A stretch of 64,000 nt of DNA. Source: a virus. This document shows, one piece after another, positions 1 to 64,000 of the stretch (within the stretch, counting starts at the first letter, position 1; each line of letters starts with the position of its first letter). The position numbers and the translations under genes are program-made. The DNA is taken from IMG/VR virus record IMGVR_UViG_3300035034_000989, positions 1 through 64,000 of that record; one strand, 5' to 3'. The notes under the pieces are model-generated. The model worked only from the letters and a program-made list of their open reading frames with translations. It was not told the DNA's origin and did no database searches.

Positions 1-1228
1 ACAAGTAATTATAGGCACCAACGGAGAGATCAGTGATGTCATTATTGTCAACGGTGGAGCCGGTTACAGCATCAATGCAGGTGGCGATGGACGTGATGTA
101 GCAACACTCGACATCAACACAAATGGCCCAGGTTCAGGCGCTACTGCAACTGCAATAGTCTCAGGATTTATAGCCAGCGTGACAGTTGGCGAAACCGGCT
201 CAAACGGTGATGCGTATACTAGTCCAACTGCAACAATTGATGATCCGACTGGATCGGGCGCCACACTTAATGTTATCATGGATCCGGTCGCCGGACCTGG
301 AGTAATAGCATCGATAGATGTAATCAATAGCGGGTTGGGATATACCAATCCAACTGTGGTAATATCTGATCCAACTGGAACCACTGCTACTGCAACTGCC
401 GTATTAGACGGCACTGTAACCGAAATAGATATGATTACCGGCGGGGGTTTGTATATTAATCCGTTAGTTGAAATAGAAAGCGGTAACGAAACCAATGCCG
501 CTGTCGATCAATCTGACATAACGTTTGGTGTAATTACTTCGGCAACTGTTACCGTCGACAACTTTAAGTTACTCACAAATGATTTAATAATACTCGATAA
601 GTACCCGGACGCAACTGGATCAGCCTACATAGGCGGCACCGGAGCCACAATAACATCCAACGTAAGTGATGGTGTTATAACTGATGTTAGCTTTGCCTTA
701 CCTCAAGATTATGGTCTAGGATACATATCAAACCCAATCATTACTATTAACTCAACGTCTGGTACAAATGGTAGATTGTCGGCATCACCCGACAATAATA
801 ACATTGTCAGTGTAACTATCAACAACGGGGGGTCAGGATACCCTGTTGAGCCAAATGGGGCTACGTGGAGTACAGATACCACACAGCCATTTTACTTGTC
901 TATCAGTCAGCCTGACGGACTACGCTCAACCGGCATCTGGTACGATGTAGACGAAGCAGACGCGTTCAGCATTAGGTACAGCATCAAAAACAATACCGAT
1001 CTTCGAAAAGGAGATTTGAGCATGGCAGTGCTAGGAGCCGATTACATACTCAATGACGAATATGCCGAACTAACAAACGACTCTGATCCACTCAGATTAG
1101 TGTTTGTTCCATCGTTAGATACAATAAATAACATTGTCGAAATTAAATATAGTTCGAATACATTACCCAGTGAAGATGTTAATCCCACTTCATTGTCCAC
1201 AAACACATTAAGATGGAAGAATTTCTAA
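1..1228 (+). CDS. Virion structural protein (baseplate/tail type) with repeated Gly-rich beta units, 5'-truncated
   Basis: Frame is open from nt 2. Repeated units such as I.v.ngG.GY..PtV.I (VNGGAGY, INSGLGYTNPTVVI, DYGLGYISNPIITI, NNGGSGYP) are typical of T4-like baseplate/tail proteins. Confidence 0.6.
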   Translation, partial: QVIIGTNGEISDVIIVNGGAGYSINAGGDGRDVATLDINTNGPGSGATATAIVSGFIASVTVGETGSNGDAYTSPTATIDDPTGSGATLNVIMDPVAGPGVIASIDVINSGLGYTNPTVVISDPTGTTATATAVLDGTVTEIDMITGGGLYINPLVEIESGNETNAAVDQSDITFGVITSATVTVDNFKLLTNDLIILDKYPDATGSAYIGGTGATITSNVSDGVITDVSFALPQDYGLGYISNPIITINSTSGTNGRLSASPDNNNIVSVTINNGGSGYPVEPNGATWSTDTTQPFYLSISQPDGLRSTGIWYDVDEADAFSIRYSIKNNTDLRKGDLSMAVLGADYILNDEYAELTNDSDPLRLVFVPSLDTINNIVEIKYSSNTLPSEDVNPTSLSTNTLRWKNF

Positions 1229-1231
1229 AGC

Positions 1232-1672
1232 ATGATTCATTGGAACAATTTATCCGCAACAGAAAGATTGGATTTATGGCGCCACGAACGTGAAGACTTA
1301 AAAGAAAAGCAATACAATGACAGATTAGAAAGTCTGTCAGCGTTTTTCTCTCACGTGCCGTACGGCAGCAGATCGCTAGACTACTATACACCAAGCAGTT
1401 GGCTAACACCGTGGGAGATATTTCACCATGGTGAGTTCTGCCGTAATTCTATAAGCTTGCTAATGTTTCACACATTAAACATGGTAGATCCGGACATAAA
1501 TATAAAGCTTTGCTTAGTAGATGACAAGGAAGACATTTACCTAGTGTTAGTAGTAGACGATACATTCGTACTTGGGCTAGTTCCAGGACAAGTAGAAAAA
1601 ATCACAAAAATAAAAAAATCAGTTCAATTCAAGCAAACGTTTGAAAAAGACCAGATTACCACATTCGCATAA
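1232..1672 (+). CDS. Hypothetical protein, possible transglutaminase-like (BTLCP) fold
   Basis: WLTPWEIF...EFC resembles the W-x-TP-x-E...DC segment of BTLCP proteins; catalytic His not evident. Confidence 0.35.
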   Translation: MIHWNNLSATERLDLWRHEREDLKEKQYNDRLESLSAFFSHVPYGSRSLDYYTPSSWLTPWEIFHHGEFCRNSISLLMFHTLNMVDPDINIKLCLVDDKEDIYLVLVVDDTFVLGLVPGQVEKITKIKKSVQFKQTFEKDQITTFA

Positions 1673-1687
1673 ACACAAGGAAAGTAC

Positions 1688-3952
1688 ATGAAATCAATTA
1701 TGGTGGCCAAACGTAGCGGCCGACGTGAACCATTCGACCCAGATAAAATACACACCGTTTTATTCTGGGCCGCAGAGGATGTTGCAAACGTATCAGTCTC
1801 GCAAATAGAAGCCAAGGCTTCATTACAATTACACGACAGCATCTCAACAGAAGATATCCATGAAATACTAATAGCTTCTGCTAATGAACTTATTTCTGAA
1901 GATTCACCTAACTACCAATGGGTAGCGGCACGTCTTAGACTTTTTCAATTGCGTAAACAAGCATTAGGACAGTTTACCCCTATTCCCGTCTTTGACTTGG
2001 TAAAGCGCAACGTAGAGCTTGGAAAATACACCAGCGAGTTACTCGATTGGTACAGCAAGGCCGACTGGGCCGAAATGGAAAAGATTGTAGATCACGAACG
2101 TGACTTTGATTATGCGTATGCCGGAATGGAACAGCTTGCAAGAAAGTATCTTGTGCAGAATCGTGTTTCGCGCAAAGTTTATGAAACACCGCAGTATCTA
2201 AATATTATTATTTCTGCTTGCTTCTTTCACCGTTACCCTGCAGAAACACGCATGAGCTACATACGTGAGTTTTATAATGCGTTAAGCAATCATGTAATAT
2301 CATTGCCAACACCAATCATGGCAGGCCTGCGAACTCCAGTCAAACAGTTTTCTAGTTGTGTACTAATTGAGTCAGGCGACACGCTCAAGTCGATCAATGC
2401 AACATCAAATGCAGTTGTTGAGTATATCAGTCGTAAAGCAGGCATTGGCTTAGAAGGCGGCCACATTCGCGCAGTTGATTCCGAAATACGCGGTGGCGAT
2501 GCAAGACACACTGGCGTAACTCCGTTTTATCGTTTGTTCCAGTCTGCGGTTAAGTCTTGTTCGCAAGGTGGTGTGCGTGGTGGAGCGGCAACATTGTATG
2601 CTCCGATTTGGCATCTCGAAGTTGAAAACATTATTACATTGCGCAGTAATGCACGAACAGAAGAGTCAGCAGTACGACACATGGACTACGGTATCCAATT
2701 TTGCGAATTGTTCTACGAGCGTCTAATACAAGATGGCAACATCACATTGTTTAGTCCGCACGAAGTAACAGACATGCACGAAGCGTTCTTTAGTGATCAA
2801 GAAAAGTTTCGCGAACTATACGAGAAGTACGAACGCAAATCGGGTATAATGAAAAAGACTGTTCCGGCAATTGAATTGTTTTCGTTATTTCACACACAGC
2901 GCAAAGAGACAGGTCGCATTTACAAAATCAATGTTGACAACACCAACAAGTACGGTTCGTTTGACGAGAGTGTTGCTCCGGTAAGAATGTCCAACTTGTG
3001 TACTGAAATAACATTGCCTACCAAGCCACTAGAATTTTCAGATGATCCAAATGGTGAAATTGCACTTTGTACACTTGCCGCTATAAACTTCGGTAAAATG
3101 AAAGAGCCTACTGACTTTGAAAGACCAGCAGAGCTATTAGTACGTGCGCTAAATGAGTTGCTTGATTATCAAGACTACCCCATGAAAGCCGCTTATAATG
3201 CAACCATGGGTCGTAGGCCACTTGGTGTTGGCATTTCTAACCTGGCTTATTGGATTGCCAAGAACGGATATAAGTATTCAGATGATACTTCGTTGGTACA
3301 CTTTGGTGAAATGATGGAAGGATTCCAGTACTACTTGATGAAAGCCAGTGTTGAAGTAGCAAAAGAAACTGGCCCGTGCCCGATGTTCAACGAAACCAAA
3401 TACAGCAAAGGAATCATGCCTGTTGATGCATATAAACATGCACTAGATGAAATACTGCCACACAAAGAAATAGTTGACTGGAACTGGTTACGGGCCCAAG
3501 TATTAGAGCACGGAATGGCAAACAGCACATTATCAGCGTTAATGCCGGTTGAAACATCTAGTCAGATAATCAATGCAACAAACGGCATAGAGCCTCCAAG
3601 AAGCCTAGTTTCGGTAAAAGGTTCTGCCGATGGTAGACTTAAACAGGTGGTGCCAAGCATCTCTCGTTTAAAGAATAAATATGAACTAGCATGGGACATG
3701 CCTAACACACGTGGATATTTAAAAGTCGCCGCAGTAGCACAGAAATATGTTGATCAAGCAATATCAACAAACACATGGTATAATCCAGAAAATTACGAAA
3801 ACAATGAAATCCCAATGCTCGAACTGATCCAAGATGATTTGTTAGCATTCAAATACGGTCTGAAGACACTTTATTATTGCAATACATATGACGGCGCCAG
3901 TGATGACTTCTCCGAAGACGATGATTGCGCAGGCGGTGGTTGTAAACTTTAA
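1688..3952 (+). CDS. nrdA: Class Ia ribonucleotide reductase alpha subunit
   Basis: N-terminal ATP cone (VAKRSG), FSSC, QGGVRGGA loop, SNLCTEI, KTLYY and C-terminal CxxxxC. Confidence 0.98.
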   Translation: MKSIMVAKRSGRREPFDPDKIHTVLFWAAEDVANVSVSQIEAKASLQLHDSISTEDIHEILIASANELISEDSPNYQWVAARLRLFQLRKQALGQFTPIPVFDLVKRNVELGKYTSELLDWYSKADWAEMEKIVDHERDFDYAYAGMEQLARKYLVQNRVSRKVYETPQYLNIIISACFFHRYPAETRMSYIREFYNALSNHVISLPTPIMAGLRTPVKQFSSCVLIESGDTLKSINATSNAVVEYISRKAGIGLEGGHIRAVDSEIRGGDARHTGVTPFYRLFQSAVKSCSQGGVRGGAATLYAPIWHLEVENIITLRSNARTEESAVRHMDYGIQFCELFYERLIQDGNITLFSPHEVTDMHEAFFSDQEKFRELYEKYERKSGIMKKTVPAIELFSLFHTQRKETGRIYKINVDNTNKYGSFDESVAPVRMSNLCTEITLPTKPLEFSDDPNGEIALCTLAAINFGKMKEPTDFERPAELLVRALNELLDYQDYPMKAAYNATMGRRPLGVGISNLAYWIAKNGYKYSDDTSLVHFGEMMEGFQYYLMKASVEVAKETGPCPMFNETKYSKGIMPVDAYKHALDEILPHKEIVDWNWLRAQVLEHGMANSTLSALMPVETSSQIINATNGIEPPRSLVSVKGSADGRLKQVVPSISRLKNKYELAWDMPNTRGYLKVAAVAQKYVDQAISTNTWYNPENYENNEIPMLELIQDDLLAFKYGLKTLYYCNTYDGASDDFSEDDDCAGGGCKL

Positions 3953-4044
3953 TACCCGCCTCAAAAACACTAAATATAAGTAATAGCCAGTGTGTGATCG
4001 CATGCTGGAAAATCATATTAATTTAAAACAAACATGGAGAGTAA

Positions 4045-5181
4045 ATGAAGTTCCAGACTTTCAACACCGCAAAAAATGATGCCACCAAAGAGCAAATGTT
4101 CTTTGGTAACTCTGTTAACTCGGCACGTTACGACAAGCAGAAGTACTCATTCTTTGAAAAGCAAATACGCAAACAAAACAGTTTCTTTTGGAACCCCGAA
4201 GAAATTGCAATGAACCAAGATGCCGCAAACTACCATAAAGATCTTGGCCCCGCCGCCAAACACATATTTACATCAAACTTGCAATATCAGATATTGCTTG
4301 ATTCTGTGCAAGGCCGCGCACCAAACATTGCATTGTTACCAGTTGTTTCAATACCCGAATTAGAAACGCTAATTGAAACTTGGTCTTACTTTGAAACAAT
4401 ACACTCGCGTTCGTACTCACACATCATTCGCGGCATATACAATAGCCCAGCCGAAGTGTTCGATACCATGCTTGATGTTCAGCCAATACTTGATCGTGCC
4501 CAGGCAGTTACCAAGTACTACGATGACTTTATTGAATACTCGTCTTACTACAACCTATTCGGCTTTGGCGATACTGTAATAAACGGAAGCACTGTTCACA
4601 TCAGCGAATATGAGTTACACAAGAAATTGTATCTGTTAATGGCAGCAATCAACATACTTGAAGGTGTACGCTTTTATGTTTCGTTTGCTTGTACATGGAA
4701 CTTTGCCGAGTCAATGAAAGTCATGGAGAAGTCTGCAAAGATTCTTAAACTGATTTGTCGTGATGAAAACGTCCACTTGGCAATTACCACGTTCATAATG
4801 AAAAAGTTTGCCGATGGTAGCGAAGGTTCTATGTTGCGTGATATTGCTCAGCAGTGCGAAAGCGAAGTGTATCAGATGTATGCAGACGCAGTACAGCAAG
4901 AAAAAGATTGGGCACAGTACTTGTTCAGCGAAGGATCTGTTATAGGCTTAAATGCCCAGATTTTAGGCGATTATGTAGAGTATATTGCTAACAAGCGCAT
5001 GCGCACTATCGGACTGAAAGGACCGTACACGCAAACAAGTAATCCATTGCCATGGACTGATTCATGGATTGGATCCAAGGACACACAAGTGGCCCCTCAA
5101 GAAGAGGAAATAACGAGCTATACGATGGGCGGCATCAACAACAACATTGATAAGTCTGCGTTCTCAGCGTTCACACTCTAA
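4045..5181 (+). CDS. nrdB: Class Ia ribonucleotide reductase beta subunit
   Basis: FFWNPEE, LDSVQGR, ETIHSRSY, EGVRFY, RDENVH, VAPQE. Confidence 0.98.
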   Translation: MKFQTFNTAKNDATKEQMFFGNSVNSARYDKQKYSFFEKQIRKQNSFFWNPEEIAMNQDAANYHKDLGPAAKHIFTSNLQYQILLDSVQGRAPNIALLPVVSIPELETLIETWSYFETIHSRSYSHIIRGIYNSPAEVFDTMLDVQPILDRAQAVTKYYDDFIEYSSYYNLFGFGDTVINGSTVHISEYELHKKLYLLMAAINILEGVRFYVSFACTWNFAESMKVMEKSAKILKLICRDENVHLAITTFIMKKFADGSEGSMLRDIAQQCESEVYQMYADAVQQEKDWAQYLFSEGSVIGLNAQILGDYVEYIANKRMRTIGLKGPYTQTSNPLPWTDSWIGSKDTQVAPQEEEITSYTMGGINNNIDKSAFSAFTL

Positions 5182-5191
5182 CAGTAACACA

Positions 5192-5920
5192 ATGGAAGAG
5201 TTTATCATCGCCGGCTATCCCGCTTGCTATTTTGCAAGCGGTCATTCCAAGCTTTTAATTTCAGTTGGAGACAGTTGGCCAGCGGGCCACGGAGCAGTTC
5301 CAGCGGTATATGGCCCATCGGCCCACTACGAAAATCACATGGTCACTCACAGCTATCCGTATTTCCTGCATAAGATGCAAGGCGACCATGACCTATTATC
5401 AATTGCTTATCCCGGTGCAGGAATACACGGCCAGTATGAAGCATTAAAGAAGTATCTGCATATAGCTAATCGATACGATACTGTGATGGTCATACTTGGC
5501 ATGGACGCAGGAATAAGACATCATTATCGGTATGACTCACATGATTACGTATGTTCGTTAGTGCCAGGTAAATGTATAGGAAAAGAATACTTCGACAATA
5601 TCGATTTTGATTTTCTGTATGATCAATTCTGCTCTAGAATATTCGACTTCCAGTGCCTGTGTAAAGTATACAATTTTGAATTCTGGTTTGTTAACAACTG
5701 GATGGGAGATTTAAATCAATATTTGGATATCTCGGTGTTTAAGGACTTAGTAAGGTTAGACAACTATATTGACTTTGATCAGCATAGAAATGCACGCACC
5801 ATGCTCACCACCAACTACGGCAATAATATAATTCAGTCTTGCAAGCATCCTACTGCCGAAGGTCATAAGTACATTGCAAACTGGATATATAGAGTTCAGT
5901 CCGCAAAAAACATCACGTAA
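5192..5920 (+). CDS. SGNH/GDSL hydrolase-like protein
   Basis: GDSW block I, C-terminal HP..GH; ATG at 5192 follows the nrdB stop. Confidence 0.55.
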   Translation: MEEFIIAGYPACYFASGHSKLLISVGDSWPAGHGAVPAVYGPSAHYENHMVTHSYPYFLHKMQGDHDLLSIAYPGAGIHGQYEALKKYLHIANRYDTVMVILGMDAGIRHHYRYDSHDYVCSLVPGKCIGKEYFDNIDFDFLYDQFCSRIFDFQCLCKVYNFEFWFVNNWMGDLNQYLDISVFKDLVRLDNYIDFDQHRNARTMLTTNYGNNIIQSCKHPTAEGHKYIANWIYRVQSAKNIT

Positions 5921-5945
5921 TCACAAACAAACAGGACACATAAAA

Positions 5946-6257
5946 ATGTTAAAAACAAATACATTCAAGGCAAATCAAGTAGTATGTTTCAAATTGGTGT
6001 CAGGCGAAGAAGTAATTGCTAAAACCAAAGCAGAAGATGCCACCACCGTTACATTGACCTCAGCACGTACTTTAGTTGCTATGCAACAGGGCGCAGGCCT
6101 AGCGGCAATTGCTAGCATGGGAACACCCGAAGTAGAAATCGTGTTACAGAAAAGTTCTGTGATGTTTACGTATTCGCCACAGAAAGCAATTGAAGAAAAG
6201 TACGTGCAGGAAGTTTCGCCTATTGCAACAGCCACCCCAGGCAATATTATTTCATAA
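5946..6257 (+). CDS. Hypothetical protein, Sm-like small beta fold
   Basis: VVCFKLVSGEEVIAK pattern common in T4-like phage small proteins; SD AGGA upstream. Confidence 0.5.
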   Translation: MLKTNTFKANQVVCFKLVSGEEVIAKTKAEDATTVTLTSARTLVAMQQGAGLAAIASMGTPEVEIVLQKSSVMFTYSPQKAIEEKYVQEVSPIATATPGNIIS

Positions 6258-6262
6258 AACTA

Positions 6263-6291
6263 TTGTAAACACAGGACCACACATGTATAAT
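6263..6291 (+). promoter_or_regulatory. Sigma70-type promoter
   Basis: TTGTAA-N17-TATAAT in an intergenic gap. Confidence 0.7.
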
Positions 6292-6324
6292 AAGCATACA
6301 AGACACAATAATCAAGGAAATGAC

Positions 6325-6534
6325 ATGATAAAAAAAACCAACCGTAGCCCATATGAAATCCGCGCAGACTTACTATTACTAGCAAAAGAAATTTTAGTTG
6401 AGCAAGCACATGCAAAAGCCGACAGAAGCCCCGAGGGTGCTATGACCACTGGATGGAAAGCACCAACAACAGCAGAAATTGTTGCTGAGGCAAAACTACT
6501 CAACCAATTTGTTTCATTAGACGACAAAACATAA
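6325..6534 (+). CDS. Conserved phage hypothetical protein
   Basis: SPYEIRADLLLLAKEIL...PTTAEIVAEA..LNQFVS; SD AAGGA. Confidence 0.6.
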   Translation: MIKKTNRSPYEIRADLLLLAKEILVEQAHAKADRSPEGAMTTGWKAPTTAEIVAEAKLLNQFVSLDDKT

Positions 6535-6545
6535 GGTACAATGTC

Positions 6546-7289
6546 ATGGATATCAATCAAGTATTAGACGTTGACAGCTTTGACGGTATACTTACCATAA
6601 GTGATATCCATGGCGAGTATGACACTGCTAAACGAGCTGTCGACTTGGCAATGAGTAAAAATTTACTGATCGTATTTTTAGGTGATTTGTTCGACGGTGG
6701 CAACCAGCCACTTGAAACTTTAACCCTTGTCAAGAAAGTAATTGATCAAAAGCAAGGAATTATGATCATTGGTAATCACGACGACAAGTTCTATCGGCAT
6801 GCACTTGGTAACCCTGTTAAGCTCGGTCAGTCACAGACACAAACTGTACTTGACATTCCTGACATGACCATGTTCCAAGAGACATTGAAATATGTGTACA
6901 CGCACACAAGCACAAGCTTGTATGCTTATTACAATCAGTACATGTTTGCACATGCTGGGATTAGTCCTTCGTTATGGAATCTTCCTACCGTTGCAACCGG
7001 CAAGCAAAAGAGTATGTGCTTGTATGGCGAAGTAGACGGAACACGCGACGAACATGGATTCCCAATGCGGTACTACACATGGTGCGACGAAGTTCCTGCA
7101 GGATATCATGTATTTGTCGGCCACGATAGATCAGCCAAGGGAAAGCCACTTGACCAGATTGGGCAATATGCTAATTCGTCTGGTGGCACAACTTACTTCA
7201 CGGATTGCTCGTGTGGCAAGGAGCCTAACAATCCAGTTGGTGTTGCAATCATCACAGGCAATGGTGTTGAATTAATGCGAGTGTACTAA
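6546..7289 (+). CDS. Calcineurin-like metallophosphoesterase (PrpE/ApaH/Pnkp-phosphatase-like)
   Basis: SDIHG, LGDLFD, GNHD, HAG, LYGE and GH motifs. Confidence 0.85.
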   Translation: MDINQVLDVDSFDGILTISDIHGEYDTAKRAVDLAMSKNLLIVFLGDLFDGGNQPLETLTLVKKVIDQKQGIMIIGNHDDKFYRHALGNPVKLGQSQTQTVLDIPDMTMFQETLKYVYTHTSTSLYAYYNQYMFAHAGISPSLWNLPTVATGKQKSMCLYGEVDGTRDEHGFPMRYYTWCDEVPAGYHVFVGHDRSAKGKPLDQIGQYANSSGGTTYFTDCSCGKEPNNPVGVAIITGNGVELMRVY

Positions 7290-7684
7290 TGAAGCTTGCG
7301 GTAGTTGGTTCACGTTCTTTTACAGACAAAGCAACGGTATTCTTCTTTCTTGATGCATACCGCGAGACCTTCGGGGATAAGTTAGTTATTGTCTCTGGAG
7401 GTTGTCCTAATGGCCCAGATAACCATGCAGAAATGTACGGCTGGAAACATGACATACCTCTCCAAATATATCTACCCGACTGGGACAAATACGGCAAAGG
7501 TGCCGGCTTCATTCGAAATTCAGAGATTGTCGAAAACTGCGATGAAGTGATTGCATTCTGGGATGGAAAATCAAATGGCACACGAGACACCATTCGTAAA
7601 GCCGAAAAGAAAAACAAAGAAGTAATTATTGTTGACAAAGAGTTGACATTGCCTACAAAAACCATTAAGCTGTTAAGCAACTAA
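7289..7684 (+). CDS. SLOG-superfamily (YspA/DUF2493-like) protein
   Basis: VVGSR, VSGG..GPD, AG.IRN, AFWDGKS.GT motifs. Confidence 0.8.
   Translation: MKLAVVGSRSFTDKATVFFFLDAYRETFGDKLVIVSGGCPNGPDNHAEMYGWKHDIPLQIYLPDWDKYGKGAGFIRNSEIVENCDEVIAFWDGKSNGTRDTIRKAEKKNKEVIIVDKELTLPTKTIKLLSN
7643..7671 (+). promoter_or_regulatory. Possible sigma70-type promoter
   Basis: TTGACA-N17-TAAGCT at the end of the SLOG gene. Confidence 0.45.
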
Positions 7685-7783
7685 ACAACAAAGGTAGTTC
7701 AGCATGCGCGGCGCTTATCAATCACATCACATTACACTTACCTAACCGGTTCCAAACACTCAGACCGAATTACCTTATCAATC

Positions 7784-8290
7784 ATGGTTGGAGTCTTACT
7801 TACTTTTTCCATGGGATATGCAGTTTACGATACATACACTAACAATCCGTCCCCGCTTTGGGAATCAGTTAACCATGTGCATTTGAGTACATCAACCTTT
7901 CTTATATTACTTGTATACATACCAGTTGCATTCTACATTATACAGATACTTCGCATGTCATACTATTATTGCAAAGGATACGAACAATGGCTCGGCTCCC
8001 AAGCAGAACTCGACACATTCGAAGTACACCCGGCAATGGACCTCCTCCGGGCAACTATGATACTTTGCACAACATCATTTGGGCTTGGTATGATAACATG
8101 GATCATGCAGAACACATCATCAAGAACTCGTGCGCTAGAACTTGGAATTTATGTAACAGGCTCGGTGATCCTATTGGCAGTGATCGCCCCAATAACAATT
8201 GTTGCCATGCAAAAAATACGTGTGAACAACTTGAGAAAAATTGAAACATATCGCCAACTCGGCGGTGATGAATGCGACACCAGAGGATAA
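7784..8290 (+). CDS. Membrane protein, about 4 TM, paralog of the next gene
   Basis: Hydrophobic segments; shares R..Y...GY, HP and a basic C-terminal helix with 8295..8888. Confidence 0.6.
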   Translation: MVGVLLTFSMGYAVYDTYTNNPSPLWESVNHVHLSTSTFLILLVYIPVAFYIIQILRMSYYYCKGYEQWLGSQAELDTFEVHPAMDLLRATMILCTTSFGLGMITWIMQNTSSRTRALELGIYVTGSVILLAVIAPITIVAMQKIRVNNLRKIETYRQLGGDECDTRG

Positions 8291-8294
8291 CACA

Positions 8295-8888
8295 ATGTCA
8301 GCTAACGTATTTTTAGAAATTCCGTCTCCTGAGGCGTTAAAAACACGCATGCGGTTTGCCATGGTACCCGGTATATTAGTTCCTATTTTACTACACGTTG
8401 GTTTCGTATACATGTATTCCTTAAACACGGACTTTGAAAAACAAGGATTTTTTGTAGGTGAAGCATTTCTTTCCGGCACATTTGGTACGGCATGTCTTGC
8501 GTTTGCAATATTAGTCCTGATTAGGTTCATATACTTCGTACGAGGTTACGACGTACCAAGTCACTATACTCTCGATGACATGGGAGTCGAAACCAAACAC
8601 CCCAGGGCCGAATTCATGATACAAGAAAACAATTGGACGGCGGTGTTTTTTTATTCTTGTGCCGTGGGGTTAATATCTCTTGTGGTATATCTGTTGCAAT
8701 GGATTTTTGGTTCACTGTGGTCCTGGTCACCAATTGCAATATTATTGCCTGTGTGCATGGCAGTACCTGTTGTAATTGCGTTACTGATGCGCAAGCGTAA
8801 TCGTAGACTAAATATCGAACGAGTTAAGATCATGGCAGAGCTTACAGGGCCAGCCAGAGCGAATCGTGACTACCACGGTTCTTATTAG
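8295..8888 (+). CDS. Membrane protein, about 4 TM
   Basis: Four hydrophobic segments; SD GAGGA before ATG 8295. Confidence 0.65.
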   Translation: MSANVFLEIPSPEALKTRMRFAMVPGILVPILLHVGFVYMYSLNTDFEKQGFFVGEAFLSGTFGTACLAFAILVLIRFIYFVRGYDVPSHYTLDDMGVETKHPRAEFMIQENNWTAVFFYSCAVGLISLVVYLLQWIFGSLWSWSPIAILLPVCMAVPVVIALLMRKRNRRLNIERVKIMAELTGPARANRDYHGSY

Positions 8889-8929
8889 CCATAACTACAA
8901 TACAAATTAAATAAACGTCAAGGACGACA

Positions 8930-9793
8930 ATGCAAAATTATCACGACCTTTTAACAGACATCATGCAGAATGGTGTCGAACGACCCGATCGAACAGACGT
9001 AGGAACATCTAAGTTTGTGCCCGGCGCATACATGCAATGGGATCTAGCACAAGGTTTTCCAATTATAACCACACGTCGAGTACCATTCCGTATTGCGTTT
9101 GAAGAGACCATGTTTTTCTTGCGTGGCGAGACTGACACAACCAAACTTGAAGAATTGCGCATCAATATATGGAAAGGAAACACCAGCAGAGAGTTTCTTG
9201 ATAGCAAGCACTTGCAACATTTACCAGTTGGGTCACTTGGCGCAGGGTACAGTCATCAATGGCGAAACTTCAATGGCGAAGTAGGAGTCCCCGGCACCGG
9301 CGTCGATCAAATCCGTGACATGATAACTGCCATGCAACACAACCCCACTAGTCGCAGGCATGTTATCACTGCATGGAATCCGTCACAGCTAGACGGTACT
9401 CCACTGCCACCGTGTCACCTCATGCACATGTACACGATTGATCCTGTGAACAAACTGTTACACAGCTCTTTCATCATGCGCTCGAACGATGTACCATTTG
9501 GACTACCGTTTAATATCATGAGCTATGGCTATTTAAACCACCTTTTTAGCAAGATTTTAGGCCTAACTCCAGGAACACTTACATACTTCGGGCATGACGC
9601 TCACATCTACAAAAACCAGTATGATATGGTGAGCGAGCAGTTAACACGCCCACCTCTTGAGTTGCCCGAATTGTGCATTAATAAACAGATAAACACATTC
9701 GACGATGCACTTGCGTTAACATTCGAAGACGTGACAATAGAAGATTACCACCCGTGGCCAGACATCGGCGATAAACCCGATATGGCAATTTAA
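8930..9793 (+). CDS. thyA: Thymidylate synthase
   Basis: DRTDVGT, PTSRR, LPPCH, RSND..GLPFN (Asn, dUMP-type), DAHIY. Confidence 0.97.
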   Translation: MQNYHDLLTDIMQNGVERPDRTDVGTSKFVPGAYMQWDLAQGFPIITTRRVPFRIAFEETMFFLRGETDTTKLEELRINIWKGNTSREFLDSKHLQHLPVGSLGAGYSHQWRNFNGEVGVPGTGVDQIRDMITAMQHNPTSRRHVITAWNPSQLDGTPLPPCHLMHMYTIDPVNKLLHSSFIMRSNDVPFGLPFNIMSYGYLNHLFSKILGLTPGTLTYFGHDAHIYKNQYDMVSEQLTRPPLELPELCINKQINTFDDALALTFEDVTIEDYHPWPDIGDKPDMAI

Positions 9794-10974
9794 TGAAACC
9801 GACTTGTGTAGTAGGGAACATAACAGAGTTACCATCTTCTTTTCTTTATCTGCTAGAAGATAACACGATAGACATACTTGCAACCGATAAGTCGAGCATC
9901 GATTTTTGCTATCATATGTACTTTGAGAAATTCGATACAGGATCATTCCAACGGTGCATAGCAATATACGGCCCGTCGTTTTCACGCCATGTGCATTTTG
10001 ATAACGAAGATAGTGAAGTAGTTACGCCTAATTCGAAGTATGCAGAATTGTTCTTTCTTGAGGATGGAAACAATATTTCGGACTTTGCCAACGAATGCTA
10101 TACGTTTAGGTTATTTTTAAATATGTATATGATTTGCCACGCCCGGGAAATAGAGTTGTGTGTAATAGACGGTAATGATATTGTTTCAGCAGACGAATTT
10201 GTAAAGCGCAAGCTTGATCGTTTCGGTGATGCTACGTACTTATGTGAGGGTAACGGTTTTAAACTCTGCGGATACCATAACAGTCACAACGAGTATCTTG
10301 AAAGAATACAAGGCAAGGATAACTTACTTATTGTAATAGGCGACAGCTGGGTAGTAGGTGACAACAGAGACACTGCTGAAGAATGGGTACCAGGACAATT
10401 AGCTAACAGTTTTGGGAATTTAGTCGCCACCCATTTTGATTCGGATATTGTGGTGTGTGGTTCTCCGGGCAATAGCAATCGAGGTGCAGTATTGAATTTT
10501 TGTATGTGGTATTTATTACACCCGGACTTTACAAACGAATACAAAGATGTTACTATAATATTTAGTAATACTGCTGAAAGCAGAGACTGTATTGCCTCTG
10601 GTAATGTAGGGAGTTGGGACTCCAATGAGTTACGTGCCGGATACATTGCCTTACAACGAAAAGATAAAATGCTACGAGATAGTGAGATTGCAATATCTAC
10701 TTTTTCGGCCTTTGTTGATCGCTTGCCGGTAAATTGCTATTACATGATTAATCATTCAGCAAGCGTAATGACCTCGGCGCTCAGTACACTAGACAAGGCC
10801 ATGATCATCCGACCGGTCGGTAATAAATTGATACATGATTACAATCATTATTTTAAGTTTGATTTGCATCCCACCGGCGCAAGAGTTGGGTATTTTTCGT
10901 CCTGTAGACATCCGAACGATCGTGGCAACAAGTATCTAGCACAAGAAGTAATCAAACATATAAAAGGATTTTAA
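9793..10974 (+). CDS. Protein with C-terminal SGNH hydrolase-like domain
   Basis: IGDSW, PG.SN and C-terminal CRHPN..G; paralogous to 5192..5920. Confidence 0.55.
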   Translation: MKPTCVVGNITELPSSFLYLLEDNTIDILATDKSSIDFCYHMYFEKFDTGSFQRCIAIYGPSFSRHVHFDNEDSEVVTPNSKYAELFFLEDGNNISDFANECYTFRLFLNMYMICHAREIELCVIDGNDIVSADEFVKRKLDRFGDATYLCEGNGFKLCGYHNSHNEYLERIQGKDNLLIVIGDSWVVGDNRDTAEEWVPGQLANSFGNLVATHFDSDIVVCGSPGNSNRGAVLNFCMWYLLHPDFTNEYKDVTIIFSNTAESRDCIASGNVGSWDSNELRAGYIALQRKDKMLRDSEIAISTFSAFVDRLPVNCYYMINHSASVMTSALSTLDKAMIIRPVGNKLIHDYNHYFKFDLHPTGARVGYFSSCRHPNDRGNKYLAQEVIKHIKGF

Positions 10975-10975
10975 A

Positions 10976-11380
10976 ATGCAAATGAAACACATGCAACAAA
11001 TATACCAAGTAACAACACGCGAACCATGCCAGCAACTGGATAAACTCAATCAGTACCTACTGTATAACTTCTCTGATCAGCTTGCTGAATTTGAAACATA
11101 TAAGACAGTAGACAATGGCACGTTTTGGTTCACAGCAACTGACAACGCAATGCAGTGTATCTCTGACGACTTCAGCCTGTTTGGCACGACAATAAATGCC
11201 ATGCGCGACAACATTGAAACGCTAGCAGTTGAGCAAGATTACATGAAAGACTATCAAACTCGAGTAATCAATCTTGAGAACAGTGTGAAGATGATGATGC
11301 AAGACAACCGAATATTGCAACACCGAGTACTTGAGCTCGAATCAATTAATACAAAAAAACAAACTGACGAAGATAAATAA
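10976..11380 (+). CDS. Hypothetical protein with C-terminal coiled coil
   Basis: ORF with SD AAGGA; heptad-like C-terminus. Confidence 0.55.
   Translation: MQMKHMQQIYQVTTREPCQQLDKLNQYLLYNFSDQLAEFETYKTVDNGTFWFTATDNAMQCISDDFSLFGTTINAMRDNIETLAVEQDYMKDYQTRVINLENSVKMMMQDNRILQHRVLELESINTKKQTDEDK
11372..11379 (+). promoter_or_regulatory. T4-late-like promoter upstream of folE
   Basis: GATAAATA (T4 gp55 consensus is TATAAATA). Confidence 0.6.
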
Positions 11381-11440
11381 TAGTGTGCTCGTGTTAGGAG
11401 AGTACATTATAATTTATGATAACCTGTAAGGAAACGGAAA

Positions 11441-12118
11441 ATGTCATTTCAAAAAACAAAAGTAGACGCCGCTTTAGGCCACAAAGTACAAGCACATTTA
11501 GAATCAATCGGACTACAGACTCCGACCACTGATTTGCTAGGTGCTGACGCATCTTCAAAGATTGCTAAGATTGAAAGTAGCCTAGTCGATGTGTGGGAAA
11601 CACTAGGTATGGATCTGTCAGATGATTCGTTAATGGATACACCCAAACGCATCGCCAAGATGATGGTGCTTGAAAACTATTGGGGTTTGCTCCCTGAGAA
11701 CTTTCCTAAGTGTACCACCATATCAAACAAAATGAAGTTCGACGAAATGGTACTCGAGCGTAACATCTCTGTAATGTCAAATTGCGAACATCACGGTGTA
11801 GTAATTGACGGTTATGCACATGTTGCGTATATACCGGGCGAAAAGGTCCTTGGCTTGTCCAAGCTTAACCGAGTAGTTGAATACTTCTCAAAGCGCCCAC
11901 AGGTACAAGAGCGTCTTACCGCACAGATTTATCATGCACTAAGCTTTATCTTAGAAACTGATAATGTTGCGGTAGTAGTTAACGCAGAGCATTACTGTGT
12001 CAAAAGTCGTGGTGTCGAAGACACTAACTCGCACACGTTTACATCTTACTTGGGCGGCGTGTTCAAAACTGATCCAGCCACACGTTCTGAGTACATGTCT
12101 TTGGTTCGCAGTACCTAA
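11441..12118 (+). CDS. folE: GTP cyclohydrolase I
   Basis: DTPKR, CEHH, GLSKLNR, PQVQERLT, H.C..RG. Confidence 0.97.
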   Translation: MSFQKTKVDAALGHKVQAHLESIGLQTPTTDLLGADASSKIAKIESSLVDVWETLGMDLSDDSLMDTPKRIAKMMVLENYWGLLPENFPKCTTISNKMKFDEMVLERNISVMSNCEHHGVVIDGYAHVAYIPGEKVLGLSKLNRVVEYFSKRPQVQERLTAQIYHALSFILETDNVAVVVNAEHYCVKSRGVEDTNSHTFTSYLGGVFKTDPATRSEYMSLVRST

Positions 12119-12330
12119 CTGGTGTTCAAGCGCAGGGTCAAGTTTAGCAACAGCGAATTACCACCTCGCATAAAAGTGAAAAGCGGTAATTCTCTTTGGT
12201 TGCTTGACCCTCACTTAAAACGTTGGTGTCTCCTTGGAAGGTTTACCACATGCAAGGCACTTAACAACAAACGCTATCAAACTAGGCTGAATGCTTACAA
12301 ATACGGATACATAGAGGTTTACAAGTCTTA

Positions 12331-12360
12331 TTGACATCACGCGCCGATCTGTTATATAAT
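12331..12360 (+). promoter_or_regulatory. Sigma70-type promoter
   Basis: TTGACA-N18-TATAAT. Confidence 0.7.
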
Positions 12361-12387
12361 ACGTAAAAGTATATCGGGTCGGCACAC

Positions 12388-12741
12388 ATGTTAAAATACA
12401 TCTTTATAACACACGTAAACTTCATCGAAAAGTCTACAGATGAATATGAAATTATATATCATTGTAACTATCACTGCCGTGTCGACGACCTACTCGAAAA
12501 TCTTACCATGTCGGAACTAGCAGACGATCCGCCATCACCCGAATGCAAAGAGCTTGCTAGCACAGTGCAGAAGTTAGGACTTGTCTCACGCTTTAACCCA
12601 GCAAAGAAATACAAAATGAGTATCATTGTTTTCGAAGACGATGAGCAAGACATGGTTAATGATTTGTTAAAGCAGATTGACGATCAATTTGGCCCCACTA
12701 TAAAGATGATTAGAAAAAGCGGAGACTCGTTTGATTTATGA
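12388..12741 (+). CDS. Hypothetical protein
   Basis: ORF directly downstream of a promoter; ATGA overlap with the next ORF. Confidence 0.55.
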   Translation: MLKYIFITHVNFIEKSTDEYEIIYHCNYHCRVDDLLENLTMSELADDPPSPECKELASTVQKLGLVSRFNPAKKYKMSIIVFEDDEQDMVNDLLKQIDDQFGPTIKMIRKSGDSFDL

Positions 12742-13049
12742 CCACCATTGATGATTTAGGCATACTTGTTTGGAATTCTCGTAATCGTTGCATAACGAGA
12801 TTCTCATATAGATACATCGGTCACGATTATTATGACGGTACACTGGAACAATGCATCGTTGATGTTCTTGACATCAACCAAGCCGACATCTATGGCATAG
12901 AAAAGAAAGCTGGCATGCGAACAGTGTATGTTCACCATCACATAACCTGCCACATCAAAATGAAAGAGCTACTCGATATATTAGCAGTAATGCTCAACCT
13001 ATCAATAAGTAAACGTAATAGAATTCCAGGTTGGAATTACGAAATCTAA
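12738..13049 (+). CDS. Hypothetical protein
   Basis: SD GGAG and ATGA coupling. Confidence 0.55.
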   Translation: MTTIDDLGILVWNSRNRCITRFSYRYIGHDYYDGTLEQCIVDVLDINQADIYGIEKKAGMRTVYVHHHITCHIKMKELLDILAVMLNLSISKRNRIPGWNYEI

Positions 13050-13072
13050 CATATACATAACAAAGGAATATT

Positions 13073-13543
13073 ATGTACTATTCAACTAAGAAATTTGGTG
13101 CTATATCTACAGGCCACAGACAATTCCGCGCCGCAGAATTAAGAGACAGCAGTCGATGTGCATGGGCACATGGTTACGGTCGCTATGTAGAGTTTACATT
13201 TGGTGCATCTGAACTAGACGCCCGTGGGTGGGTAGTTGACTTCGGCGGACTACGCTTTGTCAAAGCATTCCTCGACGAGCAGTGGGATCACCGCTTGCTA
13301 TTGAGTTCAGAGGATCCGTTGCTACCGCAGTTTTTAGAATTACAAGAACTAGGTGGATGCAACATTAATGTAATGGACGCAAGCAAAGGCTGGGGTCCTG
13401 GCATTGAGCAATCGTGTAGATTTGTCTACGACCATATTGCTCCTCGTATATTCAGCGACAGCGCCGGGCGATGTTCGGTGACCAAAGTTCAAATCTGGGA
13501 ACACGACAACAACAGTGCAATATTTGTACCGGACGACTTATGA
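13073..13543 (+). CDS. queD: 6-carboxy-5,6,7,8-tetrahydropterin synthase
   Basis: HRQ...CxxxHGY, GWVVDFG, WDH, IWEH. Confidence 0.9.
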   Translation: MYYSTKKFGAISTGHRQFRAAELRDSSRCAWAHGYGRYVEFTFGASELDARGWVVDFGGLRFVKAFLDEQWDHRLLLSSEDPLLPQFLELQELGGCNINVMDASKGWGPGIEQSCRFVYDHIAPRIFSDSAGRCSVTKVQIWEHDNNSAIFVPDDL

Positions 13544-13803
13544 TAGGTCAGTCTAAATTAATAAACACATTTACTGGTCAAATTGCCACCATTTCAGAAC
13601 TAGGAGTGGACAAGTTTGCGATTATACAATTGCAATGTCCTACTAGGTCTATATCGCAAGCACGATTAAATGAAGTCACCGGCGCATTAAAACAATTAAA
13701 CTCCCACTTAGGCGATCGTGTGATCATAGTGGGGCATGACGTTAACGTATACGAGTTAACTGGCGAGCAAGCTGTTATGCTACGTTTAGAAGGCACGATA
13801 TAG
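13540..13803 (+). CDS. Hypothetical protein
   Basis: ATGA overlap with the queD stop. Confidence 0.55.
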   Translation: MIGQSKLINTFTGQIATISELGVDKFAIIQLQCPTRSISQARLNEVTGALKQLNSHLGDRVIIVGHDVNVYELTGEQAVMLRLEGTI

Positions 13804-13826
13804 AATGATTGTCCCTATGAAAATGT

Positions 13827-13834
13827 CATAAATA
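13827..13834 (+). promoter_or_regulatory. T4-late-like promoter, likely leaderless transcript
   Basis: CATAAATA ends 5 nt before ATG 13840; no SD. Confidence 0.6.
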
Positions 13835-13839
13835 GTATT

Positions 13840-14808
13840 ATGGCAATCACATACTTAGCTTTATTCACATCAATCTCAATAGCGGCAGTGGCCGCTTGGT
13901 TTTCAATCGCCGGTTTAGTAACAATATTCTCGGCTTCGACTATAGCAATCGCAGTAATGGCAAGCGTACTTGAAGTTGGGAAATTGGTTACTGCTAGTTG
14001 GTTATATCGTAACTGGAAAGAAACAGGTATACTGTTAAGGTCCTATCTTACGGTTTCTGTTTTAATACTCATGTTTATCACAAGCATGGGAATATTTGGC
14101 TACCTGTCTAAAGCATACTTAGACCAAACTGCACCTGTTCAAAACAATGCGGCACTGGTTGCAAAGCTAGACAACAGGATTGCCAGAGAACAGCAAAAGA
14201 TAACCAGTTCAGAACGAATCATACAGCAATTAGATGCCGCTCTTGATACTCTTATAGAGTACGACAAGATAAGTGGACCTACCGGAATGCTTGCAGTGAG
14301 GCAAAGTCAGAGCACACAACGCGATAGCTTAAACGCCAACATTGATAATGCACAGGACACCATTGCAACATACGAAACAGAGAAGTTTAACTTAACCAGT
14401 CAGATACGTGCAATTGAACTTGAAGTTGGGCCGGTTATGTATATAGCAGAGCTATTCTACGACGATGCCGAAGCAAACATAGATCAAGCAGTTCGTCTTG
14501 TTATACTAATAATTGTATTGGTTTTCGATCCGCTTGCAGTACTACTATTAATTGCCGCCAACCAATCGTTAATGAGACAAAAAGCCAAAAATAAGTCCGG
14601 TCCTGTGAAAGAGATTGAGCCACCCCCGGCGCCCAAACCCAATTCAGCACCTAAGACTGTGCCAAAGGCCAAACCCGTTGCACCAAGTGGCCAACCTGAG
14701 CGACCTGTCAAGAAAGTGCCCATGAAGTCAGAAAGTGGTTTCGAGGCCAAGAAAACAGCTCCTACACGCAAGACAGAAGTAAATACTAACAACAACAAAT
14801 TGTCTTAA
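13840..14808 (+). CDS. Membrane-anchored coiled-coil protein
   Basis: Three N-terminal TM helices, long coiled coil, TM (FDPLA) and a Pro/Lys-rich tail. Confidence 0.7.
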   Translation: MAITYLALFTSISIAAVAAWFSIAGLVTIFSASTIAIAVMASVLEVGKLVTASWLYRNWKETGILLRSYLTVSVLILMFITSMGIFGYLSKAYLDQTAPVQNNAALVAKLDNRIAREQQKITSSERIIQQLDAALDTLIEYDKISGPTGMLAVRQSQSTQRDSLNANIDNAQDTIATYETEKFNLTSQIRAIELEVGPVMYIAELFYDDAEANIDQAVRLVILIIVLVFDPLAVLLLIAANQSLMRQKAKNKSGPVKEIEPPPAPKPNSAPKTVPKAKPVAPSGQPERPVKKVPMKSESGFEAKKTAPTRKTEVNTNNNKLS

Positions 14809-14824
14809 CAATAAGGGGATACCT

Positions 14825-16024
14825 TTGAACAAAGCCGAAGTAGTTTGCTCGTTTTGCGGCAAAAACGGAAGACAAGTTAAAAAACTGGTAGCGGCACCAC
14901 CTGATATTGTCCAACACAGCGCACACATCTGCGACAACTGTATTGATATGTGCAAGGACATTATTACAAAGCCGGTAATCAAAGATTTAGAAAACATAAC
15001 ACCTGCAACAATACGTGCAAAATTAGATCAGTACGTGATAGGACAAGACGATACCAAGATATCGATTAGTGTTGCAGTTTACAATCACATAAAGCGCATC
15101 AACAATCTAGCAACTGCAAAGTTCGAAAAGTCCAATGTGTTGATGATTGGTCCAACTGGCACAGGCAAGACACTAATTGCTAAAACAGTGGCACAAGCAG
15201 TTGGCGTACCATATGCAATTATTGATGCAACATCATTGACCGAGTCCGGGTATTCCGGAGAAGATGTCGAGTCTATTGTGTATGCCTTATGCGAAAATGC
15301 AGAGTGGGACTTAAAGAAAGCACAACACGGAATAGTGTTTGTTGACGAAGTAGATAAAATTGCAAAGAAAACCGATGGTGCCAACACAGCGGTACGAGAT
15401 GTTTCAGGAGCAGGCGTACAGCAAGCATTGCTCAAATTGGTAGAAGGCAAGATAATTACAATAGAATTACCAGGAACCAACAACCGAGTAGCGTTTGACA
15501 CATCGCAGGTACTGTTTATTGCAAGCGGTGCTTACGTTGGGTTAGACGATGTAATTAATGATAGGTTGAAAACACCTAAGATAGGGTTTAATTCTGATAC
15601 TGAAACTGCATTGGTTGCCAAGGACATAGAGAGCGATGATTTAGAACAGTATGGTATGATACCGGAGTTCATAGGACGCTTTCCGATTATTACGGTGCTA
15701 GAAGAATTGGATGAAGAGTTACTTTATCGTATACTTGTCGAGCCAGAAAATTCAATTGCATCGCAGTACCAAAGTATATTTGACCTCGAGGGCGTTAAGC
15801 TTAACTTCGATGATAAATACTTTAGGATATTAGCTAAAAGCGGTTACAAAAAGAAAACTGGTGCTAGAGGTCTTAGATCAGTAATCGAACGTGATTTAAA
15901 AACAGTGCAATATGATTTGCCTGATTTAGCAAATACCCAAGACGTGGTAGCGGTAAACGTAGATGCGACAGGAAATATAAAGTGCATCAAACGAGCCAAG
16001 ACCAAAAAAGTTATTAAAGAATAA
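14825..16024 (+). CDS. clpX: Clp protease ATPase subunit ClpX
   Basis: CSFCG..C..C zinc domain, GPTGTGKT, DEVDK, RDVSG.GVQQ, IGF loop, GARGLR; TTG start. Confidence 0.96.
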   Translation: MNKAEVVCSFCGKNGRQVKKLVAAPPDIVQHSAHICDNCIDMCKDIITKPVIKDLENITPATIRAKLDQYVIGQDDTKISISVAVYNHIKRINNLATAKFEKSNVLMIGPTGTGKTLIAKTVAQAVGVPYAIIDATSLTESGYSGEDVESIVYALCENAEWDLKKAQHGIVFVDEVDKIAKKTDGANTAVRDVSGAGVQQALLKLVEGKIITIELPGTNNRVAFDTSQVLFIASGAYVGLDDVINDRLKTPKIGFNSDTETALVAKDIESDDLEQYGMIPEFIGRFPIITVLEELDEELLYRILVEPENSIASQYQSIFDLEGVKLNFDDKYFRILAKSGYKKKTGARGLRSVIERDLKTVQYDLPDLANTQDVVAVNVDATGNIKCIKRAKTKKVIKE

Positions 16025-16035
16025 TAGCAACAAAC

Positions 16036-16102
16036 AGTGATTGCGTATTAGACGGGTCACTAACAGTACAATAACTTGCTTAATTAAAAGGAGTTTACAA
16101 TG
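16036..16102 (+). promoter_or_regulatory. Putative ROSE-like RNA thermometer
   Basis: UUGCU (16076-16080) can pair with SD AGGAG (16089-16093) with a bulged G; a second hairpin at 16036-16061 lies upstream of the hsp20 gene. Confidence 0.55.
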
Positions 16103-16537
16103 AGCAAATCAAACGAAAGAAGAATCAACCTGGATACCAATAATGCTTTTCTAGGATTCGATAAACTATTCACAGATGTTTTCAATCACAAGACCAGCAC
16201 CAACAACTATCCGCCGCACAATATCTACCGCACGTCACACGAAGATGCGCATTCCGATATGGTAATCGAAATTGCACTTGCAGGCATAAGCAAAGAAGAT
16301 ATTGATATCACTGTATCAAGTCAGGATACCCTTCGGGTTGTATACCAAGGCGAAGGAAACGAACCCAGTCGAGATTATGTACACAAAGGCATAGCCAAGA
16401 GAAAGTTTGAATTAGAATGGCGCATGAACAAGGACCTTGAAGTATCCAACGCACGATTCGACAACGGCATGCTGTACATTGACATCAAGAATTTATCCGG
16501 CACAACTGCATCGTCACAAAAGATCGACATTAATTAA
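16100..16537 (+). CDS. Small heat shock protein (IbpA/Hsp20 family)
   Basis: GFD.LF, NYPPHNI, IEIALAG, HKGIAKR.F, NGML.I and C-terminal I-x-I. Confidence 0.93.
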   Translation: MSKSNERRINLDTNNAFLGFDKLFTDVFNHKTSTNNYPPHNIYRTSHEDAHSDMVIEIALAGISKEDIDITVSSQDTLRVVYQGEGNEPSRDYVHKGIAKRKFELEWRMNKDLEVSNARFDNGMLYIDIKNLSGTTASSQKIDIN

Positions 16538-16576
16538 TTGACATCAAGAGATTACTGTAGTATTATACAGTAATCT
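16538..16576 (+). promoter_or_regulatory. Sigma70-type promoter overlapped by an inverted repeat
   Basis: TTGACA-N17-TATTAT; arms AGATTACTGTA/TACAGTAATCT followed by a T-run (possible hsp20 terminator). Confidence 0.65.
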
Positions 16577-16595
16577 TTTAACATCGAGGTATCCA

Positions 16596-16901
16596 ATGTC
16601 CGTTGCTACTACTACCATACAGCCTGTAACACAAACACAGCTAACAACAGCTAAACCGTGGGTGGTAATATTTCACAACGACAATGTGACAACATTCGAT
16701 TGCGTAATTGAAATATTAATGTTTATCATTGGTAAGTCTCAGGACGAGGCTTACCAAACCACGTTGCAAATTCACAAAAACGGTCTTGCAGTTGTTGCAC
16801 AGACCACCCAATCGATAGCAGAGACACTTAAAAGGGATTCTGAGGACTATGCGTTGAGCCAAAAATGTCCCTTGAAAGTAACAATAGAACGCGACATTTA
16901 G
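16596..16901 (+). CDS. clpS: N-degron adaptor ClpS
   Basis: V.FHND..T.F..V, IH..G.A, PLKVTIE. Confidence 0.88.
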   Translation: MSVATTTIQPVTQTQLTTAKPWVVIFHNDNVTTFDCVIEILMFIIGKSQDEAYQTTLQIHKNGLAVVAQTTQSIAETLKRDSEDYALSQKCPLKVTIERDI

Positions 16902-16908
16902 ATAAATA
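16901..16908 (+). promoter_or_regulatory. T4-late-like promoter, likely leaderless transcript
   Basis: GATAAATA ends 5 nt before the SOD ATG; no SD. Confidence 0.6.
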
Positions 16909-16913
16909 TTTTT

Positions 16914-17459
16914 ATGAAATACAGAGACTTAACAAACAAAGAATTAATTTTCGAAGCTGATAAAGCATGCAGGCAAGTTTCACTTCCTGTAGACGCAAAT
17001 TCACTCGAACCGGTGCTATCCAAGGAAACAATAGACGCTCATTACGGTACCCTACACCGTAACTATGTAGCTAAGGTGAACGATGGCTCCACCGACAAAT
17101 TCTTAATAGGTGGTGCAAATTTACATAACTTGTACTTCGAGCAATTTGTCGAACCCAGTACCAAAAAGCCCACCGACCGAATAAAGTTCTTAATTGAAGA
17201 TCGCTTCGGCAATTATGAAGATTTTAAAACACTGTTCAAAGACGCGGCACTGTCTATACAGGGCTCGGGATGGTGTTACCTCAGTAAAAAAGGAGAGATT
17301 AAAACTATCCAAAATCATGCAACACGACAGGATATTTGCATATTACTCGATATGTGGGAACATGCTTATTATCTGGACTACGGTCCAAACAAAAAGAAAT
17401 ACATTGATAATTCTTGGAAGATTATCAACTGGGATATTATCAATGGAAGGTTATCGTAA
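16914..17459 (+). CDS. Fe/Mn superoxide dismutase
   Basis: LEP..S.ET...HYG..H..YV, HNLY, GSGW, DMWEHAYY. Confidence 0.92.
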   Translation: MKYRDLTNKELIFEADKACRQVSLPVDANSLEPVLSKETIDAHYGTLHRNYVAKVNDGSTDKFLIGGANLHNLYFEQFVEPSTKKPTDRIKFLIEDRFGNYEDFKTLFKDAALSIQGSGWCYLSKKGEIKTIQNHATRQDICILLDMWEHAYYLDYGPNKKKYIDNSWKIINWDIINGRLS

Positions 17460-17487
17460 TCACACAACGCTGATATAAACACACACA

Positions 17488-17841
17488 ATGCGTAATATAT
17501 ATGTTCTAGACACGGAGAATGTTATGAGAACAAAACGTCATTGGGAAGAATGTAAATCACTACCGTCATATTTTGCCGCTCAACAAGTAGCACTGCAATT
17601 AAAAGAGCTAGCAAGAGACAAAGGCTACAACCCTAAGGGAATTAAAGTACTGTCCAAGGAACAGTCGTATACCAAGGGAAGAATATCAGACTCAGAAGTA
17701 CAATGGACCGAAGGACCAGACAATTGGGCAAACTACTGCCAGGTCATTGAGTTTCCAGGAGTCTGTGTTGAAGCACACAGTGATAATTCGATATCATTTT
17801 ATGATATTATAGAAATTAAGTCTAAAGGAATAGCCATATGA
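17488..17841 (+). CDS. Hypothetical protein
   Basis: ORF in the co-oriented gene run. Confidence 0.55.
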   Translation: MRNIYVLDTENVMRTKRHWEECKSLPSYFAAQQVALQLKELARDKGYNPKGIKVLSKEQSYTKGRISDSEVQWTEGPDNWANYCQVIEFPGVCVEAHSDNSISFYDIIEIKSKGIAI

Positions 17842-18164
17842 AAATAACTAATATTAAAAACCTTGGCAGTCCGTATCATGTACTAGACAGCCAAGGCAAC
17901 CAGGTCGATGTTATTATAGTTGAAAAGCAAGACTTCTTAGATGCTTTAGACTTTCCGAAATTTGATATAACCAAGCAATCCTACGTCGAATACTTTGCAG
18001 ATTGCCGAGCACGAGTAAGGGGCAACGATTTTAAATACAGCGAAATACTTTGGTACACCACGACATTTGAGCATTACGATTTGCATGATGTATTTGCACT
18101 TTGTTTATACAGTTGTTACAATTATGTCATTGTTGAATTAGCGTTGACAGAAGCAGTAGAGTAA
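17838..18164 (+). CDS. Hypothetical protein
   Basis: SD AAGGA, ATGA overlap. Confidence 0.55.
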   Translation: MKITNIKNLGSPYHVLDSQGNQVDVIIVEKQDFLDALDFPKFDITKQSYVEYFADCRARVRGNDFKYSEILWYTTTFEHYDLHDVFALCLYSCYNYVIVELALTEAVE

Positions 18165-18172
18165 TATATAAT
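18144..18172 (+). promoter_or_regulatory. Sigma70-type promoter (perfect consensus)
   Basis: TTGACA-N17-TATAAT upstream of the ligase. Confidence 0.85.
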
Positions 18173-18205
18173 GTGTGCTTGTTGAGATTAAGGAATTGAC
18201 AGGCA

Positions 18206-19609
18206 ATGCCAACTATATACGAAATACTAGACACATTAGCGAACACCTCCGCTCGCAATGAAAAAATCAGCATCATCCAAGCTGAGAAACACAATCCGTT
18301 ATTACAGCGAACATTCAAGTTTGCATTAGACCCATTTAAGGTATATGGTATCAGAGCAGTACCAACGCCAGTTTACCAGGGCACAGAATCCGTTACCCTC
18401 GAAGACTTCATAGACTATCTCCCCAATTTTGTAGACAGAAACATCACCGGCCACGCCGCATTTGCCAAGCTGGATGAGTTGTTGTCTCACATGTCAGTGA
18501 ACGATGCATCTGTTGCCGCACGTATCATCAAAAAAGACTTGCGATGTGGTGTACAAGGATCCACAGTAAACAAGGTTTGGCCTGATCATATTTTTAGTTA
18601 CCCGTGTTTACTGGGTAAGTCGTTTGATCCAGACACAATAGACAAGCACATGACTTGGCCTGCAATAGCACAGCTTAAACTAGACGGTCTCCGTGTTAAC
18701 GCAATTATAAAAACAAATGCATGGCCAAACCAAGTTGCTTTGTTCACGCGCTCCGGCAAGCCGCTTGACATACTTCACATGCTCGACCAGGATTTATTAC
18801 AATTGCACAGCAACGAGCTCACACAAGACAGTGGTAAAGAGGGCGTGATGTACGACGGCGAGTTACTGGTATTAGACAAAAACGGTAACGTGTTGCCACG
18901 CAAAGCAGGCAACGGCATATTAAACAAAGCAATCAAAGGCACTATCTCTTTAGAAGAAGCTTCTAGAGTAAGAATACAAATTTGGGATCGTGTGCCGCTT
19001 AAAGAGTTTTATAAAAAGAAAAGCTCTGAGCCATACCAGTCCCGCTTTGCCACATTACTCGAAGACGCCAATTACAGCGAAGATCCACAAGACGAGACCA
19101 TGAAGGTGCTAGCCGGACAAGGTGTAAAGTACAAAATTGTGCCGCATCGCTATGTAGACAACTTAGAGCAAGCAAATGAATACTACCACGAAGCACTAAG
19201 CAACGGCGAAGAAGGCATCATGCTTAAAACTGTTACTCATCTGTGGGAAGACAAGCGCAGTAATGAAATGATCAAGTTCAAATGCGAAAAGATATGCGAA
19301 CTCAAAGTTGTCGATTGGCTAGAAGGCACAGGACAATTTGCAGGATATCTGGGCAAGCTTGCATGCGAGTCAGCTGATGGGCTAATTGAAGTAAATGTTG
19401 GTTCAGGGTTCTCAAGAGAATTTCGCATCGACACCAAGCCAGAAGATATTATCGGAAAGATCATATCTGTCAAGTTCAACGAAGTAATCGAAAGCGAAGG
19501 CAAGCCCGGCAAATTCAGTTTGTTTTTAGGACGCTATATCGAAACACGCGAAGACAAGGTTGAAGCAGATGACCTTGCAACTGTGCAAGCAACCAAGACG
19601 GTGAAATAA
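18206..19609 (+). CDS. ATP-dependent DNA ligase (T4 gp30-like)
   Basis: KLDGLR, YDGEL, EGIMLK, KRS...KFK, VGSGF, SLF...RxDK. Confidence 0.95.
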   Translation: MPTIYEILDTLANTSARNEKISIIQAEKHNPLLQRTFKFALDPFKVYGIRAVPTPVYQGTESVTLEDFIDYLPNFVDRNITGHAAFAKLDELLSHMSVNDASVAARIIKKDLRCGVQGSTVNKVWPDHIFSYPCLLGKSFDPDTIDKHMTWPAIAQLKLDGLRVNAIIKTNAWPNQVALFTRSGKPLDILHMLDQDLLQLHSNELTQDSGKEGVMYDGELLVLDKNGNVLPRKAGNGILNKAIKGTISLEEASRVRIQIWDRVPLKEFYKKKSSEPYQSRFATLLEDANYSEDPQDETMKVLAGQGVKYKIVPHRYVDNLEQANEYYHEALSNGEEGIMLKTVTHLWEDKRSNEMIKFKCEKICELKVVDWLEGTGQFAGYLGKLACESADGLIEVNVGSGFSREFRIDTKPEDIIGKIISVKFNEVIESEGKPGKFSLFLGRYIETREDKVEADDLATVQATKTVK

Positions 19610-19611
19610 AA

Positions 19612-19887
19612 ATGGCGAAACTATATAGAATTAAAAATGGTGAACTGTACTGGAATCTGAAACACTCAGTTCTTCCGTGCTGGGGCGACGAAGGTGACTA
19701 TTTCAGGCCCGATGAACTTGATGAATTCTTACGCATGTTCAAGTATCAGAGAAAATTGTGGCCAGAAGGCACAGAGATTGTTTCTTATACAGTTGGTGTT
19801 GAAAGAACCACCATGCTAGTCAACCGTAAATTTACCGAGTTCAACAAAGAGATCACCTACGAAAAATTAAATGGGAGTAGATACTAA
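19612..19887 (+). CDS. Hypothetical protein
   Basis: ORF coupled to its neighbours. Confidence 0.55.
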   Translation: MAKLYRIKNGELYWNLKHSVLPCWGDEGDYFRPDELDEFLRMFKYQRKLWPEGTEIVSYTVGVERTTMLVNRKFTEFNKEITYEKLNGSRY

Positions 19888-20753
19888 TGGGCTGTTTTAA
19901 TATGTCCTGTGCAGTAACAGGTACACCAATAATGGATGGTGACGACATGATTGTTGCTGTGGCAGCCGAAGCCGATCAAATGAGATCAATTGTGGCGGCC
20001 ATGTTCTTCGAAGCCAAATATAACGATTACGGTACTTACTGTGTTGAATCGCTGGAGCACTCGTTATCGAAGTCGCCTAACGACCTATCGTTTAAGTGGT
20101 TCTGTAACTTTATCAATACCAACGGCCAGTTCGTGGACGATGTTGTTCGTACTCTAGTTAAAGGAACAGTAGTAAACGAAGACAACAAAGAAGATGTGTC
20201 CATTACCTACCCCGGATTCATGTTGCGCAATCATCGTGTGGTGTACATACACAAAGCAGTGTGGGACAAAATAGTAGCCTATCAAGCAGGCGCATGCGAA
20301 GAGTTTTACTATTTTAATCCGTCGACATATCGAACACCAGAACAAGTCATGCGAGAACAATTTGAGCATGCTAACAAACGTATTGCACTGGAACAGAAAA
20401 TGGATGACAATCCGACAGATACCGAGCTATTAGCTGACGCCAGGCACCAGCTAGTAATGATGACCATCACGAGCATGCAATTAAGTTCTGAACTCAGAGG
20501 GGTGTTCGACGGCAGTGTAGTTGATATTACTGAGCAGTTCTGCAAGAAGTATAATGTGGATTTCAGTGATGCACAAGAGCACATTATAAAATCGGTAAAT
20601 ACTGCCACCGCAGTATCTAACTTTCTCGGAGCAGTTAATTCCAACATAACAACACGTTATTCAGGACAAGACACAAGCGACCAGGAACACGAAGTAATGG
20701 TGTCGTTGATACATGATCAGAATGAAAAACGTCGACATAAATGGGACGAATAA
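19887..20753 (+). CDS. Hypothetical protein with MGCFN..C...G.PI N-terminus
   Basis: 288 aa ORF; YNDYG motif. Confidence 0.6.
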   Translation: MGCFNMSCAVTGTPIMDGDDMIVAVAAEADQMRSIVAAMFFEAKYNDYGTYCVESLEHSLSKSPNDLSFKWFCNFINTNGQFVDDVVRTLVKGTVVNEDNKEDVSITYPGFMLRNHRVVYIHKAVWDKIVAYQAGACEEFYYFNPSTYRTPEQVMREQFEHANKRIALEQKMDDNPTDTELLADARHQLVMMTITSMQLSSELRGVFDGSVVDITEQFCKKYNVDFSDAQEHIIKSVNTATAVSNFLGAVNSNITTRYSGQDTSDQEHEVMVSLIHDQNEKRRHKWDE

Positions 20754-20780
20754 AATATTGAGCCCTAGCGGTTGGTTTTA

Positions 20781-20788
20781 GATAAATA
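20781..20788 (+). promoter_or_regulatory. T4-late-like promoter
   Basis: GATAAATA upstream of ATG 20815. Confidence 0.65.
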
Positions 20789-20814
20789 ATACAAACGAGT
20801 AAAAGGAATTACAA

Positions 20815-23136
20815 ATGTCGGATATGAGAAAATGGATGCAGTTATTATCTGAAGATAGCATCGAGAAGGGATCCGCTGTTAAATTATCCGATGACTACGG
20901 CGGCGGCATCGGTACTTTCGAACAGCTTTCAGAAGAAAACCCTGAACTTGCAGTAATCAACATGAAAGGGAATGTACAAGAAATTCCACTACTTTCACTT
21001 CAGAAGGTATTAGCCGCTCCAACTGAGTATGGAGACGATCCGTGTTACAATATTACCCCGAATCAATACGCACCTGGTGCAAGTGTACGGGTAAAGAACT
21101 TATACGGTGGCGGTACTGGTGATGGTTACGGTGTATTTGTTGCTTATGCAACAGACGGCGCTACGGCAATAATTAACGTCGACAGTGAAGATAGAACAAT
21201 ACCAGTTGACTTAGTGTACCCTGCAGACGAACAGCAAGCAAAAGACGATTTTCAATCAACGGGCGGAGATGGTTCACAATCACCCATGACGTGCGCTGGT
21301 GATAATGTACAAGACAAAGGAATGACAAACATGAGCAATATGGAACGCTGGATGGACGCAGTATCCGATAAACAGCAAAAAGAATCAACTTACGAAATGA
21401 AAGAAGAGCCTTCTTCGGAATGCGGATGCGACCAGTACGACTGTACAACTTGCTTCCCGTTATCAGAAGATGAAATAAACTACTCTGCAGACTGTGATTA
21501 CGAAGACGAAGAGCCGTTACACGAACTTGATTTGGAAAACAGCGATTACTTCGACGACGAAGATGAGTCAATGCCGGGCGACGATGCCATGGCAGATGCA
21601 GGCGATGACGAACTAGCCGCTATGGACAGACGTCCTGAGCCAGAGTCAGAACCTTTTATATACGATTCGTCGGGCAATGCATCAGTTGATGTGTCAGACA
21701 TGCTTGGCAAAATTGACTATATTCAAAACATGGGCATGTCTATGACAGACAAGCACTTTGATATTGATCAGTTAATGAACATGCGCCCAGCCGCAATACA
21801 GCGTATATATGCAAAAGTTTCGGGCGAAGGCTTAGACGAAGCATTAGGTAGTGCCGAAGGCGACCGCGGCGAATGGCCAGCAGACATGCGCCAATCAGAC
21901 AACGCCTCGGATCAATCGATCATGTTAGGCGATACCAATGATAGATCATCATACGGACTTGTTGAGCCGGGCGATGCTATTATGTTTAAGGGCCACACAT
22001 TAACATATCGAGGTTACCAATCAGGTAACTCAGAAAAGGTAGTAGTTGAATTAAACGGTAAACAGCATGTACTACCAGCTTCTTCAATAATTGCAAGTGC
22101 AGTTCCGGCAGAGATGACCGAAACATCTGCCGGAGGCATTGGTGTAGCGGCAGGATTAGGCAAAGTAATAGACGATAGCGGCATTTACGAAGCGGCTAGT
22201 ATCGACGCAGGCGAAGTAAAGTCATTAGAGAAAATGGACATAAACGGTGCCAAAGCCAAAGCTACTGAGATAATCCAGGGAAGTCGTACTTCCGATGCAC
22301 GTAAAATGAAGCTTATTTCAAACGTACAACGTTCGCGCACTGTTACCCAGGTATTACAACTGATGTACAACTTGTTACTTGCAGGCGATGGCATGAGCAC
22401 AGTGGGCAGTAAGTGGCAAAGTAAGTACAACGAAGCAGTTGAGATACACGAAAATACCAATCGTAAGTTCGATACCGTTGTCAGATTAAAAAACGGAACC
22501 GAACTAGACAATGCCACTATCGAATATGATTACGATTCAGCAGACCCAGGTGACAGAATGAATCCGTCACATCCGGCAACTGCTAGCATATATTCAATTA
22601 CTTACAATGGTAAGGATATAGATGTTGATCTAGTTGCCAATTTAGATGAAATTGAGGAGGTTGCACTGGAGCACGAAGCCGAGTCGGTACAAAACGATAA
22701 TGACGAATACGGTGATTATATGTACAACAGGCAACGCGAAGAACGATATAATATGAATGATTCGCAGTACAACGAAGACATTAGTCGACTACGCGAGCTT
22801 GCAGGAATGTCACCGTCTTCCGATCCAGAGTTTATGGCTGGTATGTCTCCAGATGATGGCATGCAGACAGGCGGAACATCAATGGAAGACTTCAAGGAGT
22901 TGTTCTGGGATTACTGGGATCGTTCAAGTCCGAGCTCACAGCATCAGTACTTGCGTGCAGTGTTTGGTGACGAGGCGGCCCTAGAAGATTTTAGTGACGC
23001 GGCCGCACAGGCAATTGAACATATTGTTAGTGATGGCGATGCATCTATGACAGACAAGCAATTGCACTTGCTACGTAGAATTGGAATGCCATTATTTTCA
23101 GTAGATCAATCTACAGGAATGTTTCATCCTAGCTAG
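20815..23136 (+). CDS. Large acidic late protein, putative internal head/scaffold protein
   Basis: Late promoter; very D/E-rich; MRKWMQLLSE, ETSAGGI and ISRLRELAG motifs. Confidence 0.55.
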   Translation: MSDMRKWMQLLSEDSIEKGSAVKLSDDYGGGIGTFEQLSEENPELAVINMKGNVQEIPLLSLQKVLAAPTEYGDDPCYNITPNQYAPGASVRVKNLYGGGTGDGYGVFVAYATDGATAIINVDSEDRTIPVDLVYPADEQQAKDDFQSTGGDGSQSPMTCAGDNVQDKGMTNMSNMERWMDAVSDKQQKESTYEMKEEPSSECGCDQYDCTTCFPLSEDEINYSADCDYEDEEPLHELDLENSDYFDDEDESMPGDDAMADAGDDELAAMDRRPEPESEPFIYDSSGNASVDVSDMLGKIDYIQNMGMSMTDKHFDIDQLMNMRPAAIQRIYAKVSGEGLDEALGSAEGDRGEWPADMRQSDNASDQSIMLGDTNDRSSYGLVEPGDAIMFKGHTLTYRGYQSGNSEKVVVELNGKQHVLPASSIIASAVPAEMTETSAGGIGVAAGLGKVIDDSGIYEAASIDAGEVKSLEKMDINGAKAKATEIIQGSRTSDARKMKLISNVQRSRTVTQVLQLMYNLLLAGDGMSTVGSKWQSKYNEAVEIHENTNRKFDTVVRLKNGTELDNATIEYDYDSADPGDRMNPSHPATASIYSITYNGKDIDVDLVANLDEIEEVALEHEAESVQNDNDEYGDYMYNRQREERYNMNDSQYNEDISRLRELAGMSPSSDPEFMAGMSPDDGMQTGGTSMEDFKELFWDYWDRSSPSSQHQYLRAVFGDEAALEDFSDAAAQAIEHIVSDGDASMTDKQLHLLRRIGMPLFSVDQSTGMFHPS

Positions 23137-23146
23137 ATAAACACGG

Positions 23147-23184
23147 CAATAAAAAAAGGCTACTATATGTAGCCTTTTTTATTG
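23147..23184. terminator. Intrinsic terminator (bidirectional type)
   Basis: A7-GGCTAC-TATAT-GTAGCC-T6. Confidence 0.85.
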
Positions 23185-23210
23185 ACTTTCTATTCGGGTT
23201 CGTGTATAAT
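23182..23210 (+). promoter_or_regulatory. Sigma70-type promoter
   Basis: TTGACT-N17-TATAAT immediately after the terminator. Confidence 0.8.
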
Positions 23211-23240
23211 GCATACTACTACAAACAAAAGGAAGTGTTT

Positions 23241-24026
23241 ATGATCACCCAAAGAGAAAGGTTCCTGTCACGTCTAGCATTTTTAGACACAGAAACCACA
23301 GGCAAAGATTTCAAGACTTGCGAAATTATTGAAATGGGTTTTGCATACCGAGAAAATGGTAAGTGGACCGAAGCATCCGAGCTATACAAACCGGATGAGC
23401 CCATCAAGCCCGAGTGCTCTGCAGTTACCAACATCACCAACCGCATGGTTGAAGAATGCGCCAGCTTTTTTGAAGACTCCAACTCATGGCAAGAAACAGT
23501 AAACGAAACTGTTCAGAACAAACCAATTATTGGTGTCGCCCACAACTCATTCTACGATCAGAAAGTACTGGAACGATATGGCTTTACCATGAGCGACTGG
23601 CTGTGTACTTTAAAAATATCTAGAAAACTTTGGTCAAATAACGCTGATGTCACAGCCCACAACCTGCCATACTTGCGTTATTACTTTGACGTACAGTTAG
23701 ACGAAGGGCTAGTCAATCACCGCGCTGGTACAGATTGTGTTATTACAGCGGCAGTGCTAGAGCACATGATAGACGAAATGGAGGCCACTGGTATCATCGA
23801 TCCTACAAAAGATTATTACGAACAGATACAAGAGTGGTTAGCAAAACCTACGTTAATCACATCGGTTCCGTTTGGAAAGCACAAAGGGCTATCGTTTGTG
23901 GATGTGCCGTTGAGTTACTGGTCGTGGGCATTAGATAATTTAGACTCGCTTAATGAAAACAGCGAGCAGTATGATGCGGATTTAGCGGCTAGTGTTATTG
24001 ATGCAGTCGAAAAGAATATGGCTTAG
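23241..24026 (+). CDS. DEDDh 3'-5' exonuclease (ExoX-like) with C-terminal PFGKHKG domain
   Basis: LDTETTG, AHN.FYD, HRA..D, PFGKHKG. Confidence 0.9.
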   Translation: MITQRERFLSRLAFLDTETTGKDFKTCEIIEMGFAYRENGKWTEASELYKPDEPIKPECSAVTNITNRMVEECASFFEDSNSWQETVNETVQNKPIIGVAHNSFYDQKVLERYGFTMSDWLCTLKISRKLWSNNADVTAHNLPYLRYYFDVQLDEGLVNHRAGTDCVITAAVLEHMIDEMEATGIIDPTKDYYEQIQEWLAKPTLITSVPFGKHKGLSFVDVPLSYWSWALDNLDSLNENSEQYDADLAASVIDAVEKNMA

Positions 24027-24343
24027 TCGTTAAACACATTTTTGTCGTATGGTAATCCAGCTCTGCGTTTAGCAACTTGATTACCTATGTAGCCTTGTGA
24101 CTTTCTTTGATCGTTATCAGGCTTGTTTGTCATAGGAGGTTGCTTAGGCTGATGGTCGTCGGTGTCGTATATCATTACTTCTCCGCGCTTATAGAAGTCA
24201 CGAAATAGTTTGCGATAACGTTCTTTGTTGTTGCGTACATATTCTTCAGCTTCACCATTGAATGGTTGAAAGTCACGACCTGCTTGGCCATACTTAGAAA
24301 TATGATCTGTGTTTGATTCGTTAATGATGTCTCTAACTTTCAT
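24023..24343 (-). CDS. Small late protein, possible virion protein
   Basis: SD AAGGAG and late promoter on the - strand; MKVRDIINE N-terminus. Confidence 0.65.
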   Translation of the reverse strand: MKVRDIINESNTDHISKYGQAGRDFQPFNGEAEEYVRNNKERYRKLFRDFYKRGEVMIYDTDDHQPKQPPMTNKPDNDQRKSQGYIGNQVAKRRAGLPYDKNVFND

Positions 24344-24363
24344 TGCTAACTCCTTTCGTATTG

Positions 24364-24371
24364 TATTTATC
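24364..24371 (-). promoter_or_regulatory. T4-late-like promoter
   Basis: GATAAATA on the - strand upstream of 24343. Confidence 0.65.
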
Positions 24372-24377
24372 TTTATG

Positions 24378-24406
24378 TTGACAGGCCGAATTATATTTGC
24401 TATACT
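24378..24406 (+). promoter_or_regulatory. Sigma70-type promoter for clpP
   Basis: TTGACA-N17-TATACT with extended TG. Confidence 0.8.
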
Positions 24407-24445
24407 GTGTTTCTAGTTTAGTTAATTACAAGAGAGAGAGCACTT

Positions 24446-25063
24446 ATGTCATTAGTACCCATGGTTATTGAGCAAACATCGAAAGGCGAACGTTCGTATG
24501 ATATATTTTCGCGTTTACTTAAAGAGCGTATCGTATTCCTAACAGGCGAAGTACATGACCAGATGGCTAACTTAATGGTTGCACAGTTATTGTACTTAGA
24601 CAGTGAGTCTAAAGAAAAGCCAGTTTGCATGTACATTGATAGTCCGGGTGGTAGTGTAACAGCGGGACTTGGTATTTATAACACAATGCAAGCCATTAAA
24701 GCACCAGTGCATACTTATGTAACAGGACAAGCGGCAAGCATGGGTTCGTTCCTGGCACAAGCAGGTGCCCCAGGGCATCGCTACTTGATGCCAGAAGCAA
24801 GAACAATGATACATCGTGTAAGCTCAGGCACACGCGGTACACGCGGCTCGGTTCATGTACAAGAACTTGAGATGGAAGATGTAAAACGTAGCTTTGAAGA
24901 AAGTCAACGTCTTAACAAACGCTTAACTGAGCTATACGTGAAGCATAACAGCGCCGGCAAGGATTACGATGAGCTGTTTGGCACAATGAAGTTTGACACA
25001 TTCTTAACATCCGAAGAAGCAGTTGCTTATGGTCTAGCTGATAGTGTGTTTACAAACAACTAA
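24446..25063 (+). CDS. clpP: Clp protease proteolytic subunit
   Basis: [23 protein letters not shown]; Ser (AASMG), His (MIH) and Asp (FDTF) triad. Confidence 0.97.
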
Positions 25064-25350
25064 TGAACGTTGTTGATTATGAAAGTGAGGCGGAAGTCCG
25101 CCTCACTCATGAACTCGAACTGTTAATTAACTCTGCAGACCAGAAGTATTTTCGTTTTACTATGGCAAGCAAAAACAGTGGTCTTGGCTATCACGCTGAA
25201 ACCGCAGATAATATCAGCAGTGAAGATTATGTTATACGATTAAATAAGTTATCGAACATTGTTATATCTAGTCAAGTGTATTCAAGAATACACGGAAACG
25301 AAATTGGCGTAACACGAGGCTTAACAGGAACAACACTAACACTTACATGA
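25063..25350 (+). CDS. Hypothetical protein
   Basis: TAATG coupling to clpP. Confidence 0.5.
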   Translation: MNVVDYESEAEVRLTHELELLINSADQKYFRFTMASKNSGLGYHAETADNISSEDYVIRLNKLSNIVISSQVYSRIHGNEIGVTRGLTGTTLTLT

Positions 25351-25360
25351 GAGGCTTGAT

Positions 25361-25552
25361 ATGGATATCAAAGACAAAGCAAACATTATAAATTCTTCCC
25401 CACCGGAAGATCTTCACATACTTCTGCGCAACTACCGTCACTTGTTACAGTCGGCTCGTACCGAACAAGAACGATTCGGTCTCATTGCATTAAAAAATGC
25501 AACCAAGCACAAGCTCAAAGAAATTAAAGTGAAACAACATGGCCGTTTGTAA
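25361..25552 (+). CDS. Hypothetical protein
   Basis: SD GAGG. Confidence 0.45.
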   Translation: MDIKDKANIINSSPPEDLHILLRNYRHLLQSARTEQERFGLIALKNATKHKLKEIKVKQHGRL

Positions 25553-25859
25553 GGTATCCGCTATGACTAGGCTAGGAAATCAAGCTTCGTACAACAGTGC
25601 CGGTCATTTAATAGAATGCTCAGTTGAGCAACCAAGTTACGAACACATGAGTGGCTCGATGTATGCAATCGGACATAGCGGACAGCTAGAAATTGGCTAC
25701 CGGTTCCTAACTTCGTGCATAGATGTACACGACTTCGAGGATTTGTTATTAACAGATAAAGAAGCCGATAAAATGGTTCGTCTCATAAATGACAATCCGG
25801 AACTCAAAGAAATGTACGAAAAATATAAAACAATGGACACATTAGCGGGGAACAGGTAA
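25539..25859 (+). CDS. Hypothetical protein
   Basis: Coupled to the downstream gene. Confidence 0.5.
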   Translation: MAVCKVSAMTRLGNQASYNSAGHLIECSVEQPSYEHMSGSMYAIGHSGQLEIGYRFLTSCIDVHDFEDLLLTDKEADKMVRLINDNPELKEMYEKYKTMDTLAGNR

Positions 25860-26710
25860 TGGCCAGGATTGCGTATGCATCGGACTTGCATCTTGAATTC
25901 ATGGCAGACGATGCGGTAGCCATGGACACACTCAGAGCAATATTATCAGACAACACTGAAAACGCAGACGCGCTTGCTCTGGTTGGTGACATAGTTGAAG
26001 CAAAGATGTTGGCGGTTAGCAAAGATTCATCCAAGTACAAGCAAAGCCAAGCAGTAATGAAAATGTTTGAAGAGATTGCCGCAAACTATCCTCAGGTGAT
26101 ATTCATAATGGGAAACCATGAGCATTATCGAGGTTGCTTTGAAAAGACCAAAGGTATCATAGAACGGGCAGTTGCGCACATACCAAACTTTGTTGTTCTA
26201 GAAAACAATGAAGTTGTAATAGGCGATACCAAGGTATTCGGTGCCACTTTCTGGACAGATGCCGGTGGGCCATCTAATGAATGGTTCGTACAGCAAGGAA
26301 TGAATGACTACCGGTTAATTACATCAATGGTGCCTAACTATCGCAAATTAAGAGTGTCAGATACTGTCAGGGAACATACCCGTAGCCTTACTATTCTTCG
26401 AGAATGGTTGCGAATAAATACCACCGAAAAAGTAGCTGTTTTTACCCATCATGCGCCACATATTGGCATGATAGATGACCACTATCGCAACAACCCAAGC
26501 AACTATCTCAATGCAGGTTATTACACCGACCAAAGCGAATTGATGTTGGATAACGATAATTTGGTATTGTGGATATCGGGCCACACTCATTCTATAAAAA
26601 AAGATCGCATTGGCAATACAGATACTGTATCATGTGCTTTAGGTTATTACAACCATGAGTTTAACATGAGCGATTTACGCAAGTATAGACCAGGAGTTAT
26701 TGACACATGA
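25859..26710 (+). CDS. Calcineurin-like metallophosphoesterase
   Basis: SDLH, GDI, GNHEHY, THHAP, GHTH. Confidence 0.9.
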   Translation: MARIAYASDLHLEFMADDAVAMDTLRAILSDNTENADALALVGDIVEAKMLAVSKDSSKYKQSQAVMKMFEEIAANYPQVIFIMGNHEHYRGCFEKTKGIIERAVAHIPNFVVLENNEVVIGDTKVFGATFWTDAGGPSNEWFVQQGMNDYRLITSMVPNYRKLRVSDTVREHTRSLTILREWLRINTTEKVAVFTHHAPHIGMIDDHYRNNPSNYLNAGYYTDQSELMLDNDNLVLWISGHTHSIKKDRIGNTDTVSCALGYYNHEFNMSDLRKYRPGVIDT

Positions 26711-27225
26711 GATTTTTAGAATTTCTTCGCATACGCGACAAGTACTATTATATAACATTAAACCCGCCGGCATTTATTGCGTCAGTGTTCTTGCTGTATT
26801 GTTTCAGCGCAGGTCCTGAAGGGATCGTGTTTGCTTTTTGTATAGTGGCTTGTATAATAGGATTCGTGAAACTCTTGTTTGAGTATCAATCATTTCAAAA
26901 AGTCCATGAACCCACTTGGTTCATTTACGACAGCCTAATGAAAGCGGCAGCCGAAAACACAATAACAGTATCCAATCACCACGCAATATTTCATAGCCCG
27001 GATGGTGCCATAACTTACAACAGAGCTCTTCCGGGCTCACTCAAGAATGAAGAGTTCAAATACTTTTCGTTAGTAGAAAGAGAAATCATAGAGTATCCGT
27101 TCCGCCAAGCAACGATTGCAGTTCAAAAGGAAAACAGTAATAATCGTAAACTAACACCACAGAACCAACAAGCCAGAAATCAAATGGCATATCATTTTAG
27201 AAATAGGGACAATGATGAAAAGTAA
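26707..27225 (+). CDS. Membrane protein (2 TM)
   Basis: Two N-terminal hydrophobic helices. Confidence 0.55.
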   Translation: MRFLEFLRIRDKYYYITLNPPAFIASVFLLYCFSAGPEGIVFAFCIVACIIGFVKLLFEYQSFQKVHEPTWFIYDSLMKAAAENTITVSNHHAIFHSPDGAITYNRALPGSLKNEEFKYFSLVEREIIEYPFRQATIAVQKENSNNRKLTPQNQQARNQMAYHFRNRDNDEK

Positions 27226-27718
27226 TTTCGAAGAAGTAGTAGCATTACAGGAAGCATTCAACATACCTCATACCAGCGCAAGCAAAGTTGACTGGGCACT
27301 GCTTAGAGATCAGTTTGATCTCATACACGAAGAATATGTAGAACTGCGTGACAAAGGCATTGGTGCTAAAAATTGGCACGAAGTAAAAGATGCAATAGGC
27401 GACTTACTTGTTGTGACGTATGGCATGGCCTATCGCTGTAACATAGACGCAGACGCGCTTATGCGCAACATAAGCGACAGCAACTTCTCTAAGCTGTGTA
27501 GCAATGCAGATGAAGTAGCCGCCACTGTAAAGTACTACGACGCAATCGGTGTTAAGACCCGAGTCGAGGAAACAGAACTCCATGGCGTGCGCAAATGGGC
27601 AGTCAAAAGCTCTCAGAAGCAGGGCTATGTAGAACGCGGCGAAGTAAAGAACATCAACGAAGGTAAGTTTCTTAAAAATACAGTCTGGCACGAGCCTGAT
27701 CTAAATGTCGAAATATAA
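27212..27718 (+). CDS. MazG-like / all-alpha NTP pyrophosphohydrolase
   Basis: LIHEEYVEL...EVKDAIGDLLVV.YG, SNFSK, GK.LK. Confidence 0.85.
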   Translation: MMKSNFEEVVALQEAFNIPHTSASKVDWALLRDQFDLIHEEYVELRDKGIGAKNWHEVKDAIGDLLVVTYGMAYRCNIDADALMRNISDSNFSKLCSNADEVAATVKYYDAIGVKTRVEETELHGVRKWAVKSSQKQGYVERGEVKNINEGKFLKNTVWHEPDLNVEI

Positions 27719-28034
27719 CTATCGTGACTATCACTTAACATATTACTTGCCTCGGTTAGACGGCGCTAACGGGCTCTTTGTACCCGAGCTAATACAAGTG
27801 ATAAGCCGCGCGATTGCTCCTATTTGCACAAATGTTAAAGTGTCTCTGACGCTGGAACTGAGCGAACGCCAAGCTGAAGTAAATAATCTCGGAGTAGCAA
27901 GAAAGATGTGTTACGGTAAGTACTGCATTTTTGTTTTTGAAAACGACGAAGACCGTCACATGTTTAAGCTGTCTATACCCAGCGATCCTGAACTGGCAGT
28001 GCTTGTTCAGGATGTATTAAACATATCAGATTAA
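27705..28034 (+). CDS. Hypothetical protein
   Basis: Contains FENDEDRHMFKL motif. Confidence 0.5.
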   Translation: MSKYNYRDYHLTYYLPRLDGANGLFVPELIQVISRAIAPICTNVKVSLTLELSERQAEVNNLGVARKMCYGKYCIFVFENDEDRHMFKLSIPSDPELAVLVQDVLNISD

Positions 28035-28044
28035 AGAGTAACAC

Positions 28045-28278
28045 ATGCTCAACGAAAGAAACGTAGAACCCTGTCCTGCTTGCCGTAGCAACGATGCTCA
28101 CATGCGTCATGAACGTGACGCTGATGGGTTTGGAGACTTTTCGTGGATAGAATGTCCCAACTGTGGATTTAGATCTCGCAGTATGTTCTCGTCCGAGTCG
28201 TGCCCACAGTTCTATCAAGAAGTGCGTGATGCATGGAACATTCGCAAGCTTGTAAAAGATCACAATAAGAACAGATAA
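28045..28278 (+). CDS. Lar-like (restriction alleviation family) zinc-ribbon protein
   Basis: PCPAC...IECPNCG.R...AWN pattern. Confidence 0.55.
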
Positions 28279-28299
28279 TCAACAGCATTATGTAAATAA

Positions 28300-29955
<1,656 letters not shown>

Positions 29956-29959
29956 CAGG

Positions 29960-29979
29960 ATAGGGGCGTCAGCCCCTAT
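29960..29979 (+). terminator. GC hairpin after groEL (terminator or stabiliser)
   Basis: ATAGGGGC-GTCA-GCCCCTAT; weak U-tract. Confidence 0.5.
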
Positions 29980-29986
29980 AATCACT

Positions 29987-30562
29987 ATGAATGTTAATGA
30001 AGTATTTTACGACGAGTTATTACACCATCCTAGTTCTAGTAAATTCAAAGCCGCTAGATTTATACACGGTGTATACGAGATTAGTGATAGATACTTCGTG
30101 GTTCTACGCGAAGAAGATGCAGAGTCAATTGAGGTAATTCATTTTAATGATAGGCATGGATGGGGAAGTCTACGTTACAATGTAAGATCGTTAGCAATAA
30201 GGCTTAATCAAACTTCTACTGTGCTGAACCTCAAGATGCACGGATTAGAGCCATTTATATTCTATGATCCTGCTCCAGCCGACTCTAAGTATTCGTATTT
30301 GCGATTCGCATCCATAAAAGGATATGACCACACAAACAACGGTGCTTGCTTTAGACGCATAATCAAAGACAACTTCGGTCACTACCGCATAACACACACC
30401 GTTGAACCTTTGCCCGATAAATGCTTTGCCCGAGGAGACTTTAAAGGTGACGGATATCAGTTGACACTGAGCACAATCTCTGTTAAAGTACTGAAACAAG
30501 AATTAACATATCACACGTTGATAGAGAAGTTTTCAATAACAACTATTGACATCAAACCGTAA
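29987..30562 (+). CDS. Hypothetical protein
   Basis: 191 aa ORF. Confidence 0.55.
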   Translation: MNVNEVFYDELLHHPSSSKFKAARFIHGVYEISDRYFVVLREEDAESIEVIHFNDRHGWGSLRYNVRSLAIRLNQTSTVLNLKMHGLEPFIFYDPAPADSKYSYLRFASIKGYDHTNNGACFRRIIKDNFGHYRITHTVEPLPDKCFARGDFKGDGYQLTLSTISVKVLKQELTYHTLIEKFSITTIDIKP

Positions 30563-30575
30563 CGATAAATATAAT
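30546..30575 (+). promoter_or_regulatory. Composite sigma70 plus late-like promoter
   Basis: TTGACA-N18-TATAAT with an embedded GATAAATA (30564-30571). Confidence 0.65.
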
Positions 30576-30621
30576 TAGCTGGATAGACCAACTAACTGCA
30601 TTTATAAGAGGGAATCTTATG
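30575..30621 (+). promoter_or_regulatory. Conserved 5' RNA element of NAD salvage genes, copy 1
   Basis: Hairpin with GG-ATAGA-CC loop, then ATAAGA-GGGAA-TCTTAT(G) RBS hairpin. Confidence 0.6.
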
Positions 30622-31698
30622 CAATCAAACAAACACGACATGGCCGTCTTGATTGGCCGCTTTCAACCGTTTCACCTAGGCCACCAATCGAACTTAGAAT
30701 ACGCAATTAAAAATTGTTCCAGGAACATTCTTATTATTGTAGGATCTAGCTTTCAGCCACGCACCATAAAAAATCCATTTACATTCGAAGAACGCAAAGC
30801 AATGATCGAAGCAGTAGTCGAGGAAATTGATCCTACTGTACACGTAATGGTTGTTGCACAGCGAGACTATATGTACGAGGATAATAAGTGGATCAAAGAA
30901 GTACAACATAGCATAAGTAGCGCACACGAGTTCTTTAGATTGCTATCCTTGACAGCAGACGGCAACATTTGTTTGGTCGGACACGACAAAGATGAGTCAA
31001 CATATTACTTGTCGTTATTCCCACAGTACAGCGTGGTCGATACTGGTGGCTTTGTTACCATGGGAGATCATGCAATTAATGCAACTGAAATACGCAACTT
31101 AATATTTTCCAAAACACCAACATTCGCAATGTCAGCAGTGCCACCTAGCACAGGCAAGAAGATTGCCGAATTTGTAAAAACAGACGCATACGTGCAACTG
31201 GTAGCCGAACACAAATTTATAGCAGACTATAAAAAGCAGTGGGCACACTCGCCGTATCCGCCATCGTTCAACACCGTAGATGCAGTCACCGTCCAAGGCG
31301 GGCATATACTTCTTGTTAAGCGCAAAGCAGAACCGGGAAAAGGTCTATGGGCATTACCAGGGGGCTTTGTTGACCCTGAAGAAACACTCGAGACAGCAAT
31401 GCTACGCGAACTCAAAGAAGAAACTCGCATAAGTGTTCCCTTGCCTATACTGAAATCTAATATAACATATCGCAGACAGTTTGATCATCCTAAGCGCAGT
31501 TTGCGTGGTAGAACATTCAGCGAAGCATTTTTAATCGAAGTACCACTTGACCACAACAAGCAACTAGCCAAAGTGAAAGGCAGCGATGATGCAGAAAAGG
31601 CACAGTGGATTCCTATAAACGATGCACTTGAAATGAGCGAACAGCTATTTGAAGATCATCACTCCGTTATCAGCATGATGGTAGCGAGGTGTAAGTAA
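30619..31698 (+). CDS. nadM: Bifunctional NMN adenylyltransferase / ADP-ribose Nudix hydrolase (NadM-Nudix)
   Basis: GRFQPFHLGH, KNPF, NAT.IR; Nudix box GG.....E......RELKEET; FEDH. Confidence 0.95.
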   Translation: MQSNKHDMAVLIGRFQPFHLGHQSNLEYAIKNCSRNILIIVGSSFQPRTIKNPFTFEERKAMIEAVVEEIDPTVHVMVVAQRDYMYEDNKWIKEVQHSISSAHEFFRLLSLTADGNICLVGHDKDESTYYLSLFPQYSVVDTGGFVTMGDHAINATEIRNLIFSKTPTFAMSAVPPSTGKKIAEFVKTDAYVQLVAEHKFIADYKKQWAHSPYPPSFNTVDAVTVQGGHILLVKRKAEPGKGLWALPGGFVDPEETLETAMLRELKEETRISVPLPILKSNITYRRQFDHPKRSLRGRTFSEAFLIEVPLDHNKQLAKVKGSDDAEKAQWIPINDALEMSEQLFEDHHSVISMMVARCK

Positions 31699-32450
31699 TG
31701 TCAAGAGTTTTTGCCAAGTATATAAATCGAGATATTGGATTAAATCACAACAAGTGTGTTGTAAGTTACCTCAGGCAATACCTCCGCCAAGAAGGCACGG
31801 AAGCATTTCGAGATGTTGTGTTTGCTATACCGGGACGAGTTGATACTCACTTCGATGCAATTATTGCGCTCGGAGAAGAGTGCAATAAATCTGAACAGGT
31901 AAAAGCGGTAATGCTTGCAAGAGCGTGTACTCATCCTCTAATAAAATCCAAAGTATTACAGAAGTTTTCGAAGTCGAGTATTCCGTACACACGAATTCTA
32001 ACTAAGGATATGCGCTCGCTTGCAAATAACAGAATACTATGCAAATACATTGACTTCAGTCCGTCGTGCTTTAGCATGTACGACGTGAAAGACATAATTA
32101 CACGTAACAGTCCGGCCGAGTGTATTGACCATTTCATAGATGGTATATGGTCCGGCGATCGTGGACGAGATGATACAAAATTGAGATTAGTAACGCAGAT
32201 AACATCTGTTAAGCCCGCCATGATTGCAAGGTTCACCGAAAAGCGATTTCGTAAAATGGAGAACACGCAAATTCTACGTTTACTAGAATCATGGCATAGC
32301 CCACGAGTACTAAAAGCAATTATCGAGCATGATATTGTACTTAACCGAGAAGCATCTGACTACGTGGGCGAGATGATGACCATGAGACAGGTTAGCGGCT
32401 CCGCTATACCTATTGGCGCAAGGAAGATATACAGGATTCTAAGCTCATGA
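31698..32450 (+). CDS. Hypothetical protein
   Basis: 250 aa ORF coupled to nadM. Confidence 0.6.
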   Translation: MSRVFAKYINRDIGLNHNKCVVSYLRQYLRQEGTEAFRDVVFAIPGRVDTHFDAIIALGEECNKSEQVKAVMLARACTHPLIKSKVLQKFSKSSIPYTRILTKDMRSLANNRILCKYIDFSPSCFSMYDVKDIITRNSPAECIDHFIDGIWSGDRGRDDTKLRLVTQITSVKPAMIARFTEKRFRKMENTQILRLLESWHSPRVLKAIIEHDIVLNREASDYVGEMMTMRQVSGSAIPIGARKIYRILSS

Positions 32451-32698
32451 TAAAATCAACAAGAATACAATACACCTATTTTGTTGGCACGGTGCAATTA
32501 GAACTCGCTGACAAGTGGGGCGCATCTCAGGCAACTGGCGGTTACGTTATAGACACAGGTGCTTGGCGAGATTTTAATCCTCGCGAAGAAAAAGGAATTG
32601 AATTTGAATTTGAGCATGACGCTTTGACTTTTTTACATCGTTGTGGCGGCACGCTCGAAGAAAGAAGTCCAGGGAAAGACCTTGGCATTAATAATTAA
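32447..32698 (+). CDS. Hypothetical protein
   Basis: ATGA overlap; FEFEHDALTF motif. Confidence 0.5.
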   Translation: MIKSTRIQYTYFVGTVQLELADKWGASQATGGYVIDTGAWRDFNPREEKGIEFEFEHDALTFLHRCGGTLEERSPGKDLGINN

Positions 32699-32712
32699 GA
32701 GGAAATCTTATG
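32669..32712 (+). promoter_or_regulatory. Conserved 5' RNA element of NAD salvage genes, copy 2
   Basis: CCAGGG-AAAGA-CCTTGG hairpin, then TAAGA-GGAAA-TCTTA(TG). Confidence 0.6.
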
Positions 32713-34254
32713 AACACAAAACTTTTTGAAAACGGCATATTAGCGGCAATACGCGAAACATACGGATCTTTATCAGACACAGACTCATACAAGTACACTC
32801 ATCCTGCTCAGTTCCCGAAAGGCACTGTCAAGATGGTAAGTTATATTGAGTCACGCGGCGGGAAGTACGACGAAGTTGTCTGGGTAGGTTTGCAAGCGAT
32901 TATTGTTGATCAGTTACTTAAACCAATCAAGCACAAGCACATTAAAAACTTGCTTGCGTTTGTTGAAGCACATTTAATGGGCAATACCGATCCTGGTTTA
33001 GAACTAGCGTTCAGCACAGTGGTTGAAGAGTATAACGGCAAGTTGCCAATACGAATTCGTGCCGCCAAAGAAGGACTGGTAATACCTGTTAAAAATGTGT
33101 TGGCGGTAGTTGAAACTACAGTTGAAGACGAACGGATCTTTCCGTTAACAAGTTATGTAGAAGCATTGCTACTACGTGTCTGGTCTCCGACAACTGTCGC
33201 AACCGAGAGTTACGAAATCAAGAAATTGATATTCGAATACCTTAAACATACAGCTGATGATCCGTCTGCAGAGATAGATCTGAAATTGCATGATTTTGGT
33301 TCGCGTGGTGCATCAAGTTCGATGACAGCCGCGCTTGCTGGGCTTGGACACTTGGCAGTGTTTAAAGGTAGCGATAACACAATTGCAAACTTCTTGGCTA
33401 AAATGGTGTATCAATCAGATACTGCGGTAGACGACTTCAGTGACGTGCCCAGTGTCTCGATTCCTGCAACAGAGCACAGCACAACAACCGCACACGGTCT
33501 GGACAACGAAATCCAGATTGTGACGCAGATGTTTGATGCTTATGCAAAGCCGGGCGCAGTGTTTGCAACTGTAATAGACTCGCGCAATTGGCTTAGGTTT
33601 GTACGCGAAATTGCCCCTTTATTCAAGCAACGCTTAATAGATTCAGGTGCCACTTGGGTCTTTAGACCCGATTCAGGGCACCCTGTAAAAACCCCCATAA
33701 AAGTGGTGGAAGAACTGGACAAGGTATTTGGGCATACCATTAATACCAAGGGCTACAAAGTCCTTAACAATGTTGCAGTTATTCAAGGCGACGGTATTAC
33801 TTCGAAAGAAGTTAAAGAAATACTTGTACACTTAACATCACCTGTGTTAAAATGGTCAGCATCAAATATGGCATTTGGTATGGGCGGCGGACTTCTACAG
33901 AAGAACGACAGAGATACACAAAAGTTTGCAATGAAATGTTGCGCTATTTTAAACAATGGAACATGGGTTGACGTTTACAAAGACCCTGCTATATTCGACC
34001 CTGATACTTGGTTAGTTGATGCAACTCAATCAAGTTTTAAGAAATCGAAAATGGGCAGACTTGAGTTGCTGTATAACACACAGACAAAAAGTTACCAAAC
34101 AGTTACCGCAGAAGACTTAGATAGCTTTAGCGGCAAATTTGGTTGGGTACACGCACTCGAAACGGTTTATGAAAGCGGCGAGCTCGTTAGAGTCATGACT
34201 CTATCTGAATTAAGGAAAAACCTTTGTATTGGAACAAGCAGTCACCAGCAGTAA
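32710..34254 (+). CDS. nadV: Nicotinamide phosphoribosyltransferase
   Basis: TDSYK..H, LHDFGSRG, GSD, PATEHS, RPDSG, IQGDG, FGMGGGLLQ..RDT. Confidence 0.95.
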   Translation: MNTKLFENGILAAIRETYGSLSDTDSYKYTHPAQFPKGTVKMVSYIESRGGKYDEVVWVGLQAIIVDQLLKPIKHKHIKNLLAFVEAHLMGNTDPGLELAFSTVVEEYNGKLPIRIRAAKEGLVIPVKNVLAVVETTVEDERIFPLTSYVEALLLRVWSPTTVATESYEIKKLIFEYLKHTADDPSAEIDLKLHDFGSRGASSSMTAALAGLGHLAVFKGSDNTIANFLAKMVYQSDTAVDDFSDVPSVSIPATEHSTTTAHGLDNEIQIVTQMFDAYAKPGAVFATVIDSRNWLRFVREIAPLFKQRLIDSGATWVFRPDSGHPVKTPIKVVEELDKVFGHTINTKGYKVLNNVAVIQGDGITSKEVKEILVHLTSPVLKWSASNMAFGMGGGLLQKNDRDTQKFAMKCCAILNNGTWVDVYKDPAIFDPDTWLVDATQSSFKKSKMGRLELLYNTQTKSYQTVTAEDLDSFSGKFGWVHALETVYESGELVRVMTLSELRKNLCIGTSSHQQ

Positions 34255-34919
34255 CAAGCAGTAGAGTAAACTTCTACTATCAACCTAGCATGGACGAAAT
34301 TGCGTCCATGCTAGTTTCATCGCCCGAGTCGTTTAATTTTGACTATGTGGCGCAGATTAATTCAGATCAACAGCTCAAGTTGCTTACTCATTTTGAAACA
34401 ATACACGATGTGTATCATGAAACTCGCCCGGTCATACAGAAGATGATTGGAGAAATTGAGTTTGGCTCAAGCGCAAGATGTTCATTTATAATACACGACA
34501 AGAATTATAAAAAGTTCCCCACGCTAGACGTTAGCAGGATGGTTCGACCAACAGACCTATTAAAGCTAGCAGATGATCACATCGGGTGGCCAGCTGAGAT
34601 TGATAGTATCATACAACGTGTGTTACTATCAACTGGGCAAGGAACAAAGATTGAAACCGCTGTTAAAAAGTCACACAAATTGACACGGTTGTTTGAAGCT
34701 AACATACCAAGTGCAATTGACAGCATAGATGCAAGCAATGACCCGGTATCACTTGCAAGAAACATAAGCAAAACGGATGCTAGTGTTACACTAGAGTATT
34801 ACGACAAACTTGAAGCTATTATAATGATGATAGTATTGTCGGACGATATTAAGGTAAGAACACAAACTGCGAAAAACCATATGAGCAAAATAAAAAGAGC
34901 AGAGGTAAAGGATGTCTAG
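34224..34919 (+). CDS. Hypothetical protein (start uncertain)
   Basis: About 230 aa ORF following nadV. Confidence 0.55.
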   Translation: MYWNKQSPAVTSSRVNFYYQPSMDEIASMLVSSPESFNFDYVAQINSDQQLKLLTHFETIHDVYHETRPVIQKMIGEIEFGSSARCSFIIHDKNYKKFPTLDVSRMVRPTDLLKLADDHIGWPAEIDSIIQRVLLSTGQGTKIETAVKKSHKLTRLFEANIPSAIDSIDASNDPVSLARNISKTDASVTLEYYDKLEAIIMMIVLSDDIKVRTQTAKNHMSKIKRAEVKDV

Positions 34920-35667
34920 ATTTTTCACTAAAAATCTTTTTGAGTTGTTGGAACTTAAAAAGATGACACTGGACCAGTACTTTGCGGAACTCAGTTTAAG
35001 AGACCGCAACACGTTTTGGAGATCGCACAAAGAGATATTTAAAACCAAACATTTCTTTAAGACCTTCAACGGAGATAAATTTGATTTGATACGTTCGTAT
35101 GTGGAAAAAGACCCCTGCGACTTCGAAACGCAACTGATGCGCTATGATATAAAATTAAACATTGCAACCCTAGAAAGCAACGGATGGTCAAACACTGTAC
35201 GCCCTAGGATATTAACACCCTTCCACTACAGACATCCTGATAGGGTCAATTTTAGAACAGGTGCAGATGTTAAAGCTTGGTTATCAAATGCACCCGAATG
35301 GTTAAAGTGGGCGGACTTTAAGCATGTTCTCGAAGACGTTGTTCCTATCCATGCCAAGAATCCTGCCAGTGCATTTGGCACTCAGATCAGAAGTGCGCTA
35401 CGAACTCATATCTTGCCGCACTTAAAAGCCAAAGACTTTGACTTACTGTACACAGATGGCGATACACTACTAAATGATCTGTTCACTGAAGAGACCTTTA
35501 AAGCATGCGTTCGCGAATCATGCTATCCCCAAGCAGAATTTGTTGAGATACTTGAAATGAATTGCACATTATCTGCCTTGGAAAAAGGCCGAGGAGTAAG
35601 ACATTCAAATCGTGTTGCTAAAAACCTTAGACGAGCCAAGTTGCTCCTGGAGATAAAAGATGTCTAG
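34912..35667 (+). CDS. Hypothetical protein
   Basis: 251 aa ORF; SD GAGG. Confidence 0.6.
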   Translation: MSRFFTKNLFELLELKKMTLDQYFAELSLRDRNTFWRSHKEIFKTKHFFKTFNGDKFDLIRSYVEKDPCDFETQLMRYDIKLNIATLESNGWSNTVRPRILTPFHYRHPDRVNFRTGADVKAWLSNAPEWLKWADFKHVLEDVVPIHAKNPASAFGTQIRSALRTHILPHLKAKDFDLLYTDGDTLLNDLFTEETFKACVRESCYPQAEFVEILEMNCTLSALEKGRGVRHSNRVAKNLRRAKLLLEIKDV

Positions 35668-35926
35668 CACTTGTAAAGAATTCATGGAAGATTATGCAGA
35701 TCTACACGCCAGTGATGGAGAGAGGTTAGAGTATGCTCATTGTGTTGATGCTAATATAAAAGCCCCCATTCCCAATAAGAGTATATTGGATAACGAGCCG
35801 CTCATGATGTTTGCAATATTCATTGTGGTAGTGATAGCATCGTTTACCATAAGCAAAATAGTCAAGTCCAATAATAAAACCACAGCCGCAGAACCTAAAA
35901 AGACGGAATCAAATGACAAAAAATAA
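35660..35926 (+). CDS. Small single-TM protein
   Basis: One hydrophobic helix; SD GGAG. Confidence 0.55.
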   Translation: MSSTCKEFMEDYADLHASDGERLEYAHCVDANIKAPIPNKSILDNEPLMMFAIFIVVVIASFTISKIVKSNNKTTAAEPKKTESNDKK

Positions 35927-36182
35927 AACAAAGGTCTATCAGCAACCAGTACACAGATTTCCAATTATTGTACGTGATCAAGATCACTTTACCACAATCA
36001 TATCGACGCTGGACAAAAATTGTAGCAAAGGTATAACCAACTGGACAATGACCAAGAAAGTCGGCAAGTATCTGAGACGTGGCAACACTGTAAACTCACC
36101 AAGTGTGATAAAAACCGAAGTGTTAATATTTAATAAGAATGTCAATACTACCGAATTAGAAACTTTTATAAAGTTGTTATGA
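35913..36182 (+). CDS. Hypothetical protein
   Basis: Coupled ORF. Confidence 0.5.
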   Translation: MTKNKTKVYQQPVHRFPIIVRDQDHFTTIISTLDKNCSKGITNWTMTKKVGKYLRRGNTVNSPSVIKTEVLIFNKNVNTTELETFIKLL

Positions 36183-36183
36183 T

Positions 36184-36624
36184 ATGCCTATTGTTAATTT
36201 GTATCGTAGAGAAGCATTACAAGTCTTTCCAGATTTAAGATTTGTAACTTTTAAATTTTCAACTGCCAGTGAACAAAGTATCGTGAACACAGCCGGCTCT
36301 GGATATTTCAGTTTCGACTATGATGCATTTAAGCTAGCACAATCGAAACTGGCAAGAGAACTTAAAACATACCTCAAAGAACTAGATATTAGCTATGCTT
36401 GGCCGAACGGTGGGGCTGTTAATTACTCCAGTTTAATTACTGTGGTACTTCCTAATCAGCACGATTACACGCTTATCAAATTAATGGCAGATGAATACGA
36501 CATACACACATCTCACATGCTACCGACAAACTTACCGTCGTACATGTTTCACTTAACAACAGCAGACTACGGGAAACACGAAGATGCTATATCAGAAGCT
36601 AAACGGAAATTTAGTCAGCAATGA
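36184..36624 (+). CDS. Hypothetical protein
   Basis: Coupled ORF. Confidence 0.5.
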   Translation: MPIVNLYRREALQVFPDLRFVTFKFSTASEQSIVNTAGSGYFSFDYDAFKLAQSKLARELKTYLKELDISYAWPNGGAVNYSSLITVVLPNQHDYTLIKLMADEYDIHTSHMLPTNLPSYMFHLTTADYGKHEDAISEAKRKFSQQ

Positions 36625-37090
36625 CATTTTAAAAACAGGCGGAGTAATTGTACACGGTTGTAACGCACAGGGCGCAATGGGAAGTGGCGTAGCCAAGATC
36701 ATACGCGACAAATGGCCAATTGCTTACACAGAGTACAAAGAAACATATGACTCACTCGGGCTCGAAACAGGTGATGTAATTTTTGCACAAGTACAAGAAG
36801 CCGACGGTCTAAACGACGCTCTGTATGTTGCAAATGCAGTGACACAAGAATTCTATCGCGGCCACCCTAAGGCAAGGGGCGAAACAGTATTCATTGATTA
36901 TGATTCGATAGCCAGATGTTTCGAAGACATTGCTGATTTCGTGGGAGATGGAGAATTCACTGTGCCTAACTTGCACATGCCATTGATTGGTGCAGGATTA
37001 GCAGGTGGCGATTGGACCAGAATCGAAGGCATCATATTAGAAACATTAAAAGACACGGATATTAATTTATACTTATGGATATACAACTAA
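36584..37090 (+). CDS. Macrodomain protein (ADP-ribose binding/hydrolase, T4 Tk.4-like)
   Basis: IVHGCNAQGAMGSGVA, TQ..Y, P.IGAGLAGGDW..I. Confidence 0.9.
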   Translation: MLYQKLNGNLVSNDILKTGGVIVHGCNAQGAMGSGVAKIIRDKWPIAYTEYKETYDSLGLETGDVIFAQVQEADGLNDALYVANAVTQEFYRGHPKARGETVFIDYDSIARCFEDIADFVGDGEFTVPNLHMPLIGAGLAGGDWTRIEGIILETLKDTDINLYLWIYN

Positions 37091-37272
37091 AACAAGACAT
37101 TGCTTTTTTACTTTCTTTTGCACCTGTTGAAGAACCAGAATCGGTGCCCGAAGGTCTCAGCCCAATGTTTTATTTCACAGGAACACACGAAGGCGATATT
37201 AAAATTGCACAGCGTATTGCCGACATTAAAGCACGTTATGCAGATCAGACTACACACAACAAACAAGAATAA
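37075..37272 (+). CDS. Hypothetical protein
   Basis: Short ORF filling the gap. Confidence 0.4.
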   Translation: MDIQLKQDIAFLLSFAPVEEPESVPEGLSPMFYFTGTHEGDIKIAQRIADIKARYADQTTHNKQE

Positions 37273-37275
37273 GCT

Positions 37276-37283
37276 GATAAGTA
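37276..37283 (+). promoter_or_regulatory. Variant late-like promoter
   Basis: GATAAGTA upstream of 37305. Confidence 0.45.
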
Positions 37284-37304
37284 TCTAGCACAAGGAGGTG
37301 TTAC

Positions 37305-37598
37305 ATGCATCCACTATACGACCCGTCGACGCTCTCAGACGATGAGCTCCAAGACAAACTCAGTAAAGCCAATCAGATGTTAAACTACCAAGCTCAATTT
37401 GGCAGACAGCAATCGATGGACAGCATTAGACAAGTAATCAATACACTTGAATACGAAAGAGAACGCAGAATGTACGAGCGTCAGAAAACGGAAGAAGACA
37501 AGGCACGCGCCAAGGCTTTAAAACAAAAAGGCAACAAACACTCCGATGTGATCACATTAGGCGAAGTGATAGTTGAAGAATACAAGGATGACGATTAA
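37305..37598 (+). CDS. Hypothetical coiled-coil protein
   Basis: Strong SD AAGGAGGT. Confidence 0.65.
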   Translation: MHPLYDPSTLSDDELQDKLSKANQMLNYQAQFGRQQSMDSIRQVINTLEYERERRMYERQKTEEDKARAKALKQKGNKHSDVITLGEVIVEEYKDDD

Positions 37599-38293
37599 TG
37601 AAGATTGGTAACGACGATTTACCAAGTTACATGAGTTTTACATTTTCATTCACCGGAATGCGAATGGTCGGCTCAGCATTTTGCCCTACTGACTGGGATG
37701 TTGAAGTCGAGTTAATCGGCGACAACGAAGCCCATACACCAGAGCAACACACAGTTGCATTTCAGCGCATGGTATACTGGGCAGAGCTAGCGTTATCTGA
37801 TATCATTGTTATAGGTAGCGAAAACTACGATAGCATGTTAGCAAGAGAATGCGAAAACTTAGTGATGTGGTTACCTGAGAATGGATCCGACGAGTTGCTT
37901 GCACAGGCACTTCATTCGAAGTTACAAACCATTGCAGGCAAAGCAATTATCCTCGGCGAGATACGAGTTAATCCAAGCGATGCACCAACCAAGTATTTCT
38001 TTTCTCCAGTTAAGATCGGACAATACAACATTTCAAGCGAAAACAAAAATCTAACTGATGTAAGTGTTTATCACGAGCATCCTTGGTACTGTCGAAATGA
38101 TAGTTTAACATATGAGCTTATTGTTGATGATCATCAATCCAAGCAAGATTATGATGTACTACTTAAAGATTACGAAGATCCGCTTGACTTGCTCAATGCT
38201 CAGTTGTCGGAACAGTTAAACATAGGTTCGCTCGATGAAAACGAAGCTGAAATTTATCATGTAGGTGCGTCTAAACGTGGCAACCAAGAATAA
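37598..38293 (+). CDS. Conserved phage hypothetical protein
   Basis: 231 aa ORF, TAATG coupled. Confidence 0.6.
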   Translation: MKIGNDDLPSYMSFTFSFTGMRMVGSAFCPTDWDVEVELIGDNEAHTPEQHTVAFQRMVYWAELALSDIIVIGSENYDSMLARECENLVMWLPENGSDELLAQALHSKLQTIAGKAIILGEIRVNPSDAPTKYFFSPVKIGQYNISSENKNLTDVSVYHEHPWYCRNDSLTYELIVDDHQSKQDYDVLLKDYEDPLDLLNAQLSEQLNIGSLDENEAEIYHVGASKRGNQE

Positions 38294-38780
38294 CAATTCA
38301 CAGCTGGTTTACAGCGTAGACGAAGTGCTAGCAATGCTACTACGCAAAGATACCACAGGAGCGATCGTTGTAAGTGACATGGATGAGATCAAACAATTCA
38401 ATAAATACGGATCTCATCTTTCTGGTAACGTGTCGATCATCGAAGAAGATACAAGTGCAGACTTCCATGATTTACAAACAGACACCTGGAGCATACCCGA
38501 TGAATATCTTGCAATAGATGTCGACAGTTACTTGTTGGGTCGCTGTGAAAATGAAGAACAATACAATCGTGTCGAACTTGAACTCAAAGAGTTCAAACAG
38601 CGCGATCTAAGTGTGGTGCTGAACTTGATGATTTATCTTGTTGATTACTTTACTGAAAATAATATTGTATGGGGAGTCGGGCGTGGATCTAGTGCCGCTT
38701 CATTTTGTTTGTACTTAATAGGTATAAATAGAGTAAATAGTCTAGAATATGATCTCGACATAAAAGAATTTTTTAAATAA
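38265..38780 (+). CDS. Stand-alone fragment of DNA polymerase III alpha (DnaE) catalytic domain
   Basis: RVELEL..., WGVGRGSS..S..LYLIGI..V..L.Y.L...EF; ends just before the PDxDxD motif. Confidence 0.8.
   Translation: MRLNVATKNNNSQLVYSVDEVLAMLLRKDTTGAIVVSDMDEIKQFNKYGSHLSGNVSIIEEDTSADFHDLQTDTWSIPDEYLAIDVDSYLLGRCENEEQYNRVELELKEFKQRDLSVVLNLMIYLVDYFTENNIVWGVGRGSSAASFCLYLIGINRVNSLEYDLDIKEFFK
38723..38730 (+). promoter_or_regulatory. T4-late-like promoter
   Basis: TATAAATA upstream of 38792. Confidence 0.5.
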
Positions 38781-38791
38781 AAGGAATAGCA

Positions 38792-39193
38792 ATGGCAAGT
38801 CGCAAAACATACCGCGGTAAATTGATTGACATGGAAGCCTTGGCTCGCACCAACGAAAAGGCAAATGCCTTAGGAAACATGGGTGTGAACGCTAAAGGAG
38901 ACAAACTGGGCAAAGACGGAAAAGTAGTTGAGCCAGCCAACAGTCGCTCACGAACGCATTACAACACCAAAAGAACGACCGTTAACAATCGCGGAAGTCT
39001 AAAATCTGAACCGAGCACAGTTGAGAAGAAGGTCTTCGATGAGTCCGATGGAAAAGCAAGCACTAAAGAATCACAGAAGGCTCCGCAAAAGAAAACTCCA
39101 AAAGCAAAAGCGCAGGCTTCGGAGATAGTTCAGGATAACGGTGATATTGTAATCGAAGACAACGAGGCAAACAATGACAGCGAAGACAGTTAG
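38792..39193 (+). CDS. Conserved phage hypothetical protein
   Basis: RGKLIDM..L...NE...A.GNMGVNAKGD; SD AAGGA. Confidence 0.65.
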   Translation: MASRKTYRGKLIDMEALARTNEKANALGNMGVNAKGDKLGKDGKVVEPANSRSRTHYNTKRTTVNNRGSLKSEPSTVEKKVFDESDGKASTKESQKAPQKKTPKAKAQASEIVQDNGDIVIEDNEANNDSEDS

Positions 39194-39533
39194 TGCATTA
39201 CCCGGCAGAATATTGGTAGATGATATACAGCGTGGCGAACGCCAGGTAGGTAGAATCATACTTGCAAACGACAACGGCACTTCCGAAGGCATTCGTGCTC
39301 GATGGGCAAAAGTGCATGCAGTTGGTGCAGGCGTCACTGATGTTGAGGCAGGGGAATGGATACTGGTCAATCATGGTCGCTGGACAAGAGAAGTTAAGGT
39401 TAATCCAAACACGCCAGACGAATTTAAAGTGTGGCAAGTTGATTACCCAGCTGGTGTGTTAGCAGTGTCCGACACGCCAACCAATACCTTCGCAGGCACC
39501 AGCGTTATAAAGTCTGAAAAACTACAGAGGTAA
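39174..39533 (+). CDS. GroES-like co-chaperonin
   Basis: L..RILV, G.II.., VHAVGAG...V.AGEW.LV. Confidence 0.7.
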   Translation: MTAKTVSALPGRILVDDIQRGERQVGRIILANDNGTSEGIRARWAKVHAVGAGVTDVEAGEWILVNHGRWTREVKVNPNTPDEFKVWQVDYPAGVLAVSDTPTNTFAGTSVIKSEKLQR

Positions 39534-39536
39534 CTC

Positions 39537-39872
39537 ATGCAAAACACACAAGATGAAAACGAAAATGAAACTCGTTTTACACAAGATCTCATAGACGAAA
39601 TTGAAATACTTCAACCTGTACATCTAATCGGTGACCCGGCATTCACCGATGCGGATGGCAACTTGAAAGTCATGGACAGGAGAGTTGTAACTCCGGCTGG
39701 CTATACTCCTGAAAGCACAGACCCAGATGTGCTTGATCTAGAAGTAGCGGAAATTGTCAAATACGAATTAAAAAATAATATCATACATGATGTTGTATAC
39801 TTGATGAAATACCGTTATACTCTAAACGAACACACACGAGAACTGAAAGTTATAGTTCACGGCATTTACTAA
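39537..39872 (+). CDS. Hypothetical protein
   Basis: SD GAGG. Confidence 0.5.
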   Translation: MQNTQDENENETRFTQDLIDEIEILQPVHLIGDPAFTDADGNLKVMDRRVVTPAGYTPESTDPDVLDLEVAEIVKYELKNNIIHDVVYLMKYRYTLNEHTRELKVIVHGIY

Positions 39873-39893
39873 AACACACTACAAGGATGTATC

Positions 39894-40826
39894 ATGAAGG
39901 AACTCTGGACGGAAAAATATCGGCCCCCTACAATGGAAGGCTATGTCTTCCGTGATCAAGCACAGAAAGAACAAGTGCAAGCATGGGTTGATAGTGGTGC
40001 AATTCCGCATTTACTTTTCTCTGGTGTACAGGGAGCCGGCAAAACAACTCTTGCCAAGTTGTTGCTCAACGAACTAAAGGCACACGCATACGATGTTAAG
40101 ATGATTAACGCATCTTCTAACAACGGTGTTGACTACATACGCGATACAGTCGAAGCATTTGCTACTGTGATGGGGTTTGGCGATTTCAAATATATTATAC
40201 TGGATGAGGCTGATTACTTGTCTCCGAACGCACAAGCGGCATTGCGTGGTGTAATGGAAAAGTACTCCAACTCGTTGCGCTTTATACTTACATGCAATTA
40301 TCCTAACAAAGTGATTCCTGCTATCCATTCACGCTGTCAGGGTTTCCACATTGCAAATCTTGACAAAACAGAATACACAGCACGCATGGCAGAAATACTT
40401 ATCACCGAAGGTGTTGAGTTCGATTTAGAGACATTGGATACGTTTGTGAAGACAACTTACCCAGACATGCGTAAGTGTATTAACTTGTGTCAGCAAAATG
40501 TTAAGAACGGTAGCTTACAAGCACCAAACGCAGACGACGGCGCTGGTGAAAGCGATTACCAACTGATGATGGTTGCATTGTTCAAAGAAAAGCGTTACAA
40601 AGAAGCACGCGACTTGGTGTGCAAGCAAGTCGCGCCGGAAGAATACGAAGACTTGTTCCGCTTCATGTATCAGAACTTAGAGTTCTGGGCAGACGGCGAT
40701 GAAAACAAAGAAGATCAGTGCATACTGGTTATTCGTAACGGACTTGTAAAACATGTTTCCTGCGCCGATTCAGAGATAAACGTGTCGGCAACCATGATCG
40801 AACTAGAACAAGTAGCAAGGAGCTAA
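39894..40826 (+). CDS. Clamp loader subunit (RFC small/gp44-like)
   Basis: WTEKYRP, G.QGAGKTT, INAS, LDEAD, SRC. Confidence 0.95.
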   Translation: MKELWTEKYRPPTMEGYVFRDQAQKEQVQAWVDSGAIPHLLFSGVQGAGKTTLAKLLLNELKAHAYDVKMINASSNNGVDYIRDTVEAFATVMGFGDFKYIILDEADYLSPNAQAALRGVMEKYSNSLRFILTCNYPNKVIPAIHSRCQGFHIANLDKTEYTARMAEILITEGVEFDLETLDTFVKTTYPDMRKCINLCQQNVKNGSLQAPNADDGAGESDYQLMMVALFKEKRYKEARDLVCKQVAPEEYEDLFRFMYQNLEFWADGDENKEDQCILVIRNGLVKHVSCADSEINVSATMIELEQVARS

Positions 40827-40827
40827 T

Positions 40828-41127
40828 ATGGGAAAGCGAGTAAGAGACACCTTTGTGGTATTGACACACAGTTTTATACCATCGAGAAAAGACAGAAGTA
40901 AGTGGGAAGTTCACGAAGTGTGTAACCTAGTAGATAAAGTCAAAGACAGCTTGACAATCAGCGCAACCTGTATTATAAATATAACACAGAAGACAGTTGT
41001 TAAGAATCGTGCAGGCGGCAAAGGCGATACAGAATATCATGACTTGGTTGACTACCTAGTTAAAACTTACCCGGATCAATTCAAGGCAATAGGATATGGC
41101 GACGAGACTGGAGATTCACAACAGTAA
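40828..41127 (+). CDS. Hypothetical protein
   Basis: SD AAGGAG. Confidence 0.55.
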   Translation: MGKRVRDTFVVLTHSFIPSRKDRSKWEVHEVCNLVDKVKDSLTISATCIINITQKTVVKNRAGGKGDTEYHDLVDYLVKTYPDQFKAIGYGDETGDSQQ

Positions 41128-41581
41128 AGAATACAAGATCATAGCTGACTTTTATGGACATGGTCGTGCTGAACGATCGCAGATTCCACTGCTACATCAC
41201 ATAGATGAAGGACTCGAATTCTTAGCAGAACAGCAAGCAAGCAAAAATACCATGCTTGCGTTTTGCTTACACCCGATTGTACAAAACAATGAACTTATTG
41301 ATGTGTTCTGGAGCGATGGCAATTTGCTAGCTTTAGAATACAGTCAGCGTGCTAACTCTTATTTGTGCAAGCCCGAAACTGATTATGTAAGAACACTGGA
41401 CGACATACAAGAACTGGTCGGACCAATGACACACGATTGCTTGCTCATGCTATTAGCAGACAAACGCCAAAATCAAAAAGACTTTATTGAGTATCACAGA
41501 GGAACACACGATCGTTCCCAAGAGCTAGATAGATATTTTAATTTATGGCTTGCTTACATACACCTGGAGTTAACAAAATGA
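41096..41581 (+). CDS. Degenerate HD-domain (SpoT/Mesh1-like) protein
   Basis: RS.IP...H, A..LHP.VQ and LLADK.QN parallel the HD-hydrolase motifs, with HD changed to HP. Confidence 0.4.
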   Translation: MATRLEIHNSKEYKIIADFYGHGRAERSQIPLLHHIDEGLEFLAEQQASKNTMLAFCLHPIVQNNELIDVFWSDGNLLALEYSQRANSYLCKPETDYVRTLDDIQELVGPMTHDCLLMLLADKRQNQKDFIEYHRGTHDRSQELDRYFNLWLAYIHLELTK

Positions 41582-42180
41582 AAGAAAAACTTATACTCAC
41601 CGATTGCGATGGTGTCTTGCTCAACTGGAGACAAGGCTTCCTTGATTGGCTGCCCGACCACATTTCTAGTACAGCTTGTCCTATCAAACTCAAGCAGTAC
41701 GACTTCAGCGATGCGTTTGACTTAGATGCAGATGCCCTGCAACAGCTTGCACACGATTTTAATGCGTCACTTGACATAGTGCGTTTAAGCCCTTGGGTCG
41801 ATGCCATAAAGTATGTCAGGCTGTTAGGTGAGCAAGGTTTTAGATTTCGTGTGTTCTCTGCAATGGGCGACAAGCCTATCAGTCAAGTGCTAAGACGTCA
41901 GAACTTGCAAATACTGTTTGGTGACTTGTTTGATGAAGTAACATGCATACCTGTAGGAGCAAGCAAGTACAGCTTGTTGAGCAAGTACGAAGGCACTGGC
42001 TTATTTTGGCTGGAAGATCATGTTAGCCATGCAGGTGATGGGCACGACTTGGGCTTGCAATCCATACTGGTGTCGGACATTACCAATTTGCACTACACAG
42101 ATATTCCGTTTAAAAGAGTGTCAGTGAATAGCCCTTGGAAAGAAATATACCAGATTGTCATGCAGGATTATAACAGCTAG
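41578..42180 (+). CDS. HAD-family 5'(3')-deoxyribonucleotidase-like (T4 gp30.2-like)
   Basis: LTDCDGVL, K, WLED motifs. Confidence 0.85.
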   Translation: MKEKLILTDCDGVLLNWRQGFLDWLPDHISSTACPIKLKQYDFSDAFDLDADALQQLAHDFNASLDIVRLSPWVDAIKYVRLLGEQGFRFRVFSAMGDKPISQVLRRQNLQILFGDLFDEVTCIPVGASKYSLLSKYEGTGLFWLEDHVSHAGDGHDLGLQSILVSDITNLHYTDIPFKRVSVNSPWKEIYQIVMQDYNS

Positions 42181-42193
42181 AAACTACACCCAC

Positions 42194-42222
42194 AAAAAAG
42201 CACGCCTCGGCGTGCTTTTTTT
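42194..42222. terminator. Bidirectional intrinsic terminator between convergent genes
   Basis: A6-GCACGC-CTCG-GCGTGC-T7. Confidence 0.9.
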
Positions 42223-42233
42223 ATGACTAGCGT

Positions 42234-42989
42234 TTACTCGGCGCCTTCGCCGTATATTTCAAGTACAGCTTGTACAATAGGATCACGTTCGATGTCGCCA
42301 CGTGCAAACATGGTAACGCCCATGCCATGCGCACCACCTTGTGCTTCTAACCGTTCGACAAAATCTTTTAATCCGTTTTCTTCAAAACCTCTATCATGTT
42401 GATTCAAATCACCAGTAACAGAACAATATGAACCGTTGCCCATTCTAGTTAACAACATCTTAACTTGGTTCGGGGTAGCATTCTGTATTTCATCTGCAAT
42501 GATGTAACAATCTTTAAACGTCCTTCCCCTCATGTAGGCAAGTGGAGATATTTCAATTATTCGGTCTTCAAGCATGGCCTTGATATCGTCAGGGCTAAAA
42601 TATTCTTCAAAGACATCCATGATAGGTCTGACCCATGGTTCCATTTTTTGATTCAAATCACCTGGTAGAAAACCGTGTTGCTCATCAACCGATACTGCCG
42701 GGCGTGTAATAACTATTCTTGATATTTCTTGATCTTTCAGAAGTCTAATCGCATTCATTACTGCAAGTAAAGTTTTACCAGTACCAGCAGGTCCGAGCGC
42801 AAATGTAATACGAGTGCTAAAGTCTTGCAAATCGCATACATAATTTTCTTGAGCCAAGTTACGTGGTATCATTTCAACTTTGCGAAGTCTAACCTTAAAT
42901 GGGGTTTTCTTCGAATCGTCAAAATCGTAAACTTGACTTTGGGCACCAACTGTTCTTTGTGCTTGACTAGTCTGCTTTTTCTTTCTCAA
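42234..42989 (-). CDS. phoH: PhoH-family ATPase
   Basis: GPAGTGKT, TRP, GFLPG, YMRGRT, DEIQN, GD..Q.D; TTG start with SD GGAGA. Confidence 0.95.
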   Translation of the reverse strand: MRKKKQTSQAQRTVGAQSQVYDFDDSKKTPFKVRLRKVEMIPRNLAQENYVCDLQDFSTRITFALGPAGTGKTLLAVMNAIRLLKDQEISRIVITRPAVSVDEQHGFLPGDLNQKMEPWVRPIMDVFEEYFSPDDIKAMLEDRIIEISPLAYMRGRTFKDCYIIADEIQNATPNQVKMLLTRMGNGSYCSVTGDLNQHDRGFEENGLKDFVERLEAQGGAHGMGVTMFARGDIERDPIVQAVLEIYGEGAE

Positions 42990-43106
42990 TTTGTATCTCC
43001 TAGGGGTTTATTAATCAGAATACGAGGCGATGGGTTGTTACCCGTATTAAGAGCATGGAAGTAAAAGATGAAGTGAAGTGTTGTTTTTATGTTTATCATC
43101 TACATA

Positions 43107-43114
43107 TACTTATC
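43107..43114 (-). promoter_or_regulatory. Variant late-like promoter for phoH
   Basis: GATAAGTA on the - strand in the divergent AT-rich gap. Confidence 0.4.
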
Positions 43115-43181
43115 TTCTGAAGATTAATTTTGTCTAGTAAAAGAAGGTTTTTCTTAATATTTTAGCTGTGCATTAGTTATT

Positions 43182-43189
43182 GATAAATA
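43182..43189 (+). promoter_or_regulatory. T4-late-like promoter
   Basis: GATAAATA upstream of 43216. Confidence 0.65.
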
Positions 43190-43215
43190 CATAAAAATAA
43201 CGTTTAGGAAGGTTC

Positions 43216-43770
43216 ATGGTTTACGGATTAGAAGACGTAAGAAACACTTTAGCAAGTATTACACAGCAAGACTACCTCATAGACATGCTCTATGAGTATG
43301 AACGTACTCTTGATGAGGTAGGAATCAAAGCATATCGAAACTGGTATGCCGGCGAATTACTCGATGGTCCGAGGCTAACAAAATACTGGATGACATGTAA
43401 ATTTATGTATCCGGAAAAATTGATGCCTGATCCAGATGGTGCATTGAGACTTACCAAAATAGGTTGCGAAGTCAATTTTACAAAAGACATATTAAAGAAG
43501 CCGGTCAAGATTACTTCACCGCGCGATTGGAAAAACAATAACACCAAAGAGGCCAAGATCGAAGAGAAGCCAGTTTGGGTGGTAACAATTGCAATGCCAA
43601 TCAAATACATCACTGATAACTTTGATCAAATCAACGCCTACCTAGAAAACGACGATGATCTCATGGACAATGAGCAGATCGCAGATGGGTACAGCGAAGA
43701 TGAAGAACCTGCAAATGCAATGAGTTCAGATGATGAAATCATGGACACTGATTTCGACGAGGAAATATAA
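43216..43770 (+). CDS. Conserved late hypothetical protein with acidic tail
   Basis: NW..GE..DGP, MPDP.G..RL motifs; late promoter. Confidence 0.65.
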   Translation: MVYGLEDVRNTLASITQQDYLIDMLYEYERTLDEVGIKAYRNWYAGELLDGPRLTKYWMTCKFMYPEKLMPDPDGALRLTKIGCEVNFTKDILKKPVKITSPRDWKNNNTKEAKIEEKPVWVVTIAMPIKYITDNFDQINAYLENDDDLMDNEQIADGYSEDEEPANAMSSDDEIMDTDFDEEI

Positions 43771-43771
43771 C

Positions 43772-44464
43772 ATGAGAAATAGTCTTAAGGGCACCATCCT
43801 ACCAAAGATTTCAATAGACGAGTTTACTCCTAAGTCGGGAGTAACAGAAGAAGTGGCAGTTGTTGCACTTTATGCAATTGACGACGCCCCAGCACAAGAC
43901 CTTAACAGCTATGTGCAACGTGGTTATGTCGATGTCATAGACGCAGAGGTTAGTCCTAATCCAGATGAAGAGGGTAATTACCTTATCTTTATTGAGATTG
44001 CACGTGACAAGAACTTTCTTGATGTACTGCTTATGCTCATAAAGGATATCGAGAACGTGACCGGACCGATGGATTGGAATGTTGCACCGTTCAGCGCAGA
44101 GCATTCGTATGCAATAGACGATCCGGGACTTGTTCAGCATCTCACGTTCGGTAGTGTTACAGAAAGCATCAAGCGTTTTCTTAAACCAAGTGATTTGCCT
44201 AATGTGATATTCGAGAATGATATTATTAACTTTGGTTCTGTACAAGGCAAACTAAGAGACTTTGGCCAAGTTGATCGCATACTCAAGAACTACACTCTTA
44301 ACGAGTCGCTGATTGACTTGGACTCATATGAAGCTTCGTCACTAGAAAGCATGCTAGGGTCAGAATATCAAGTTGCCAAATATGGTAGTAATGTGTTCAT
44401 TGGTCATGTCACAAACGAAAATGCCGTTGTACTGAGCAATTTAATTTTTACTCACTCTCGCTAA
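43772..44464 (+). CDS. Conserved late hypothetical protein
   Basis: ISIDEF.PK.G, A.DL, D.EVSP; SD GAGG. Confidence 0.6.
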   Translation: MRNSLKGTILPKISIDEFTPKSGVTEEVAVVALYAIDDAPAQDLNSYVQRGYVDVIDAEVSPNPDEEGNYLIFIEIARDKNFLDVLLMLIKDIENVTGPMDWNVAPFSAEHSYAIDDPGLVQHLTFGSVTESIKRFLKPSDLPNVIFENDIINFGSVQGKLRDFGQVDRILKNYTLNESLIDLDSYEASSLESMLGSEYQVAKYGSNVFIGHVTNENAVVLSNLIFTHSR

Positions 44465-44521
44465 ATGAAACAAAGTATGCAATAATAGAGTTATACAACC
44501 ATTGCGGCTCTATTATTGCTT

Positions 44522-45280
44522 ATGACACACTACAAAACACTTGACGTCGAACAAGACGCAGACATAAAGACCATCAAGCAAGCATACAAGCGCAAAGCGT
44601 TTAAATTGCACCCCGATAGAAATCCTAGCGATACCGCAAAGAAAGAATACACCGCAGTTCAGGACGCATACGATACGCTGTCTAACAAACAGTCTCGAGC
44701 ACGTTACGACCTAAGTCTGCGTGGTGGGTCAAGTCACAGCACTTACTCGGATGAAGCATACAGCAATTATCACGACATAGACGAACTGTTACGCAGAGCA
44801 AAGTATAACGCATGGAAGCCACATGAGTCAACAGTGTTAACAGCCAAGATAACACTCGAAGAAGCATTCAGCGGTTGTAAACGAGACCACAATGGTCAGG
44901 TCATTAACATACCTGCAGGTGTCATAGATGGCACACGTCTAAAAGTGTCCGATTTAACAATCATGATTACCATACTACCGCACAAAACATATCGTGTTGA
45001 CAAGGTAGACTTGCATGCGAACGTTTACATAGATGCAATACAAGCAATGGTGGGCATAGACTTAATTGTTAACCACCCTAACGGCACCAAGCTTAAAACT
45101 AAAATGATTCCACCTATCCAAGAAGGTCAGCGACTAAGGCTCACTGGCAAAGGTTTAGACAGCGCCACAAGCGGCCTAGGAGACCTGTTTATCTTTTGTC
45201 ACATTGTTGTTCCTGAGTTGACAAGCACTGAAAGAGCTAGTATAGTCAGCTTACTTAATAGCACGTCAACAGAAATTTAA
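44522..45280 (+). CDS. DnaJ/CbpA-like co-chaperone
   Basis: J-domain with HPD, C-terminal DnaJ_C (IPAGV.DG, G.G..GDL); no zinc finger. Confidence 0.92.
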   Translation: MTHYKTLDVEQDADIKTIKQAYKRKAFKLHPDRNPSDTAKKEYTAVQDAYDTLSNKQSRARYDLSLRGGSSHSTYSDEAYSNYHDIDELLRRAKYNAWKPHESTVLTAKITLEEAFSGCKRDHNGQVINIPAGVIDGTRLKVSDLTIMITILPHKTYRVDKVDLHANVYIDAIQAMVGIDLIVNHPNGTKLKTKMIPPIQEGQRLRLTGKGLDSATSGLGDLFIFCHIVVPELTSTERASIVSLLNSTSTEI

Positions 45281-45296
45281 CACACCGGGAAAACAC

Positions 45297-45326
45297 ATGG
45301 CAACTAAACAAATGGCAACTAAACAA
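45297..45326 (+). repeat. 15-nt tandem duplication
   Basis: ATGGCAACTAAACAA x2. Confidence 0.85.
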
Positions 45327-45674
45327 ATAGCATGCTTTTCTGATGTCTTTGCATTTGCAGAAACGGCGCATGGCATCGATTGGAACACAGCAAATGATGT
45401 TTTCTTTAATAACGCATTTGAATACCAGCAAATGAGCGAAGCAGTATTAGGCTTACATGCACTTAGCTATATATCAGATGCCGATATCAAGAGAGCCGGT
45501 GTTCAAGACTATGAGGCGCGGTTACTTGTTGCAGAACAAGCCGGTAAAATCACAGGGCTGTTTACCAAGGAAGAAGTAGCGAACATGACCTCCGCTGCCA
45601 AGTCATACATCATTACCGCTGAGTACCTCGAAAGCATCAACGCAACCGGTTCGGTGCTAGTTGAGTCGTATTAA
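45297..45674 (+). CDS. Hypothetical protein
   Basis: ORF starting with a duplicated MATKQ. Confidence 0.55.
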   Translation: MATKQMATKQIACFSDVFAFAETAHGIDWNTANDVFFNNAFEYQQMSEAVLGLHALSYISDADIKRAGVQDYEARLLVAEQAGKITGLFTKEEVANMTSAAKSYIITAEYLESINATGSVLVESY

Positions 45675-45697
45675 AAGAAAAAACTATCAAACTAGTG

Positions 45698-45726
45698 TTG
45701 ACAGAAACAAAAATAGATAGTATTAT
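45698..45726 (+). promoter_or_regulatory. Sigma70-type promoter for clpA
   Basis: TTGACA-N17-TATTAT. Confidence 0.75.
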
Positions 45727-45760
45727 ATAGTTCATCAGTACAATAAAAAGGGTTAATATT

Positions 45761-48013
45761 ATGTCATCAAGTTCACCACAAGAGTTGTTCCAACGCATAC
45801 TGTCTAATAGCATGGACATACAAAGCAAGAAACAAGTTATTTACTTGTCTCCGGAAGTGTTTACACATGCATTAATGCGTGAGAAAACAGTTGCAGACAT
45901 GATTGCAGAATTAGGTGGCGATCCTAAAATGGCAAAAGAAGAGTTAGAGAAAGCAATTGAAGCACAGCCTAAAGCAGGCTTTGGCGGCAACAGTGGCAAA
46001 ATGTCTACTACCATAGACAACATTATTAAAAAGCAGACAGCAATGCTTGCAACTGCCGATGCTTCGGACGTCACTGAAAAAGACGTATTGTTTGCACTGA
46101 TACTTGATATCATTGATGCAGACCTTACAGATAATCCAGCCAAAGATATCTTAGCAAAGCATGGCGCAACACGCGATGCAGTCGACGACTACCGCATGCA
46201 AAACGGCGATGAAGCAGAGTCTATTCTAGACAAGTACTGTGTCAACCTTAACACAGAATCAGCTAACGGTCAAATCGATCCAGTTATTGGTCGCGAGCAA
46301 GAAGTTGCTGATACAATCGAAATACTAGCACGCCGCAAAAAGAACAACGTTGTTTATGTAGGCGAGCCAGGTGTAGGTAAAACTGCAATTGCAGAAGGAC
46401 TTGCACGTCAAATTGAAAAAGGCGATGTGCCAGAAGCAATAGCTGGCATGGTAGTTTACTCGCTAGACGTTGGCACACTTGTTGCAGGCACCAAGTTCCG
46501 CGGAGAACTTGAAGAACGCTTTAAGAAGATACTTAAAGAAGTCGAAGCCAAAGGCAACGTAATAATGTTTATCGATGAGATGCACATGATCATGGGCGCA
46601 GGCGCTACAAGCGGTGGCACCATGGACGTTAGTAACATGCTTAAACCTAGCTTGGCAAACGGCAAGATCAAACTTGTTGGTGCCACAACAGAAGATGAGT
46701 TCGTAGAGCATCTTGAGAAAGATCGTGCATTGATGCGTCGGGTGCAGAAGATTACAATTAACGAACCTAACGTGCCAGACACCAAGCGCATAGTCCACGG
46801 CATTGTCAAGTACTACACTGAATTCCACGGTGTTGAATATGACGAAGGCGTAGTTGAAACAGCCGTTGATTTAGCAGATCGTTACATCACACAGCGATTC
46901 TTTCCAGACAAAGCAATTGACATCATAGATGCAACTGGTGCCACTGCTAAACTTGCAGGAATAAAGTCAGTAGACATTGCGCGGGTTATTAGCGCAGTGA
47001 GCAAGATGTCTAAAATTCCAGTTGAGATGATTGACGTTAAAGAAAACGATTTGATCAAAAGCATGCCAGCAAAAATGCGCAATGAAGTGTTCGGGCAAGA
47101 CCACGCAATTAAGGTTCTTGAAGATGCTATTATCATTGCGCAGTCAGGATTGCGTGATAGCAACAAGCCGATTGGTAACTTCTTATTTGTTGGGCCAACT
47201 GGCACTGGTAAGACACACATTTGTAAACGACTAGCGGCCAACATGGGAACCAAGATGGTACGCTTTGATATGTCGGAATACCAAGAACGTCATACAGTAT
47301 CTAAGTTAATTGGTGCTCCTCCAGGTTATGTAGGACACGGTGACGGCAAGAACGGCGACGGTCAGTTAATTTACGAAGTATCTAACAATCCTAACTGTGT
47401 GCTACTGCTAGACGAGATTGAAAAAGCGGCTCCGGAAGTTGCACAGCTATTGCTACAGGTAATGGACGATGGTCGTTTAACATCTGCAAGCGGTAAAACA
47501 GTTGACTTCAGTAACGTTATACTGATAATGACTTCTAACTTAGGAGCCGCAGATGCCGACAAGCAAGGTATTGGCTTTGGTGCAACCGACTTCAATGCAA
47601 GCGCAATAAACGAAGCAGTTAAGAAGTACTTTCCACCAGAGTTCCGAAATCGTGTAGATCACATCATACAGTTCAACAAGCTTGAGCAAGAGCAAGTTGA
47701 GACACTGGTTGATGTTGAAATGCAAAAAATGAATGCCGTGCTTATTAAGCAAGGCGTACAGGCTACCATGTCTTTAGAAGCTCGGGCATGGTTGGCTAAA
47801 GAAGGCTACCAGCCAGCACTAGGTGCGCGACCTTTGAGTCGTGTGTTTGAGAGCAATGTTAAGTTACCCGTATCTAGAGAGATACTGTTTGGTAAACTAG
47901 CAGGCGGTGGCATTGTGCATATTGACTTTGATAACACCAAGCAGGTAATACTGATTGATGTTACAAACGAAGGTGCGATAGTTGAGCTACAAGCTGATGA
48001 ACTAACTGCTTAA
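45761..48013 (+). CDS. clpA: Clp protease ATPase subunit ClpA
   Basis: Two AAA+ modules (GEPGVGKT, GPTGTGKT), GAPPGYVG, IGF loop, no M-domain. Confidence 0.92.
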   Translation: MSSSSPQELFQRILSNSMDIQSKKQVIYLSPEVFTHALMREKTVADMIAELGGDPKMAKEELEKAIEAQPKAGFGGNSGKMSTTIDNIIKKQTAMLATADASDVTEKDVLFALILDIIDADLTDNPAKDILAKHGATRDAVDDYRMQNGDEAESILDKYCVNLNTESANGQIDPVIGREQEVADTIEILARRKKNNVVYVGEPGVGKTAIAEGLARQIEKGDVPEAIAGMVVYSLDVGTLVAGTKFRGELEERFKKILKEVEAKGNVIMFIDEMHMIMGAGATSGGTMDVSNMLKPSLANGKIKLVGATTEDEFVEHLEKDRALMRRVQKITINEPNVPDTKRIVHGIVKYYTEFHGVEYDEGVVETAVDLADRYITQRFFPDKAIDIIDATGATAKLAGIKSVDIARVISAVSKMSKIPVEMIDVKENDLIKSMPAKMRNEVFGQDHAIKVLEDAIIIAQSGLRDSNKPIGNFLFVGPTGTGKTHICKRLAANMGTKMVRFDMSEYQERHTVSKLIGAPPGYVGHGDGKNGDGQLIYEVSNNPNCVLLLDEIEKAAPEVAQLLLQVMDDGRLTSASGKTVDFSNVILIMTSNLGAADADKQGIGFGATDFNASAINEAVKKYFPPEFRNRVDHIIQFNKLEQEQVETLVDVEMQKMNAVLIKQGVQATMSLEARAWLAKEGYQPALGARPLSRVFESNVKLPVSREILFGKLAGGGIVHIDFDNTKQVILIDVTNEGAIVELQADELTA

Positions 48014-48032
48014 TCCCTTTTGCAGTTGTTGG

Positions 48033-48067
48033 AACGGTGTGTCATTAAAGTGGCCCACCGTTTTTTT
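48033..48067 (+). terminator. Intrinsic terminator after clpA
   Basis: AACGGTG...CACCG followed by T7. Confidence 0.75.
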
Positions 48068-48069
48068 CT

Positions 48070-48077
48070 GATAAATA
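48070..48077 (+). promoter_or_regulatory. T4-late-like promoter
   Basis: GATAAATA upstream of 48104. Confidence 0.65.
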
Positions 48078-48103
48078 CATTAAAATTTACGAGGTAATAA
48101 TTA

Positions 48104-48565
48104 ATGAGCGGATCACGCAAATCAGTCATCATACTAACAAGCACTCAGAAAGAATTAGAAGTAACTGGGCAGGCTGTTAAGGGTGACAGCTACTATGGAT
48201 ACACAGATGGCATCCATACAATACAGATTACTTATTTCAACTTCACAGGCGGATTCGGAATGCAAGGTACACTTGCACTTGATCCACAGCCAGAGGATTG
48301 GTTCTGGATCAACCTAGACGGCATAGTAGACTTTGACGCAGTGCCTTACTTGATGTTTCCTAAAGACCCGTTGGCACCTACTGGCGCGGAGTCAATTGAA
48401 ACAAGTATACTTGGTGATACCGGAACAGAAGCATTCACGTTCAAAGGTAACTTTACCTTCTTGAGAGCAATGGTAACTCGCGAATACATTGACCCTGCAC
48501 CAGTACAGCCAACAGACGGTACATTCCACTTAGGATCAATTGACAAAGTTTTACTTTGCATATAG
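48104..48565 (+). CDS. Late beta-rich protein, possible virion protein
   Basis: GDSYYG..DG.HT, QGTL..P...DWF, F.GNF...RA. Confidence 0.55.
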   Translation: MSGSRKSVIILTSTQKELEVTGQAVKGDSYYGYTDGIHTIQITYFNFTGGFGMQGTLALDPQPEDWFWINLDGIVDFDAVPYLMFPKDPLAPTGAESIETSILGDTGTEAFTFKGNFTFLRAMVTREYIDPAPVQPTDGTFHLGSIDKVLLCI

Positions 48566-48571
48566 AAATGA

Positions 48572-49267
48572 ATGACAGACATTAACGGATATGCTATGCT
48601 ACAACAAATAAACGAGAGTATTAAAATTATGGATAAACCTAATACAGTTGTTTTTTGTTTTGGCCGCATGCAACCCGTAACAAAAGGCCACGAGAAGTTA
48701 ATCAATCGTGTTGTAGCTGAAACAAAGAAACACAAAGCAGATCACATGGTGTTTCTTTCACAGACTCACAGACTCCCTGATAACCCATTGAACTGGGATT
48801 ACAAGCGAAGCTTTGCTAGATTGTCTTTTCCAGGAATACACATTTCAGAAGATGTATCCATTAAGACACCTTACCAGGCATTAGAAAAACTTGCAGAAAC
48901 TTACAAGAAAATTATCTTTGTGTGTGGTAGCGATCGTGTCGAGCAATTCTCGTCAATGGCAGGCTATGCCAAGGAATGGGGCGTTACATCGTTTGTTGCA
49001 GAGTCAGCAGGCACACGTAACAGCAACATAAACACAGTGGAAGGTGTTAGCGGGTCTGTTGCACGCGAGGCCGTTAATAACAACGATTTTAGGTCGTTTT
49101 TTAACTGCATGCCTAGTCGTATAACTCAGAAGCAAGCTGTTGATTTGTTCCGCAAACTACAGACAGAATTAGGGTTAGAAGAAAGTCCTGAAGAACTAAA
49201 CAAGGAAGCCGAAGCATATCGCAAAGGCTCATTAGCAGGCATATTTCATTATACAGGAGCAGGCTAA
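48572..49267 (+). CDS. Cytidylyltransferase-like HIGH nucleotidyltransferase
   Basis: FGRMQP.T.GH, NPL, GSDR, SAG.R, S.S..R. Confidence 0.8.
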   Translation: MTDINGYAMLQQINESIKIMDKPNTVVFCFGRMQPVTKGHEKLINRVVAETKKHKADHMVFLSQTHRLPDNPLNWDYKRSFARLSFPGIHISEDVSIKTPYQALEKLAETYKKIIFVCGSDRVEQFSSMAGYAKEWGVTSFVAESAGTRNSNINTVEGVSGSVAREAVNNNDFRSFFNCMPSRITQKQAVDLFRKLQTELGLEESPEELNKEAEAYRKGSLAGIFHYTGAG

Positions 49268-49268
49268 C

Positions 49269-49580
49269 ATGAGACTTCAGGAAATTACAGAATCACTAAG
49301 ACAGAAACAAGTTGCCAATCTAAAGCATCTGTTCGACCAACCGATACCGCTTAACCAAGCAATACAAACACTAAGTCCTTACTTGGTCGATCAAGACTTG
49401 ACTGCAATCATCGACAACGAACTGCAACTCAAAGGAAACATTGACGCCAGAAATTTAATTACCGGATGGTTAAAGCAAAACATGCCAGACTTATACAAAC
49501 AGCCAGTTGAAATGTCACCTGGTTATATGTCTCCTATTTCTTCACACCCCGATATAAGGGGCGAAGGCGATTATCAATGA
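49269..49580 (+). CDS. Hypothetical late protein
   Basis: MRLQEITE N-terminus. Confidence 0.55.
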   Translation: MRLQEITESLRQKQVANLKHLFDQPIPLNQAIQTLSPYLVDQDLTAIIDNELQLKGNIDARNLITGWLKQNMPDLYKQPVEMSPGYMSPISSHPDIRGEGDYQ

Positions 49581-49969
49581 AAAAATATGTACTAGGCTTT
49601 TGCTTTAGTAAAGATCACTCTCATGTAGCAATCATGAAAAAGAACCGCCCAGACGCGCAGGCTGGATTGCATAACGGACTGGGCGGCAAAGTCGAAGAAG
49701 ACGAAAAGCCCAAGCACACAATGGCGCGTGAGTTCGAAGAGGAATCAGGTGTTCACATCATGGCCAACAATTGGCAACAGGTAGACATAAAAACTGATAA
49801 CGAAACATTTTATATTGATGTGTTCTACACTCGTAGCGATCTGGTATACCAATGTCGCACTATCGAAAACGAAGAAGTCATTGTTGCTGAACTTAGCAAG
49901 CTCAGTGAATACGAGTTCTACGATGGTGCAGATGAAATGATTATAAAATTCCACAAAAATTTCTATTGA
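49577..49969 (+). CDS. Nudix hydrolase (MutT-like)
   Basis: GGKVE..E......REFEEESG. Confidence 0.9.
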   Translation: MKKYVLGFCFSKDHSHVAIMKKNRPDAQAGLHNGLGGKVEEDEKPKHTMAREFEEESGVHIMANNWQQVDIKTDNETFYIDVFYTRSDLVYQCRTIENEEVIVAELSKLSEYEFYDGADEMIIKFHKNFY

Positions 49970-49994
49970 CATTCTGTGTCCAATCTGCTATAAT
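49966..49994 (+). promoter_or_regulatory. Sigma70-type promoter (perfect, extended -10)
   Basis: TTGACA-N17-TATAAT with TGn. Confidence 0.85.
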
Positions 49995-50050
49995 GCACAT
50001 CACACAAAAATAAAAAACTAATTACATCTAACCAGCTATAAGGATATAAC

Positions 50051-50329
50051 ATGGCAGAAGAAAGCGTATACAACCGTAAAGGTTTCACAGGCGAAGATAT
50101 CATTCGTCTCAAGCAATTGATAAGCGAAGGTTGCCAAGTCAATCAAGAAATTGATGATTTGAAAGAAGGCCTACGCGATACAATCAAAGCAATTGCCGAA
50201 GAAATTGAAGTAAAGCCGAGTCAGCTTGCCAAAGCGATTCGTATCGCCCACAAAGAGTCAATGCAAGACGAACGTGATGCACTTGACGAAATTGAAGACA
50301 TCCTAGACGCAGCCGGCAAAAAAGGCTAG
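50051..50329 (+). CDS. Small dsDNA-binding protein (T4 DsbA/GapR-like)
   Basis: Helical EIDDLKE.LRD.IK...E..VKP..L.KAIR pattern. Confidence 0.55.
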   Translation: MAEESVYNRKGFTGEDIIRLKQLISEGCQVNQEIDDLKEGLRDTIKAIAEEIEVKPSQLAKAIRIAHKESMQDERDALDEIEDILDAAGKKG

Positions 50330-50338
50330 CATCAGAAC

Positions 50339-50367
50339 TTAGTGGGTAGTTTCGTACTGCCCGCTAA
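50339..50367 (+). other. RNA hairpin in the polymerase leader
   Basis: TTAGTGGGTAGT-TTCGT-ACTGCCCGCTAA, 12 bp with two G-U pairs. Confidence 0.6.
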
Positions 50368-50446
50368 ATAAAGCACACCCGAGAGTACACTTAGACATTC
50401 CGTCGACAGATACCTACCCTCGAATTTTAACATATCAGGACGATAA

Positions 50447-53368
50447 ATGTACGTTGATGCTCTACACATAAGAAAAGACGAAATTGTTCGTATCGTCGAA
50501 AGAGTTAACGGAGAGCGCGTTATCAAGGAGTTCAAGCCAGACTGGCATTTCTTCATTGATGATCCACGCGGTACCCATCGAACAATTTATGGCAAACCCT
50601 GCAAGAAGATTGATCCTTCGAACATGACTGAGCGTGCAAAAATGCTCAATCAGTTTCATGGCAAGAAGTATGAGTCAGACATGAACGTTGTAATGCGATG
50701 CCTAGAACAAGAATACCCAGACTGCCCCAATCCAGACATGCATGTTGCGTTTTTCGATATCGAAGTCGACTTCGATCCAGTTAATGGTTATTCAGAACCT
50801 GCCGATGCACTTACACCTGTTACATCTATATCTATCTACTTACAGTGGTTAGGGCAGATGATATGTTTGGCTGTGCCTCCGAAAGGTGTTAAGCGTGCCG
50901 AAGCTGACAAGATTGCAGAGGAAGTAGGCGACACAATCATCTTTGATACCGAGAAAGAAATGCTCAAAGCATTCCTGGACGTAATTGAAGATGCAGATGT
51001 ATTAAGCGGATGGAATTCAGAAGCATACGATATTCCGTATACTGTGAATCGAATTATCAAGAAGCTTGGCAAAACAGAAACACGTAAAATGTGCCTGTGG
51101 AATGAATTGCCTAAGTTGCGCAAGTTTGAACGTGGCTCCAAAGAGCAACCAACATACGACTTGATAGGGCGAGTGCATTTGGATTACATGCAATTGTACA
51201 AAAAGTATAACTATGAAGAACGACACAGTTATGCACTGAACGCAATTGCAGAAGCTGAGCTAGGTGAAAAGAAAGTTGATTACAGCGGAACACTGGATCA
51301 CCTTTATAACCACGACTTTAAAAAGTTCTTGGAATACAACATACAGGATACAATGCTATTGCACAGACTAGATGTCAAGTTGCAGTACATAGACTTGTGT
51401 AGTTCTATTGCACATGCCAACGGCGTATTGATTCCGACAACAATGGGCACAGTTGCAATGATTGACCAAGCGGCAACCATTGAAGCTCATCAACGTGGCT
51501 TTGTTGTTCCTAACAAACAAAGGCATGACGGCGAAGTGAGAGCGGCAGGTGGCTGGGTAGCAACTCCAAAGAAGGGTGCTCAGAAATGGGTAGGCTCTGC
51601 GGATTTAAACTCCTTGTACCCGGCTGTTATACGTGCGCTGAACATGAGTCCAGAGACCATCATAGGTCAACTGGACTTGTCAGGAACAACTCGAGCAATA
51701 CACGAGTTTGAGTCAGCACGCAAAGCAAACACATTTGCAATGTGGTGGAACGATAGATTCAATCCACTTGAAATGGATTACTATCACGAAAACGATAACT
51801 CACAAAAGCTCAAGCTAAGATTTGAAAATGGTGACGAGTATCATATCACAGGCGCCGAACTGCGAAAGATCATATTCGAAGGTGGCAATCCTTGGTCCAT
51901 ATCGGCCAACGGCACTATCTTTAAAAATGATACGCAAGGAATCATACCCGGCTTGTTAGCACGCTGGTACAGCGAACGTAAGTTTCTTAAAAGTTTTGGT
52001 GCCGCATACAACATGGTAAAGCTAAACGAAAAAGATGCAGGCTTCAATGTGCCGGCTTCGTTGTTTACCAATGCTGACATAGACGACAGTGTTATCAAAG
52101 CTGATCCGTTTAACACTGCTGAAGCATTGCAGATCAAGGTATTCAAAAAGTTGATCGAAGAAGCGGATCGTGATAGCATTGTTGCATACATGAACAGGCA
52201 AAATCTCGAAGTTGATGAAAACGGCAAAGTACATTTGCGCGATCAGAAACTGGTGCATGCATTGTTAGCGTTCTGGGACAAGAGACAGTTGGTTAAAAAG
52301 ATTAACTTGAACTCGGCGTATGGCGCACTGTTAAACGCAGGCTCAAGATTCTTTGACCAACGCATAGGACAGAGCACAACACTAACAGGGCGTAACATCA
52401 CAAAACACATGGCAGCCAAGACCAATGAAATGCTCACAGGCGTTTACGATCATTACGGCGAGTGTGCATTGTATGGTGATACTGACAGCACGTACTACAG
52501 CGCATATCCTGCACTCAAGGATGATATCGACAGTGGAAAGATTCCGTGGAACAAAGACATTGCAATTGAAGTGTATGACACAATCTCTGAACAGGTTAGT
52601 GATACATTCCCGCAATTCTTGTTAGACACCTTTAATATACCGTTTGAGAAATCAGTTGGTGTTATTGTGTCGTCACGTGAGATAGTCGCAGAATCGGCCT
52701 TATTTATTAAGAAAAAACGCTATGCGGCACTGGTTTATGATGATGAAGGTCAGCGTAAAGACATTGGCGGTAGCATCGGCAAAGTGAAAGCAATGGGCCT
52801 TGACTTAAGACGTTCTGATACTCCACAGTTTGTACAGAAGTTCTTGTTAACAGTGTTAACAGACACACTGCTTTACAAAGGCGAAGAGCATGTTATATCT
52901 TACATCAAAGATTTTAAAGACAAGTTCGATGCCATGAAGCCGTGGGAAAAAGGTACACCCAAAGCAGTCAACGGTCTCACCAAGTACAAGGATCGTAGAG
53001 ATGCGGCATTGCTTGCCAAGATGCAAGGGCAGAAAGTACAACTAACAATACCAGGTCATGTACAAGCAAGCATGAACTGGAACCTGCTTAGAAGAATAAA
53101 CAATGATCATCACACAGGACCAATAGGTGACGGACAGAAGATCATCGTTTGTAGATTAAGAGAAACAGCCGATAACGTCATGAAGTCAGTTGCTTACCCG
53201 ATTGATGAATCACACTTGCCGGATTGGTTCTTGGAACTTCCGTTCGATGAAGAAGCAATGCGCGAAGCTATTGTGGATCAGAAGATCAGAAACTTATTAA
53301 GTGTGATGCCATGGGACTTAACAAAAGCTTCCAAACAGGCAGTACACTTCGATTCACTATTTGGATAA
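50447..53368 (+). CDS. Family B DNA polymerase (gp43-like)
   Basis: Exo DIE, WNSEAYD, YNIQD; DLNSLYP, KKINLNSAYG, YGDTDS, KKRYA; C-terminal FDSLFG. Confidence 0.97.
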   Translation: MYVDALHIRKDEIVRIVERVNGERVIKEFKPDWHFFIDDPRGTHRTIYGKPCKKIDPSNMTERAKMLNQFHGKKYESDMNVVMRCLEQEYPDCPNPDMHVAFFDIEVDFDPVNGYSEPADALTPVTSISIYLQWLGQMICLAVPPKGVKRAEADKIAEEVGDTIIFDTEKEMLKAFLDVIEDADVLSGWNSEAYDIPYTVNRIIKKLGKTETRKMCLWNELPKLRKFERGSKEQPTYDLIGRVHLDYMQLYKKYNYEERHSYALNAIAEAELGEKKVDYSGTLDHLYNHDFKKFLEYNIQDTMLLHRLDVKLQYIDLCSSIAHANGVLIPTTMGTVAMIDQAATIEAHQRGFVVPNKQRHDGEVRAAGGWVATPKKGAQKWVGSADLNSLYPAVIRALNMSPETIIGQLDLSGTTRAIHEFESARKANTFAMWWNDRFNPLEMDYYHENDNSQKLKLRFENGDEYHITGAELRKIIFEGGNPWSISANGTIFKNDTQGIIPGLLARWYSERKFLKSFGAAYNMVKLNEKDAGFNVPASLFTNADIDDSVIKADPFNTAEALQIKVFKKLIEEADRDSIVAYMNRQNLEVDENGKVHLRDQKLVHALLAFWDKRQLVKKINLNSAYGALLNAGSRFFDQRIGQSTTLTGRNITKHMAAKTNEMLTGVYDHYGECALYGDTDSTYYSAYPALKDDIDSGKIPWNKDIAIEVYDTISEQVSDTFPQFLLDTFNIPFEKSVGVIVSSREIVAESALFIKKKRYAALVYDDEGQRKDIGGSIGKVKAMGLDLRRSDTPQFVQKFLLTVLTDTLLYKGEEHVISYIKDFKDKFDAMKPWEKGTPKAVNGLTKYKDRRDAALLAKMQGQKVQLTIPGHVQASMNWNLLRRINNDHHTGPIGDGQKIIVCRLRETADNVMKSVAYPIDESHLPDWFLELPFDEEAMREAIVDQKIRNLLSVMPWDLTKASKQAVHFDSLFG

Positions 53369-53395
53369 TGAATCATCGGTTGTTAAATTTAGCAC

Positions 53396-53424
53396 TTGAC
53401 AACCGAACACAAACTTGCTATAAT
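53396..53424 (+). promoter_or_regulatory. Sigma70-type promoter (perfect) for the clamp operon
   Basis: TTGACA-N17-TATAAT; the -35 lies in one arm of an inverted repeat. Confidence 0.85.
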
Positions 53425-53452
53425 ACGCGAAATCGTAAAAAGGAATTAACGA

Positions 53453-54199
53453 ATGGTTTTTAACATCCTATCAGACATAGTAAAACACACACATGGCTTG
53501 GGCTTTATCGAAGCAGTAAAAGTCACTGGCTCACCAGACTCAATTAAAATTGAAGCAATGGAAGAGAACCGTACAGTTGTTGTACAGGGCACCATCAATA
53601 CATCAATTGATAACTTGCAGGGAACTGTTGGCTTATCAAGAATGGGCGTGCTTGCGGGCTACTTGAACTTCGATCGATTTAATTCGAAAGACGCATCGGT
53701 AGTAATTGAAACACGCGATCGCAACGGCACTGAAACTCCATGTGAAGTAACATTTGACTCGGGCTCAGGCCACAGCGGTCAGTATCGCTTTATGGCGGCA
53801 GAAGTTGCAGAAGAGCAAATCCAGGTACCACCTTTCAAGGGCGCTGAGTGGATGGTCACTGTTGATCCAAGCACAACTGCAATCAAAGATTTATCTACCA
53901 TGGACAGCATCCTGGGTAGTTATGAAGATTCGTTTGTTGCACGCACAGTTAACGGCAACTTGGAGTTCCACATTGGCGCAGGCTCAACAGACCGTTCTAA
54001 GATTACATTTGCAAAGAATGTAAAAGGCACATTAAAGCATGCATGGCGTTTTCCAATTGGGCACTTTCTTGCAATCATGAAGTTGCACAGAACGTCTGAG
54101 ACAACACACATCAGCTTCAGTGATATGGGCGCACTTAAAATTGAAGTGAACTCAGGCCTCGGTACGTACACTTACATCATCCCTGCGAGAGCTAGCTAG
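53453..54199 (+). CDS. Sliding clamp (gp45/PCNA-like)
   Basis: 248 aa alternating beta/alpha pattern, C-terminal Y.Y.IPA; directly after PolB, with a clamp loader in the window. Confidence 0.7.
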   Translation: MVFNILSDIVKHTHGLGFIEAVKVTGSPDSIKIEAMEENRTVVVQGTINTSIDNLQGTVGLSRMGVLAGYLNFDRFNSKDASVVIETRDRNGTETPCEVTFDSGSGHSGQYRFMAAEVAEEQIQVPPFKGAEWMVTVDPSTTAIKDLSTMDSILGSYEDSFVARTVNGNLEFHIGAGSTDRSKITFAKNVKGTLKHAWRFPIGHFLAIMKLHRTSETTHISFSDMGALKIEVNSGLGTYTYIIPARAS

Positions 54200-54229
54200 G
54201 CACCTGCCTAGCTTTACCAAGAGGTAATA

Positions 54230-55798
54230 ATGACAGAAAAATTCGATCCATTTAATTTAACTGATTCGCAAGAAGACCATTGGGCTGTGCATTTGCCAGC
54301 ATTTAGTGGCTTCTACATTCAGCAAATGGCAAAACTAGACGACAACCCGGATCACTACGGTCCGGATCGGTTCGGACCCACATTCGACAAAGGCCACCGT
54401 GGCCTAGATTTTTATAACGGCGGTGGATACTTTACTTATAAGTGGGGCTTGTATTCAGCAGGACACGCCAAGTTAGATATTGAAAAGTCTAAAGAAAGCG
54501 AACGCTTTGTGCAAAGTCGCAAGCGAGATGGTTCTACATTCCTTCTTGGTGACAGTGGCGGATTCCAGATTGCCAAGGGCGCTGGCCACTTCAAGAACGT
54601 TGATTGGAGTGATTTTGAAGGCGCTGGTGGCGACAAAATACGCGAAAAGGTATTGCGTTGGCTTGAAGAAACTTCTGACTTCTCTATGACACTGGACATT
54701 CCAGCGTTTGCGGCAGAGCCACCATTGAGTCTCAAAACTGGCTTGACATCATTTGGCGACACACTTGATTTAAGCTTGCTTAACTTGTACTACTTTGTTA
54801 AGAATCGTGTGCCAGGCAAAACAAAGTTCTTGAATGTGTTGTCGGGTACCAACTTTGAAAACTCTAGTCGTTGGTACGAAGGTGTTAAAGCATTTAGTGA
54901 CCCGATCGAAGTTGAGAAGATGGACTTTGAACGTGAGCGCACATTAGAAGGCTACGCCTTTGCTGGTATTAACATGAAGCACATGCCCAGTGTACTTGCA
55001 CGCATGGCAGACTTGTTACGAGACGACCTGATCAAAGACAAAGAGTGGATACACTTCTTGGGCATTGGTCGACTAGACTGGGCTTGTTACTTGACATCAA
55101 TACAACGTCAACTTAGGAACTACGAACCTAAGATAACAGTAAGCTTCGATTGCGCCAGCGCATTCCTGGCAGTGGCAAAAGGGCAGATGTATTCGAACCC
55201 TAGTTATACGCCTAAGCGATTTGGCTACAACATGAACAGTGCAATTGATGATCGCAATCTTAAAGAAAGCACATTGCAGATGCCGTTCCCAGGACCTATT
55301 GCAAGTCGCATGAACTTGGGTCATATGTGTCGCTTAGGCCCAGGTGAGCACAACAAGCAAGGCAAGCTTAACAACACAAGCTGGGACACTGCATCGTATT
55401 TGTTAGGTATGGCCAGCAACGTTTACATACACGTTAACGCTGTACAAGAAGCAAATCGCATGGCTGACATGGAGTACACCAAGTTTAACTTGAGTTACAA
55501 AGATTGGTCAAAGCAGAAGCGTGGTTCGCAAGTTAACGAAGTTAGTGACTTTGTTCCTGCAAACATATTGTTCTTTAACTCGTTTGTTGAGTCTTTCTTT
55601 GACAACAGCATGTCGCATGAAGACCGCATGAGCATGATTGAAGACAATCGACAGTTTCTTGAAGCCATCAGCTTTGGTGGACAGAAAGGCAACGTGTTTG
55701 GCAATCTGTTTGATATGTCAGACATAACAACAACAGAAACCGAAGCAGTTGATGCAATTGCTTCATACGCCGATGTTGATGACCTAGACGAGGATTAA
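54230..55798 (+). CDS. TGT-fold guanine transglycosylase (DpdA-like)
   Basis: GDSGGFQ, MTLDIP, IHFLG and SFD motifs of the TGT family; folE/queD/queE in the same window. Confidence 0.75.
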   Translation: MTEKFDPFNLTDSQEDHWAVHLPAFSGFYIQQMAKLDDNPDHYGPDRFGPTFDKGHRGLDFYNGGGYFTYKWGLYSAGHAKLDIEKSKESERFVQSRKRDGSTFLLGDSGGFQIAKGAGHFKNVDWSDFEGAGGDKIREKVLRWLEETSDFSMTLDIPAFAAEPPLSLKTGLTSFGDTLDLSLLNLYYFVKNRVPGKTKFLNVLSGTNFENSSRWYEGVKAFSDPIEVEKMDFERERTLEGYAFAGINMKHMPSVLARMADLLRDDLIKDKEWIHFLGIGRLDWACYLTSIQRQLRNYEPKITVSFDCASAFLAVAKGQMYSNPSYTPKRFGYNMNSAIDDRNLKESTLQMPFPGPIASRMNLGHMCRLGPGEHNKQGKLNNTSWDTASYLLGMASNVYIHVNAVQEANRMADMEYTKFNLSYKDWSKQKRGSQVNEVSDFVPANILFFNSFVESFFDNSMSHEDRMSMIEDNRQFLEAISFGGQKGNVFGNLFDMSDITTTETEAVDAIASYADVDDLDED

Positions 55799-55799
55799 C

Positions 55800-55964
55800 A
55801 TGACCGAGCAAGAGGTAATAGACCTGATAACACAAAACCTATCTATAAATATAGATCAGGTAACCGAGTTCGGGCCAGTTGAAACAGTTGTAGTAAAGCT
55901 CGAACTATTTGGCAAAGTTATCTCCGAGCATAATTGTTATTTACCATCACCACACAAGGAATAA
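55800..55964 (+). CDS. Small hypothetical protein (54 aa)
   Basis: SD GAGGA; ORF fills the gap exactly. Confidence 0.5.
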   Translation: MTEQEVIDLITQNLSINIDQVTEFGPVETVVVKLELFGKVISEHNCYLPSPHKE

Positions 55965-55966
55965 AA

Positions 55967-57160
55967 ATGAGAAAACTTTACTACTGCGGCCTTGAACAGC
56001 TAGAATCCCGATACACTTTACAACTACAAAATTGGAACGAACGTGTGTTTGATAAACGCGAAATTAGCTATGTCTCTGTTCTTGGTAAAAACTTAGACGA
56101 CAAGAAGCAAATCGTCACCGGCAGTGTGCTTGATGCACACGGCCGGACATACTACAGCATGACGCAAATGGCTGAGCTAGTCAAACTCATGCAACAGGGC
56201 GAAATAACAAACCAGGATGTTATTTTCTTTGAAGATATGTTTACACCTGGTATTGAGTCACTTGCGTATATCATGGACCAAGTTGAAGACTGTTACAAAC
56301 CTAAAGTGTTTGTTCGTTGCTTGGCACAAACATTTGATCCAGATGACTTTGTTATACGCGAAGGCATGTTTAAATGGATGCGCAAGTTTGAAGAAATGAC
56401 TGCGGCGTTTGTGGATGGTATTATTGTTGCTAACGAAGAATTCGTTGCACATTTGCGCATAGCTGGCATTGAATGTCCGATTTACGTAAGCGGGTTACCG
56501 TTCGGCAAGGAAGAAGTTGCAAGTCGCATGCCAACCAATCGCCCGTTAAAAGAACGAACCAAACGTGTCACGTTTGCGGCACGCTGGGACGATGAGAAGC
56601 AACCACACTTCTTCATGGACTTAATTGAAGAGGTTTACAAGACGCATCCTGAAATTGAGTTTTGTGTATGTACAGGTGGACCACGGCTCAAGGGCAACAA
56701 CGAAGCGGCCATAGTTCGTGCCCGTGAGATGGAGTACAGTAAAAAAGCAAACTTTAAGATTTACCAGAATCTCAAGAAGGATGATTACTATCGCATACTG
56801 GCTGACACCACTGTATTATTTAATTGTGCATTGCAAGACTGGACATCCAATACAGTAAGCGAAGCTGATACACTCGGTGCATTGACATTGTATCCGGCAT
56901 ATCGTAGCTTTCCTGAAGTGTTTGCAAACAACCACAAGCATTTGTATGCACCGTGGAGCATCGATGATGCAATCGAAAAGCTGTGTGCCATGTTTTGTGA
57001 TGTCGAATCTGACAATTTAGATAGTTACAGCATCGGCAAGATAAGCGATTGGCAAAACGGAACGATCGATCGCACACTAGATATCATGCTAGGAAATGGT
57101 GAACACTGGCGTCGAAACGGCAATGACTATCGCAAACATGTAGCAACACATAAGTTTTAA
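55967..57160 (+). CDS. GT-B (GT4-like) glycosyltransferase
   Basis: FAARWDDEKQP, Y..IL, QD.TS.T..EA, P....FPE motifs. Confidence 0.85.
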   Translation: MRKLYYCGLEQLESRYTLQLQNWNERVFDKREISYVSVLGKNLDDKKQIVTGSVLDAHGRTYYSMTQMAELVKLMQQGEITNQDVIFFEDMFTPGIESLAYIMDQVEDCYKPKVFVRCLAQTFDPDDFVIREGMFKWMRKFEEMTAAFVDGIIVANEEFVAHLRIAGIECPIYVSGLPFGKEEVASRMPTNRPLKERTKRVTFAARWDDEKQPHFFMDLIEEVYKTHPEIEFCVCTGGPRLKGNNEAAIVRAREMEYSKKANFKIYQNLKKDDYYRILADTTVLFNCALQDWTSNTVSEADTLGALTLYPAYRSFPEVFANNHKHLYAPWSIDDAIEKLCAMFCDVESDNLDSYSIGKISDWQNGTIDRTLDIMLGNGEHWRRNGNDYRKHVATHKF

Positions 57161-57189
57161 TTGACCTTAGGCGTCTGTTGCGTTACAGT
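57161..57189 (+). promoter_or_regulatory. Possible sigma70-type promoter
   Basis: TTGACC-N17-TACAGT. Confidence 0.4.
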
Positions 57190-57223
57190 ATTAATATAAA
57201 CACATCAAATCAAAGGAAGAATA

Positions 57224-57784
57224 ATGGATAGAGACGGACATAACGATGCAGTGTTCTTTGTCGGCCCAGAAATAGAGCATACCAAAGCATTTAGTATGAA
57301 AACTCTGTTTGTGGTAGGCTACAGAAACAAAGAACAAATACTCGACTTTGCATCTGACAACGGGTGCAAGCATGTTTACCTCGGAGCGAATAAGTCGTTC
57401 CAGAAAAACAAAAAGCTCATTGGTGTTGCAGAATTTTTAATAAGCAATCGCATAATGGTAACACTTGATTACCCACTTGACGCACACAAATGGATAATCG
57501 AAAACTGGCCAGCAAGTGTATTAAACAACAAAGACTTTATTGCAATGATCAGCGTTGAGCTTCCTAAAATTGAAACGTTCAGCAAAAATGCTTGTGTTAA
57601 AATTGATGACACAGGGCTCAGTCAGAACAATACAGGTGTGTGGACACTGCCAATACAAGAACTGTTGGACAGTAATCGCTTTACACCATGGTCCGATTAT
57701 GTACATGACGAAGTGGTGTGGACAGAAGAAGACAATAAAAAGTTCTGGAACGACAAGCGCAATAACGACTATCGGAAAAAGTAA
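57224..57784 (+). CDS. Conserved hypothetical enzyme-like protein in the modification locus
   Basis: G.EIEHT...TLFV, HVY.GAN.SF, KIDD, N.GVW, FT.W..Y..D. Confidence 0.6.
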   Translation: MDRDGHNDAVFFVGPEIEHTKAFSMKTLFVVGYRNKEQILDFASDNGCKHVYLGANKSFQKNKKLIGVAEFLISNRIMVTLDYPLDAHKWIIENWPASVLNNKDFIAMISVELPKIETFSKNACVKIDDTGLSQNNTGVWTLPIQELLDSNRFTPWSDYVHDEVVWTEEDNKKFWNDKRNNDYRKK

Positions 57785-58309
57785 ATGATCATAACCAGGC
57801 ACTCAAAAGCATTAACTGACATTACCGCCACGCTTCGCAACATAAACAACATGCTAACTTTAGCATCCTGGAGCAAGCATTTCGCGTGGAAAAAGAAGCT
57901 AATACAAGTGCCTGGAGTCGATAGTCAGTTTACTGAGAATTTTGTGTGGCTTGACTTTTACTACGAAAGAACCAGAATCGGGATTAAAGATGTAACGGCG
58001 TCGGGCTTGAGATTTACCATGGGCGACGTTGTTAGAGTCAAGAACATGGACACTGTGTCGTATTATTCAATGCAAGGTATGCCAGAGAATGTTGACAATC
58101 GCAAAGATAAGAGACTTGACCGTTGCATCGACCTAATGCTCAGAACCACCGATCCTGTCCTGGCCTGTAATCAATACAATGACGCATTAAGAACTCACTA
58201 TCGACTATATCGCAACCTATATGAGCGAATCGAAGGCATCGACGAGTTAACAAAGGGTATATTGACTGCCGATGAATACGATGCAAAAGTAAAGACAGGT
58301 GATTACTAA
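57785..58309 (+). CDS. Hypothetical protein, W..(K/H)F.W family
   Basis: WSKHFAW motif. Confidence 0.55.
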   Translation: MIITRHSKALTDITATLRNINNMLTLASWSKHFAWKKKLIQVPGVDSQFTENFVWLDFYYERTRIGIKDVTASGLRFTMGDVVRVKNMDTVSYYSMQGMPENVDNRKDKRLDRCIDLMLRTTDPVLACNQYNDALRTHYRLYRNLYERIEGIDELTKGILTADEYDAKVKTGDY

Positions 58310-58674
58310 TGATGTGGACATCAAAAAGCACCGAACGTAAACGGTACGATGATATCCAGTTCAGAGGAAATTGGCACAGGAAATTCTTGTGGTTTCCCAC
58401 TGTAATAAAAGAAGACGAAGGCATACAAACCGTGCTTTGGCTCACAACCGTGATGCGTAAAACGAGAGTTGACGAGCGTGAAGCGGACAACAGTTTTAAA
58501 GCTGGTGTAGAAACCTACACAACCAAAGAACAGTTATCGTTAGACATACTAGCAGGAAAGGATGAACAACTCATTCATTTTGGTACCTACGGTGCAGAAG
58601 CGAATTATCGCAGACTACTCGACAACTTAGGCATCGATATACCCGATAAAAAGAACTGGAGGGTATCGCTATGA
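58309..58674 (+). CDS. Hypothetical protein, WHRKF family
   Basis: NWHRKFLWFPT...WL..VMRK. Confidence 0.6.
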   Translation: MMWTSKSTERKRYDDIQFRGNWHRKFLWFPTVIKEDEGIQTVLWLTTVMRKTRVDEREADNSFKAGVETYTTKEQLSLDILAGKDEQLIHFGTYGAEANYRRLLDNLGIDIPDKKNWRVSL

Positions 58675-59024
58675 AATGGCAATCCAACAGCAAAGATCGC
58701 AGACATTACCTCAAAATACAGCACTATGCCAATTGGCATCGCAAGTTCGTTTGGCTACCCACTCAAATAAGCGGCGACTACGGCATTTGCAAATGGATAT
58801 GGCTCGTGCATGTTATGCGTAAATATCGACTATCATCAAGTAGATTCCACCTGTTTACTTTTGTTAGGCCAATTTACAGACTGCCACATGACCACACTGT
58901 CGCTGTGCTTGAAGACAGCAAAGGAGTCATCGACCGAATAATGTTTGAAGATTATACATCAAGATCAAGATACAAAGAGTTAATAGATAACTTAAATATA
59001 AAAGACAAGGTATTCCAAACATGA
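58671..59024 (+). CDS. Hypothetical protein, WHRKF family
   Basis: NWHRKFVWLPT...WL..VMRK. Confidence 0.6.
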   Translation: MKWQSNSKDRRHYLKIQHYANWHRKFVWLPTQISGDYGICKWIWLVHVMRKYRLSSSRFHLFTFVRPIYRLPHDHTVAVLEDSKGVIDRIMFEDYTSRSRYKELIDNLNIKDKVFQT

Positions 59025-59401
59025 TTAAACGTTTCATAGAAGTAAAATTTACAAAAGAGGGCGTTCATTGCTACCCGGCGGCGGCCACAGATCCTAAATT
59101 AAAAACAGGCGACTGGCTCGACGTATCATTTCTAGCTAACCCACATTTTCATTACTTCCACTTTGTTGTGGCCATCGAAGTATTCCAAAACGATAGAGAC
59201 ATCGAGTTTATACAGTTCTCTCGTTGGTTACAGCGCATGTATGCAAGCGACACGTTACAGCTAAACTCCAAAAGCTGTGAGATGCTTGCAGAGGATCTTA
59301 TTAACGAAGTTGTTAAAACATACCCTGGCAGAGCAATGGTAGTAGAAGTTTCCGAAGATGGCATTAACGGTGCTCGTCTAGAATTTACACCTAATGCCTG
59401 A
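59021..59401 (+). CDS. QueD-like T-fold protein (DpdL-like)
   Basis: EG.H.YP, LxxxHxHxF, DRDIEF, SCEMLA, VSEDG.NG. Confidence 0.65.
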   Translation: MIKRFIEVKFTKEGVHCYPAAATDPKLKTGDWLDVSFLANPHFHYFHFVVAIEVFQNDRDIEFIQFSRWLQRMYASDTLQLNSKSCEMLAEDLINEVVKTYPGRAMVVEVSEDGINGARLEFTPNA

Positions 59402-59739
59402 TGTATATTAAAGTGAAAAGTCGTAGTCTCAAGCGGTTACAAAAGATAGAACGCAATTGCCGTTGGCATCGGTTCTTTGTTATATGGCCACGCAAAATAT
59501 CAACTGTGAGCGGGTACAATGAATTTGCTTTCTTGACTTTTGTTTATCGTAAAGCTAAACTGTGTGTAAGTAGACATTACGAGGACTATTCGCTGTCTAT
59601 ATATTTTAATTTTGTATATGCCAAGACCGAACAAGAAGCATCGATGAGTATATTGTCGGCAGGCGACGAAATCAAGTTCCGTGATGAAGAAACGCAGAAC
59701 TATTACGAGCAATTAAAGGAACAAACTAATGAAGACTAA
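59401..59739 (+). CDS. Hypothetical protein, WHR.F family
   Basis: WHRFFVIWP...FL..VYRK. Confidence 0.55.
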   Translation: MYIKVKSRSLKRLQKIERNCRWHRFFVIWPRKISTVSGYNEFAFLTFVYRKAKLCVSRHYEDYSLSIYFNFVYAKTEQEASMSILSAGDEIKFRDEETQNYYEQLKEQTNED

Positions 59740-60199
59740 ACAATTAACATACGAGCAAATTACTGCACTCGTGCAACATCTAATCGTTGAAATTGAAGCG
59801 AGCAACTGGGAACCAGAGATTATCGTGGGTGTGTCCCGTGGTGGGCTATTACCTGCCATACTGCTCAGCAATCATTTTGAATGCCCGATGCAACCGTTGG
59901 TATGGTCTGCAAAAGATCCTAGTGGCAACGAGTGTAACTGCTGGTTACCAGAAGACGCGATTGCCGGCAAGCACACTCTTATAGTGGAAGACATAATTGA
60001 CACAGGCGAGACCATTAAACAAATTATGGAAGACTGGAATTCGTCAGTACACAAACACATTGACTGGGATTCAGTTGTAAAGGTTGCATGCTTGCACAAG
60101 CGTAACGCAACCGAGTTTGTGCCAGCTTATGTTGCTCACATATTAGATAACAATGATCATCAAGTTTACCCATGGGAGAATACAAATGCCAACCAATAA
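59729..60199 (+). CDS. Purine phosphoribosyltransferase (Gpt-like)
   Basis: GVSRGG, LIVEDIIDTGET PRPP loop, YPWE. Confidence 0.88.
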   Translation: MKTKQLTYEQITALVQHLIVEIEASNWEPEIIVGVSRGGLLPAILLSNHFECPMQPLVWSAKDPSGNECNCWLPEDAIAGKHTLIVEDIIDTGETIKQIMEDWNSSVHKHIDWDSVVKVACLHKRNATEFVPAYVAHILDNNDHQVYPWENTNANQ

Positions 60200-60377
60200 A
60201 AGTAAAGAACTAGTCATTACAGACGCAGAACTTAAAGAAGTTGAAGATCCTGTAATGGCCGCCGCACTCATGTTAAAAGAGTTACGCAGAATGAATGACC
60301 GATTGGACACAATCGATTGGAAAACTTGGGAAATGATGAAAAAGATTTCCCCGGAGTCAAACAAACCAGGAAGATGA
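60186..60377 (+). CDS. Hypothetical protein
   Basis: SD GGAGA; IDWK.WE motif. Confidence 0.55.
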   Translation: MPTNKSKELVITDAELKEVEDPVMAAALMLKELRRMNDRLDTIDWKTWEMMKKISPESNKPGR

Positions 60378-60724
60378 GTATGCGCAAATCACAAGACATT
60401 GAATTTGAATTCGCAATAGTCGAACCCGAGTACCATAACTTATTCACTTTGCATCACGGGTTCGGGTTAGGTGAGCTTAACGACAACATAGAAGCAGGTT
60501 TGACCAACAACCTTCTCACAGTACAAATTAAAAAAGATATATATGCACGCGCTTGTATTGACGCTCTCAAAGATGAACAGTTTGTGCTCAGCATATCGGG
60601 AATAGGGTTTGAGTTAAAGTATAACACGCTTTCAATTTCTATTACTGATCACATGGACCTACGCATCGACATAGACATCACTGCCTGGCCTCCGCTTGCC
60701 AGAGGGATAAGTAATGTACTTTAA
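60374..60724 (+). CDS. Hypothetical protein
   Basis: ATGA overlap. Confidence 0.5.
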   Translation: MSMRKSQDIEFEFAIVEPEYHNLFTLHHGFGLGELNDNIEAGLTNNLLTVQIKKDIYARACIDALKDEQFVLSISGIGFELKYNTLSISITDHMDLRIDIDITAWPPLARGISNVL

Positions 60725-61112
60725 AATGCCCGATGCACCCACCGAAGAAATAACCATGCTCATGCTGGATGGAAAAATGTTATCCACAGAAGATGTAAGA
60801 GAGATGGCCACAGGCGGTAACATAAAGTGTCACGTCGAAGGCATGGTAATGTCCATGCTGGTAAGCAATGATTATAGCGAACTCATGTACCATTTGCTGA
60901 ACACCGGTCAATGCACAATGGGATTAGGTCAAACTGAAATTTACCGCATAGTTGGCCCCATCCAAGTCGAAGATACAGAAGGCAGAAAGTTTTATAGATT
61001 ATTAGCCAACTTGGTACATATCGAACAGTCAGACGAAACGTGGGGTGGCATTGTTTATAACAAGGGCATAACCAAAATTAGAAATAAAGCGCAGGTTGAC
61101 AAGAATGCCTAA
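60714..61112 (+). CDS. Hypothetical protein
   Basis: SD GAGGG. Confidence 0.5.
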   Translation: MYFKMPDAPTEEITMLMLDGKMLSTEDVREMATGGNIKCHVEGMVMSMLVSNDYSELMYHLLNTGQCTMGLGQTEIYRIVGPIQVEDTEGRKFYRLLANLVHIEQSDETWGGIVYNKGITKIRNKAQVDKNA

Positions 61113-61124
61113 ATGCTGTATAAT
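61096..61124 (+). promoter_or_regulatory. Sigma70-type promoter (perfect) for queE
   Basis: TTGACA-N17-TATAAT. Confidence 0.85.
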
Positions 61125-61150
61125 GCACTGATAACAAATTAAGGATACTC

Positions 61151-62062
61151 ATGGCAGACGAATATAGATACACAGAGCTTTTTCGTTCTTTCCAAGGCGA
61201 AGGAACACACACTGGTAAAAACACATTATGGCTACGCTGGTTCATGTGTAACTTGACTTGTAACGGATTCGGACAAGCAGATCCTACTGATCCAAGCACG
61301 CATGTACTGCCATATGAAACGTTTGACATAATCGATGTAACAGATTTAGGACAACTTCCTGTTTTTGAATTCGGCTGTGACAGTTCTTACTCATGGGCTA
61401 AAAAATATAAACACTTGGCAAGCAATCACACAGCAGTTGAGATTGCAGATCGACTAGAAGAGAACCTGCGTTCTGTTTTTAACCCGCATGGCAAGTTCTT
61501 GCATCCGTTAAGCGGCGCTGAAACTCATATGTGCTTTACAGGCGGTGAACCCATGATGCGTAACAGTCAGCGTGGCATAGAAGCAGTCATGCGCGAGTTG
61601 CACACCAGAGGCAACATGCCCAACAATGTAACAATAGAAACCAACGGCACACAGAGAATGACCAAAGAGTTTGGCGAGTTCTTGGTATGGTTCGAAAGAA
61701 ATTCAGACAACGGCGAATGGTTCTGGAGTTTTAGTCCTAAGCTGTTTAACACAAGTGGCGAAACTGCACGCAAGGCAATTAAGCCAGCTGAAGTTGCACA
61801 TTACCAAGAGTACTCACAAGCAGGGCACTTGAAGTTTGTTGTTAACGGAACGACAGCCACGTGGGAAGAGCTAGAAGCGGTTGTTAAAGAGTTTCGAGCA
61901 GAAGGCATTGAATTTCCAGTTTGGATTATGCCGGTCGGTGCAACCAAAGAAGCCCAGGAAACGGAGCAAGTAAAGATAATTGTTGCTGAAACCTTGAGCA
62001 GAGGTTATAATGTTAGTGGAAGACTCCACGCACACATGCTGGGCAACGAATTAGGAACATAA
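61151..62062 (+). CDS. queE: 7-carboxy-7-deazaguanine synthase (radical SAM)
   Basis: E.F.S.QGEG..TG, CNLTC...CDS, TGGEP, IETNGT, SPKL, LKFV, RLH. Confidence 0.92.
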   Translation: MADEYRYTELFRSFQGEGTHTGKNTLWLRWFMCNLTCNGFGQADPTDPSTHVLPYETFDIIDVTDLGQLPVFEFGCDSSYSWAKKYKHLASNHTAVEIADRLEENLRSVFNPHGKFLHPLSGAETHMCFTGGEPMMRNSQRGIEAVMRELHTRGNMPNNVTIETNGTQRMTKEFGEFLVWFERNSDNGEWFWSFSPKLFNTSGETARKAIKPAEVAHYQEYSQAGHLKFVVNGTTATWEELEAVVKEFRAEGIEFPVWIMPVGATKEAQETEQVKIIVAETLSRGYNVSGRLHAHMLGNELGT

Positions 62063-62063
62063 C

Positions 62064-62264
62064 ATGGTTAACAGCTTTATTGAAGAACAAGTTAAAAAAG
62101 GCGCATCACTGATTGAGTTCGAATACGATAACAGTGTATCGGTTACAGAAGTAATCAACGACATTAACCGATCTCTCAAAGAGCTAGGAATAATCAAAAA
62201 ATATAAACTATCGATACGCAAGACAATTGTGCGTGTTGAACTTATCAAGGATGACAATGAGTAA
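62064..62264 (+). CDS. Hypothetical protein
   Basis: SD AGGA. Confidence 0.45.
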   Translation: MVNSFIEEQVKKGASLIEFEYDNSVSVTEVINDINRSLKELGIIKKYKLSIRKTIVRVELIKDDNE

Positions 62265-62877
62265 ACCAACTATACCATTTGGATGGATGCCAGGACATTG
62301 GGGTCTAAAAGGCAAGACGCGAGATATTGCACAAGCCGAATACGAACTCGAAGGATACGATCTTGAACTTAAACTGCTAAGTCTAAACAGCAGTCACCTT
62401 GATAATCGTGCTGAAGTATTCGAACGCGGCAAGGTAGAGCTTGACTTTAAACACGGCTACATGTCTGAAAGAGATTACGAATACACCGTTGCAAAATACA
62501 CCGAAGATGAAACCGAGCGCCAGTTAAAACTTCTTGATTTAGACTATCAGTACACTGACATGCGAGATCGAGATTACGACAAATCGAAATCTACTATCAA
62601 AAAAGAATCTTGGGTAAACGTGATTGATCTTAACGTGCGTGAAGATACCGGTAACTTTGAACTCGATTGGAACGAATACTTTATCACAGAACTTGAAGAA
62701 ACTGGTTTCAAAGGCACAAGTGATGAAGACATTGTTAACAGTTGGTTCAGTCGTATTTGCAGAGACATAGCAATGTCTGAGTATTCTGGAACTGGCGACT
62801 TTGACGAAAAACTAGCAGAAGTGGAAAGTGGCAGAGACGGTCCTACCGACAAAAACGGTCGGAGAATAATAAAATAA
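62257..62877 (+). CDS. Conserved phage hypothetical protein
   Basis: PF...P..WGL.G, FELDWN..FI..L...G..G...E.IV..WF. Confidence 0.65.
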   Translation: MSKPTIPFGWMPGHWGLKGKTRDIAQAEYELEGYDLELKLLSLNSSHLDNRAEVFERGKVELDFKHGYMSERDYEYTVAKYTEDETERQLKLLDLDYQYTDMRDRDYDKSKSTIKKESWVNVIDLNVREDTGNFELDWNEYFITELEETGFKGTSDEDIVNSWFSRICRDIAMSEYSGTGDFDEKLAEVESGRDGPTDKNGRRIIK

Positions 62878-63473
62878 ATATTTTAAACACCAGTATACCT
62901 GGTTGGACATCACCTGCTAAGTTAGAATGTCTTGCTGGATATGCGCGCCAAGTACCCGAGAACGGCTGGATTGTCGAAGTAGGCACCTTCTGCGGAAGAT
63001 CAGCGTTTGTACTGGCTGCCAATTCGTTGCCTTCTGTTAAGGTGACATGTATTGATCCCTGGTGTTTTAATGACGGTGACAGGCTGGTTGCGAAACACTA
63101 CCTTACCACATACGGCGACAGAGATTGCCACTATTCTCAACAGACGTGTGTTGAAAATCTTGCACAGTTTGGAGATCGGATAGAGCTTATAAAAACAACC
63201 AGTCCTTACTTTCACACTGACTTTGCTGAACGCAAGCCTAATTTGTTTTTTATAGATGGTGACCACAGCGGCGACGTTATTAAGCGAGAGCTAAAACTGT
63301 ATTACAATCATTTGGCACCAGGTGGCACAATGTTAATAGACGATTATCAACATCCTGTACATAAAGATTTAAGTAGAGAAGTAAGAAGCTTTGTGCTACA
63401 ATACAACTTAGATCTAGTTATAGTTAAAGAGAAAGATCCAAACTCACAATTCGCAATAATCGAGAAATTATGA
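62874..63473 (+). CDS. Class I SAM-dependent methyltransferase (Methyltransf_24-like), probable ATA start
   Basis: In-frame upstream extension gives IPGW...IVEVGTFCGRS; also FIDGDHS and GG..L.DDY. SD GGAGA precedes ATA at 62874. Confidence 0.75.
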   Translation: MNILNTSIPGWTSPAKLECLAGYARQVPENGWIVEVGTFCGRSAFVLAANSLPSVKVTCIDPWCFNDGDRLVAKHYLTTYGDRDCHYSQQTCVENLAQFGDRIELIKTTSPYFHTDFAERKPNLFFIDGDHSGDVIKRELKLYYNHLAPGGTMLIDDYQHPVHKDLSREVRSFVLQYNLDLVIVKEKDPNSQFAIIEKL

Positions 63474-64000
63474 AATACATACACATTGATAGCATGAACA
63501 TATTCTTTAGAAGTGTTCACACTTTAAACCCGAACGCTGGCATTGATGCGATGAGCGGCATGGCGCTACACACAATCTTTAACTCAGTTAGAAAGGTATG
63601 GCGCAAGTTTGGTGCAGACCATGCAGTGTTTCATACAGAAGGTCGTTCGTGGCGCAAGGACTTTTATCCACGCTACAAGCTTAACCGAAAAGTGGCACAA
63701 CTGGGAAAAACCGAAACAGAACGCGAAACAGATGAAATACTATTTGAAGCGTATGCTGATATTATTGCCTTCCTCAAAGAGAAGACCAATACAACTGTGC
63801 TACGCTGTTCGACTGCTGAGGCAGATGATACAATTGCATTGTTCATACAGTCGCATCCGGACGATGAGCACATAATTATATCAACTGACTCGGATTTTAT
63901 ACAGTTGTTAAAGCACGATAACGTTACAATCTACAACGGCGTGTCTGATGTTACAATGACCAAAGCTGGACTAACAGATGAGAAAGGTCGTGTACTTGAG
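63470..64000 (+). CDS. 5'-3' exonuclease / T4-type RNase H (FEN family), 3'-truncated
   Basis: ID.MN, EGRSWRK.FY..YK.NR, EADD, ISTDSDF.QL; not in the ORF track because it runs off the window. Confidence 0.9.
   Translation, partial: MKYIHIDSMNIFFRSVHTLNPNAGIDAMSGMALHTIFNSVRKVWRKFGADHAVFHTEGRSWRKDFYPRYKLNRKVAQLGKTETERETDEILFEAYADIIAFLKEKTNTTVLRCSTAEADDTIALFIQSHPDDEHIIISTDSDFIQLLKHDNVTIYNGVSDVTMTKAGLTDEKGRVLE

Follow-up and report, generated by a model that had tools for sequence, protein, structure and literature searches.

The two NAD+ salvage genes in the 64,000-nt stretch of phage DNA analysed here (the window), nadM-Nudix and nadV, are preceded by copies of one two-hairpin RNA leader, which covariance-model matches place in a widespread family almost confined to nadM and nadV in phages and bacteria. 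We propose that this leader is a translational operator on each NAD+ salvage cistron, a reading to which the comparative sequence evidence leads us to give a probability of roughly one half, with a putative protein reader for which NadM-Nudix is the lead candidate. Phages rebuild NAD+ with two enzymes, NadV and NadM-Nudix, reportedly as a counter to NAD+-depleting bacterial immunity, and the same enzyme pair provides a salvage route in Xanthomonas, Stenotrophomonas, Lysobacter and Burkholderia. That each cistron of this pathway has its own conserved RNA element dedicated to control would imply that the output of the pathway is actively tuned. Such control of the NadV/NadM-Nudix pathway is undescribed in the searchable literature, in which we found no account of a nadM/nadV leader element of this kind.

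Table 1. Leaders, promoter and genes of the nadM-nadV region, in positions of the window.
Feature	Position	Strand	Basis
sigma70-type promoter of nadM	30546..30575; TTGACA 30546-51, 18-nt spacer, TATAAT 30570-75	+	12/12 consensus match
nadM leader H1	5' arm 30575-30582, loop ATAGA 30583-30587, 3' arm 30588-30595	+	sequence, fold, model matches
nadM leader linker (G-poor, unpaired)	30596..30602	+	family alignment
nadM leader H2	5' arm TATAAGA 30603-09, loop GGGAA 30610-14, 3' arm TCTTATG 30615-21	+	fold, family covariation
nadM-Nudix, 359 aa (NMN adenylyltransferase fused to Nudix ADP-ribose pyrophosphatase)	30619..31698	+	Pfam CTP_transf_like and NUDIX
ORF between nadM and nadV, 250 aa	31698-32450	+	ORF list
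ORF between nadM and nadV, 83 aa	32447-32698	+	ORF list
nadV leader H1	CCAGGG 32669-74, loop AAAGA 32675-79, CCTTGG (RNA CCUUGG) 32680-85	+	sequence, fold, model matches
nadV leader linker	32686..32695	+	family alignment
nadV leader H2	TAAGA 32696-700, loop GGAAA 32701-05 (SD), TCTTA 32706-10; AUG 32710-12	+	fold
nadV (nicotinamide phosphoribosyltransferase), 514 aa	32710..34254	+	Pfam NAMPT_N and NAPRTase

The two genes belong to a lake-water phage and are separated by two ORFs, for neither of which a Pfam or PHROG family was found; megablast of the region against cultured phages gave no match. Phage homologues of nadM-Nudix are 39-50% identical, and NadV of the window is 57-61% identical to the proteins of loci L122-L124. 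The nadM promoter lies immediately upstream of H1 and overlaps a GATAAATA box (30564-71), which occurs ten times on the + strand of the record versus three times on the - strand, in three instances exactly 33 nt upstream of a gene start; an ATAAATA box is also found upstream of H1 in many other phage nadM leaders. Since nadV has no promoter of its own and shares the transcript of nadM, its own copy of the leader would allow separate control of initiation. The -10 box of the window ends at 30575, and a start about 7 nt downstream would land inside H1; early nadM transcripts may therefore lack an intact H1. Many phage nadV leaders have a -10 box that ends exactly 17 nt upstream of the loop, which puts the beginning of H1 1-3 nt past the predicted start.

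Each leader occupies about 46 nt upstream of its start codon and consists of two hairpins, H1 and H2. The preliminary description of this DNA had reported a shared two-hairpin element ahead of both genes; the element is real, and every statement about its sequence proved correct, including the distances of 31 and 30 nt from the end of the first loop to the ATG. In the nadM leader, the TGG/CCA stem given there lengthens to TTAGCTGG/CCAACTAA, with seven of eight positions paired and a single C.A mismatch at 30579/30591 (-3.5 kcal/mol, z -2.9). Sister strains from lake metagenomes carry C30589T, which changes a G-C pair to G.U, and A30591G, which changes the C.A to C-G; these variants preserve or restore pairing. 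H1 of the nadV leader is more stable (-8.1 kcal/mol) and is flanked by the nadV-type signature AAGU...CAU, as in other nadV leaders; it sits in the 3' end of the 83-codon ORF, which thus overlaps the leader and whose stop codon lies in the 5' arm of H2. Both H1 loops (AUAGA and AAAGA) are closed by G-C, and AAAGA is a recurrent natural variant in the family (loci L124, L248, L266 and L228).

The UAAGA/UCUUA hairpin that had been proposed to cover the SD and start codon is H2, and it is present in the minimum free energy folds of both leaders, which consist of the two hairpins (-7.9 kcal/mol, z -1.25 for nadM; -10.6 kcal/mol, z -2.0 for nadV). H2 is weak (-2.5 to -3.8 kcal/mol; -3.8 kcal/mol, z -4.3 for nadM). 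The leader is placed where control of translation initiation is possible: the H2 loop contains the SD purines and the 3' arm contains the AUG. The AUG of nadM lies within this arm, and in both copies the A of the AUG is the final stem base. The last 17 nt of the two leaders (repeats at 30605 and 32696) are identical at 16 positions, as had been noted, the sole difference falling in the H2 loop. The 17-mer TAAGAGGRAATCTTATG occurs at these two starts only, both in the window (up to three mismatches) and in the whole 104-kb record (up to two mismatches), and the nadM/nadV pair is the most similar (13/14) of about 12,000 gene-start pairs compared. Taken alone, the two copies are only suggestive, as their fold energies are modest; the comparative support is decisive.

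Over 100 distant phage contigs, as well as Xanthomonadales, Burkholderiales and Caulobacter, have the same two-hairpin architecture, with unrelated stems, upstream of nadM or nadV. H1 of the family is a helix of 7-8 bp, free in sequence, with a fixed, G-C-closed A-N-A-G-A pentaloop; the closing pair is G-C in 105 of 113 sequences and loop position 2 is free. H2 is a weak helix of 5-7 bp; its 5-nt loop displays the SD purines, and the start codon is buried in the helix or adjoins it. We defined H1 as a helix of at least 5 bp with a G-C closing pair and a 5-nt A-N-A-G-A loop, and H2 by a 5-nt loop with SD purines and a 3' arm that contains or adjoins the start codon; both copies of the window have both features. 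Between the two hairpins, the linker is variable in both length and sequence, and some inserts exceed 15 nt. Among 113 distinct sequences, compensatory changes on both sides occur at 14 of 14 pairs, and 89.2% of cells are paired, against 54% after shuffling and 29-42% with the partner slid; the covariation score is 0.82 (0.19 shuffled, 0.12 slid). Helix 2 is paired in 96% of cells across the family, and G.U pairs occur in the family helices.

Other parts of the preliminary description fared less well. A pseudoknot between the AGA of the first loop and the UCU of H2 finds no support, as the H2 3' arm varies freely (UUU, CUU, UCU, UAU, UUA) while the loop is fixed; only a few leaders would allow the loop to pair with the region of the start codon (YUAUG). 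The GCATT offered as a shared box is out of register: in the nadM leader it occupies 30598-30602, 2 nt past the extended H1, and it is not kept in other nadM leaders. A conserved signature of nadV leaders is GGCA(U/A), which follows H1 immediately. The label of a phage element was too narrow, as the family is equally at home in the chromosomes of Xanthomonadales and Burkholderiales.

The distribution of the family was followed with two covariance models, R1 and R2. R2 finds these two copies alone in the window, with 31.1 and 29.5 bits (both were among the 115 training rows), and R1 finds the nadM and nadV leaders alone in the 104-kb record. A descriptor search free of any model also recovers both window copies. 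With R3, a model built from bacteria only, the nadM leader ranks first (9.7 bits) and H1 of the nadV leader third (8.1 bits) in the window, at scores that are insignificant. Directly upstream of nadM or nadV lie 106 of the 115 R1 matches; the remaining nine comprise the nadV leader of locus L004, misplaced by a start-codon artefact, and eight matches upstream of small ORFs, four of which form one family adjoining nadM. Likewise, 22 of 22 matches in 151 whole genomes of the order Xanthomonadales are directly upstream of one or the other gene, as is every match in three whole genomes (2, 2 and 1). Where nadV is split, in locus L007, each half has its own copy. The element is also found at internal positions, namely at nadV of the window and in bacterial nadM-nadV spacers, and 206 of 207 R2 matches are on the coding strand. 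The motif is missing from many phages that have both NadM and NadV, among them the KVP40-like PC-Liy1, Matisse, phi5, B1VFA, Munch and K64-1.

The family is absent from Rfam 15. At the gathering score, Rfam models found nothing at the leaders in the window and 16 loci, and at E values up to 10 no model matched 30500-32800 of the window or 3900-5400 of L007; neither search returned NAD+-I or NAD+-II, the classes with which comparison had been suggested, nor did the permissive one return any riboswitch model. NAD+-I (nadA motif) and NAD+-II (pnuC motif) are likewise cis-regulatory RNAs ahead of NAD-metabolism genes, and NAD+-II also occludes the SD; however, they are built from internal-bulge domains or a pseudoknot and serve nadA or pnuC, whereas the leaders described here are two plain hairpins ahead of nadM or nadV. 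Guanidine-II (mini-ykkC) likewise consists of two small hairpins whose stems covary and whose loops are conserved; the linker between them is variable in length, and the 3' hairpin is close to the SD. Its two loops are both ACGR and kiss, in contrast to the unlike, non-complementary loops here (ANAGA and GGAGU). Membership in guanidine-II, which has ACGR tetraloops in both hairpins, was rejected, the loops here being pentaloops without an Rfam match.

Protein-bound operators offer further parallels. The thrS operator of Escherichia coli, bound by ThrRS, and the gp43, gp32 and RegA operators of T4 and RB69 are short structured leaders at the SD and AUG, as here; their hairpin loop is the recognition element, initiation is controlled cistron by cistron, and co-evolution of operator and reader would be a further common trait. 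They differ in that here one leader type serves two to three different genes and is common to phages and bacteria, while its reader is a candidate; also, there is no mimicry of a tRNA anticodon arm in H1 (it has A for U33 if read as a 7-nt loop). The coat-protein operators of MS2, Q-beta and PP7 resemble H2 in being small hairpins with the start codon in the 3' arm, and share the combination of free stem and fixed loop, but they are single hairpins with a bulged A, from RNA phages, whereas here a second, upstream hairpin bears the invariant loop. CsrA/RsmA sites, like H2, present GGA in a short hairpin loop over the SD. Of the two or more GGA motifs that define such a target, at least one of them in a hairpin loop at the SD, H2 supplies one; neither H1 nor the linker contains GGA, and the leaders are restricted to NAD-salvage genes. 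To our knowledge, Caulobacter, which has the leader family, lacks CsrA. Finally, boxB of the lambda type (the N-protein site) and H1 both have a purine-rich pentaloop with one free position, and position 2 of H1 could flip out; boxB, however, has a GNRA-like loop (G first) and acts in antitermination with boxA, whereas our leaders lie at ribosome-binding sites.

In the operator that we propose, a trans-acting reader would recognize the H1 loop, and perhaps H2 as well, and its binding would stabilize H2 or block the 30S subunit, such that nadM, nadV and occasional accessory ORFs could be throttled jointly. Were NadM-Nudix the reader, the feedback would be autogenous, and NAD+, NMN or ADP-ribose might modulate the binding. 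All motif-bearing genomes checked also encode NadM-Nudix. Among bacterial loci, the motif is present in 46 of 56 with nadM adjoining nadV versus 0 of 24 nadV loci without nadM; two nadV-only genomes have neither motif nor NadM, and all five phage contigs with the motif at nadV and no nearby nadM encode NadM elsewhere. The loop classes are concordant within genomes: about 22 have G-ANAGA-C in both leaders, five have C-AGRGA-G in both and none is mixed, although the number of independent lineages is small and concordance could also arise by copying from one leader to the other. Both leaders of loci L128 and L129 show a -UGGA loop; for L130, parsing gave the nadV loop only.

As the motif occurs only with NadM-Nudix in the genomes checked, is absent at nadV of bacteria that lack NadM, precedes a stand-alone nadM where nadV is missing, and has loop classes that switch together, a genome-encoded protein is favoured over a riboswitch and is most likely the reader, with NadM-Nudix itself the best candidate. 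The earlier suggestion of co-regulation by a metabolite or by a protein such as NadM-Nudix is partly supported, the comparative evidence leaning toward its second half. Motif presence follows the NadM tree (9 changes versus 28 when shuffled), and the association with NadM could therefore reflect co-inheritance of a cassette. NadV is unlikely to be a universal reader, given two genomes, possibly incomplete, that have the motif and a stand-alone nadM and lack any NAPRTase-family gene. We know of no RNA binding by NadM-Nudix; in the role of reader, this metabolic enzyme would be moonlighting as an RNA-binding repressor. The element is small (<50 nt) and modular, and cultured systems exist in Xanthomonas phage LucasX and Lysobacter enzymogenes.

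A rather unlikely alternative is a riboswitch, in which the two hairpins and the linker fold round a metabolite of the NAD pathway (NAD+, NMN, ADP-ribose, nicotinamide or PRPP) and, once the ligand is bound, H2 is locked over the SD and AUG. Riboswitches typically show such a tight tie to a single metabolic pathway, here seen in phages and in distant bacteria; the SD and AUG are in the 3' hairpin, and guanidine-II provides a precedent for small hairpins in tandem whose loops are conserved and whose linker varies. Conserved unpaired nucleotides are few, however: five in the H1 loop, with the H2 loop accounted for by its role as SD, and the linker varies in length and sequence. The loop and closing-pair class of H1 switches (G-AUAGA-C, C-AGAGA-G, GUGGA), and does so in both leaders of a genome, which is unexpected for a fixed ligand pocket; the H1 and H2 loops are not complementary, the motif never occurs at nadV of bacteria without NadM, and the permissive Rfam search gave no riboswitch. 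We regard it as doubtful that bacteria and phages share, in this leader, a new and very small tandem-hairpin riboswitch class for a metabolite of the NAD pathway. Metabolite binding by the RNA would make the leader a third riboswitch class related to NAD and the first found gating the phage NAD+-reconstitution (counter-defence) pathway.

It is also improbable that the leader is a constitutive module without a dedicated reader, in which a 5'-terminal H1 guards the mRNA from 5'-end-dependent decay and H2 presents the SD for a matched, fixed initiation rate. Such a module would suit the position of H1 just after the predicted start in many phage nadV leaders, the weakness of H2 and the near-identity of the H2 copies in the window. 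Yet a generic stabilizer needs no invariant loop and closing pair across phyla, its confinement to NAD-salvage genes (22 of 22 matches in the 151 genomes, two in the record) would be unexpected, and internal positions are used as well.

An explanation at the level of DNA is very improbable. The 17-nt direct repeats could be recombination scars of a 2.09-kb nadM-orf-orf module, or the hairpin a DNA operator or cruciform; the repeat does bound a discrete gene module, H1 of nadM overlaps the promoter, and H2 likeness is somewhat higher within genomes than between them (identity 0.594 versus 0.529, the window ranking in the top 5 of 31 phages). With so small a difference, a general rule that H2 follows the genome was rejected, and most genomes have two dissimilar H2 copies. 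The exact 17-mer has 108 matches in IMG/VR, none upstream of a nadM or nadV homologue, and the near-identical last 17 nt are a trait of this and a few other lineages, not of the family. Scars would explain at most the 16/17 identity, not the element, whose helices accept G.U pairs, whose matches keep to the coding strand at a fixed distance from the start codon, and whose free arms and fixed asymmetric centre are the opposite of an operator for a dimeric repressor. Chance likeness of two ribosome-binding sites with two trivial hairpins, which the weak single-sequence z values of the whole leaders and the originally described 3-bp stem, unconvincing alone, might have suggested, is refuted by the covariation and specificity of the family.

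The preliminary description had noted a two-hairpin element shared by the leaders of nadM and nadV, and this was confirmed: every sequence string it cited is found in the window, and minimum free energy folding recovers a 5′ hairpin (H1) and a 3′ hairpin (H2) in each leader. The 17-mer common to the two gene starts occurs nowhere else in the window or the whole record, and the nadM/nadV pair has the highest similarity among ~12,000 gene-start pairs. Because the fold z-scores are modest (-1.25 and -2.0), the window by itself would not convince. That the two H2 copies match at 16 of 17 positions is a property of this lineage and not of the family.

Coordinates of the leader hairpins, associated genes and promoter elements
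Feature	Position	Details
NadM-type NMN adenylyltransferase fused to Nudix domain	30619-31698	ORF
NadV, nicotinamide phosphoribosyltransferase	32710-34254	ORF
nadM H1	stem 30575-82 with 30588-95	loop AUAGA
nadM H2	30603-21	UAUAAGA / GGGAA / UCUUAUG
nadV H1	32669-85	CCAGGG / AAAGA / CCUUGG
nadV H2	32696-710	UAAGA / GGAAA / UCUUA
nadM promoter	30546-75	perfect TTGACA-18-TATAAT
GATAAATA box of nadM	30564-71	enriched on coding strand of window phage
GATAAATA copies	window 30564-30571; also 20781, 43182, 48070, 65323	
phrog_12218 (other phages)	L008 3597-3926; L148 1586-1909; L163 583-906; L179 1587-1910	Cys/His-rich, 108-110 aa
Class B loop carriers	L153, L173, L190, L195, L202, L196, L009	

Lake, aquatic and ice metagenomes contain DNA near-identical to the window. 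Among the matches listed (sister-strain contigs from two other metagenomes), the 3′ arm of nadM H1, an 8-position stem with one C·A mismatch, carries the variants C30589T, which turns a G-C pair into G·U, and A30591G, which turns the C·A mismatch into C-G; both are compatible with an RNA helix. One metagenome contig matches only a 39-nt segment of the nadV leader (window 32669-32707), flanked on either side by unrelated sequence; the contig may be a chimera or may show this leader in a different genomic setting.

No close relative was available (best NadM 50% identical, best NadV 61%). In 11 distant IMG/VR loci, the nadM and nadV leaders follow the same plan. The first helix, unrelated in sequence between loci, carries a G-AUAGA-C cap; a short linker rich in A and C follows; the second helix, which ends at the AUG, has a 5-nt loop of GGAGU or GGAUU. 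New matches to a covariance model trained on 17 such leaders (R1) lay, in further loci, before nadM and nadV only. Searching 80 viral and 80 bacterial nadV loci with R1 produced 82 and 45 matches, respectively, every one on the coding strand. Model R2, obtained by retraining, produced 119 viral and 88 bacterial matches, and 206 of these 207 are coding-strand matches. Across 113 distinct sequences, base-pair changes on both sides occur at all 14 pairs. Paired cells make up 89.2%, versus 54% after shuffling and 29-42% with partners slid, and the covariation score is 0.82 versus 0.19 and about 0.12, respectively, figures somewhat inflated by fitting of the alignment to the model; despite this fitting, compensatory changes are obvious in the raw alignment rows. 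This leader RNA is real and widespread, and it serves NAD-salvage genes specifically. Rfam 15 lacks it: no family was found at the leader positions, either at the gathering score or with E relaxed to 10. Full-text literature searches returned no description of it. A cultured carrier is Xanthomonas phage vB_XciM_LucasX, with the motif before both genes.

In the entire 104-kb record the only leader copies are the two before nadM and nadV, and these leaders are likewise the sole matches in three bacterial genomes searched in full. Even sampling of the order containing Lysobacter (151 genomes) yielded 22 matches in 18 genomes (E up to 0.001), every one immediately before nadM or nadV and correctly oriented. 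A NadM or NadV homologue directly follows 106 of 115 R1 matches. One of the other nine is the nadV leader of comparison locus L004, missed via start-codon assignment, and eight precede small ORFs of unknown function. Four of these eight ORFs, from four phages, form one family (phrog_12218) placed between the leader and nadM, just upstream of the latter, and add a third class of gene to those behind the two-hairpin leader. In locus L007, nadV consists of two halves ~1.2 kb apart that are translated separately (5315-6061 and 7248-8044), each with its own leader copy upstream. A weak copy precedes a radical-SAM ORF in locus L010 (6065-6105).

The distribution of the motif points to NadM-Nudix as the reader. 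Among bacterial nadV loci, it occurs in 46 of the 56 that have nadM next to them versus 0 of the 24 that do not. Two nadV-only genomes (Paraburkholderia and Caulobacter) lack the motif as well as any copy of NadM-Nudix; their nadM-bearing congeners have the motif. In two other genomes it precedes a stand-alone nadM with unrelated genes downstream; a genome-wide search that detected its controls found no NAPRTase-family gene in either. Five phage contigs carry the motif at nadV with no nadM inside 3 kb, and all five have a NadM gene elsewhere. Judged by these co-occurrence counts, the motif implies NadM-Nudix in every case tested, NadV being seemingly dispensable. Motif presence also tracks the NadM tree (9 changes versus 28 shuffled), and the association may therefore reflect inheritance of a cassette. 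The motif is missing in many cultured phages that encode both enzymes. A bacterial locus, L330 (G041:C14:19400-24500), has the leader, a stand-alone nadM-Nudix and then an SPFH/Band 7 gene; a NAPRTase-family gene was not detected in its genome.

A model-free descriptor search found loop classes other than the G-AUAGA-C type (class A). Class B lineages combine an H1 of C-AGAGA-G or C-AGUGA-G, its closing pair flipped, with a nearly invariant H2, CAC-GGAGA-GUG; most of these leaders escaped R2. Loci L128, L129 and L130, which come next after L122 and L123 in relatedness to the window, have GUGGA or AGUGGA loops in place of AUAGA and keep the architecture and nadV-type flanks (AAGUCC...GGCAUAA). 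Within a genome, both leaders have the same loop class (~22 genomes A/A, 5 B/B, 0 mixed), with few switch events. Operator loops that change in concert would be expected if the reader is a genome-encoded macromolecule co-evolving with them, and are awkward for the fixed ligand pocket of a riboswitch. Of the two possibilities originally raised, riboswitch or operator, NadM co-occurrence and the concerted loop classes favour the operator. On this comparative sequence evidence, we favour NadM-Nudix as a protein reader of the leader, which most likely acts as a translational operator. In the nadV leaders of Klebsiella phage Matisse and Enterobacter phage phi5, the ANAGA motif is absent; the start codon lies at an H2-like hairpin, AACGU-GGAGU-ACGUU, and the hairpin upstream of it has a different loop (AGAAC in phi5). 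These leaders may be a further diverged relative.

Many phage nadV leaders follow a TTGACA-17-TATAAT/TATACT promoter ending exactly 17 nt before the loop, so that 1-3 nt separate H1 from the predicted 5′ end. In nadM leaders, an ATAAATA box is often found 3-7 nt before H1. Both promoter and box are present at the window nadM, where a transcription start ~6 nt past GATAAATA would keep H1 intact and one ~7 nt past TATAAT would cut into it. The window nadV has no promoter of its own, its leader lying inside the end of an 83-codon ORF. Across the record, GATAAATA occurs 10 times on the plus strand versus 3 on the minus strand, with three copies exactly 33 nt before a gene start. It resembles the T4 late promoter TATAAATA and is probably a phage-specific promoter; TAACGATAAATATAA is found both upstream of nadM and with the gene at 65364. 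A terminator scan also picked up the opposite strand of nadM H1 (30597-30573, minus), whose sequence looks like a terminator hairpin with a T-rich run behind it. The AT-rich promoter next to H1 most likely produces this call artefactually.

The 104-kb IMG/VR record, of which the window is the first 64 kb, is 29% complete by CheckV estimate, and the source is therefore probably a jumbo phage. No Pfam or PHROG family was found for either of the two ORFs between nadM and nadV. Two genes upstream of nadM lies a GroEL-type chaperonin (Cpn60_TCP1, phrog_5725; window 28330-29955).

Follow-up and report, generated by a model that had tools for sequence, protein, structure and literature searches.

In Cellulophaga phage phiST, 2'-deoxy-7-deazaguanosine (dDG) replaces all G in the DNA, through a DpdL/DpdA3 system (Hutinet, Cui et al. 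2023, PMC10516641). The DNA of the Pseudomonas jumbo phage PA5oct (Wroclawvirus) is reported to resist G-dependent restriction enzymes and to be targeted by an END nuclease, and on these grounds to be G-modified (2025 preprint, PMC12191111). A further module, from Acidovorax phage ACP17, comprises QueD, FolE, gp122, the DpdA-type gp123, gp124, DpdL (gp125) and QueE; expression of its DpdA and DpdL in E. coli gave no dDG, the glycosyltransferase (GT) and gp122 not being included (PMC10516641). Sugars on DNA bases are known from the glucosyl-5hmC of T4 and from the 5hmC and 5-hydroxycytosine glycans of other phages, in which an NDP-sugar GT adds the sugar to a modified base and related phages differ in the sugar they use; these differ from the modification considered here in being pyrimidines with a hydroxyl acceptor. 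An NDP-sugar GT also decorates the modified base in mannosyl- and galactosyl-queuosine, but there the sugars are on tRNA and are attached to the cyclopentenediol.

The DNA analysed here (the window, 64,000 nt, from a 104-kb contig) comes from a lake-water giant phage that is kin to PA5oct, its closest cultured relative. The evidence supports its identification as the carrier of a QueC-less deazaguanine DNA-modification locus, in which a TGT-fold base-exchange enzyme adjoins replisome genes. The features are as follows.

11441..12118, + strand: FolE, GTP cyclohydrolase I (Pfam, E 3e-56)
13073..13543, + strand: QueD, canonical PTPS/CPH4 synthase type (Pfam PTPS, E 2e-18)
50447..53368, + strand: family B DNA polymerase, PolB (Pfam DNA_pol_B, E 2e-26; exo domain, E 3e-20)
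53453..54199, + strand: g248, 248 aa, probable sliding clamp, homologue of PA5oct gp170 (phrog_12062, E 5e-39)
54230..55798, + strand: predicted TGT-fold, DpdA-like base-exchange enzyme, 522 aa (AF2 model, Foldseek and VIA-align)
55967..57160, + strand: GT-B (GT4-like) glycosyltransferase, long subtype (AF2 fold; VIA-align Z 25.9)
57224..57784, + strand: g186, phage-only conserved protein (kept across related loci)
57785..59024, + strand: three small lineage-specific ORFs (174, 121 and 117 aa), membership of the system not demonstrated
59021..59401, + strand: DpdL, QueD-like T-fold protein, proposed decarboxylase of 7-carboxy-7-deazaguanine (CDG) (tblastn homology and signature)
59729..60199, + strand: type I purine-type phosphoribosyltransferase, PRTase (Pfam Pribosyltran, E 2e-16)
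60317..61112, + strand: two small lineage-specific ORFs (135 and 132 aa), membership of the system not demonstrated
61151..62062, + strand: QueE-like radical SAM enzyme (CDG synthase), with an insertion (TIGR04508, E 5e-10)

All the genes that the initial annotation had named after PolB are found in their places on the + strand, and its interpretation is supported in part: the deazaguanine DNA-modification locus lacking QueC stands, with the "QueD-like" gene re-identified as DpdL, while the sugar on the base is a prediction and the anti-CRISPR role hypothetical. Six small ORFs within 53453-62062 were absent from its list; they have no relative in any related locus, and profile searches gave no family match for those of 57785..59024 and 60317..61112. 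The order g92-PolB-g248-TGT-like is conserved in 79 of 81 related loci, and the arrangement is therefore not due to chance. PA5oct gp162-gp170 are syntenic, with PolB, g248, the TGT-like gene, GT, DpdL (59% identity), PRTase and QueE in the same order. In ACP17, homologues of g186, the DpdA-like gene, GT, DpdL and QueE adjoin one another, but this is a T4-like phage of 156 kb and its module is not clamp-linked. The phiST system has FolE, QueD and QueE, no QueC, and a signature-bearing DpdL and a TGT-superfamily enzyme near the polymerase, as here, but lacks the GT, g186 and the PRTase. As such, the deazaguanine system has precedents: one was predicted in PA5oct by Iyer et al. 2021, and DpdL was described in 2023.

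PolB ends in HFDSLFG, a motif shared by 72 of the 74 relatives of full length, which we take to be a clamp-binding peptide of the type seen in T4/RB69 gp43. The gene that the initial annotation called the clamp does follow PolB, both here and in 79 of 81 related loci, but its identity reaches only probable. It is a homologue of a Phosso gene annotated as sliding clamp (hhalign E 9e-49), and the nearest named ESM Atlas clusters bear PCNA_N or gp45-slide_C (0.93-0.94); no match was found among PDB sequences or to T4-type gp45.

The TGT fold of the 522-aa protein is supported by its predicted structure, as first proposed. Foldseek pairs its AF2 model (pLDDT 87) with TGT/QTRT1 (E 5e-7, prob 1.0), and 303 residues (about 305) are aligned by VIA-align at Z 19.7 and an rmsd of 4.5. 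The sequence matches no family, falls short of the Pfam TGT model and is missing the CxCxxC zinc motif. GDSGGFQ (D108), D156, GYAFAG and SFD(307)xAS are invariant, both catalytic Asp motifs being retained, and the last three blocks align with motifs of E. coli Tgt, the nucleophile Asp included. Comparison with the DpdA-type gp123 of ACP17 gives an hhalign probability of 86% (E 5.5e-6), and identity with PA5oct gp168 is 45%, whereas the DpdA3 of phiST, at 259 aa, is missed by tblastn with the present enzyme. We infer that this is a very divergent relative of DpdA that keeps both catalytic Asp motifs.

The disordered acidic tail of the same protein contains VFGNLFDM, which is similar to the clamp-binding end of PolB. 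The peptide F..LF[DGE] is present in 40 of 79 TGT-like tails, compared with a body rate of 0.01 per 75 aa, and none of six other locus families has it at the C-terminus; the tail and PolB peptides show no co-variation beyond the common motif (17.1 compared with 16.1). The resemblance to the PolB peptide suggests that the TGT-fold enzyme may be active at the fork while bound to the probable sliding clamp, whose gene sits between those of PolB and the TGT-fold protein.

Genes for the deazaguanine precursor lie on both sides of PolB. FolE and QueD are upstream, where the initial annotation had placed them, and PA5oct and four complete relatives have QueD as well. The QueE-like protein matches TIGR04508 and three more QueE models, all under their cut-offs, carries the motifs QGEG and CNLTC...CDSSY, and is 34% identical to PA5oct gp162, annotated QueE. 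No match to Pfam-TGT, QueC or QueF was found in the whole 104-kb contig, in agreement with the reported lack of queC and queF; QueC likewise has no match in PA5oct and two of the four complete relatives, with short partial matches in the other two. By family homology, FolE, QueD and QueE would together convert GTP to CDG.

The next step would depend on the T-fold protein, which is homologous to ACP17 gp125 (50% identity, E 2e-30) and to phiST CGPG_00067 (30% identity, E 3e-5; both by tblastn). Its invariant residues L38, H42, H44 and F46 make up LxxxH(R/F)HxF, the signature of DpdL (PMC10516641). At the level of sequence DpdL points to 7-deazaguanine as the base made: where QueC is missing it would divert CDG, most likely by decarboxylation. 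The "unknown conserved enzyme" of the initial annotation is indeed a conserved gene, g186, with no Pfam, PHROG or PDB match and a weak, beta/alpha-like Atlas model. It adjoins DpdL or the TGT-like gene in 60-62 related loci, is absent from the PA5oct locus, and its HMM also matches ACP17 gp122.

The GT, which probably starts at 55967 and not 55934, matches Pfam Glycos_transf_1 under the cut-off (E 1e-4). Its AF2 model (pLDDT 86.8) has the GT-B fold that had been claimed, of GT4-like type, and superimposes on SPS, BshA, MshA and glycogen synthase with Z values of 25-26 (best 25.9) over about 330-347 residues. No specific similarity to QTMAN was found. The half of the GT that would take the acceptor has an acidic pI of 4.8. 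The GT is homologous to PA5oct gp167 (E 1e-10), a short subtype about 21-22% identical that in turn matches ACP17 gp124 (E 4e-60), and it is 55% identical to the GT adjoining DpdL in Synechococcus phage BUCT-ZZ01. Co-conservation with the TGT-like gene had been set beforehand as one of the points on which the sugar interpretation could fail; the GT is present in 55 of 56 informative loci, that is, related loci reaching far enough, and locus L010 has none within 10 kb. Six unrelated groups of cultured phages have a GT adjoining DpdL; it is next to DpdL or a DpdA-like gene in ACP17, PA5oct, Phosso, BUCT-ZZ01 and X1, and about 4 kb or less from DpdL in BUDD and BCSR5 (tblastn position). The GT is abutted in 40 related loci by an NDP-sugar epimerase/dehydratase (PF01370, E 1e-52 to 1e-56), which persists in PA5oct only as a remnant, and in 7 by an oxidoreductase pair (GFO_IDH_MocA and ADH_N). 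The window itself contains no NDP-sugar enzyme.

Because the GT is co-conserved, linked to DpdL and, in relatives, flanked by NDP-sugar enzymes, a sugar-bearing deazaguanine in DNA is a reasonable prediction from these sequences. A literature search found no paper on such a base, as the initial annotation had supposed, nor one tying a GT to the DNA modification of PA5oct. We give an even chance to the full proposal, that the locus swaps guanine in the phage's own DNA for a 7-deazaguanine derivative that probably bears a sugar. The TGT-fold enzyme would exchange G in duplex DNA for the deaza base, perhaps at the fork and held on the clamp by its tail peptide. The GT, using an NDP-sugar, could modify the base while it is still free or once it is in the DNA, and the epimerase/dehydratase or oxidoreductase pair of related phages would tailor the sugar. 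The PRTase would most simply recycle the released guanine to GMP, feeding FolE again. To judge from the PA5oct work, the resulting DNA would be unreadable by restriction enzymes. If the proposal is true, this would be a sugar-bearing purine in DNA, not yet described and testable on phages already in culture.

The chemistry of the acceptor bears on the proposal. The C7 position of 7-deazaguanine lacks a side chain with a hydroxyl, amine or carboxyl group and offers no obvious sugar acceptor, so that a sugar would need C-glycosylation, attachment at N2 or O6, or some intermediate step. This favours another reading, which we consider unlikely though it is the strongest competitor, in which the DNA contains plain dDG as in phiST and the GT has a different target, be it a protein, a glycan of the host or virion, or a small molecule that is an intermediate or by-product; its association with the module would then have some cause unrelated to base decoration. 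This reading is consistent with the existence of GT-less DpdL phages, phiST with its plain dDG among them, with structural neighbours of the GT that are GT4 enzymes acting on small molecules or glycans and not DNA, and with distant GT homologues in unrelated sugar contexts, such as PhiXhv-15. The absence of a GT from phiST also fits the GT as an add-on tailoring step, and the tight embedding of the GT, flanked by the DpdA-like gene and DpdL across many unrelated lineages (55/56 loci), argues for a part in the modification, as does the variation by lineage of the sugar-tailoring genes beside it, which is expected of a final decoration exposed to defences.

Modification before replication is improbable. 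Here the PRTase would couple PRPP with the deaza base, reduction and phosphorylation of the nucleotide would follow, PolB would incorporate it, and the TGT-like enzyme would serve in proofreading or salvage. PRTases do act on CDG or preQ0 in the tubercidin and toyocamycin pathways. The enzyme here, a purine PRTase as first annotated, has VEDIIDTGET as its PRPP loop and matches NCBIfam XPRT/HGPRT models under their cut-offs (E 2e-9 to 1e-6); it lies within the locus here, as it does in PA5oct (gp163) and BUCT-ZZ01, and 20 related loci have it. That is far fewer than have the TGT-like gene, DpdL or the GT, although many loci end short of the PRTase position, and the ACP17 and X1 modules show no PRTase. 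The TGT-like enzyme, moreover, retains its catalytic motifs, and all deazaguanine-DNA phages studied to date have DpdA (PMC10516641).

We can largely discount the reading that the DNA is untouched and that the TGT-like enzyme and GT produce a queuosine-like base with a sugar in tRNA, or the genes a pterin glycoside: tRNA is the classical TGT substrate and contains sugar-bearing queuosine, and tetrahydrobiopterin glucosyltransferases are among the structural neighbours of the GT (Z 22.6-22.8, compared with 25.9 for the best), but a pterin product would make QueE pointless, dDG in DNA is the product of DpdL-type systems, the virion DNA of PA5oct is G-modified, and the genes lie in a replication module beside PolB and the clamp in 79/81 loci.

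The locus that follows the PolB gene combines a DpdL-type deazaguanine pathway with a firmly co-conserved glycosyltransferase (GT), and this combination predicts a sugar-bearing deazaguanine that has not been described so far. Every gene named in the initial annotation is found in the window, and its interpretation is supported in part, as regards a deazaguanine modification locus that includes a GT; the T-fold protein, which it called QueD-like, does belong to that fold and resemble QueD, and by homology and active-site signature is more exactly DpdL.

Principal genes of the locus
50447-53368, + strand: PolB, intact in the window
53453-54199, + strand: g248, 248 aa, probable clamp, homologue of the annotated Phosso clamp
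54230-55798, + strand: TGT-like protein, 522 aa, with a TGT fold in its AlphaFold model
start most likely 55967 (MRKLYYCGLE), end 57160, + strand: GT, full-length GT-B of GT4 type
59021-59401, + strand: DpdL, T-fold, 126 aa, homologous to the ACP17 and phiST DpdL proteins

The window covers 64 kb from the start of an IMG/VR viral contig that is 104 kb long and has a CheckV completeness of 29%. Megablast of the window against cultured phages gives no close relative; by protein searches the nearest are the Pseudomonas jumbo phage PA5oct (Arenbergviridae, Wroclawvirus) and very many uncultured aquatic phages, whose complete members, with terminal repeats present, measure 362-385 kb. Metagenomic relatives are detectable in large numbers, more than 6,000 for the TGT-like enzyme and about 8,000 for the GT.

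The DpdL of the window is 50% identical to gp125 of Acidovorax phage ACP17 (E 2e-30, tblastn) and 30% identical to CGPG_00067 of phiST (E 3e-5, tblastn), the proteins named DpdL and proposed to be 7-carboxy-7-deazaguanine (CDG) decarboxylases by Hutinet, Cui et al. (PMC10516641). In DpdL the signature LxxxH(R/F)HxF replaces the CxxxHGH of QueD (PMC10516641). Residues L38, H42, H44 and F46 are invariant among 24 sequences, and the motif in the window reads LANPHFHYF, with Phe in the Arg position as in PA5oct. Every G of phiST DNA is replaced by 2'-deoxy-7-deazaguanosine (dDG) (PMC10516641). Together, the identity of DpdL and the dDG of phiST indicate a pathway of the FolE-QueD-QueE-DpdL type rather than the preQ0 type, in which the proposed activity of DpdL is decarboxylation of CDG.

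The accompanying genes agree with this assignment. In the window and its relatives DpdL is found with FolE, QueD, QueE and a DpdA-like enzyme, without QueC; the presence of folE, queD, a purine PRTase gene and a QueE-like gene with an insertion is confirmed, and the reported lack of queC and queF extends to the whole contig. PA5oct likewise gives no QueC match, nor do two of four complete relatives. In the remaining two, ORFs of ~210-220 aa (G001:C1:202642-202812 and G002:C1:38888-39058) give short partial matches confined to the final 55 positions of the model; we do not accept these as QueC, and they probably represent another PP-loop enzyme. The QueE-like protein scores 39.5 bits against its best model, TIGR04508 (cut-off 240), the match being split by the insertion. 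It retains the QGEG motif and the cluster cysteines, its PA5oct orthologue carries a QueE annotation, and we read it as a probable divergent QueE. The PRTase would most simply recycle the released guanine; alternatively, it could serve a nucleotide-level route.

Identification of the base-exchange enzyme is complicated by the fact that the 522-aa TGT-like protein finds no match in Pfam, NCBIfam, PHROGs or PDB sequences, so that its TGT identity is visible from the fold alone. The Pfam TGT model PF01702 matches neither this protein nor any of the six frames of the contig, and a profile of the family finds nothing among PDB sequences. The AlphaFold model (pLDDT 87), in contrast, has the (beta/alpha)8 barrel and C-terminal subdomain of the TGT fold (Foldseek E 5e-7, prob 1.0), with 303 residues, spanning residues 15-448, aligned by VIA-align at Z 19.7 and rmsd 4.5. 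Across 32 sequences of the family GDSGGFQ (D108) and SFDxAS (D307) are invariant, as are D156, GYAFAG and HFLGIG in the sequence alignment. In hhalign comparisons GYAFAG, HFLGIG and SFDxAS align to GYAVGG, YLMGVG and MFDCV of E. coli Tgt, which places D307 at the position of the nucleophilic Asp of MFDCV. The DSGG stretch aligns with that of ACP17 gp123, a DpdA-type protein to which remote kinship is detected (hhalign prob 86%, E 5.5e-6). The CxCxxC zinc motif is absent from the 32-sequence alignment, and C367 and H401 are the sole invariant Cys and His residues beyond the nucleophile. We conclude from the modelled fold and these motifs that the protein is a divergent DpdA-like member of the TGT/DpdA superfamily, encoded beside replisome genes, with a predicted base-exchange activity.

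The GT has the two-Rossmann GT-B fold over its full length (Foldseek E 3e-11) and superimposes on sucrose-phosphate synthase over 347 residues with Z 25.9 and rmsd 4.0; BshA, MshA and glycogen synthase are tied with the latter within 1 Z (Z 25-26). Its score against Pfam Glycos_transf_1, 22.1 bits, lies under the gathering score of 26.4, and some close homologues have a precomputed PF00534 match. A relationship to QTMAN, the queuosine-tRNA mannosyltransferase, finds no support, as Pfam gives GT1 only and QTMAN/GTDC1 is not among the PDB profile matches or the fold matches listed. Two subtypes, homologous over their full length, are seen, a long one in the window and a short one represented by PA5oct gp167 and ACP17 gp124.

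A GT not co-conserved with the base-exchange gene had been named as grounds for refuting the proposal, and this is not what is observed: of 58 related loci that show DpdL, 55 also carry the GT by HMM. Two of the three loci without it end where it would follow, and are not informative; L010, where it is missing within 10 kb, is the sole true exception. The association reaches unrelated cultured phages, with the GT directly adjoining DpdL or a DpdA-like gene in ACP17, Sinorhizobium phage Phosso, Synechococcus phage BUCT-ZZ01 (whose GT is 55% identical to that of the window) and Xanthomonas phage X1, and lying ~4 kb or less from DpdL, by tblastn position, in Xanthomonas phage BUDD and Burkholderia phage BCSR5. 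DpdL phages lacking the GT are phiST and its relatives, RHph_I1_18 and Ahp1, and the plain dDG of phiST fits a role for the GT as an add-on tailoring step.

Genes that could supply the sugar vary between lineages. An NAD epimerase/dehydratase (PF01370, E 1e-52 to 1e-56) flanks the GT in 40 loci, often overlapping its stop codon, and a GFO_IDH_MocA and ADH_N pair lies directly upstream of it in seven loci. In PA5oct, gp164 (L082:15416-15934, 172 aa) aligns with the epimerase/dehydratase family over its NAD-binding half alone (E 6e-7), and appears to be what is left of the complete enzyme that adjoins the GT in the 40 environmental loci. Neither type of sugar enzyme is found in the window, and the GT there would therefore use a host NDP-sugar. 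Such lineage-to-lineage variation is expected of a final decoration that is exposed to host defences.

Two further genes lie near the module in particular lineages. BUCT-ZZ01 has a second GT1-like gene beside its DpdA-like gene (L085:5010-6353, UTS52035, 447 aa, Pfam E 3e-5), which may point to decoration with two sugars in this phage. In 23 related loci (for example L010:11756-12589) a gene of 277 aa that matches DHHA1 weakly (Pfam E 1e-3) lies between the TGT-like gene and the GT, and by that match may encode a phosphoesterase of the module in those lineages.

The gene directly after PolB, called a clamp in the initial annotation, is present as described, and its identity as a sliding clamp is probable. 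Its product, g248, is encoded next after PolB in 79 of 81 related loci and is homologous to a Phosso gene annotated as a sliding clamp, from which the name is transferred; its nearest named language-model neighbours bear PCNA_N or gp45-slide_C domains. Searches of g248 against PDB sequences, and of its profile against a T4-type gp45, give no match. The PolB of the window ends in HFDSLFG, and related C-terminal peptides, such as LETLFDFSAL and FIDDLFS, occur in 72 of 74 full-length PolB relatives; we take this to be a clamp-binding end of the T4/RB69 type. A similar peptide, VFGNLFDM, lies in the acidic, disordered tail of the TGT-like protein (pLDDT <50 from residue 487). The strict peptide pattern is found in 40 of 79 TGT-like tails, whereas its frequency in the body of the protein is 0.01 per 75 residues; the C-termini of six other locus families lack it altogether. 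Within one clade the PolB and TGT-like peptides are nearly identical. Lineage-specific co-variation of the two is not supported, own pairs (score 17.1) being no better than cross pairs (16.1; body windows 11.9), and the claim is thus limited to a shared motif. From this motif, tethering of the TGT-like enzyme to the clamp is a plausible inference, and if true would explain near-complete base replacement.

The PolB gene of PA5oct (L082:5605-10831) is interrupted by a homing endonuclease, and shortened PolB matches suggest similar insertions in several IMG/VR loci.

The furthest-reaching interpretation is that in this widespread aquatic and Pseudomonas jumbo-phage family, and in several unrelated lineages with the module, G would be replaced by a glycosylated 7-deazaguanine. 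A TGT-fold enzyme that lacks the zinc site, anchored on the clamp by a peptide like that of PolB, would put it in at the replication fork, with the sugar diversified by lineage-specific NDP-sugar enzymes. We hold this full scheme tentatively, giving it somewhat less than an even chance. 7-Deazaguanine offers no side-chain acceptor, which counts against a sugar on the base; the sugar may be added to the free base before insertion. The GT may also have a target other than a DNA base, as the enzymes nearest to it in structure have small molecules or glycans as substrates and the acceptor half of the GT is acidic (isoelectric points are otherwise uninformative); what favours a DNA base is its firm co-conservation with the DpdL-type locus. 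A literature search, mostly outside subscription journals, found no glycosylated deazaguanine in DNA, and the DNA glycosylations that it did find are all on pyrimidines. If the deazaguanine base does carry a sugar, this glycosylated purine would constitute a new class of DNA hypermodification and be the first of its kind in DNA. DNA labelling would gain new enzymes, and work on modification-dependent defence nucleases and glycosylases would gain a new substrate; the sugar may also explain why DpdA and DpdL alone failed in E. coli (PMC10516641).

The same reading would give an identity to the modified G of therapeutic jumbo phages of the PA5oct type. The gene order of PA5oct (PolB, gp170, gp168, gp167, gp166, gp163, gp162) matches that of the window, gp168 being the TGT-like enzyme (45% identity), gp166 DpdL (59%), gp163 the PRTase and gp162 QueE. 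PA5oct has both an orthologue of the TGT-like enzyme and experimental support for a modified G, in that its DNA is reported to resist G-dependent restriction enzymes; the authors place the modified G in GA and/or GG. Nucleases that recognise modified G are reported to restrict the phage, and QueE and a PTPS are mentioned for it, with the base itself left unnamed (PMC12191111). A deazaguanine synthesis and incorporation system had already been predicted in PA5oct by Iyer et al. (2021). The deazaguanine part of our finding is therefore already known in kind, and it is the GT that could be new. The MIJ3 and PA5oct genome papers contain nothing on DNA modification.

The conserved protein g186 (57224-57784) has homologues in ACP17 and in some 60 related loci. 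It belongs to no recognisable family (Pfam, PHROGs and PDB profile searches are empty), its Atlas model is weak, and the one longer fused form that turned up, joined to a sheath protein, probably reflects faulty gene calling. No match was obtained to PA5oct gp164, to the Phosso 'glycosylase' or to the BUCT-ZZ01 neighbour. In many relatives g186 is 250-300 aa long, with a low-complexity C-terminal tail (for example L019:15139-15966) that includes a conserved N..LGLD....S.LKP segment and is rich in lysine at its end; the window copy is without this tail. Between the pathway genes, at 57785-59024, 59401-59739 and 60317-61112, lie six small ORFs of 112-174 aa, several of which are basic. None has a family match or a relative in any of 80 related loci, and we do not count them as part of the modification system. 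A NUDIX gene (49577-49969) lies upstream of PolB, and the locus is followed by a Methyltransf_24 methyltransferase gene (63027-63473, E 1e-11) and then by a 5'-3' exonuclease gene (63470-64000).

Follow-up and report, generated by a model that had tools for sequence, protein, structure and literature searches.

A phage DpdA-like transglycosylase carries a polymerase-type tail peptide that may dock it on the sliding clamp

The window is the whole stretch of viral DNA analyzed here (64,000 nt). It belongs to a 104-kb contig of a giant phage, approximately 29% of the genome, with 162 ORFs and a total of 33,305 aa; chance counts and the search for further clamp clients used the whole contig. The window encodes a family B DNA polymerase (PolB), a candidate sliding clamp and a transglycosylase-like enzyme in succession, together with a clamp loader and enzymes of 7-deazaguanine synthesis. 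The relevant features are:

11441–12118, + strand: FolE, GTP cyclohydrolase I, the first step of 7-deazaguanine synthesis (PF01227, E 9.6e-58)
13073–13543, + strand: QueD/6-carboxytetrahydropterin synthase (PF01242, E 1.3e-19; TIGR03367, E 3.9e-9, below cut-off)
39903–40523, + strand: clamp-loader large subunit, T4 gp44 homologue, matched region (E 1.8e-22, 34% identity, open frame of 317 aa)
50447–53368, + strand: PolB, family B DNA polymerase, 973 aa (PF00136, E 1.8e-26; PF03104, E 2.8e-20; phrog_262, E 4.7e-193)
53345–53365, + strand: PolB C-terminal peptide HFDSLFG, presumed clamp-binding tail (from translation; terminal LFG as in T4 gp43)
53453–54199, + strand: sliding clamp candidate, 248 aa, two-domain PCNA/gp45-type protomer (from predicted fold)
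54230–55798, + strand: TGT-fold, DpdA-like transglycosylase, 522 aa (from predicted fold and catalytic motifs)
55688–55726, + strand: predicted clamp-contacting segment of the transglycosylase, aa 487–499, KGNVFGNLFDMSD (complex-model interface 487–496 and 498–499)
55697–55717, + strand: core peptide FGNLFDM of the transglycosylase tail (from translation, F490-G-N-L493-F494-D-M496)
55727–55795, + strand: acidic low-complexity end of the transglycosylase tail (pLDDT below 50)
61151–62062, + strand: QueE-like radical-SAM enzyme, 7-carboxy-7-deazaguanine synthase (weak NCBIfam matches and PA5oct homology)

The transglycosylase ORF begins 30 nt past the clamp ORF, and polB, clamp and transglycosylase are all encoded on the same strand of the window. 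The same order is found in all 80 of the related viral loci, with a median gap of 4 nt between clamp and transglycosylase. It is also found in phage PA5oct and Vibrio phage 2.275.O, and probably in Phosso. A megablast search of the region returned no match among GenBank phages. A GT-B-like glycosyltransferase and unknown enzymes adjoin the transglycosylase gene.

The 248-aa protein had been taken to be the clamp, and its predicted structure is consistent with a PCNA/gp45-type fold. The AlphaFold model (pLDDT 94, pTM 0.90) has two similar domains per protomer in a PCNA fold, and the best 50 matches listed by Foldseek against the PDB are all PCNA (E from 2e-11, TM 0.63–0.72). The sequence matches phrog_12062, which is of unknown function. 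It has no Pfam match, a PDB sequence search returned only matches at chance level, and hhalign detected no similarity to T4 gp45 (probability 0.9%). A gp44-type clamp loader, detected with T4 gp44 as the query, is present in the window.

The 522-aa enzyme consists of a catalytic body (aa 1–483) and a disordered tail (aa 484–522). Its fold model has a pLDDT of 88.8 overall and below 50 at residues 484–522. All 50 matches listed by Foldseek are tRNA-guanine transglycosylases (TGT; E from 4e-7), and a VIA-align comparison to TGT gave a Z of 20.1 with 306 residues aligned at an rmsd of 4.4 Å (Z. mobilis chain residues 27–377). The motifs DSGGFQ (D108) and SFDC (D307) are invariant across 52 homologues and occur in the same order as DSGGFQ (D89) and MFDC (D264) of E. 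coli Tgt. The catalytic aspartates are equated by fold and by the order of the motifs, without a residue-level superposition. On predicted structure and alignment, the original prediction of a TGT-like protein holds, with a TGT-type (β/α)8 barrel fold. The zinc site of TGT (CxCxxC...H) is absent from the enzyme. In the 52-homologue alignment the only invariant or near-invariant cysteines and histidines are H79, H275, C286 (50/52), C367 and H401.

Searches with the enzyme sequence against Pfam, PHROGs, NCBIfam, PADLOC and PDB sequences gave no match, a PDB search with a 52-sequence profile of the family found no match, and hhalign against E. coli Tgt returned a probability of only 16%. As the sequence searches were empty, the fold had to come from prediction. 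The family is large, with more than 6,000 homologues in a protein search, none of them named. PF01702 (Pfam TGT) has no match in the PA5oct genome. Campylobacter phage CP220 is reported to encode DpdA3 (PMC10516641). Neither the enzyme-family profile nor Pfam TGT matched in CP220, and inspection of its QueC-PolB-clamp-FolE region revealed no obvious DpdA3; the CP220 PolB ends in ETLEEW, a peptide unlike the end of the PolB of the window. Since these comparisons gave no sequence match to a described DpdA subfamily (bDpdA or DpdA1–4), DpdA is used here in the sense of DpdA-like by fold and context. The subfamily comparison was limited to PADLOC models and CP220; no DpdA1, DpdA2 or DpdA4 sequences were compared.

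The genomic context points to 7-deazaguanine. FolE, QueD and a QueE-like gene all lie inside the window. The identity of the QueE-like gene rests on weak matches to five QueE NCBIfam models (best E 5e-10, all below cut-offs) and on homology to a PA5oct gene annotated as QueE, to which it is 35% identical (E 2.6e-48) and syntenic in position. The Radical_SAM and QueC Pfam models had no match in the 104-kb contig, which covers only part of the genome (~29%). It is conceivable that the enzyme binds the clamp but performs other chemistry, either excising a base or inserting a different one, or that it is an inactive DNA-binding factor. The absence of a sequence-level match to TGT or to the tested DpdA models, the missing zinc site, and the glycosyltransferase and unknown enzymes next to the gene would all be compatible with such a role. 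This possibility is nevertheless judged very unlikely, as both catalytic aspartate motifs are invariant in the 52 homologues and FolE, QueD and QueE accompany the gene in both the window and PA5oct, where QueE adjoins the transglycosylase homologue, EST35_0316. In Vibrio phage 2.275.O, the homologue has QueF, QueC and FolE no more than 6 kb away. PA5oct also behaves as though its guanine is modified: its DNA resists cutting at G-containing restriction sites, and a modified G has been proposed (PMC12191111). A guanine transglycosylase remains the preferred reading of the enzyme.

The proposal that this enzyme rides the clamp arose from a peptide shared with the polymerase. Translation agrees that PolB ends in HFDSLFG, and that the transglycosylase, encoded next to the clamp, has VFGNLFDM ahead of a disordered acidic tail, as claimed from the sequence alone. 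The V is the codon directly upstream of the core (55694–55696). Of the 26 residues following the motif, 10 are Asp/Glu and none is Lys/Arg. In homologues, D+E make up 38% of the corresponding stretch and K+R 5%, and the stretch is missing in lineages in which the motif forms the very C-terminus.

Across the contig's 33,305 aa there are 13 instances of F..LF (0.39 per 1000 aa), and at this density about one in five proteins of 522 aa would be expected to contain it by chance. At that rate the single occurrence in the transglycosylase is not significant. The narrower pattern F[DGNSE][SN]LF[GD] is found only in PolB and the transglycosylase among the 162 ORFs of the contig, and in the PA5oct genome (287 kb) the only in-frame instances of F[DN]xLF inside long ORFs are in the same two proteins. 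Only one other contig ORF ends in F..LF, a 598-aa protein of unknown family with the end DTFVKLFI. The RNaseH/FEN homologue lacks a polymerase-type peptide. Among homologues of the transglycosylase, 117 of 119 have [LIMFV][FW] located 5–14 residues past a fixed ISFG anchor, compared to 24% of shuffled tails, and the stricter pattern [FLMIVY]xx[LIMF]F is present in the tail of 93 of 119, compared to 3.7% of shuffled tails. F494 is retained in at least 90% of the 52 homologues. Lack of conservation would have refuted the proposal, and the presence of the motif in 117/119 homologues means that it does not fail on this point.

The tail motif also changes jointly with the C-terminus of the polymerase from the same genome, with the types LF, FFEF, NNxDLFxW and LFDFT. 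The window and five related loci are examples (an asterisk marks the end of the protein):

Window: PolB end HFDSLFG*, transglycosylase tail VFGNLFDM
L002: PolB end NNTDLFDW*, transglycosylase tail NNNDLFGW*
L071: PolB end EVMDNFFEF*, transglycosylase tail EVMDTFFEF*
L080: PolB end ALDEFFEF*, transglycosylase tail VLDEFFEF*
L061: PolB end YLETLFDFTKR*, transglycosylase tail YKGLFDFTEQ
L008: PolB end GFIDDLFS*, transglycosylase tail KSKDLFDT

Co-variation was scored as the best local match, applied alike to true and permuted polymerase/transglycosylase pairs. With grouping into 36 clusters, same-genome pairs scored 17.44 and permuted pairs 15.49 (p 0.0006); for 12 clusters the scores were 20.83 and 16.71 (p 0.004). 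Single-linkage clustering at 60% identity left six groups, and the co-variation was then not significant (p 0.34). The effect in mean score is modest, and the loci are phylogenetically related. Judged from sequence, the conservation and co-variation of the tail motif are significant, unlike the lone occurrence of F..LF.

It is possible that FxxLF is conserved for a role within the enzyme itself (for example as a lid, in autoinhibition or in dimer contact) and that it resembles the polymerase end only by coincidence or through composition. The segment lies only ~10 residues beyond the folded body, F..LF alone is common, and the significance of the co-variation is lost at coarse clustering. There are also mismatched lineages, in which an M-W motif of the transglycosylase is unlike the L-F motif of the polymerase (for example, L050, L055, L067 and L074). 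However, the segment is predicted to be disordered (pLDDT below 50), the motif is rare in shuffled tails, and coincidence does not explain near-identical ends such as EVMDNFFEF/EVMDTFFEF and NNTDLFDW/NNNDLFGW. A role confined to the enzyme itself is therefore given little credence, and a docking peptide of the polymerase type is preferred.

Structure prediction with three clamp copies and the transglycosylase tail (residues 468–522), the check suggested for the proposal, placed the peptide in the canonical clamp pocket. The ipSAE values were 0.66, 0.62 and 0.66, compared to 0.00 for the best of three controls, and the score was likewise 0.00 when an unrelated protein was substituted for the clamp. 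Among solved complexes, 58 of 80 attain the score mark, against 2 of 110 mismatched pairs. In the model, tail residues 487–496 and 498–499 contact one protomer at residues 40–43, 124–131, 225–227 and 242–247. Contact agreement across the runs was at least 42%, the pLDDT of the tail was 44–46, and ring closure was not scored. The docking pose, with the peptide in the pocket beneath a single protomer's interdomain connector, is modelled only. Part of this success may stem from solved PCNA-PIP and gp45-peptide complexes that the predictor already knew. The fold of the tail itself is uncertain.

The co-variation shows only that both peptides are under a common constraint; it does not identify the binding partner. 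The peptide could be functional in both proteins and yet dock them on something other than the phage clamp, such as the host beta clamp, the clamp loader or SSB. The consensus motif for the bacterial beta clamp is QL[SD]LF, which F-[DN]-S-L-F resembles, and the combination of acidic tail and hydrophobic tip is reminiscent of SSB-type tails. This alternative seems rather improbable when set against a phage clamp gene of its own between polB and the transglycosylase in 80/80 loci, a gp44-type loader, and a PolB end that resembles the gp45-binding end of T4 gp43. Columns of the clamp pocket differ among motif classes, and these classes track phage lineages even though the hosts are widely different. 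The model likewise docks the peptide in the pocket of the phage clamp, and not on the unrelated protein. The phage clamp is thus the favored partner.

Taken together, it is probable that a TGT-superfamily DNA guanine transglycosylase docks on the phage clamp through a PolB-like tail peptide, coupling base exchange to replication. The folds, catalytic motifs, synteny, motif conservation and polymerase-tail co-variation come directly from the analysis, whereas clamp binding, the DNA substrate, base exchange in DNA, the nature of the inserted base and the link to replication are inferences. The original prediction that the enzyme rides the sliding clamp is supported to this extent by the folds, the conservation, the co-variation and the complex model. 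In the proposed mechanism, the enzyme would replace guanine of phage DNA by a 7-deazaguanine that phage FolE, QueD and QueE produce. Its flexible tail would present a clamp-interaction peptide whose core is F490-x-x-L493-F494 and which matches the terminal peptide of PolB in type. The putative docking site is a hydrophobic pocket on the PCNA/gp45-like trimeric clamp that the phage itself encodes; within one protomer it lies between the two domains, beneath the interdomain connector and beside the clamp C-terminus. The phage clamp loader would place the clamp on replication forks, and a trimer would offer three pockets. With the clamp placed in this way and three pockets available, a tether would raise the local concentration of the enzyme on nascent phage DNA. 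The tethered enzyme would slide along DNA, and base exchange would be tied to replication.

In our reading, an established docking system has a new client here, a DpdA-like base-exchange enzyme tethered to the replisome clamp. A two-term full-text search of the literature found no paper linking DpdA to a clamp, judged by the titles of those containing both terms. A clamp-docking peptide is a testable answer, for one unannotated family, to how DpdA-type enzymes find DNA. If demonstrated, it would be the first case of a phage DNA-hypermodification enzyme as a clamp client and a prokaryotic-virus parallel to DNMT1 on PCNA. The enzyme is also a candidate for the missing transglycosylase of PA5oct-like therapeutic phages, and the peptide and pocket can be mutated to test modification level against restriction escape. 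A further suggestion, offered only tentatively and doubtful at present, is that in this family of jumbo-phage transglycosylases the tether makes modification fast and specific to phage DNA, with the clamp serving as an address label that tells phage from host DNA and also turning a distributive enzyme into a sliding one, and with the acidic tail acting as a DNA mimic that holds the enzyme away from DNA until docked. This assumes that the phage clamp is loaded only at phage forks. If it is true, 7-deazaguanine would in practice be inserted co-replicatively, and how much G is replaced would depend on the tail. G replacement ranges from under 1% to 100% between DpdA subfamilies (PMC10516641).

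The closest known systems are the clients of gp45 in T4 and RB69, which include gp43, DNA ligase, gp33 and gp55. The C-terminus of T4 gp43 is reported to mediate gp45 binding (PMC6212786). T4 ligase binds gp45 through a peptide in an internal flexible loop, EPEGLDFLFD, which resembles the gp43 C-terminus; the Kd is approximately 11 µM, and a crystal structure exists (PMC6212786). The T4 record confirms the hydrophobic peptides near the C-termini that were cited for gp43 and gp55: gp43 ends in EEKASLDFLFG (with SLDFLFG at its end), and gp55 has SLDFLY six residues before its end. As in these clients, the peptide of the window is short, hydrophobic-aromatic, located in a flexible region, similar to the C-terminus of the cognate polymerase, and predicted to occupy an outer-face pocket of a single clamp protomer. 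The transglycosylase copy is internal, like that of T4 ligase. Unlike the reported gp45 clients, which do not include this class, the client here is a base-exchange (hypermodification) enzyme, and the DNA-modifying glucosyltransferases of T4 have no such peptide at their ends. The clamp also differs, being without detectable sequence similarity to gp45 and PCNA-like by fold only.

DpdA1–4 (PMC6884629, PMC10516641) share with the enzyme the TGT fold, the catalytic aspartates, the genomic link to FolE, QueD and QueE, and a predicted role in inserting 7-deazaguanine into DNA after replication. The enzyme of the window differs in having no Pfam TGT or PADLOC match, with no family-profile match in CP220, and in its greater length (522 aa), its lack of the CxCxxC zinc motif and its clamp-type tail.

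Eukaryotic PCNA provides the third comparison. The PCNA clients DNMT1 and UNG2 modify or repair DNA behind the fork and carry the PIP box QxxLxxFF. The motif of the window lacks the Q and has no FF at +7/+8, and the phage enzyme would act by base exchange and not by methylation or excision. The predicted contacts on the clamp, at about 40–43, 124–131 and the C-terminus, presumably sit like the PIP-box site on PCNA. As with DNMT1 and UNG2, a base-editing or base-marking enzyme would be recruited by a short peptide to the clamp on new DNA.

PolB and the transglycosylase of this virus carry similar short peptides, PolB at its very end and the transglycosylase in its C-terminal tail. The two genes flank a third in a run on one strand:

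50447-53368, plus strand, family B DNA polymerase (PolB), 973 aa (PF00136, PF03104, phrog_262)
53453-54199, plus strand, 248-aa ORF (clamp), between polB and the 522-aa ORF
54230-55798, plus strand, 522-aa ORF (transglycosylase), starting 30 nt past the 248-aa ORF

PolB ends in KQAVHFDSLFG, with HFDSLFG encoded at 53345-53365. Translation of 55697-55717 gives FGNLFDM, residues F490 to M496 of the 522-aa protein, and the V of VFGNLFDM is the codon just 5' of this stretch. The 26 residues C-terminal to the motif include 10 Asp/Glu and no Lys/Arg, and residues 484-522 are modelled with pLDDT <50, the sole structured element being a short helix (489-493). Since coordinates, translations and acidic tail all check out, the original prediction was correct in describing a polymerase-like peptide followed by an acidic disordered tail. 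A single F..LF in the transglycosylase is unremarkable by itself, as the pattern occurs 13 times in the 162 ORFs (33,305 aa) of the 104-kb contig.

Neither the 248-aa nor the 522-aa protein matched Pfam, NCBIfam or the PDB by sequence, and their structures were therefore predicted, in both cases from alignments of natural homologues. The shorter one, of 248 aa, belongs to phrog_12062 alone (function unknown). It is predicted to form two similar domains (pLDDT 94), and all of the top 50 Foldseek matches listed for the model are PCNA entries (E from 2e-11, TM 0.63-0.72). Its homologues are annotated as "structural protein" in Pseudomonas phage PA5oct and "hypothetical protein" in Vibrio phage 2.275.O. 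The window also encodes a clamp-loader component:

39903-40523, homologue of the T4 clamp-loader subunit gp44 (E 1.8e-22)

The model of the 522-aa protein has an overall pLDDT of 88.8, and all 50 Foldseek matches listed for it are tRNA-guanine transglycosylases (TGT). VIA-align superposed it on TGT with Z 20.1 over 306 residues at 4.4 A, covering nearly the whole TGT chain. Invariant columns among 52 homologues include GDSGGFQ (D108) and SFDC (D307), in the same order as DSGGFQ (D89) and MFDC (D264) of E. coli Tgt; GYAxxG and LGxG match too. The CxCxxC...H zinc site of TGT is absent, and sequence-level membership in any described DpdA subfamily was not found. The protein falls on a branch of the TGT superfamily that is new and has no name. 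Of 8,000 candidates scored, 6,384 belong to its very large family at E <= 0.001, and none of these bears a functional name. From the fold, the catalytic motifs and the 7-deazaguanine gene context, the best interpretation is a DpdA-like DNA transglycosylase, with substrate and product unmeasured.

That gene context includes three genes in the window:

11441-12118, FolE
13073-13543, QueD
61151-62062, QueE-like gene

QueC was not seen in the contig, which is estimated to cover 29% of the full genome. Among cultured phages, the closest relatives are jumbo phages, namely PA5oct and its allies (45% identity), Vibrio phage 2.275.O (30%) and Sinorhizobium phage Phosso (28%). In both PA5oct and 2.275.O the transglycosylase gene likewise comes after polB and the homologue of the 248-aa ORF, with genes for 7-deazaguanine synthesis no more than a few kb away. 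In Phosso it lies downstream of a 240-aa "virion structural protein" not recognised as a clamp by BLAST. PA5oct DNA is reported to resist enzymes with G in their site, and a modified G has been proposed (preprint, PMC12191111); Iyer et al. (PMC7824862) credit the phage with a "deazaguanine synthesis/incorporation system".

Other genes of this neighborhood may be mentioned. A phosphoribosyltransferase (59729-60199; PF00156, E 1.7e-16) within the deazaguanine cluster, present there in PA5oct too, could salvage guanine freed by base exchange. Directly 3' of the transglycosylase, a GT-B-like glycosyltransferase (55934-57160; PF00534, E 1.2e-4, below cut-off), syntenic with PA5oct EST35_0317, hints at extra decoration of the inserted base. 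Campylobacter phage CP220, whose DNA contains a 7-deazaguanine, interleaves QueC, PolB, sliding clamp and FolE in a single gene run (L103, 100000-120000); its PolB ends in ETLEEW, a peptide unlike the PolB end in the window.

The motif is conserved. In 119 full-length homologues the folded body of the transglycosylase ends at a fixed ISFG anchor, and a [LIMFV][FW] pair follows 5-14 residues later in 117, compared to 24% of shuffled tails. The stricter pattern [FLMIVY]xx[LIMF]F is found in 93 of the 119 vs 3.7% of shuffled tails. Lack of conservation, which would have refuted the original prediction, is thus not observed. Across homologues, acidic residues make up 38% of the stretch that follows the motif. 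Over the whole PA5oct genome, the narrow pattern F[DN]xLF occurs in frame in long ORFs solely in the polymerase and the transglycosylase. Many homologue tails also have, near the end (window 55727-55795), a second conserved element of unknown function, acidic residues then L-x-x-L-E/D (e.g., DDEDLVKLEE, NDEKLTALE), which is missing in lineages with the motif at the very C-terminus.

In 80 viral loci encoding a transglycosylase relative, the clamp gene is always upstream on the same strand (median gap 4 nt), and the polymerase C-terminus lies upstream of the clamp gene in 79. The polymerase end and the transglycosylase tail are alike within genomes and shift together between lineages, with exceptions.

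Polymerase ends and transglycosylase tails in the same genomes ("end" marks a C-terminus)
Window: HFDSLFG end; VFGNLFDM
L002 (Vibrio phage 2.275.O): NNTDLFDW end; NNNDLFGW end
L071: EVMDNFFEF end; EVMDTFFEF end
L080: ALDEFFEF end; VLDEFFEF end
L061: YLETLFDFTKR end; YKGLFDFTEQ
L008 group: GFIDDLFS end; KSKDLFDT
L033 group: TFHSLFDFDD end; TFGSLFETEE

The acidic tail is lost from the transglycosylases of L002 and of the L064, L071 and L080 lineages, which end with the motif just as their polymerases do. Pairs were scored with BLOSUM62, taking the best ungapped 6-residue match that the last 14 polymerase residues make to the transglycosylase tail. Pairs from one genome scored above permuted pairs with 36 clusters at 90% identity (17.44 vs 15.49, p 0.0006) and with 12 clusters at 70% (20.83 vs 16.71, p 0.004); 60% single linkage left just six groups and no power (p 0.34). 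The exceptions are several lineages with M-W in the transglycosylase where the polymerase has L-F. Clamp columns of the predicted pocket vary with motif class (LF-type, KVPPFKGAxW / SDMGAL / YILPA; FF-type, KDIxFKGAEF / NNKGLL / YLLPAK), a comparison confounded by phylogeny.

Three clamp copies and tail residues 468-522 were modelled as a complex, with alignments supplied for each partner. The peptide was placed in the clamp pocket, with ipSAE of 0.66, 0.62 and 0.66 vs 0.00 for the best of three controls (contact agreement at least 42%, partner pLDDT at least 44). The tool's calibration puts 58 of 80 solved complexes and 2 of 110 mismatched pairs at or above the mark applied. In the model, tail residues 487-496 and 498-499 all contact the same protomer, at residues 40-43, 124-131 in the interdomain connector, 225-227, and 242-247 in the C-terminal strand. 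This is the site used by PIP-box and gp45-binding peptides. Model memory may account for some of the score, since like complexes are already solved; the predicted docking supports clamp binding without demonstrating it.

Several other proteins deserve comment. A 598-aa ORF outside the window (G000:C1:98979-100775; L086:2980-4776), which has no match in Pfam and just a marginal one in PHROGs, ends in LERDTFVKLFI; no other ORF of the contig besides those above carries F..LF at its end, and the protein may likewise be a clamp client. A 171-aa protein (38265-38780) ending in KEFFK matches only the DNA polymerase III alpha NTPase domain (PF07733, E 1.5e-10), which fits the split mini-DnaE described in group 2.2 jumbo phages by Iyer et al. 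(PMC7824862). The RNaseH/FEN homologue (63470-64000, continuing to 64507 in the contig), 47% identical to PA5oct RNaseH, lacks a polymerase-type peptide; it ends in TEFASILNAGYTAKEV and the PA5oct protein in DEFAKLLNAKP, and the EFAxLLNA conserved near the C-terminus instead might be another docking motif. A ClpX-like ATPase with zinc finger, an Fe/Mn superoxide dismutase and a 750-aa ORF (14825-16024, 16914-17459 and 45761-48013), the last resembling a ClpA/B-type ATPase by eye only, are auxiliary genes unrelated to the clamp peptide.

Every computational test available backs the proposal that the transglycosylase works on the clamp. Through a clamp-interaction peptide, the flexible tail would tether the DpdA-like enzyme to the phage's own sliding clamp; this is the most likely mechanism and probably the correct one, although binding, like substrate and product, is unmeasured. 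A 2023 survey of DpdA concluded no more than that insertion is post-replicative, with efficiency very variable between subfamilies (PMC10516641). A full-text literature search on both terms, judged by titles, found no link between DpdA and a sliding clamp. In the T4 record, gp43 ends in EEKASLDFLFG and gp55 carries SLDFLY six residues from its end; the alpha- and beta-glucosyltransferases have no such peptide at their ends. T4 ligase binds gp45 (Kd about 11 uM, crystal structure solved) through an internal flexible-loop peptide, EPEGLDFLFD, that resembles the gp43 end (Shi et al., PMC6212786). The ligase is a direct precedent for a further clamp client that carries the polymerase peptide internally. 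DNMT1 or UNG2 on PCNA offers a conceptual parallel. The client here is a predicted DNA base-exchange enzyme, and the novelty lies in this new class of client for the gp45/PCNA-type docking site.

Follow-up and report, generated by a model that had tools for sequence, protein, structure and literature searches.

A glycosyltransferase encoded right beside a DNA-guanine transglycosylase raises the question of what a virus might be decorating with sugar, that is, whether the target is a modified base or something else entirely. In the window analysed here (64,000 nucleotides of the IMG/VR virus record IMGVR_UViG_3300035034_000989, from an uncultured giant phage), a 397-aa GT-B/GT4 glycosyltransferase (hereafter GT), identified by sequence profiles, an AF2 model and structure matches, is encoded at 55967..57160 on the + strand. 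Its frame starts at the ATG at 55967, with AAGGA nine bases 5' of the start, and has its stop at 57160; an alternative in-frame TTG at 55934 would lengthen the protein by 11 residues only. The first-pass annotation of this locus had likened the protein to the queuosine-tRNA mannosyltransferase QTMAN and had proposed for it a deazaguanine rather than a surface-polysaccharide role. Judging from sequence, the GT most likely adds a sugar to a deazaguanine-derived base, and we give roughly even odds (about 50%) to the joint reading that it is an active GT4-type (retaining-class) GT-B enzyme and a dedicated, optional arm of a predicted QueC-less, DpdL-type 7-deazaguanine DNA-modification module. We base this reading on our own results: the protein has a GT-B fold with conserved residues at the donor site, its donor domain is specifically akin to that of QTMAN, and its gene is linked to the module and co-occurs with a single type of DpdA.

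The AF2 model of the GT (pLDDT 95.4, pTM 0.93) consists of two Rossmann-like domains with an interdomain cleft, i.e., a GT-B fold, and it aligns with GT4 chains over both domains (residues 1-379; VIA Z 27.3-22; up to 348 residues aligned; Foldseek E down to 4.4e-13). A donor-site Arg/Lys pair and an EX7E motif in the C-terminal domain are features of GT4 enzymes, and the GT has both the pair and an EX7E-like motif there. Specifically, R206, K211 and Y274 are invariant in an alignment of 100 GT homologues, D208, E210, P213, Q290, D291, S294, P310 and F315 are kept at 98-99%, and D291-x7-E299, at the EX7E position with Asp in place of the first Glu, is kept at 98% and 90%, respectively. The four C-terminal motifs that the first-pass annotation had picked out are all in place, namely FAARWDDEKQP (residues 203-213, followed by HFF at 214-216; nt 56573-56614), YYRILA (274-279; nt 56786-56803), QDWTSNTVSEA (290-300; nt 56834-56866) and YPAYRSFPEVF (309-319; nt 56891-56923), and they constitute the best-conserved C-terminal blocks across a large family. 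The N-terminal domain (about residues 1-185) is family-specific and acidic (pI 4.8, vs. 5.44 for the whole protein and a median of 5.72 for the family); its only conserved basic residues are R15 and R60, and its invariant Asp, Gln and aromatic residues are D56, Q67, D90, Q121, D124, D127, Y16, W23, Y101 and W137.

Single-sequence searches with the GT returned little: the sole Pfam match is the generic Glycos_transf_1 (22.1 bits, under the 26.4 cut-off), which matches 73/100 family members, the search of the PDB gave a chance match (E 1.1), PHROGs and NCBIfam gave none, and the locus had no megablast match among phage records. The family itself is very abundant in aquatic viromes: the 8,000 scored candidates fall into >7,800 clusters when grouped at 90% identity, and a 50% identity threshold yields 889 representatives. 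A genome-contig search with a 20-sequence subset returned seven contigs from metagenome-assembled genomes (54-56% identity) that resemble members of the same group of phages. A locus scan started from the 20 remotest homologues led back to this abundant marine group, whose members were 29-34% identical to the seed. The 280-residue tail of one fused homologue, P0188, matches nothing.

QTMAN (formerly GTDC1) is described as using GDP-mannose to mannosylate a 7-deazaguanine nucleoside, the queuosine at position 34 of tRNA-Asp. To assess the kinship, we compared 18 bacterial QTMAN-family proteins, serving as stand-ins for the animal enzyme, with 19 ordinary GT4 controls from one phylum, the wider comparison being provided by the PDB and Pfam. 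The QTMAN motif series that the first-pass annotation had cited is real; the consensus of the 18 proteins reads ARWEHDKNPExFF, HEFFGISVVEA and PRRLxYPE. The GT-family profile recovered 18/18 of these proteins at 33.1-67.3 bits over profile positions ~160-365, compared to ≤16.5 bits for the 19 controls and 22.5 bits for the best PDB chain, WlaC. In the reverse direction, the QTMAN-family profile matched 100/100 GT family members, including the window GT at 42.6 bits over residues 193-350, and hhalign of the two C-terminal domains gave 99.3% (E 2e-20, 147 columns), pairing SRxDxEKxPxFF with ARWEHDKNPExFF, QDWVS..LEA with HEFFG..VEA, and YPxxRSFPE with PRRLxYPE. At the level of these profiles, the likeness is beyond chance and beyond what is generic to GT4, the C-terminal donor domain (about residues 186-380) is specifically QTMAN-like, and the QTMAN donor domain is the nearest relative that we could find among the families compared.

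The same does not extend to the N-terminal domain, where GT-B enzymes bind their acceptor. That is, hhalign against QTMAN_N detected no likeness (0.5%, E 0.11, 19 columns), and although the 100 GT members matched 31 Pfam families at E up to 0.1, QTMAN_N (PF12038) is not one of the 25 that were listed. PF12038 does work as a model: with E values no higher than 1e-41, it matches 57/301 genomes of a single bacterial phylum. On this domain evidence the GT is outside the QTMAN family, because its N-terminal domain is without likeness to QTMAN_N, and the QTMAN acceptor is consequently not transferable to it by homology. Hence, the resemblance claimed earlier holds for the donor domain and fails for the acceptor domain, and the deazaguanine role claimed along with it draws on conserved gene context (below) and not on the acceptor of QTMAN.

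Solved structures gave a different ranking. The top matches are ordinary GT4 enzymes (BshA, MshA, SenB, LmbT and the pterin glucosyltransferase 5zer, Z 23.2), at 7-14% sequence identity and with scores tied across many GT4 enzymes. This is indeed the outcome that the first-pass annotation had named as speaking against its reading; no QTMAN chain is among the matches listed, so structural comparison cannot discriminate on this point. T4 alpha-glucosyltransferase (1y6f) ranked 31st, below many GT4 rows (Z 20.8, rmsd 4.2, 326 residues). Among viral structure models, the nearest were the GT of Acidovorax phage ACP17 and one 370-aa protein (E 1.2e-18 and 7e-24), the next E value being 3e-11, and a cyanophage DNA alpha-glycosyltransferase model ranked 17th (E 1.3e-9).

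The gene context in the window is that of deazaguanine synthesis and insertion, with all features given here on the + strand. The transglycosylase that had been claimed beside the GT is real and of DpdA type: a long, 522-aa form at 54230..55798, recognized by motifs (GDSGGFQI, which contains the DSGGxQ catalytic-loop motif of the DpdA/TGT superfamily, and IHFLGIG) and by profile-profile alignment of its family with that of ACP17 DpdA2 (hhalign 96.1%, E 3.1e-9, 249 columns). It is 45% identical to a 544-residue open frame directly 5' of the GT in Pseudomonas phage PAC2; direct sequence searches of Pfam, PHROG and the PDB gave no match, its family profile found nothing in the PDB, and 1/39 family members matched a PHROG (E 0.0088). 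FolE (GTP cyclohydrolase I; 11441..12118; PF01227, E 2.8e-56), a QueD/PTPS-like protein (13073..13543; motif CAWAHGY; PF01242, E 1.7e-18), a QueE-like radical SAM enzyme (CDG synthase; 61151..62062; phrog_2076, E 2e-51) and DpdL, a QueD-like T-fold protein and predicted CDG decarboxylase (59021..59401; motif LANPHFHYF; phrog_17812), complete the DpdL-type set of FolE, QueD, QueE, DpdL and DpdA. The window DpdL is 50% identical (E 6e-35) to that of ACP17, the latter being assigned in supplement DS1 of Cui et al. (PMC10516641). A search for QueC (PF06508) in the 103,982-base record found none; this record is rated 29% complete, so the gene may still lie beyond it.

Other genes of the block are a xanthine/guanine-type phosphoribosyltransferase inside the module (59729..60199), also present in phages BUCT-ZZ01 and PAC2, and p186 (57224..57784), a conserved module protein found in 43/80 loci and homologous to ACP17 ASD50402, which lies directly 5' of dpdA2. 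We considered p186 as a QueE-like protein on weak structural matches (Z 6.3, Foldseek E 0.016) and rejected this, the sequence being unsupportive (hhalign 0.4%). A doubtful 54-aa ORF between dpdA and the GT gene (55800..55964) is not conserved (best match E 0.68 among 80 related loci) and may be no gene. Outside the chemistry, a sliding-clamp-like protein, p248 (53453..54199; phrog_12062; 46% identical to a PAC2 protein annotated PCNA), is encoded by the first gene 3' of a promoter-like site that matches the sigma-70 consensus at 12/12 positions (53396..53424) and lies 5' of the clamp, dpdA and GT genes. A second perfect site (61096-61124) precedes queE, and such sites total 28 vs. 29.8 in shuffles, i.e., there is no excess. 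The GT gene sits inside a replication/modification block, behind polymerase and clamp.

The linkage is not particular to this genome. Among 107 distinct GT-bearing viral loci, which come from related phages and are not independent events, DpdL is present in 99 and DpdA in 95; where at least 5 kb flank the GT on both sides (63 loci), the counts are 63 for DpdL, 61 for DpdA, 51 for QueE and 50 for FolE, and a phosphoribosyltransferase is near the GT in 21. The gap between GT and DpdL has a median of 280 bp and is ≤100 bp in 23/99 loci. The pairing is kept in BUCT-ZZ01 (GT 55% identical to that of the window) and in the PA5oct-like phage PAC2 (21.6%), occurs also in Sinorhizobium phage Phosso, Xanthomonas phage BUDD and BCSR5, and in ACP17 a GT only 22% identical to ours lies between DpdA2 and DpdL. 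Overall, the GT gene occurs in six or more cultured phages and, among ten cultured DpdL phages, in exactly the five with the long DpdA type (5/5 vs. 0/5; two-sided Fisher p ~0.008; the BCSR5 match is marginal, E 0.009). PA5oct-like phages are among these carriers, and Cellulophaga phage phiST, with another DpdA type, has no member of the GT family. Gene context therefore links the GT with the modification of DNA by 7-deazaguanine and not with surface polysaccharide.

As for the acceptor, donor, glycosylated atom and timing, which we infer for the GT, the pathway would run as follows. FolE, QueD and QueE would make 7-carboxy-7-deazaguanine, which DpdL would then process; the step predicted by Cui et al. 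is a decarboxylation that yields 7-deazaguanine (PMC10516641). The long DpdA would exchange guanine in phage DNA for the resulting base, and the GT would transfer a sugar from a nucleotide sugar to the deazaguanine-derived base, most likely after insertion, on analogy with QTMAN acting on tRNA and the T4 enzymes acting on DNA. GDP-mannose would be the first candidate donor, because the donor domain is kin to that of QTMAN. The GT is dispensable for making and inserting the base, given that phiST is reported to reach full dDG replacement without it (Cui et al., PMC10516641) and that five of the ten cultured DpdL phages lack it.

A few observations count against this reading. 7-Deazaguanine and its 7-carboxy form offer no hydroxyl for ordinary O-glycosylation, and no hydroxylase was found in the window. 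The acidic family with few conserved basic residues is unusual for a DNA-binding cleft, the window DpdA being acidic too (pI 5.15); the N-terminal domain is unlike QTMAN_N, and no nucleotide-sugar gene was seen in the 104-kb record. The linkage would need to be unusual, because 7-deazaguanine has no side-chain hydroxyl; it would have to be a C-glycoside at C7, an N-glycoside or an acyl-glycoside of the 7-carboxy form. It is possible, as a tentative extension of the joint reading, that these phages carry a glycosylated, perhaps mannosylated, purine, with a deazaguanine-derived base being inserted by a dedicated DpdA and then decorated by a GT that shares donor-domain ancestry with animal QTMAN; no glycosylated deazaguanine in DNA was found in the literature searched.

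Alternatively, the GT might glycosylate a small molecule instead of DNA, such as free 7-deazaguanine or 7-carboxy-7-deazaguanine, the nucleotide made from it by the phosphoribosyltransferase, or a pterin intermediate of the FolE/QueD steps, in which case the long DpdA type would insert a sugar-bearing base or the product would stay out of DNA. The acidic N-terminal domain and its invariant Asp, Gln and aromatic residues fit such an acceptor, as they may form a base- or pterin-type pocket, and the best structural matches all act on small acceptors. The frequent closeness to DpdL, the strict co-occurrence with one enlarged DpdA type and the report that ACP17 DpdL plus DpdA gave no dDG in E. coli, where Cui et al. 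suggested further enzymes (PMC10516641), point the same way. However, 5zer does not stand out from the tied structural scores, the known nucleic-acid glycosylations (T4, QTMAN) come after incorporation, and free bases likewise lack a hydroxyl, which makes us regard this alternative as rather unlikely. An ordinary phage GT with a non-nucleic target (a host surface glycan, a phage protein or a storage sugar), found near deazaguanine genes by shared ancestry only, would be compatible with the generic, sub-threshold Pfam match, the ordinary GT4 enzymes at the top of the structural ranking and the relatedness of most phages counted. Yet the linkage persists at 21-22% GT identity with rearranged gene order, the cultured phages divide exactly by DpdA type, and the gene lies within the replication/modification block; hence, we find this explanation improbable.

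The strict co-occurrence and frequent adjacency with DpdA could also arise if the protein no longer moved sugar and served as a structural or DNA-handling partner of the long DpdA type, and the Asp in place of the first EX7E Glu might be taken in the same sense. Such a loss of activity is more improbable still, since 100 diverse members show little or no variation at the phosphate-binding pair R206/K211 and at D291/E299, and a well-conserved donor domain is unexpected in a dead enzyme. Finally, T-even-style glucosylation of hmC or hmU, independent of the deazaguanine genes, is suggested by the fold resemblance to T4 alpha-glucosyltransferase and by a thymidylate-synthase-family protein encoded at 8930-9793. 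That protein, however, is a full-length Thymidylat_synt match (E 1.7e-77) that keeps PPCH and LPFN. The Asn of LPFN, a mark of dUMP-specific enzymes, is kept, so nothing points to a dCMP hydroxymethylase; neither the T4 enzyme nor the cyanophage DNA alpha-glycosyltransferase model is among the closest structural matches, which leaves this last explanation very improbable. Hence, we favor an active GT that serves the deazaguanine DNA-modification module.

To our knowledge, natural sugar decorations of DNA are known only on hydroxymethyl pyrimidines. The deazaguanine DNA bases named in Cui et al. 2023 (PMC10516641) are all sugar-free. If our reading is correct, a sugar-bearing deazapurine would add a new class to the known DNA hypermodifications, perhaps one with a new linkage chemistry, and would affect restriction, CRISPR and modification-dependent defence. 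The DNA of the therapeutic jumbo phage PA5oct is reported to resist five restriction enzymes and is taken to carry an unidentified modified G (PMC12191111), which a sugar on deazaguanine could explain. A role of the GT could likewise explain why dDG was not rebuilt from ACP17 DpdL and DpdA alone (PMC10516641). If these phages do carry a glycosylated purine, the attachment of sugar to deazaguanine would be an ancient trait common to tRNA and viral DNA.

Among known systems, the dDG system of phiST (FolE, QueD, QueE, DpdL and DpdA3, as described in PMC10516641) has the QueC-less DpdL gene set in common with the window but differs in its DpdA type and in having no member of the GT family. ACP17, listed in the supplement of the same study (PMC10516641), does have the GT homologue between DpdA2 and DpdL, to which the passages and supplement rows of Cui et al. 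2023 consulted here give no role. The T4 alpha- and beta-glucosyltransferases are, like the GT, phage enzymes of the GT-B type, and they put sugar on a base that carries a modification already, once the DNA has been replicated, much as proposed for the GT. They belong to other sequence families, act on the hydroxymethyl of a pyrimidine and are not its closest structural matches. The small-molecule GT4 enzymes (BshA, MshA, SenB, LmbT and BGluT, 5zer) are the best overall structural matches, and BGluT acts on a product of the FolE/PTPS route, but none has a tie to DpdA or DpdL. QTMAN works on tRNA, whereas the phage GT sits in a DNA-modification context, and neither 7-deazaguanine nor its 7-carboxy form has anything equivalent to the acceptor hydroxyls of QTMAN, which the cyclopentenediol of queuosine supplies. 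What the two have in common is that each is a GT-B/GT4 enzyme tied to a 7-deazaguanine nucleobase, with a related C-terminal donor domain.

Within an IMG/VR virus record of 103,982 bases, rated 29% complete, the window is the stretch at one end, and almost all of its genes lie on the plus strand. Among them are those for a family-B DNA polymerase, ribonucleotide reductase, ligase, and clamp loader, along with many for chaperones and proteases. The glycosyltransferase ORF (hereafter GT; 55967-57160, +) has an ATG start at 55967 with AAGGA ahead of it, encodes 397 aa, and carries all four motifs quoted for it in the first-pass annotation (residues 203-216, 274-279, 290-300, and 309-319). Its sole Pfam match was Glycos_transf_1 (residues 193-339; 22.1 bits, below the cut-off of 26.4), and PHROGs, NCBIfam, and PDB sequence searches gave nothing useful. 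The chaperone/protease set (14948-17459, 24446-25063, 28330-29955, and 44522-48013) is unusually full for a phage, comprising a ClpX-like ATPase, Hsp20, ClpS, Fe/Mn superoxide dismutase, ClpP, a GroEL-type chaperonin, DnaJ, and a 750-aa ClpA/ClpB-type ATPase. The window also encodes an NAD salvage pair, that is, a cytidylyltransferase-like/Nudix fusion and a nicotinamide phosphoribosyltransferase (30619-31698 and 32710-34254). Another cytidylyltransferase-like gene (48572-49267) and a separate Nudix gene (49577-49969) lie a short way upstream of the polymerase.

The GT family is very large and almost purely viral: more than 7,800 of 8,000 scored candidates matched at E ≤0.001 (database clustered at 90% identity), as did 889 representatives at 50% identity (581 at 1e-10), and the closest ESM Atlas clusters were 72-100% viral, with two bacterial entries as the exceptions. 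One 726-aa member (P0265) has an intein-splicing domain inserted within the glycosyltransferase. Ten positions were invariant in an alignment of 100 diverse members: R15, Q67, D90, G95, A120, D124, D127, R206, K211, and Y274. The AlphaFold2 model built with this alignment (pLDDT 95.4, pTM 0.93) has a two-domain GT-B fold, with glycogen synthase, MshA, BshA, GlgM, SenB, LmbT, and PimA as the top Foldseek PDB matches (E 4e-13 to 1e-10), and sucrose-phosphate synthase (Z 27.3), BshA (26.6), glycogen synthase (25.7), and PglH (25.6) leading a VIA-align search of 48,161 chains, in which the pterin glucosyltransferase 5zer (Z 23.2) ranked 15 and T4 alpha-glucosyltransferase (Z 20.8) ranked 31. Because the best matches spread over many GT4 enzymes, the predicted structure points to a GT4-type enzyme and to no finer class.

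The upstream neighboring gene, described earlier as a transglycosylase, is indeed of the DpdA type (522 aa; 54230-55798, +), with GDSGGFQI and IHFLGIG motifs, and the alignment of its family (39 sequences; hereafter long DpdA) matched that of the DpdA2 of phage ACP17 (96.1%, E 3.1e-9). The ACP17 DpdA2 and DpdL assignments are those of supplement DS1 of Cui, Hutinet et al. 2023 (PMC10516641). DpdL, a QueD-like predicted CDG decarboxylase, is encoded at 59021-59401 (+), is 50% identical to ACP17 DpdL, and carries LANPHFHYF. FolE (11441-12118, +), a QueD/PTPS-like protein (13073-13543, +), and a QueE-like enzyme (61151-62062, +) are also present, the second reading CAWAHGY instead of the CxxxHGH signature given by Cui et al. 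(PMC10516641); QueC was not found in the 103,982-base, 29% complete record. Promoter-like sites matching the sigma-70 consensus at 12/12 positions precede the clamp-like gene, dpdA, and GT (53396-53424, +) and queE (61096-61124, +), in a window with no overall excess of promoter-like sites over shuffles. Within the module lies a purine-type (xanthine/guanine) phosphoribosyltransferase (59729-60199, +), as is also the case in phages BUCT-ZZ01 and PAC2. By analogy with deazapurine nucleoside antibiotic pathways, this enzyme could turn a free deazapurine base into a nucleotide, which would allow incorporation by a pre-replicative path in addition to the one through DpdA.

Across 80 related viral loci searched by tblastn, DpdL was present in 75, long DpdA in 52, FolE in 55, and QueE in 43; in 19 further loci, a shorter ACP17-type DpdA replaces the long one and is accompanied by a second glycosyltransferase. 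Profile HMMs were applied to 146 loci. Of the 107 that differ in GT sequence, 99 encode DpdL and 95 a DpdA of some kind; in all eight loci without DpdL, GT lies ≤1.4 kb from a locus end. Where GT is flanked by ≥5 kb on either side (63 loci), the loci encoded DpdL (63), a DpdA (61), QueE (51), FolE (50), QueD (35), the phosphoribosyltransferase (21), and p186 (39), and the median GT-DpdL gap was 280 bp. The conserved module protein p186 (57224-57784, +; homologue of ACP17 ASD50402) gave a confident model (pLDDT 91.7) whose top matches in two aligners were QueE structures, weakly (VIA Z 6.3, 6.0, and 5.6; Foldseek E 0.016); the CxxxCxxC motif for a cluster is missing from it, and comparing its profile with that of phage QueE gave nothing (0.4%).

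These counts describe related phages rather than independent events; distant cultured lineages are more telling. In ACP17, GT (22% identical) lies between DpdA2 and DpdL; in Phosso, it directly follows DpdL; in BUDD and BCSR5, DpdA is immediately downstream of it; and BUCT-ZZ01 is a further cultured phage with this linkage. PAC2, a Pseudomonas phage related to PA5oct, has the gene order of the window, with polymerase, clamp, DpdA, and DpdL 45-59% identical and GT (8004-9065 of its locus L085) 21.6% identical. GT is thereby the least conserved gene of the common block by a wide margin, which suggests a rapidly evolving or replaced sugar-transfer step. Among ten cultured DpdL phage records, the GT profile matched Phosso, BUDD, BCSR5, PAC2, and ACP17 and had no match in RHph_I1_18, Bakedbeans, Ahp1_CNU-2021, D479, and phiST; DpdA of the long or ACP17 DpdA2 type was found in the same five phages (BCSR5 marginally, E 0.009) and in none of the others. 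Hence, within the DpdL system, GT is an optional branch that travels with one DpdA type, and this 5/5 versus 0/5 co-occurrence in cultured phages is an addition of the present analysis.

In what we call type II clusters, the short DpdA is immediately preceded by the second glycosyltransferase, a GT4-like protein (~447 aa) unrelated to GT. This protein occurs in BUCT-ZZ01 (L001, 6010-7353) and 19 viral loci (e.g., L019, 6930-8270) and is placed elsewhere in L055, L074, and L077; no homologue of it is present in the 104-kb record to which the window belongs. Two glycosyltransferases could make a disaccharide. A NodU/CmcH-type carbamoyltransferase is encoded outside the window in the same record (78947-80407, minus strand; L083 14947-16407); such enzymes carbamoylate sugars and nucleosides.

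The best-supported reading is that GT probably transfers sugar to a deazaguanine-derived base within DNA modification. It is important to note that a hydroxyl able to take the sugar is lacking from both 7-deazaguanine and its 7-carboxy form, which counts against a simple picture, and no hydroxylase was found in the window. Also against it, phiST is described as having fully substituted 7-deazaguanine in DNA (dDG; PMC10516641) and lacks this GT. The same source notes that ACP17 DpdL plus DpdA gave no dDG in E. coli and suggests that further enzymes are needed. Independent experimental support comes from PA5oct, a jumbo phage whose DNA was read as carrying modified G (PMC12191111), and tying GT to this modified G is a further addition of the analysis; the parts of the literature searched contained no report of glycosylated deazaguanine in DNA and assigned no role to this GT.

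Alternatively, GT might glycosylate a free base, nucleotide, or pterin before, or in place of, insertion into DNA. Members of the family are acidic (median pI 5.72; 4.8 for the N-domain of the window GT), and conserved basic residues are scarce in the N-domain. This is another point against the simple picture and is no less compatible with a small-molecule acceptor than with DNA; even so, we consider this alternative route rather unlikely. A non-catalytic role as partner of DpdA appears very improbable: R206/K211 and D291-x7-E299 occupy the positions of the GT4 phosphate-binding pair and EX7E motif, and residues so nearly invariant speak for a functional donor site. Decoration of a hydroxymethyl pyrimidine in the manner of T4 is extremely improbable, the window's thymidylate-synthase homologue retaining the dUMP-type Asn, and action on an unrelated target, set beside the linkage to DpdL and DpdA, is improbable.

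Finally, GT had been proposed to resemble QTMAN (formerly GTDC1), the tRNA queuosine mannosyltransferase, whose N-terminal domain is Pfam PF12038 (now named QTMAN_N). Bacterial PF12038 proteins served as stand-ins for animal QTMAN; full-length members (QTMAN_N plus GT4 domain; loci L093-L118) were present in 57 of the 301 genomes sampled from one bacterial phylum and in none of 14 well-known control genomes. A set of 26 loci yielded 24 ORFs, and the 18 with plausible starts were aligned; their consensus (ARWEHDKNPExFF, HEFFGISVVEA, PRRLxYPE) bears out the QTMAN motif series given earlier. Controls were 19 ORFs of 340-470 aa kept from 30 loci of the same phylum with strong Glyco_transf_4 matches. 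In profile-profile comparison, the GT family matched QTMAN (98.8%, E 6.8e-17, score 130.6, 309 columns) better than the pooled controls (96.8%, E 2.3e-10, score 84.5), while QTMAN versus controls gave 98.9% (score 134.4). Against single proteins, the GT profile scored 63.4-104.7 for the 18 QTMAN proteins (median 87.0) and 11.9-63.1 for the 19 controls (median 28.5; Mann-Whitney p 2e-7); by hmmsearch, the GT HMM matched 18/18 QTMAN proteins (33.1-67.3 bits) versus ≤16.5 bits for the controls, and its top match among all PDB chains was WlaC (22.5 bits). Reciprocally, the QTMAN HMM matched 100/100 GT members (window GT 42.6 bits, residues 193-350). The likeness resides in the C-domain (99.3%, E 2e-20, 147 columns, versus 93%, E 3.5e-7, for controls), whereas the N-domain matched QTMAN_N at 0.5% (E 0.11, 19 columns) and generic GT4 at 57% (E 1e-4), and of the 31 Pfam families that the 100 members matched, the 25 listed do not include PF12038. 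That is, the proposed resemblance stands for the donor-binding half, which is specifically akin to that of QTMAN beyond any GT4 compared, the controls all being from one phylum and picked by N-domain, and GT4 subfamilies outside the sample could be equally close; it does not extend to the acceptor-binding half, a different, family-specific domain. This controlled distinction between the two domains is likewise an addition of the analysis. No nucleotide-sugar gene was seen in the record, which also counts against a simple picture of sugar transfer; since QTMAN uses GDP-mannose according to the literature searched, and given the kinship of the donor domains, we infer GDP-mannose as the first candidate donor. 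In our reading, GT works partly like QTMAN but is not a member of its family.
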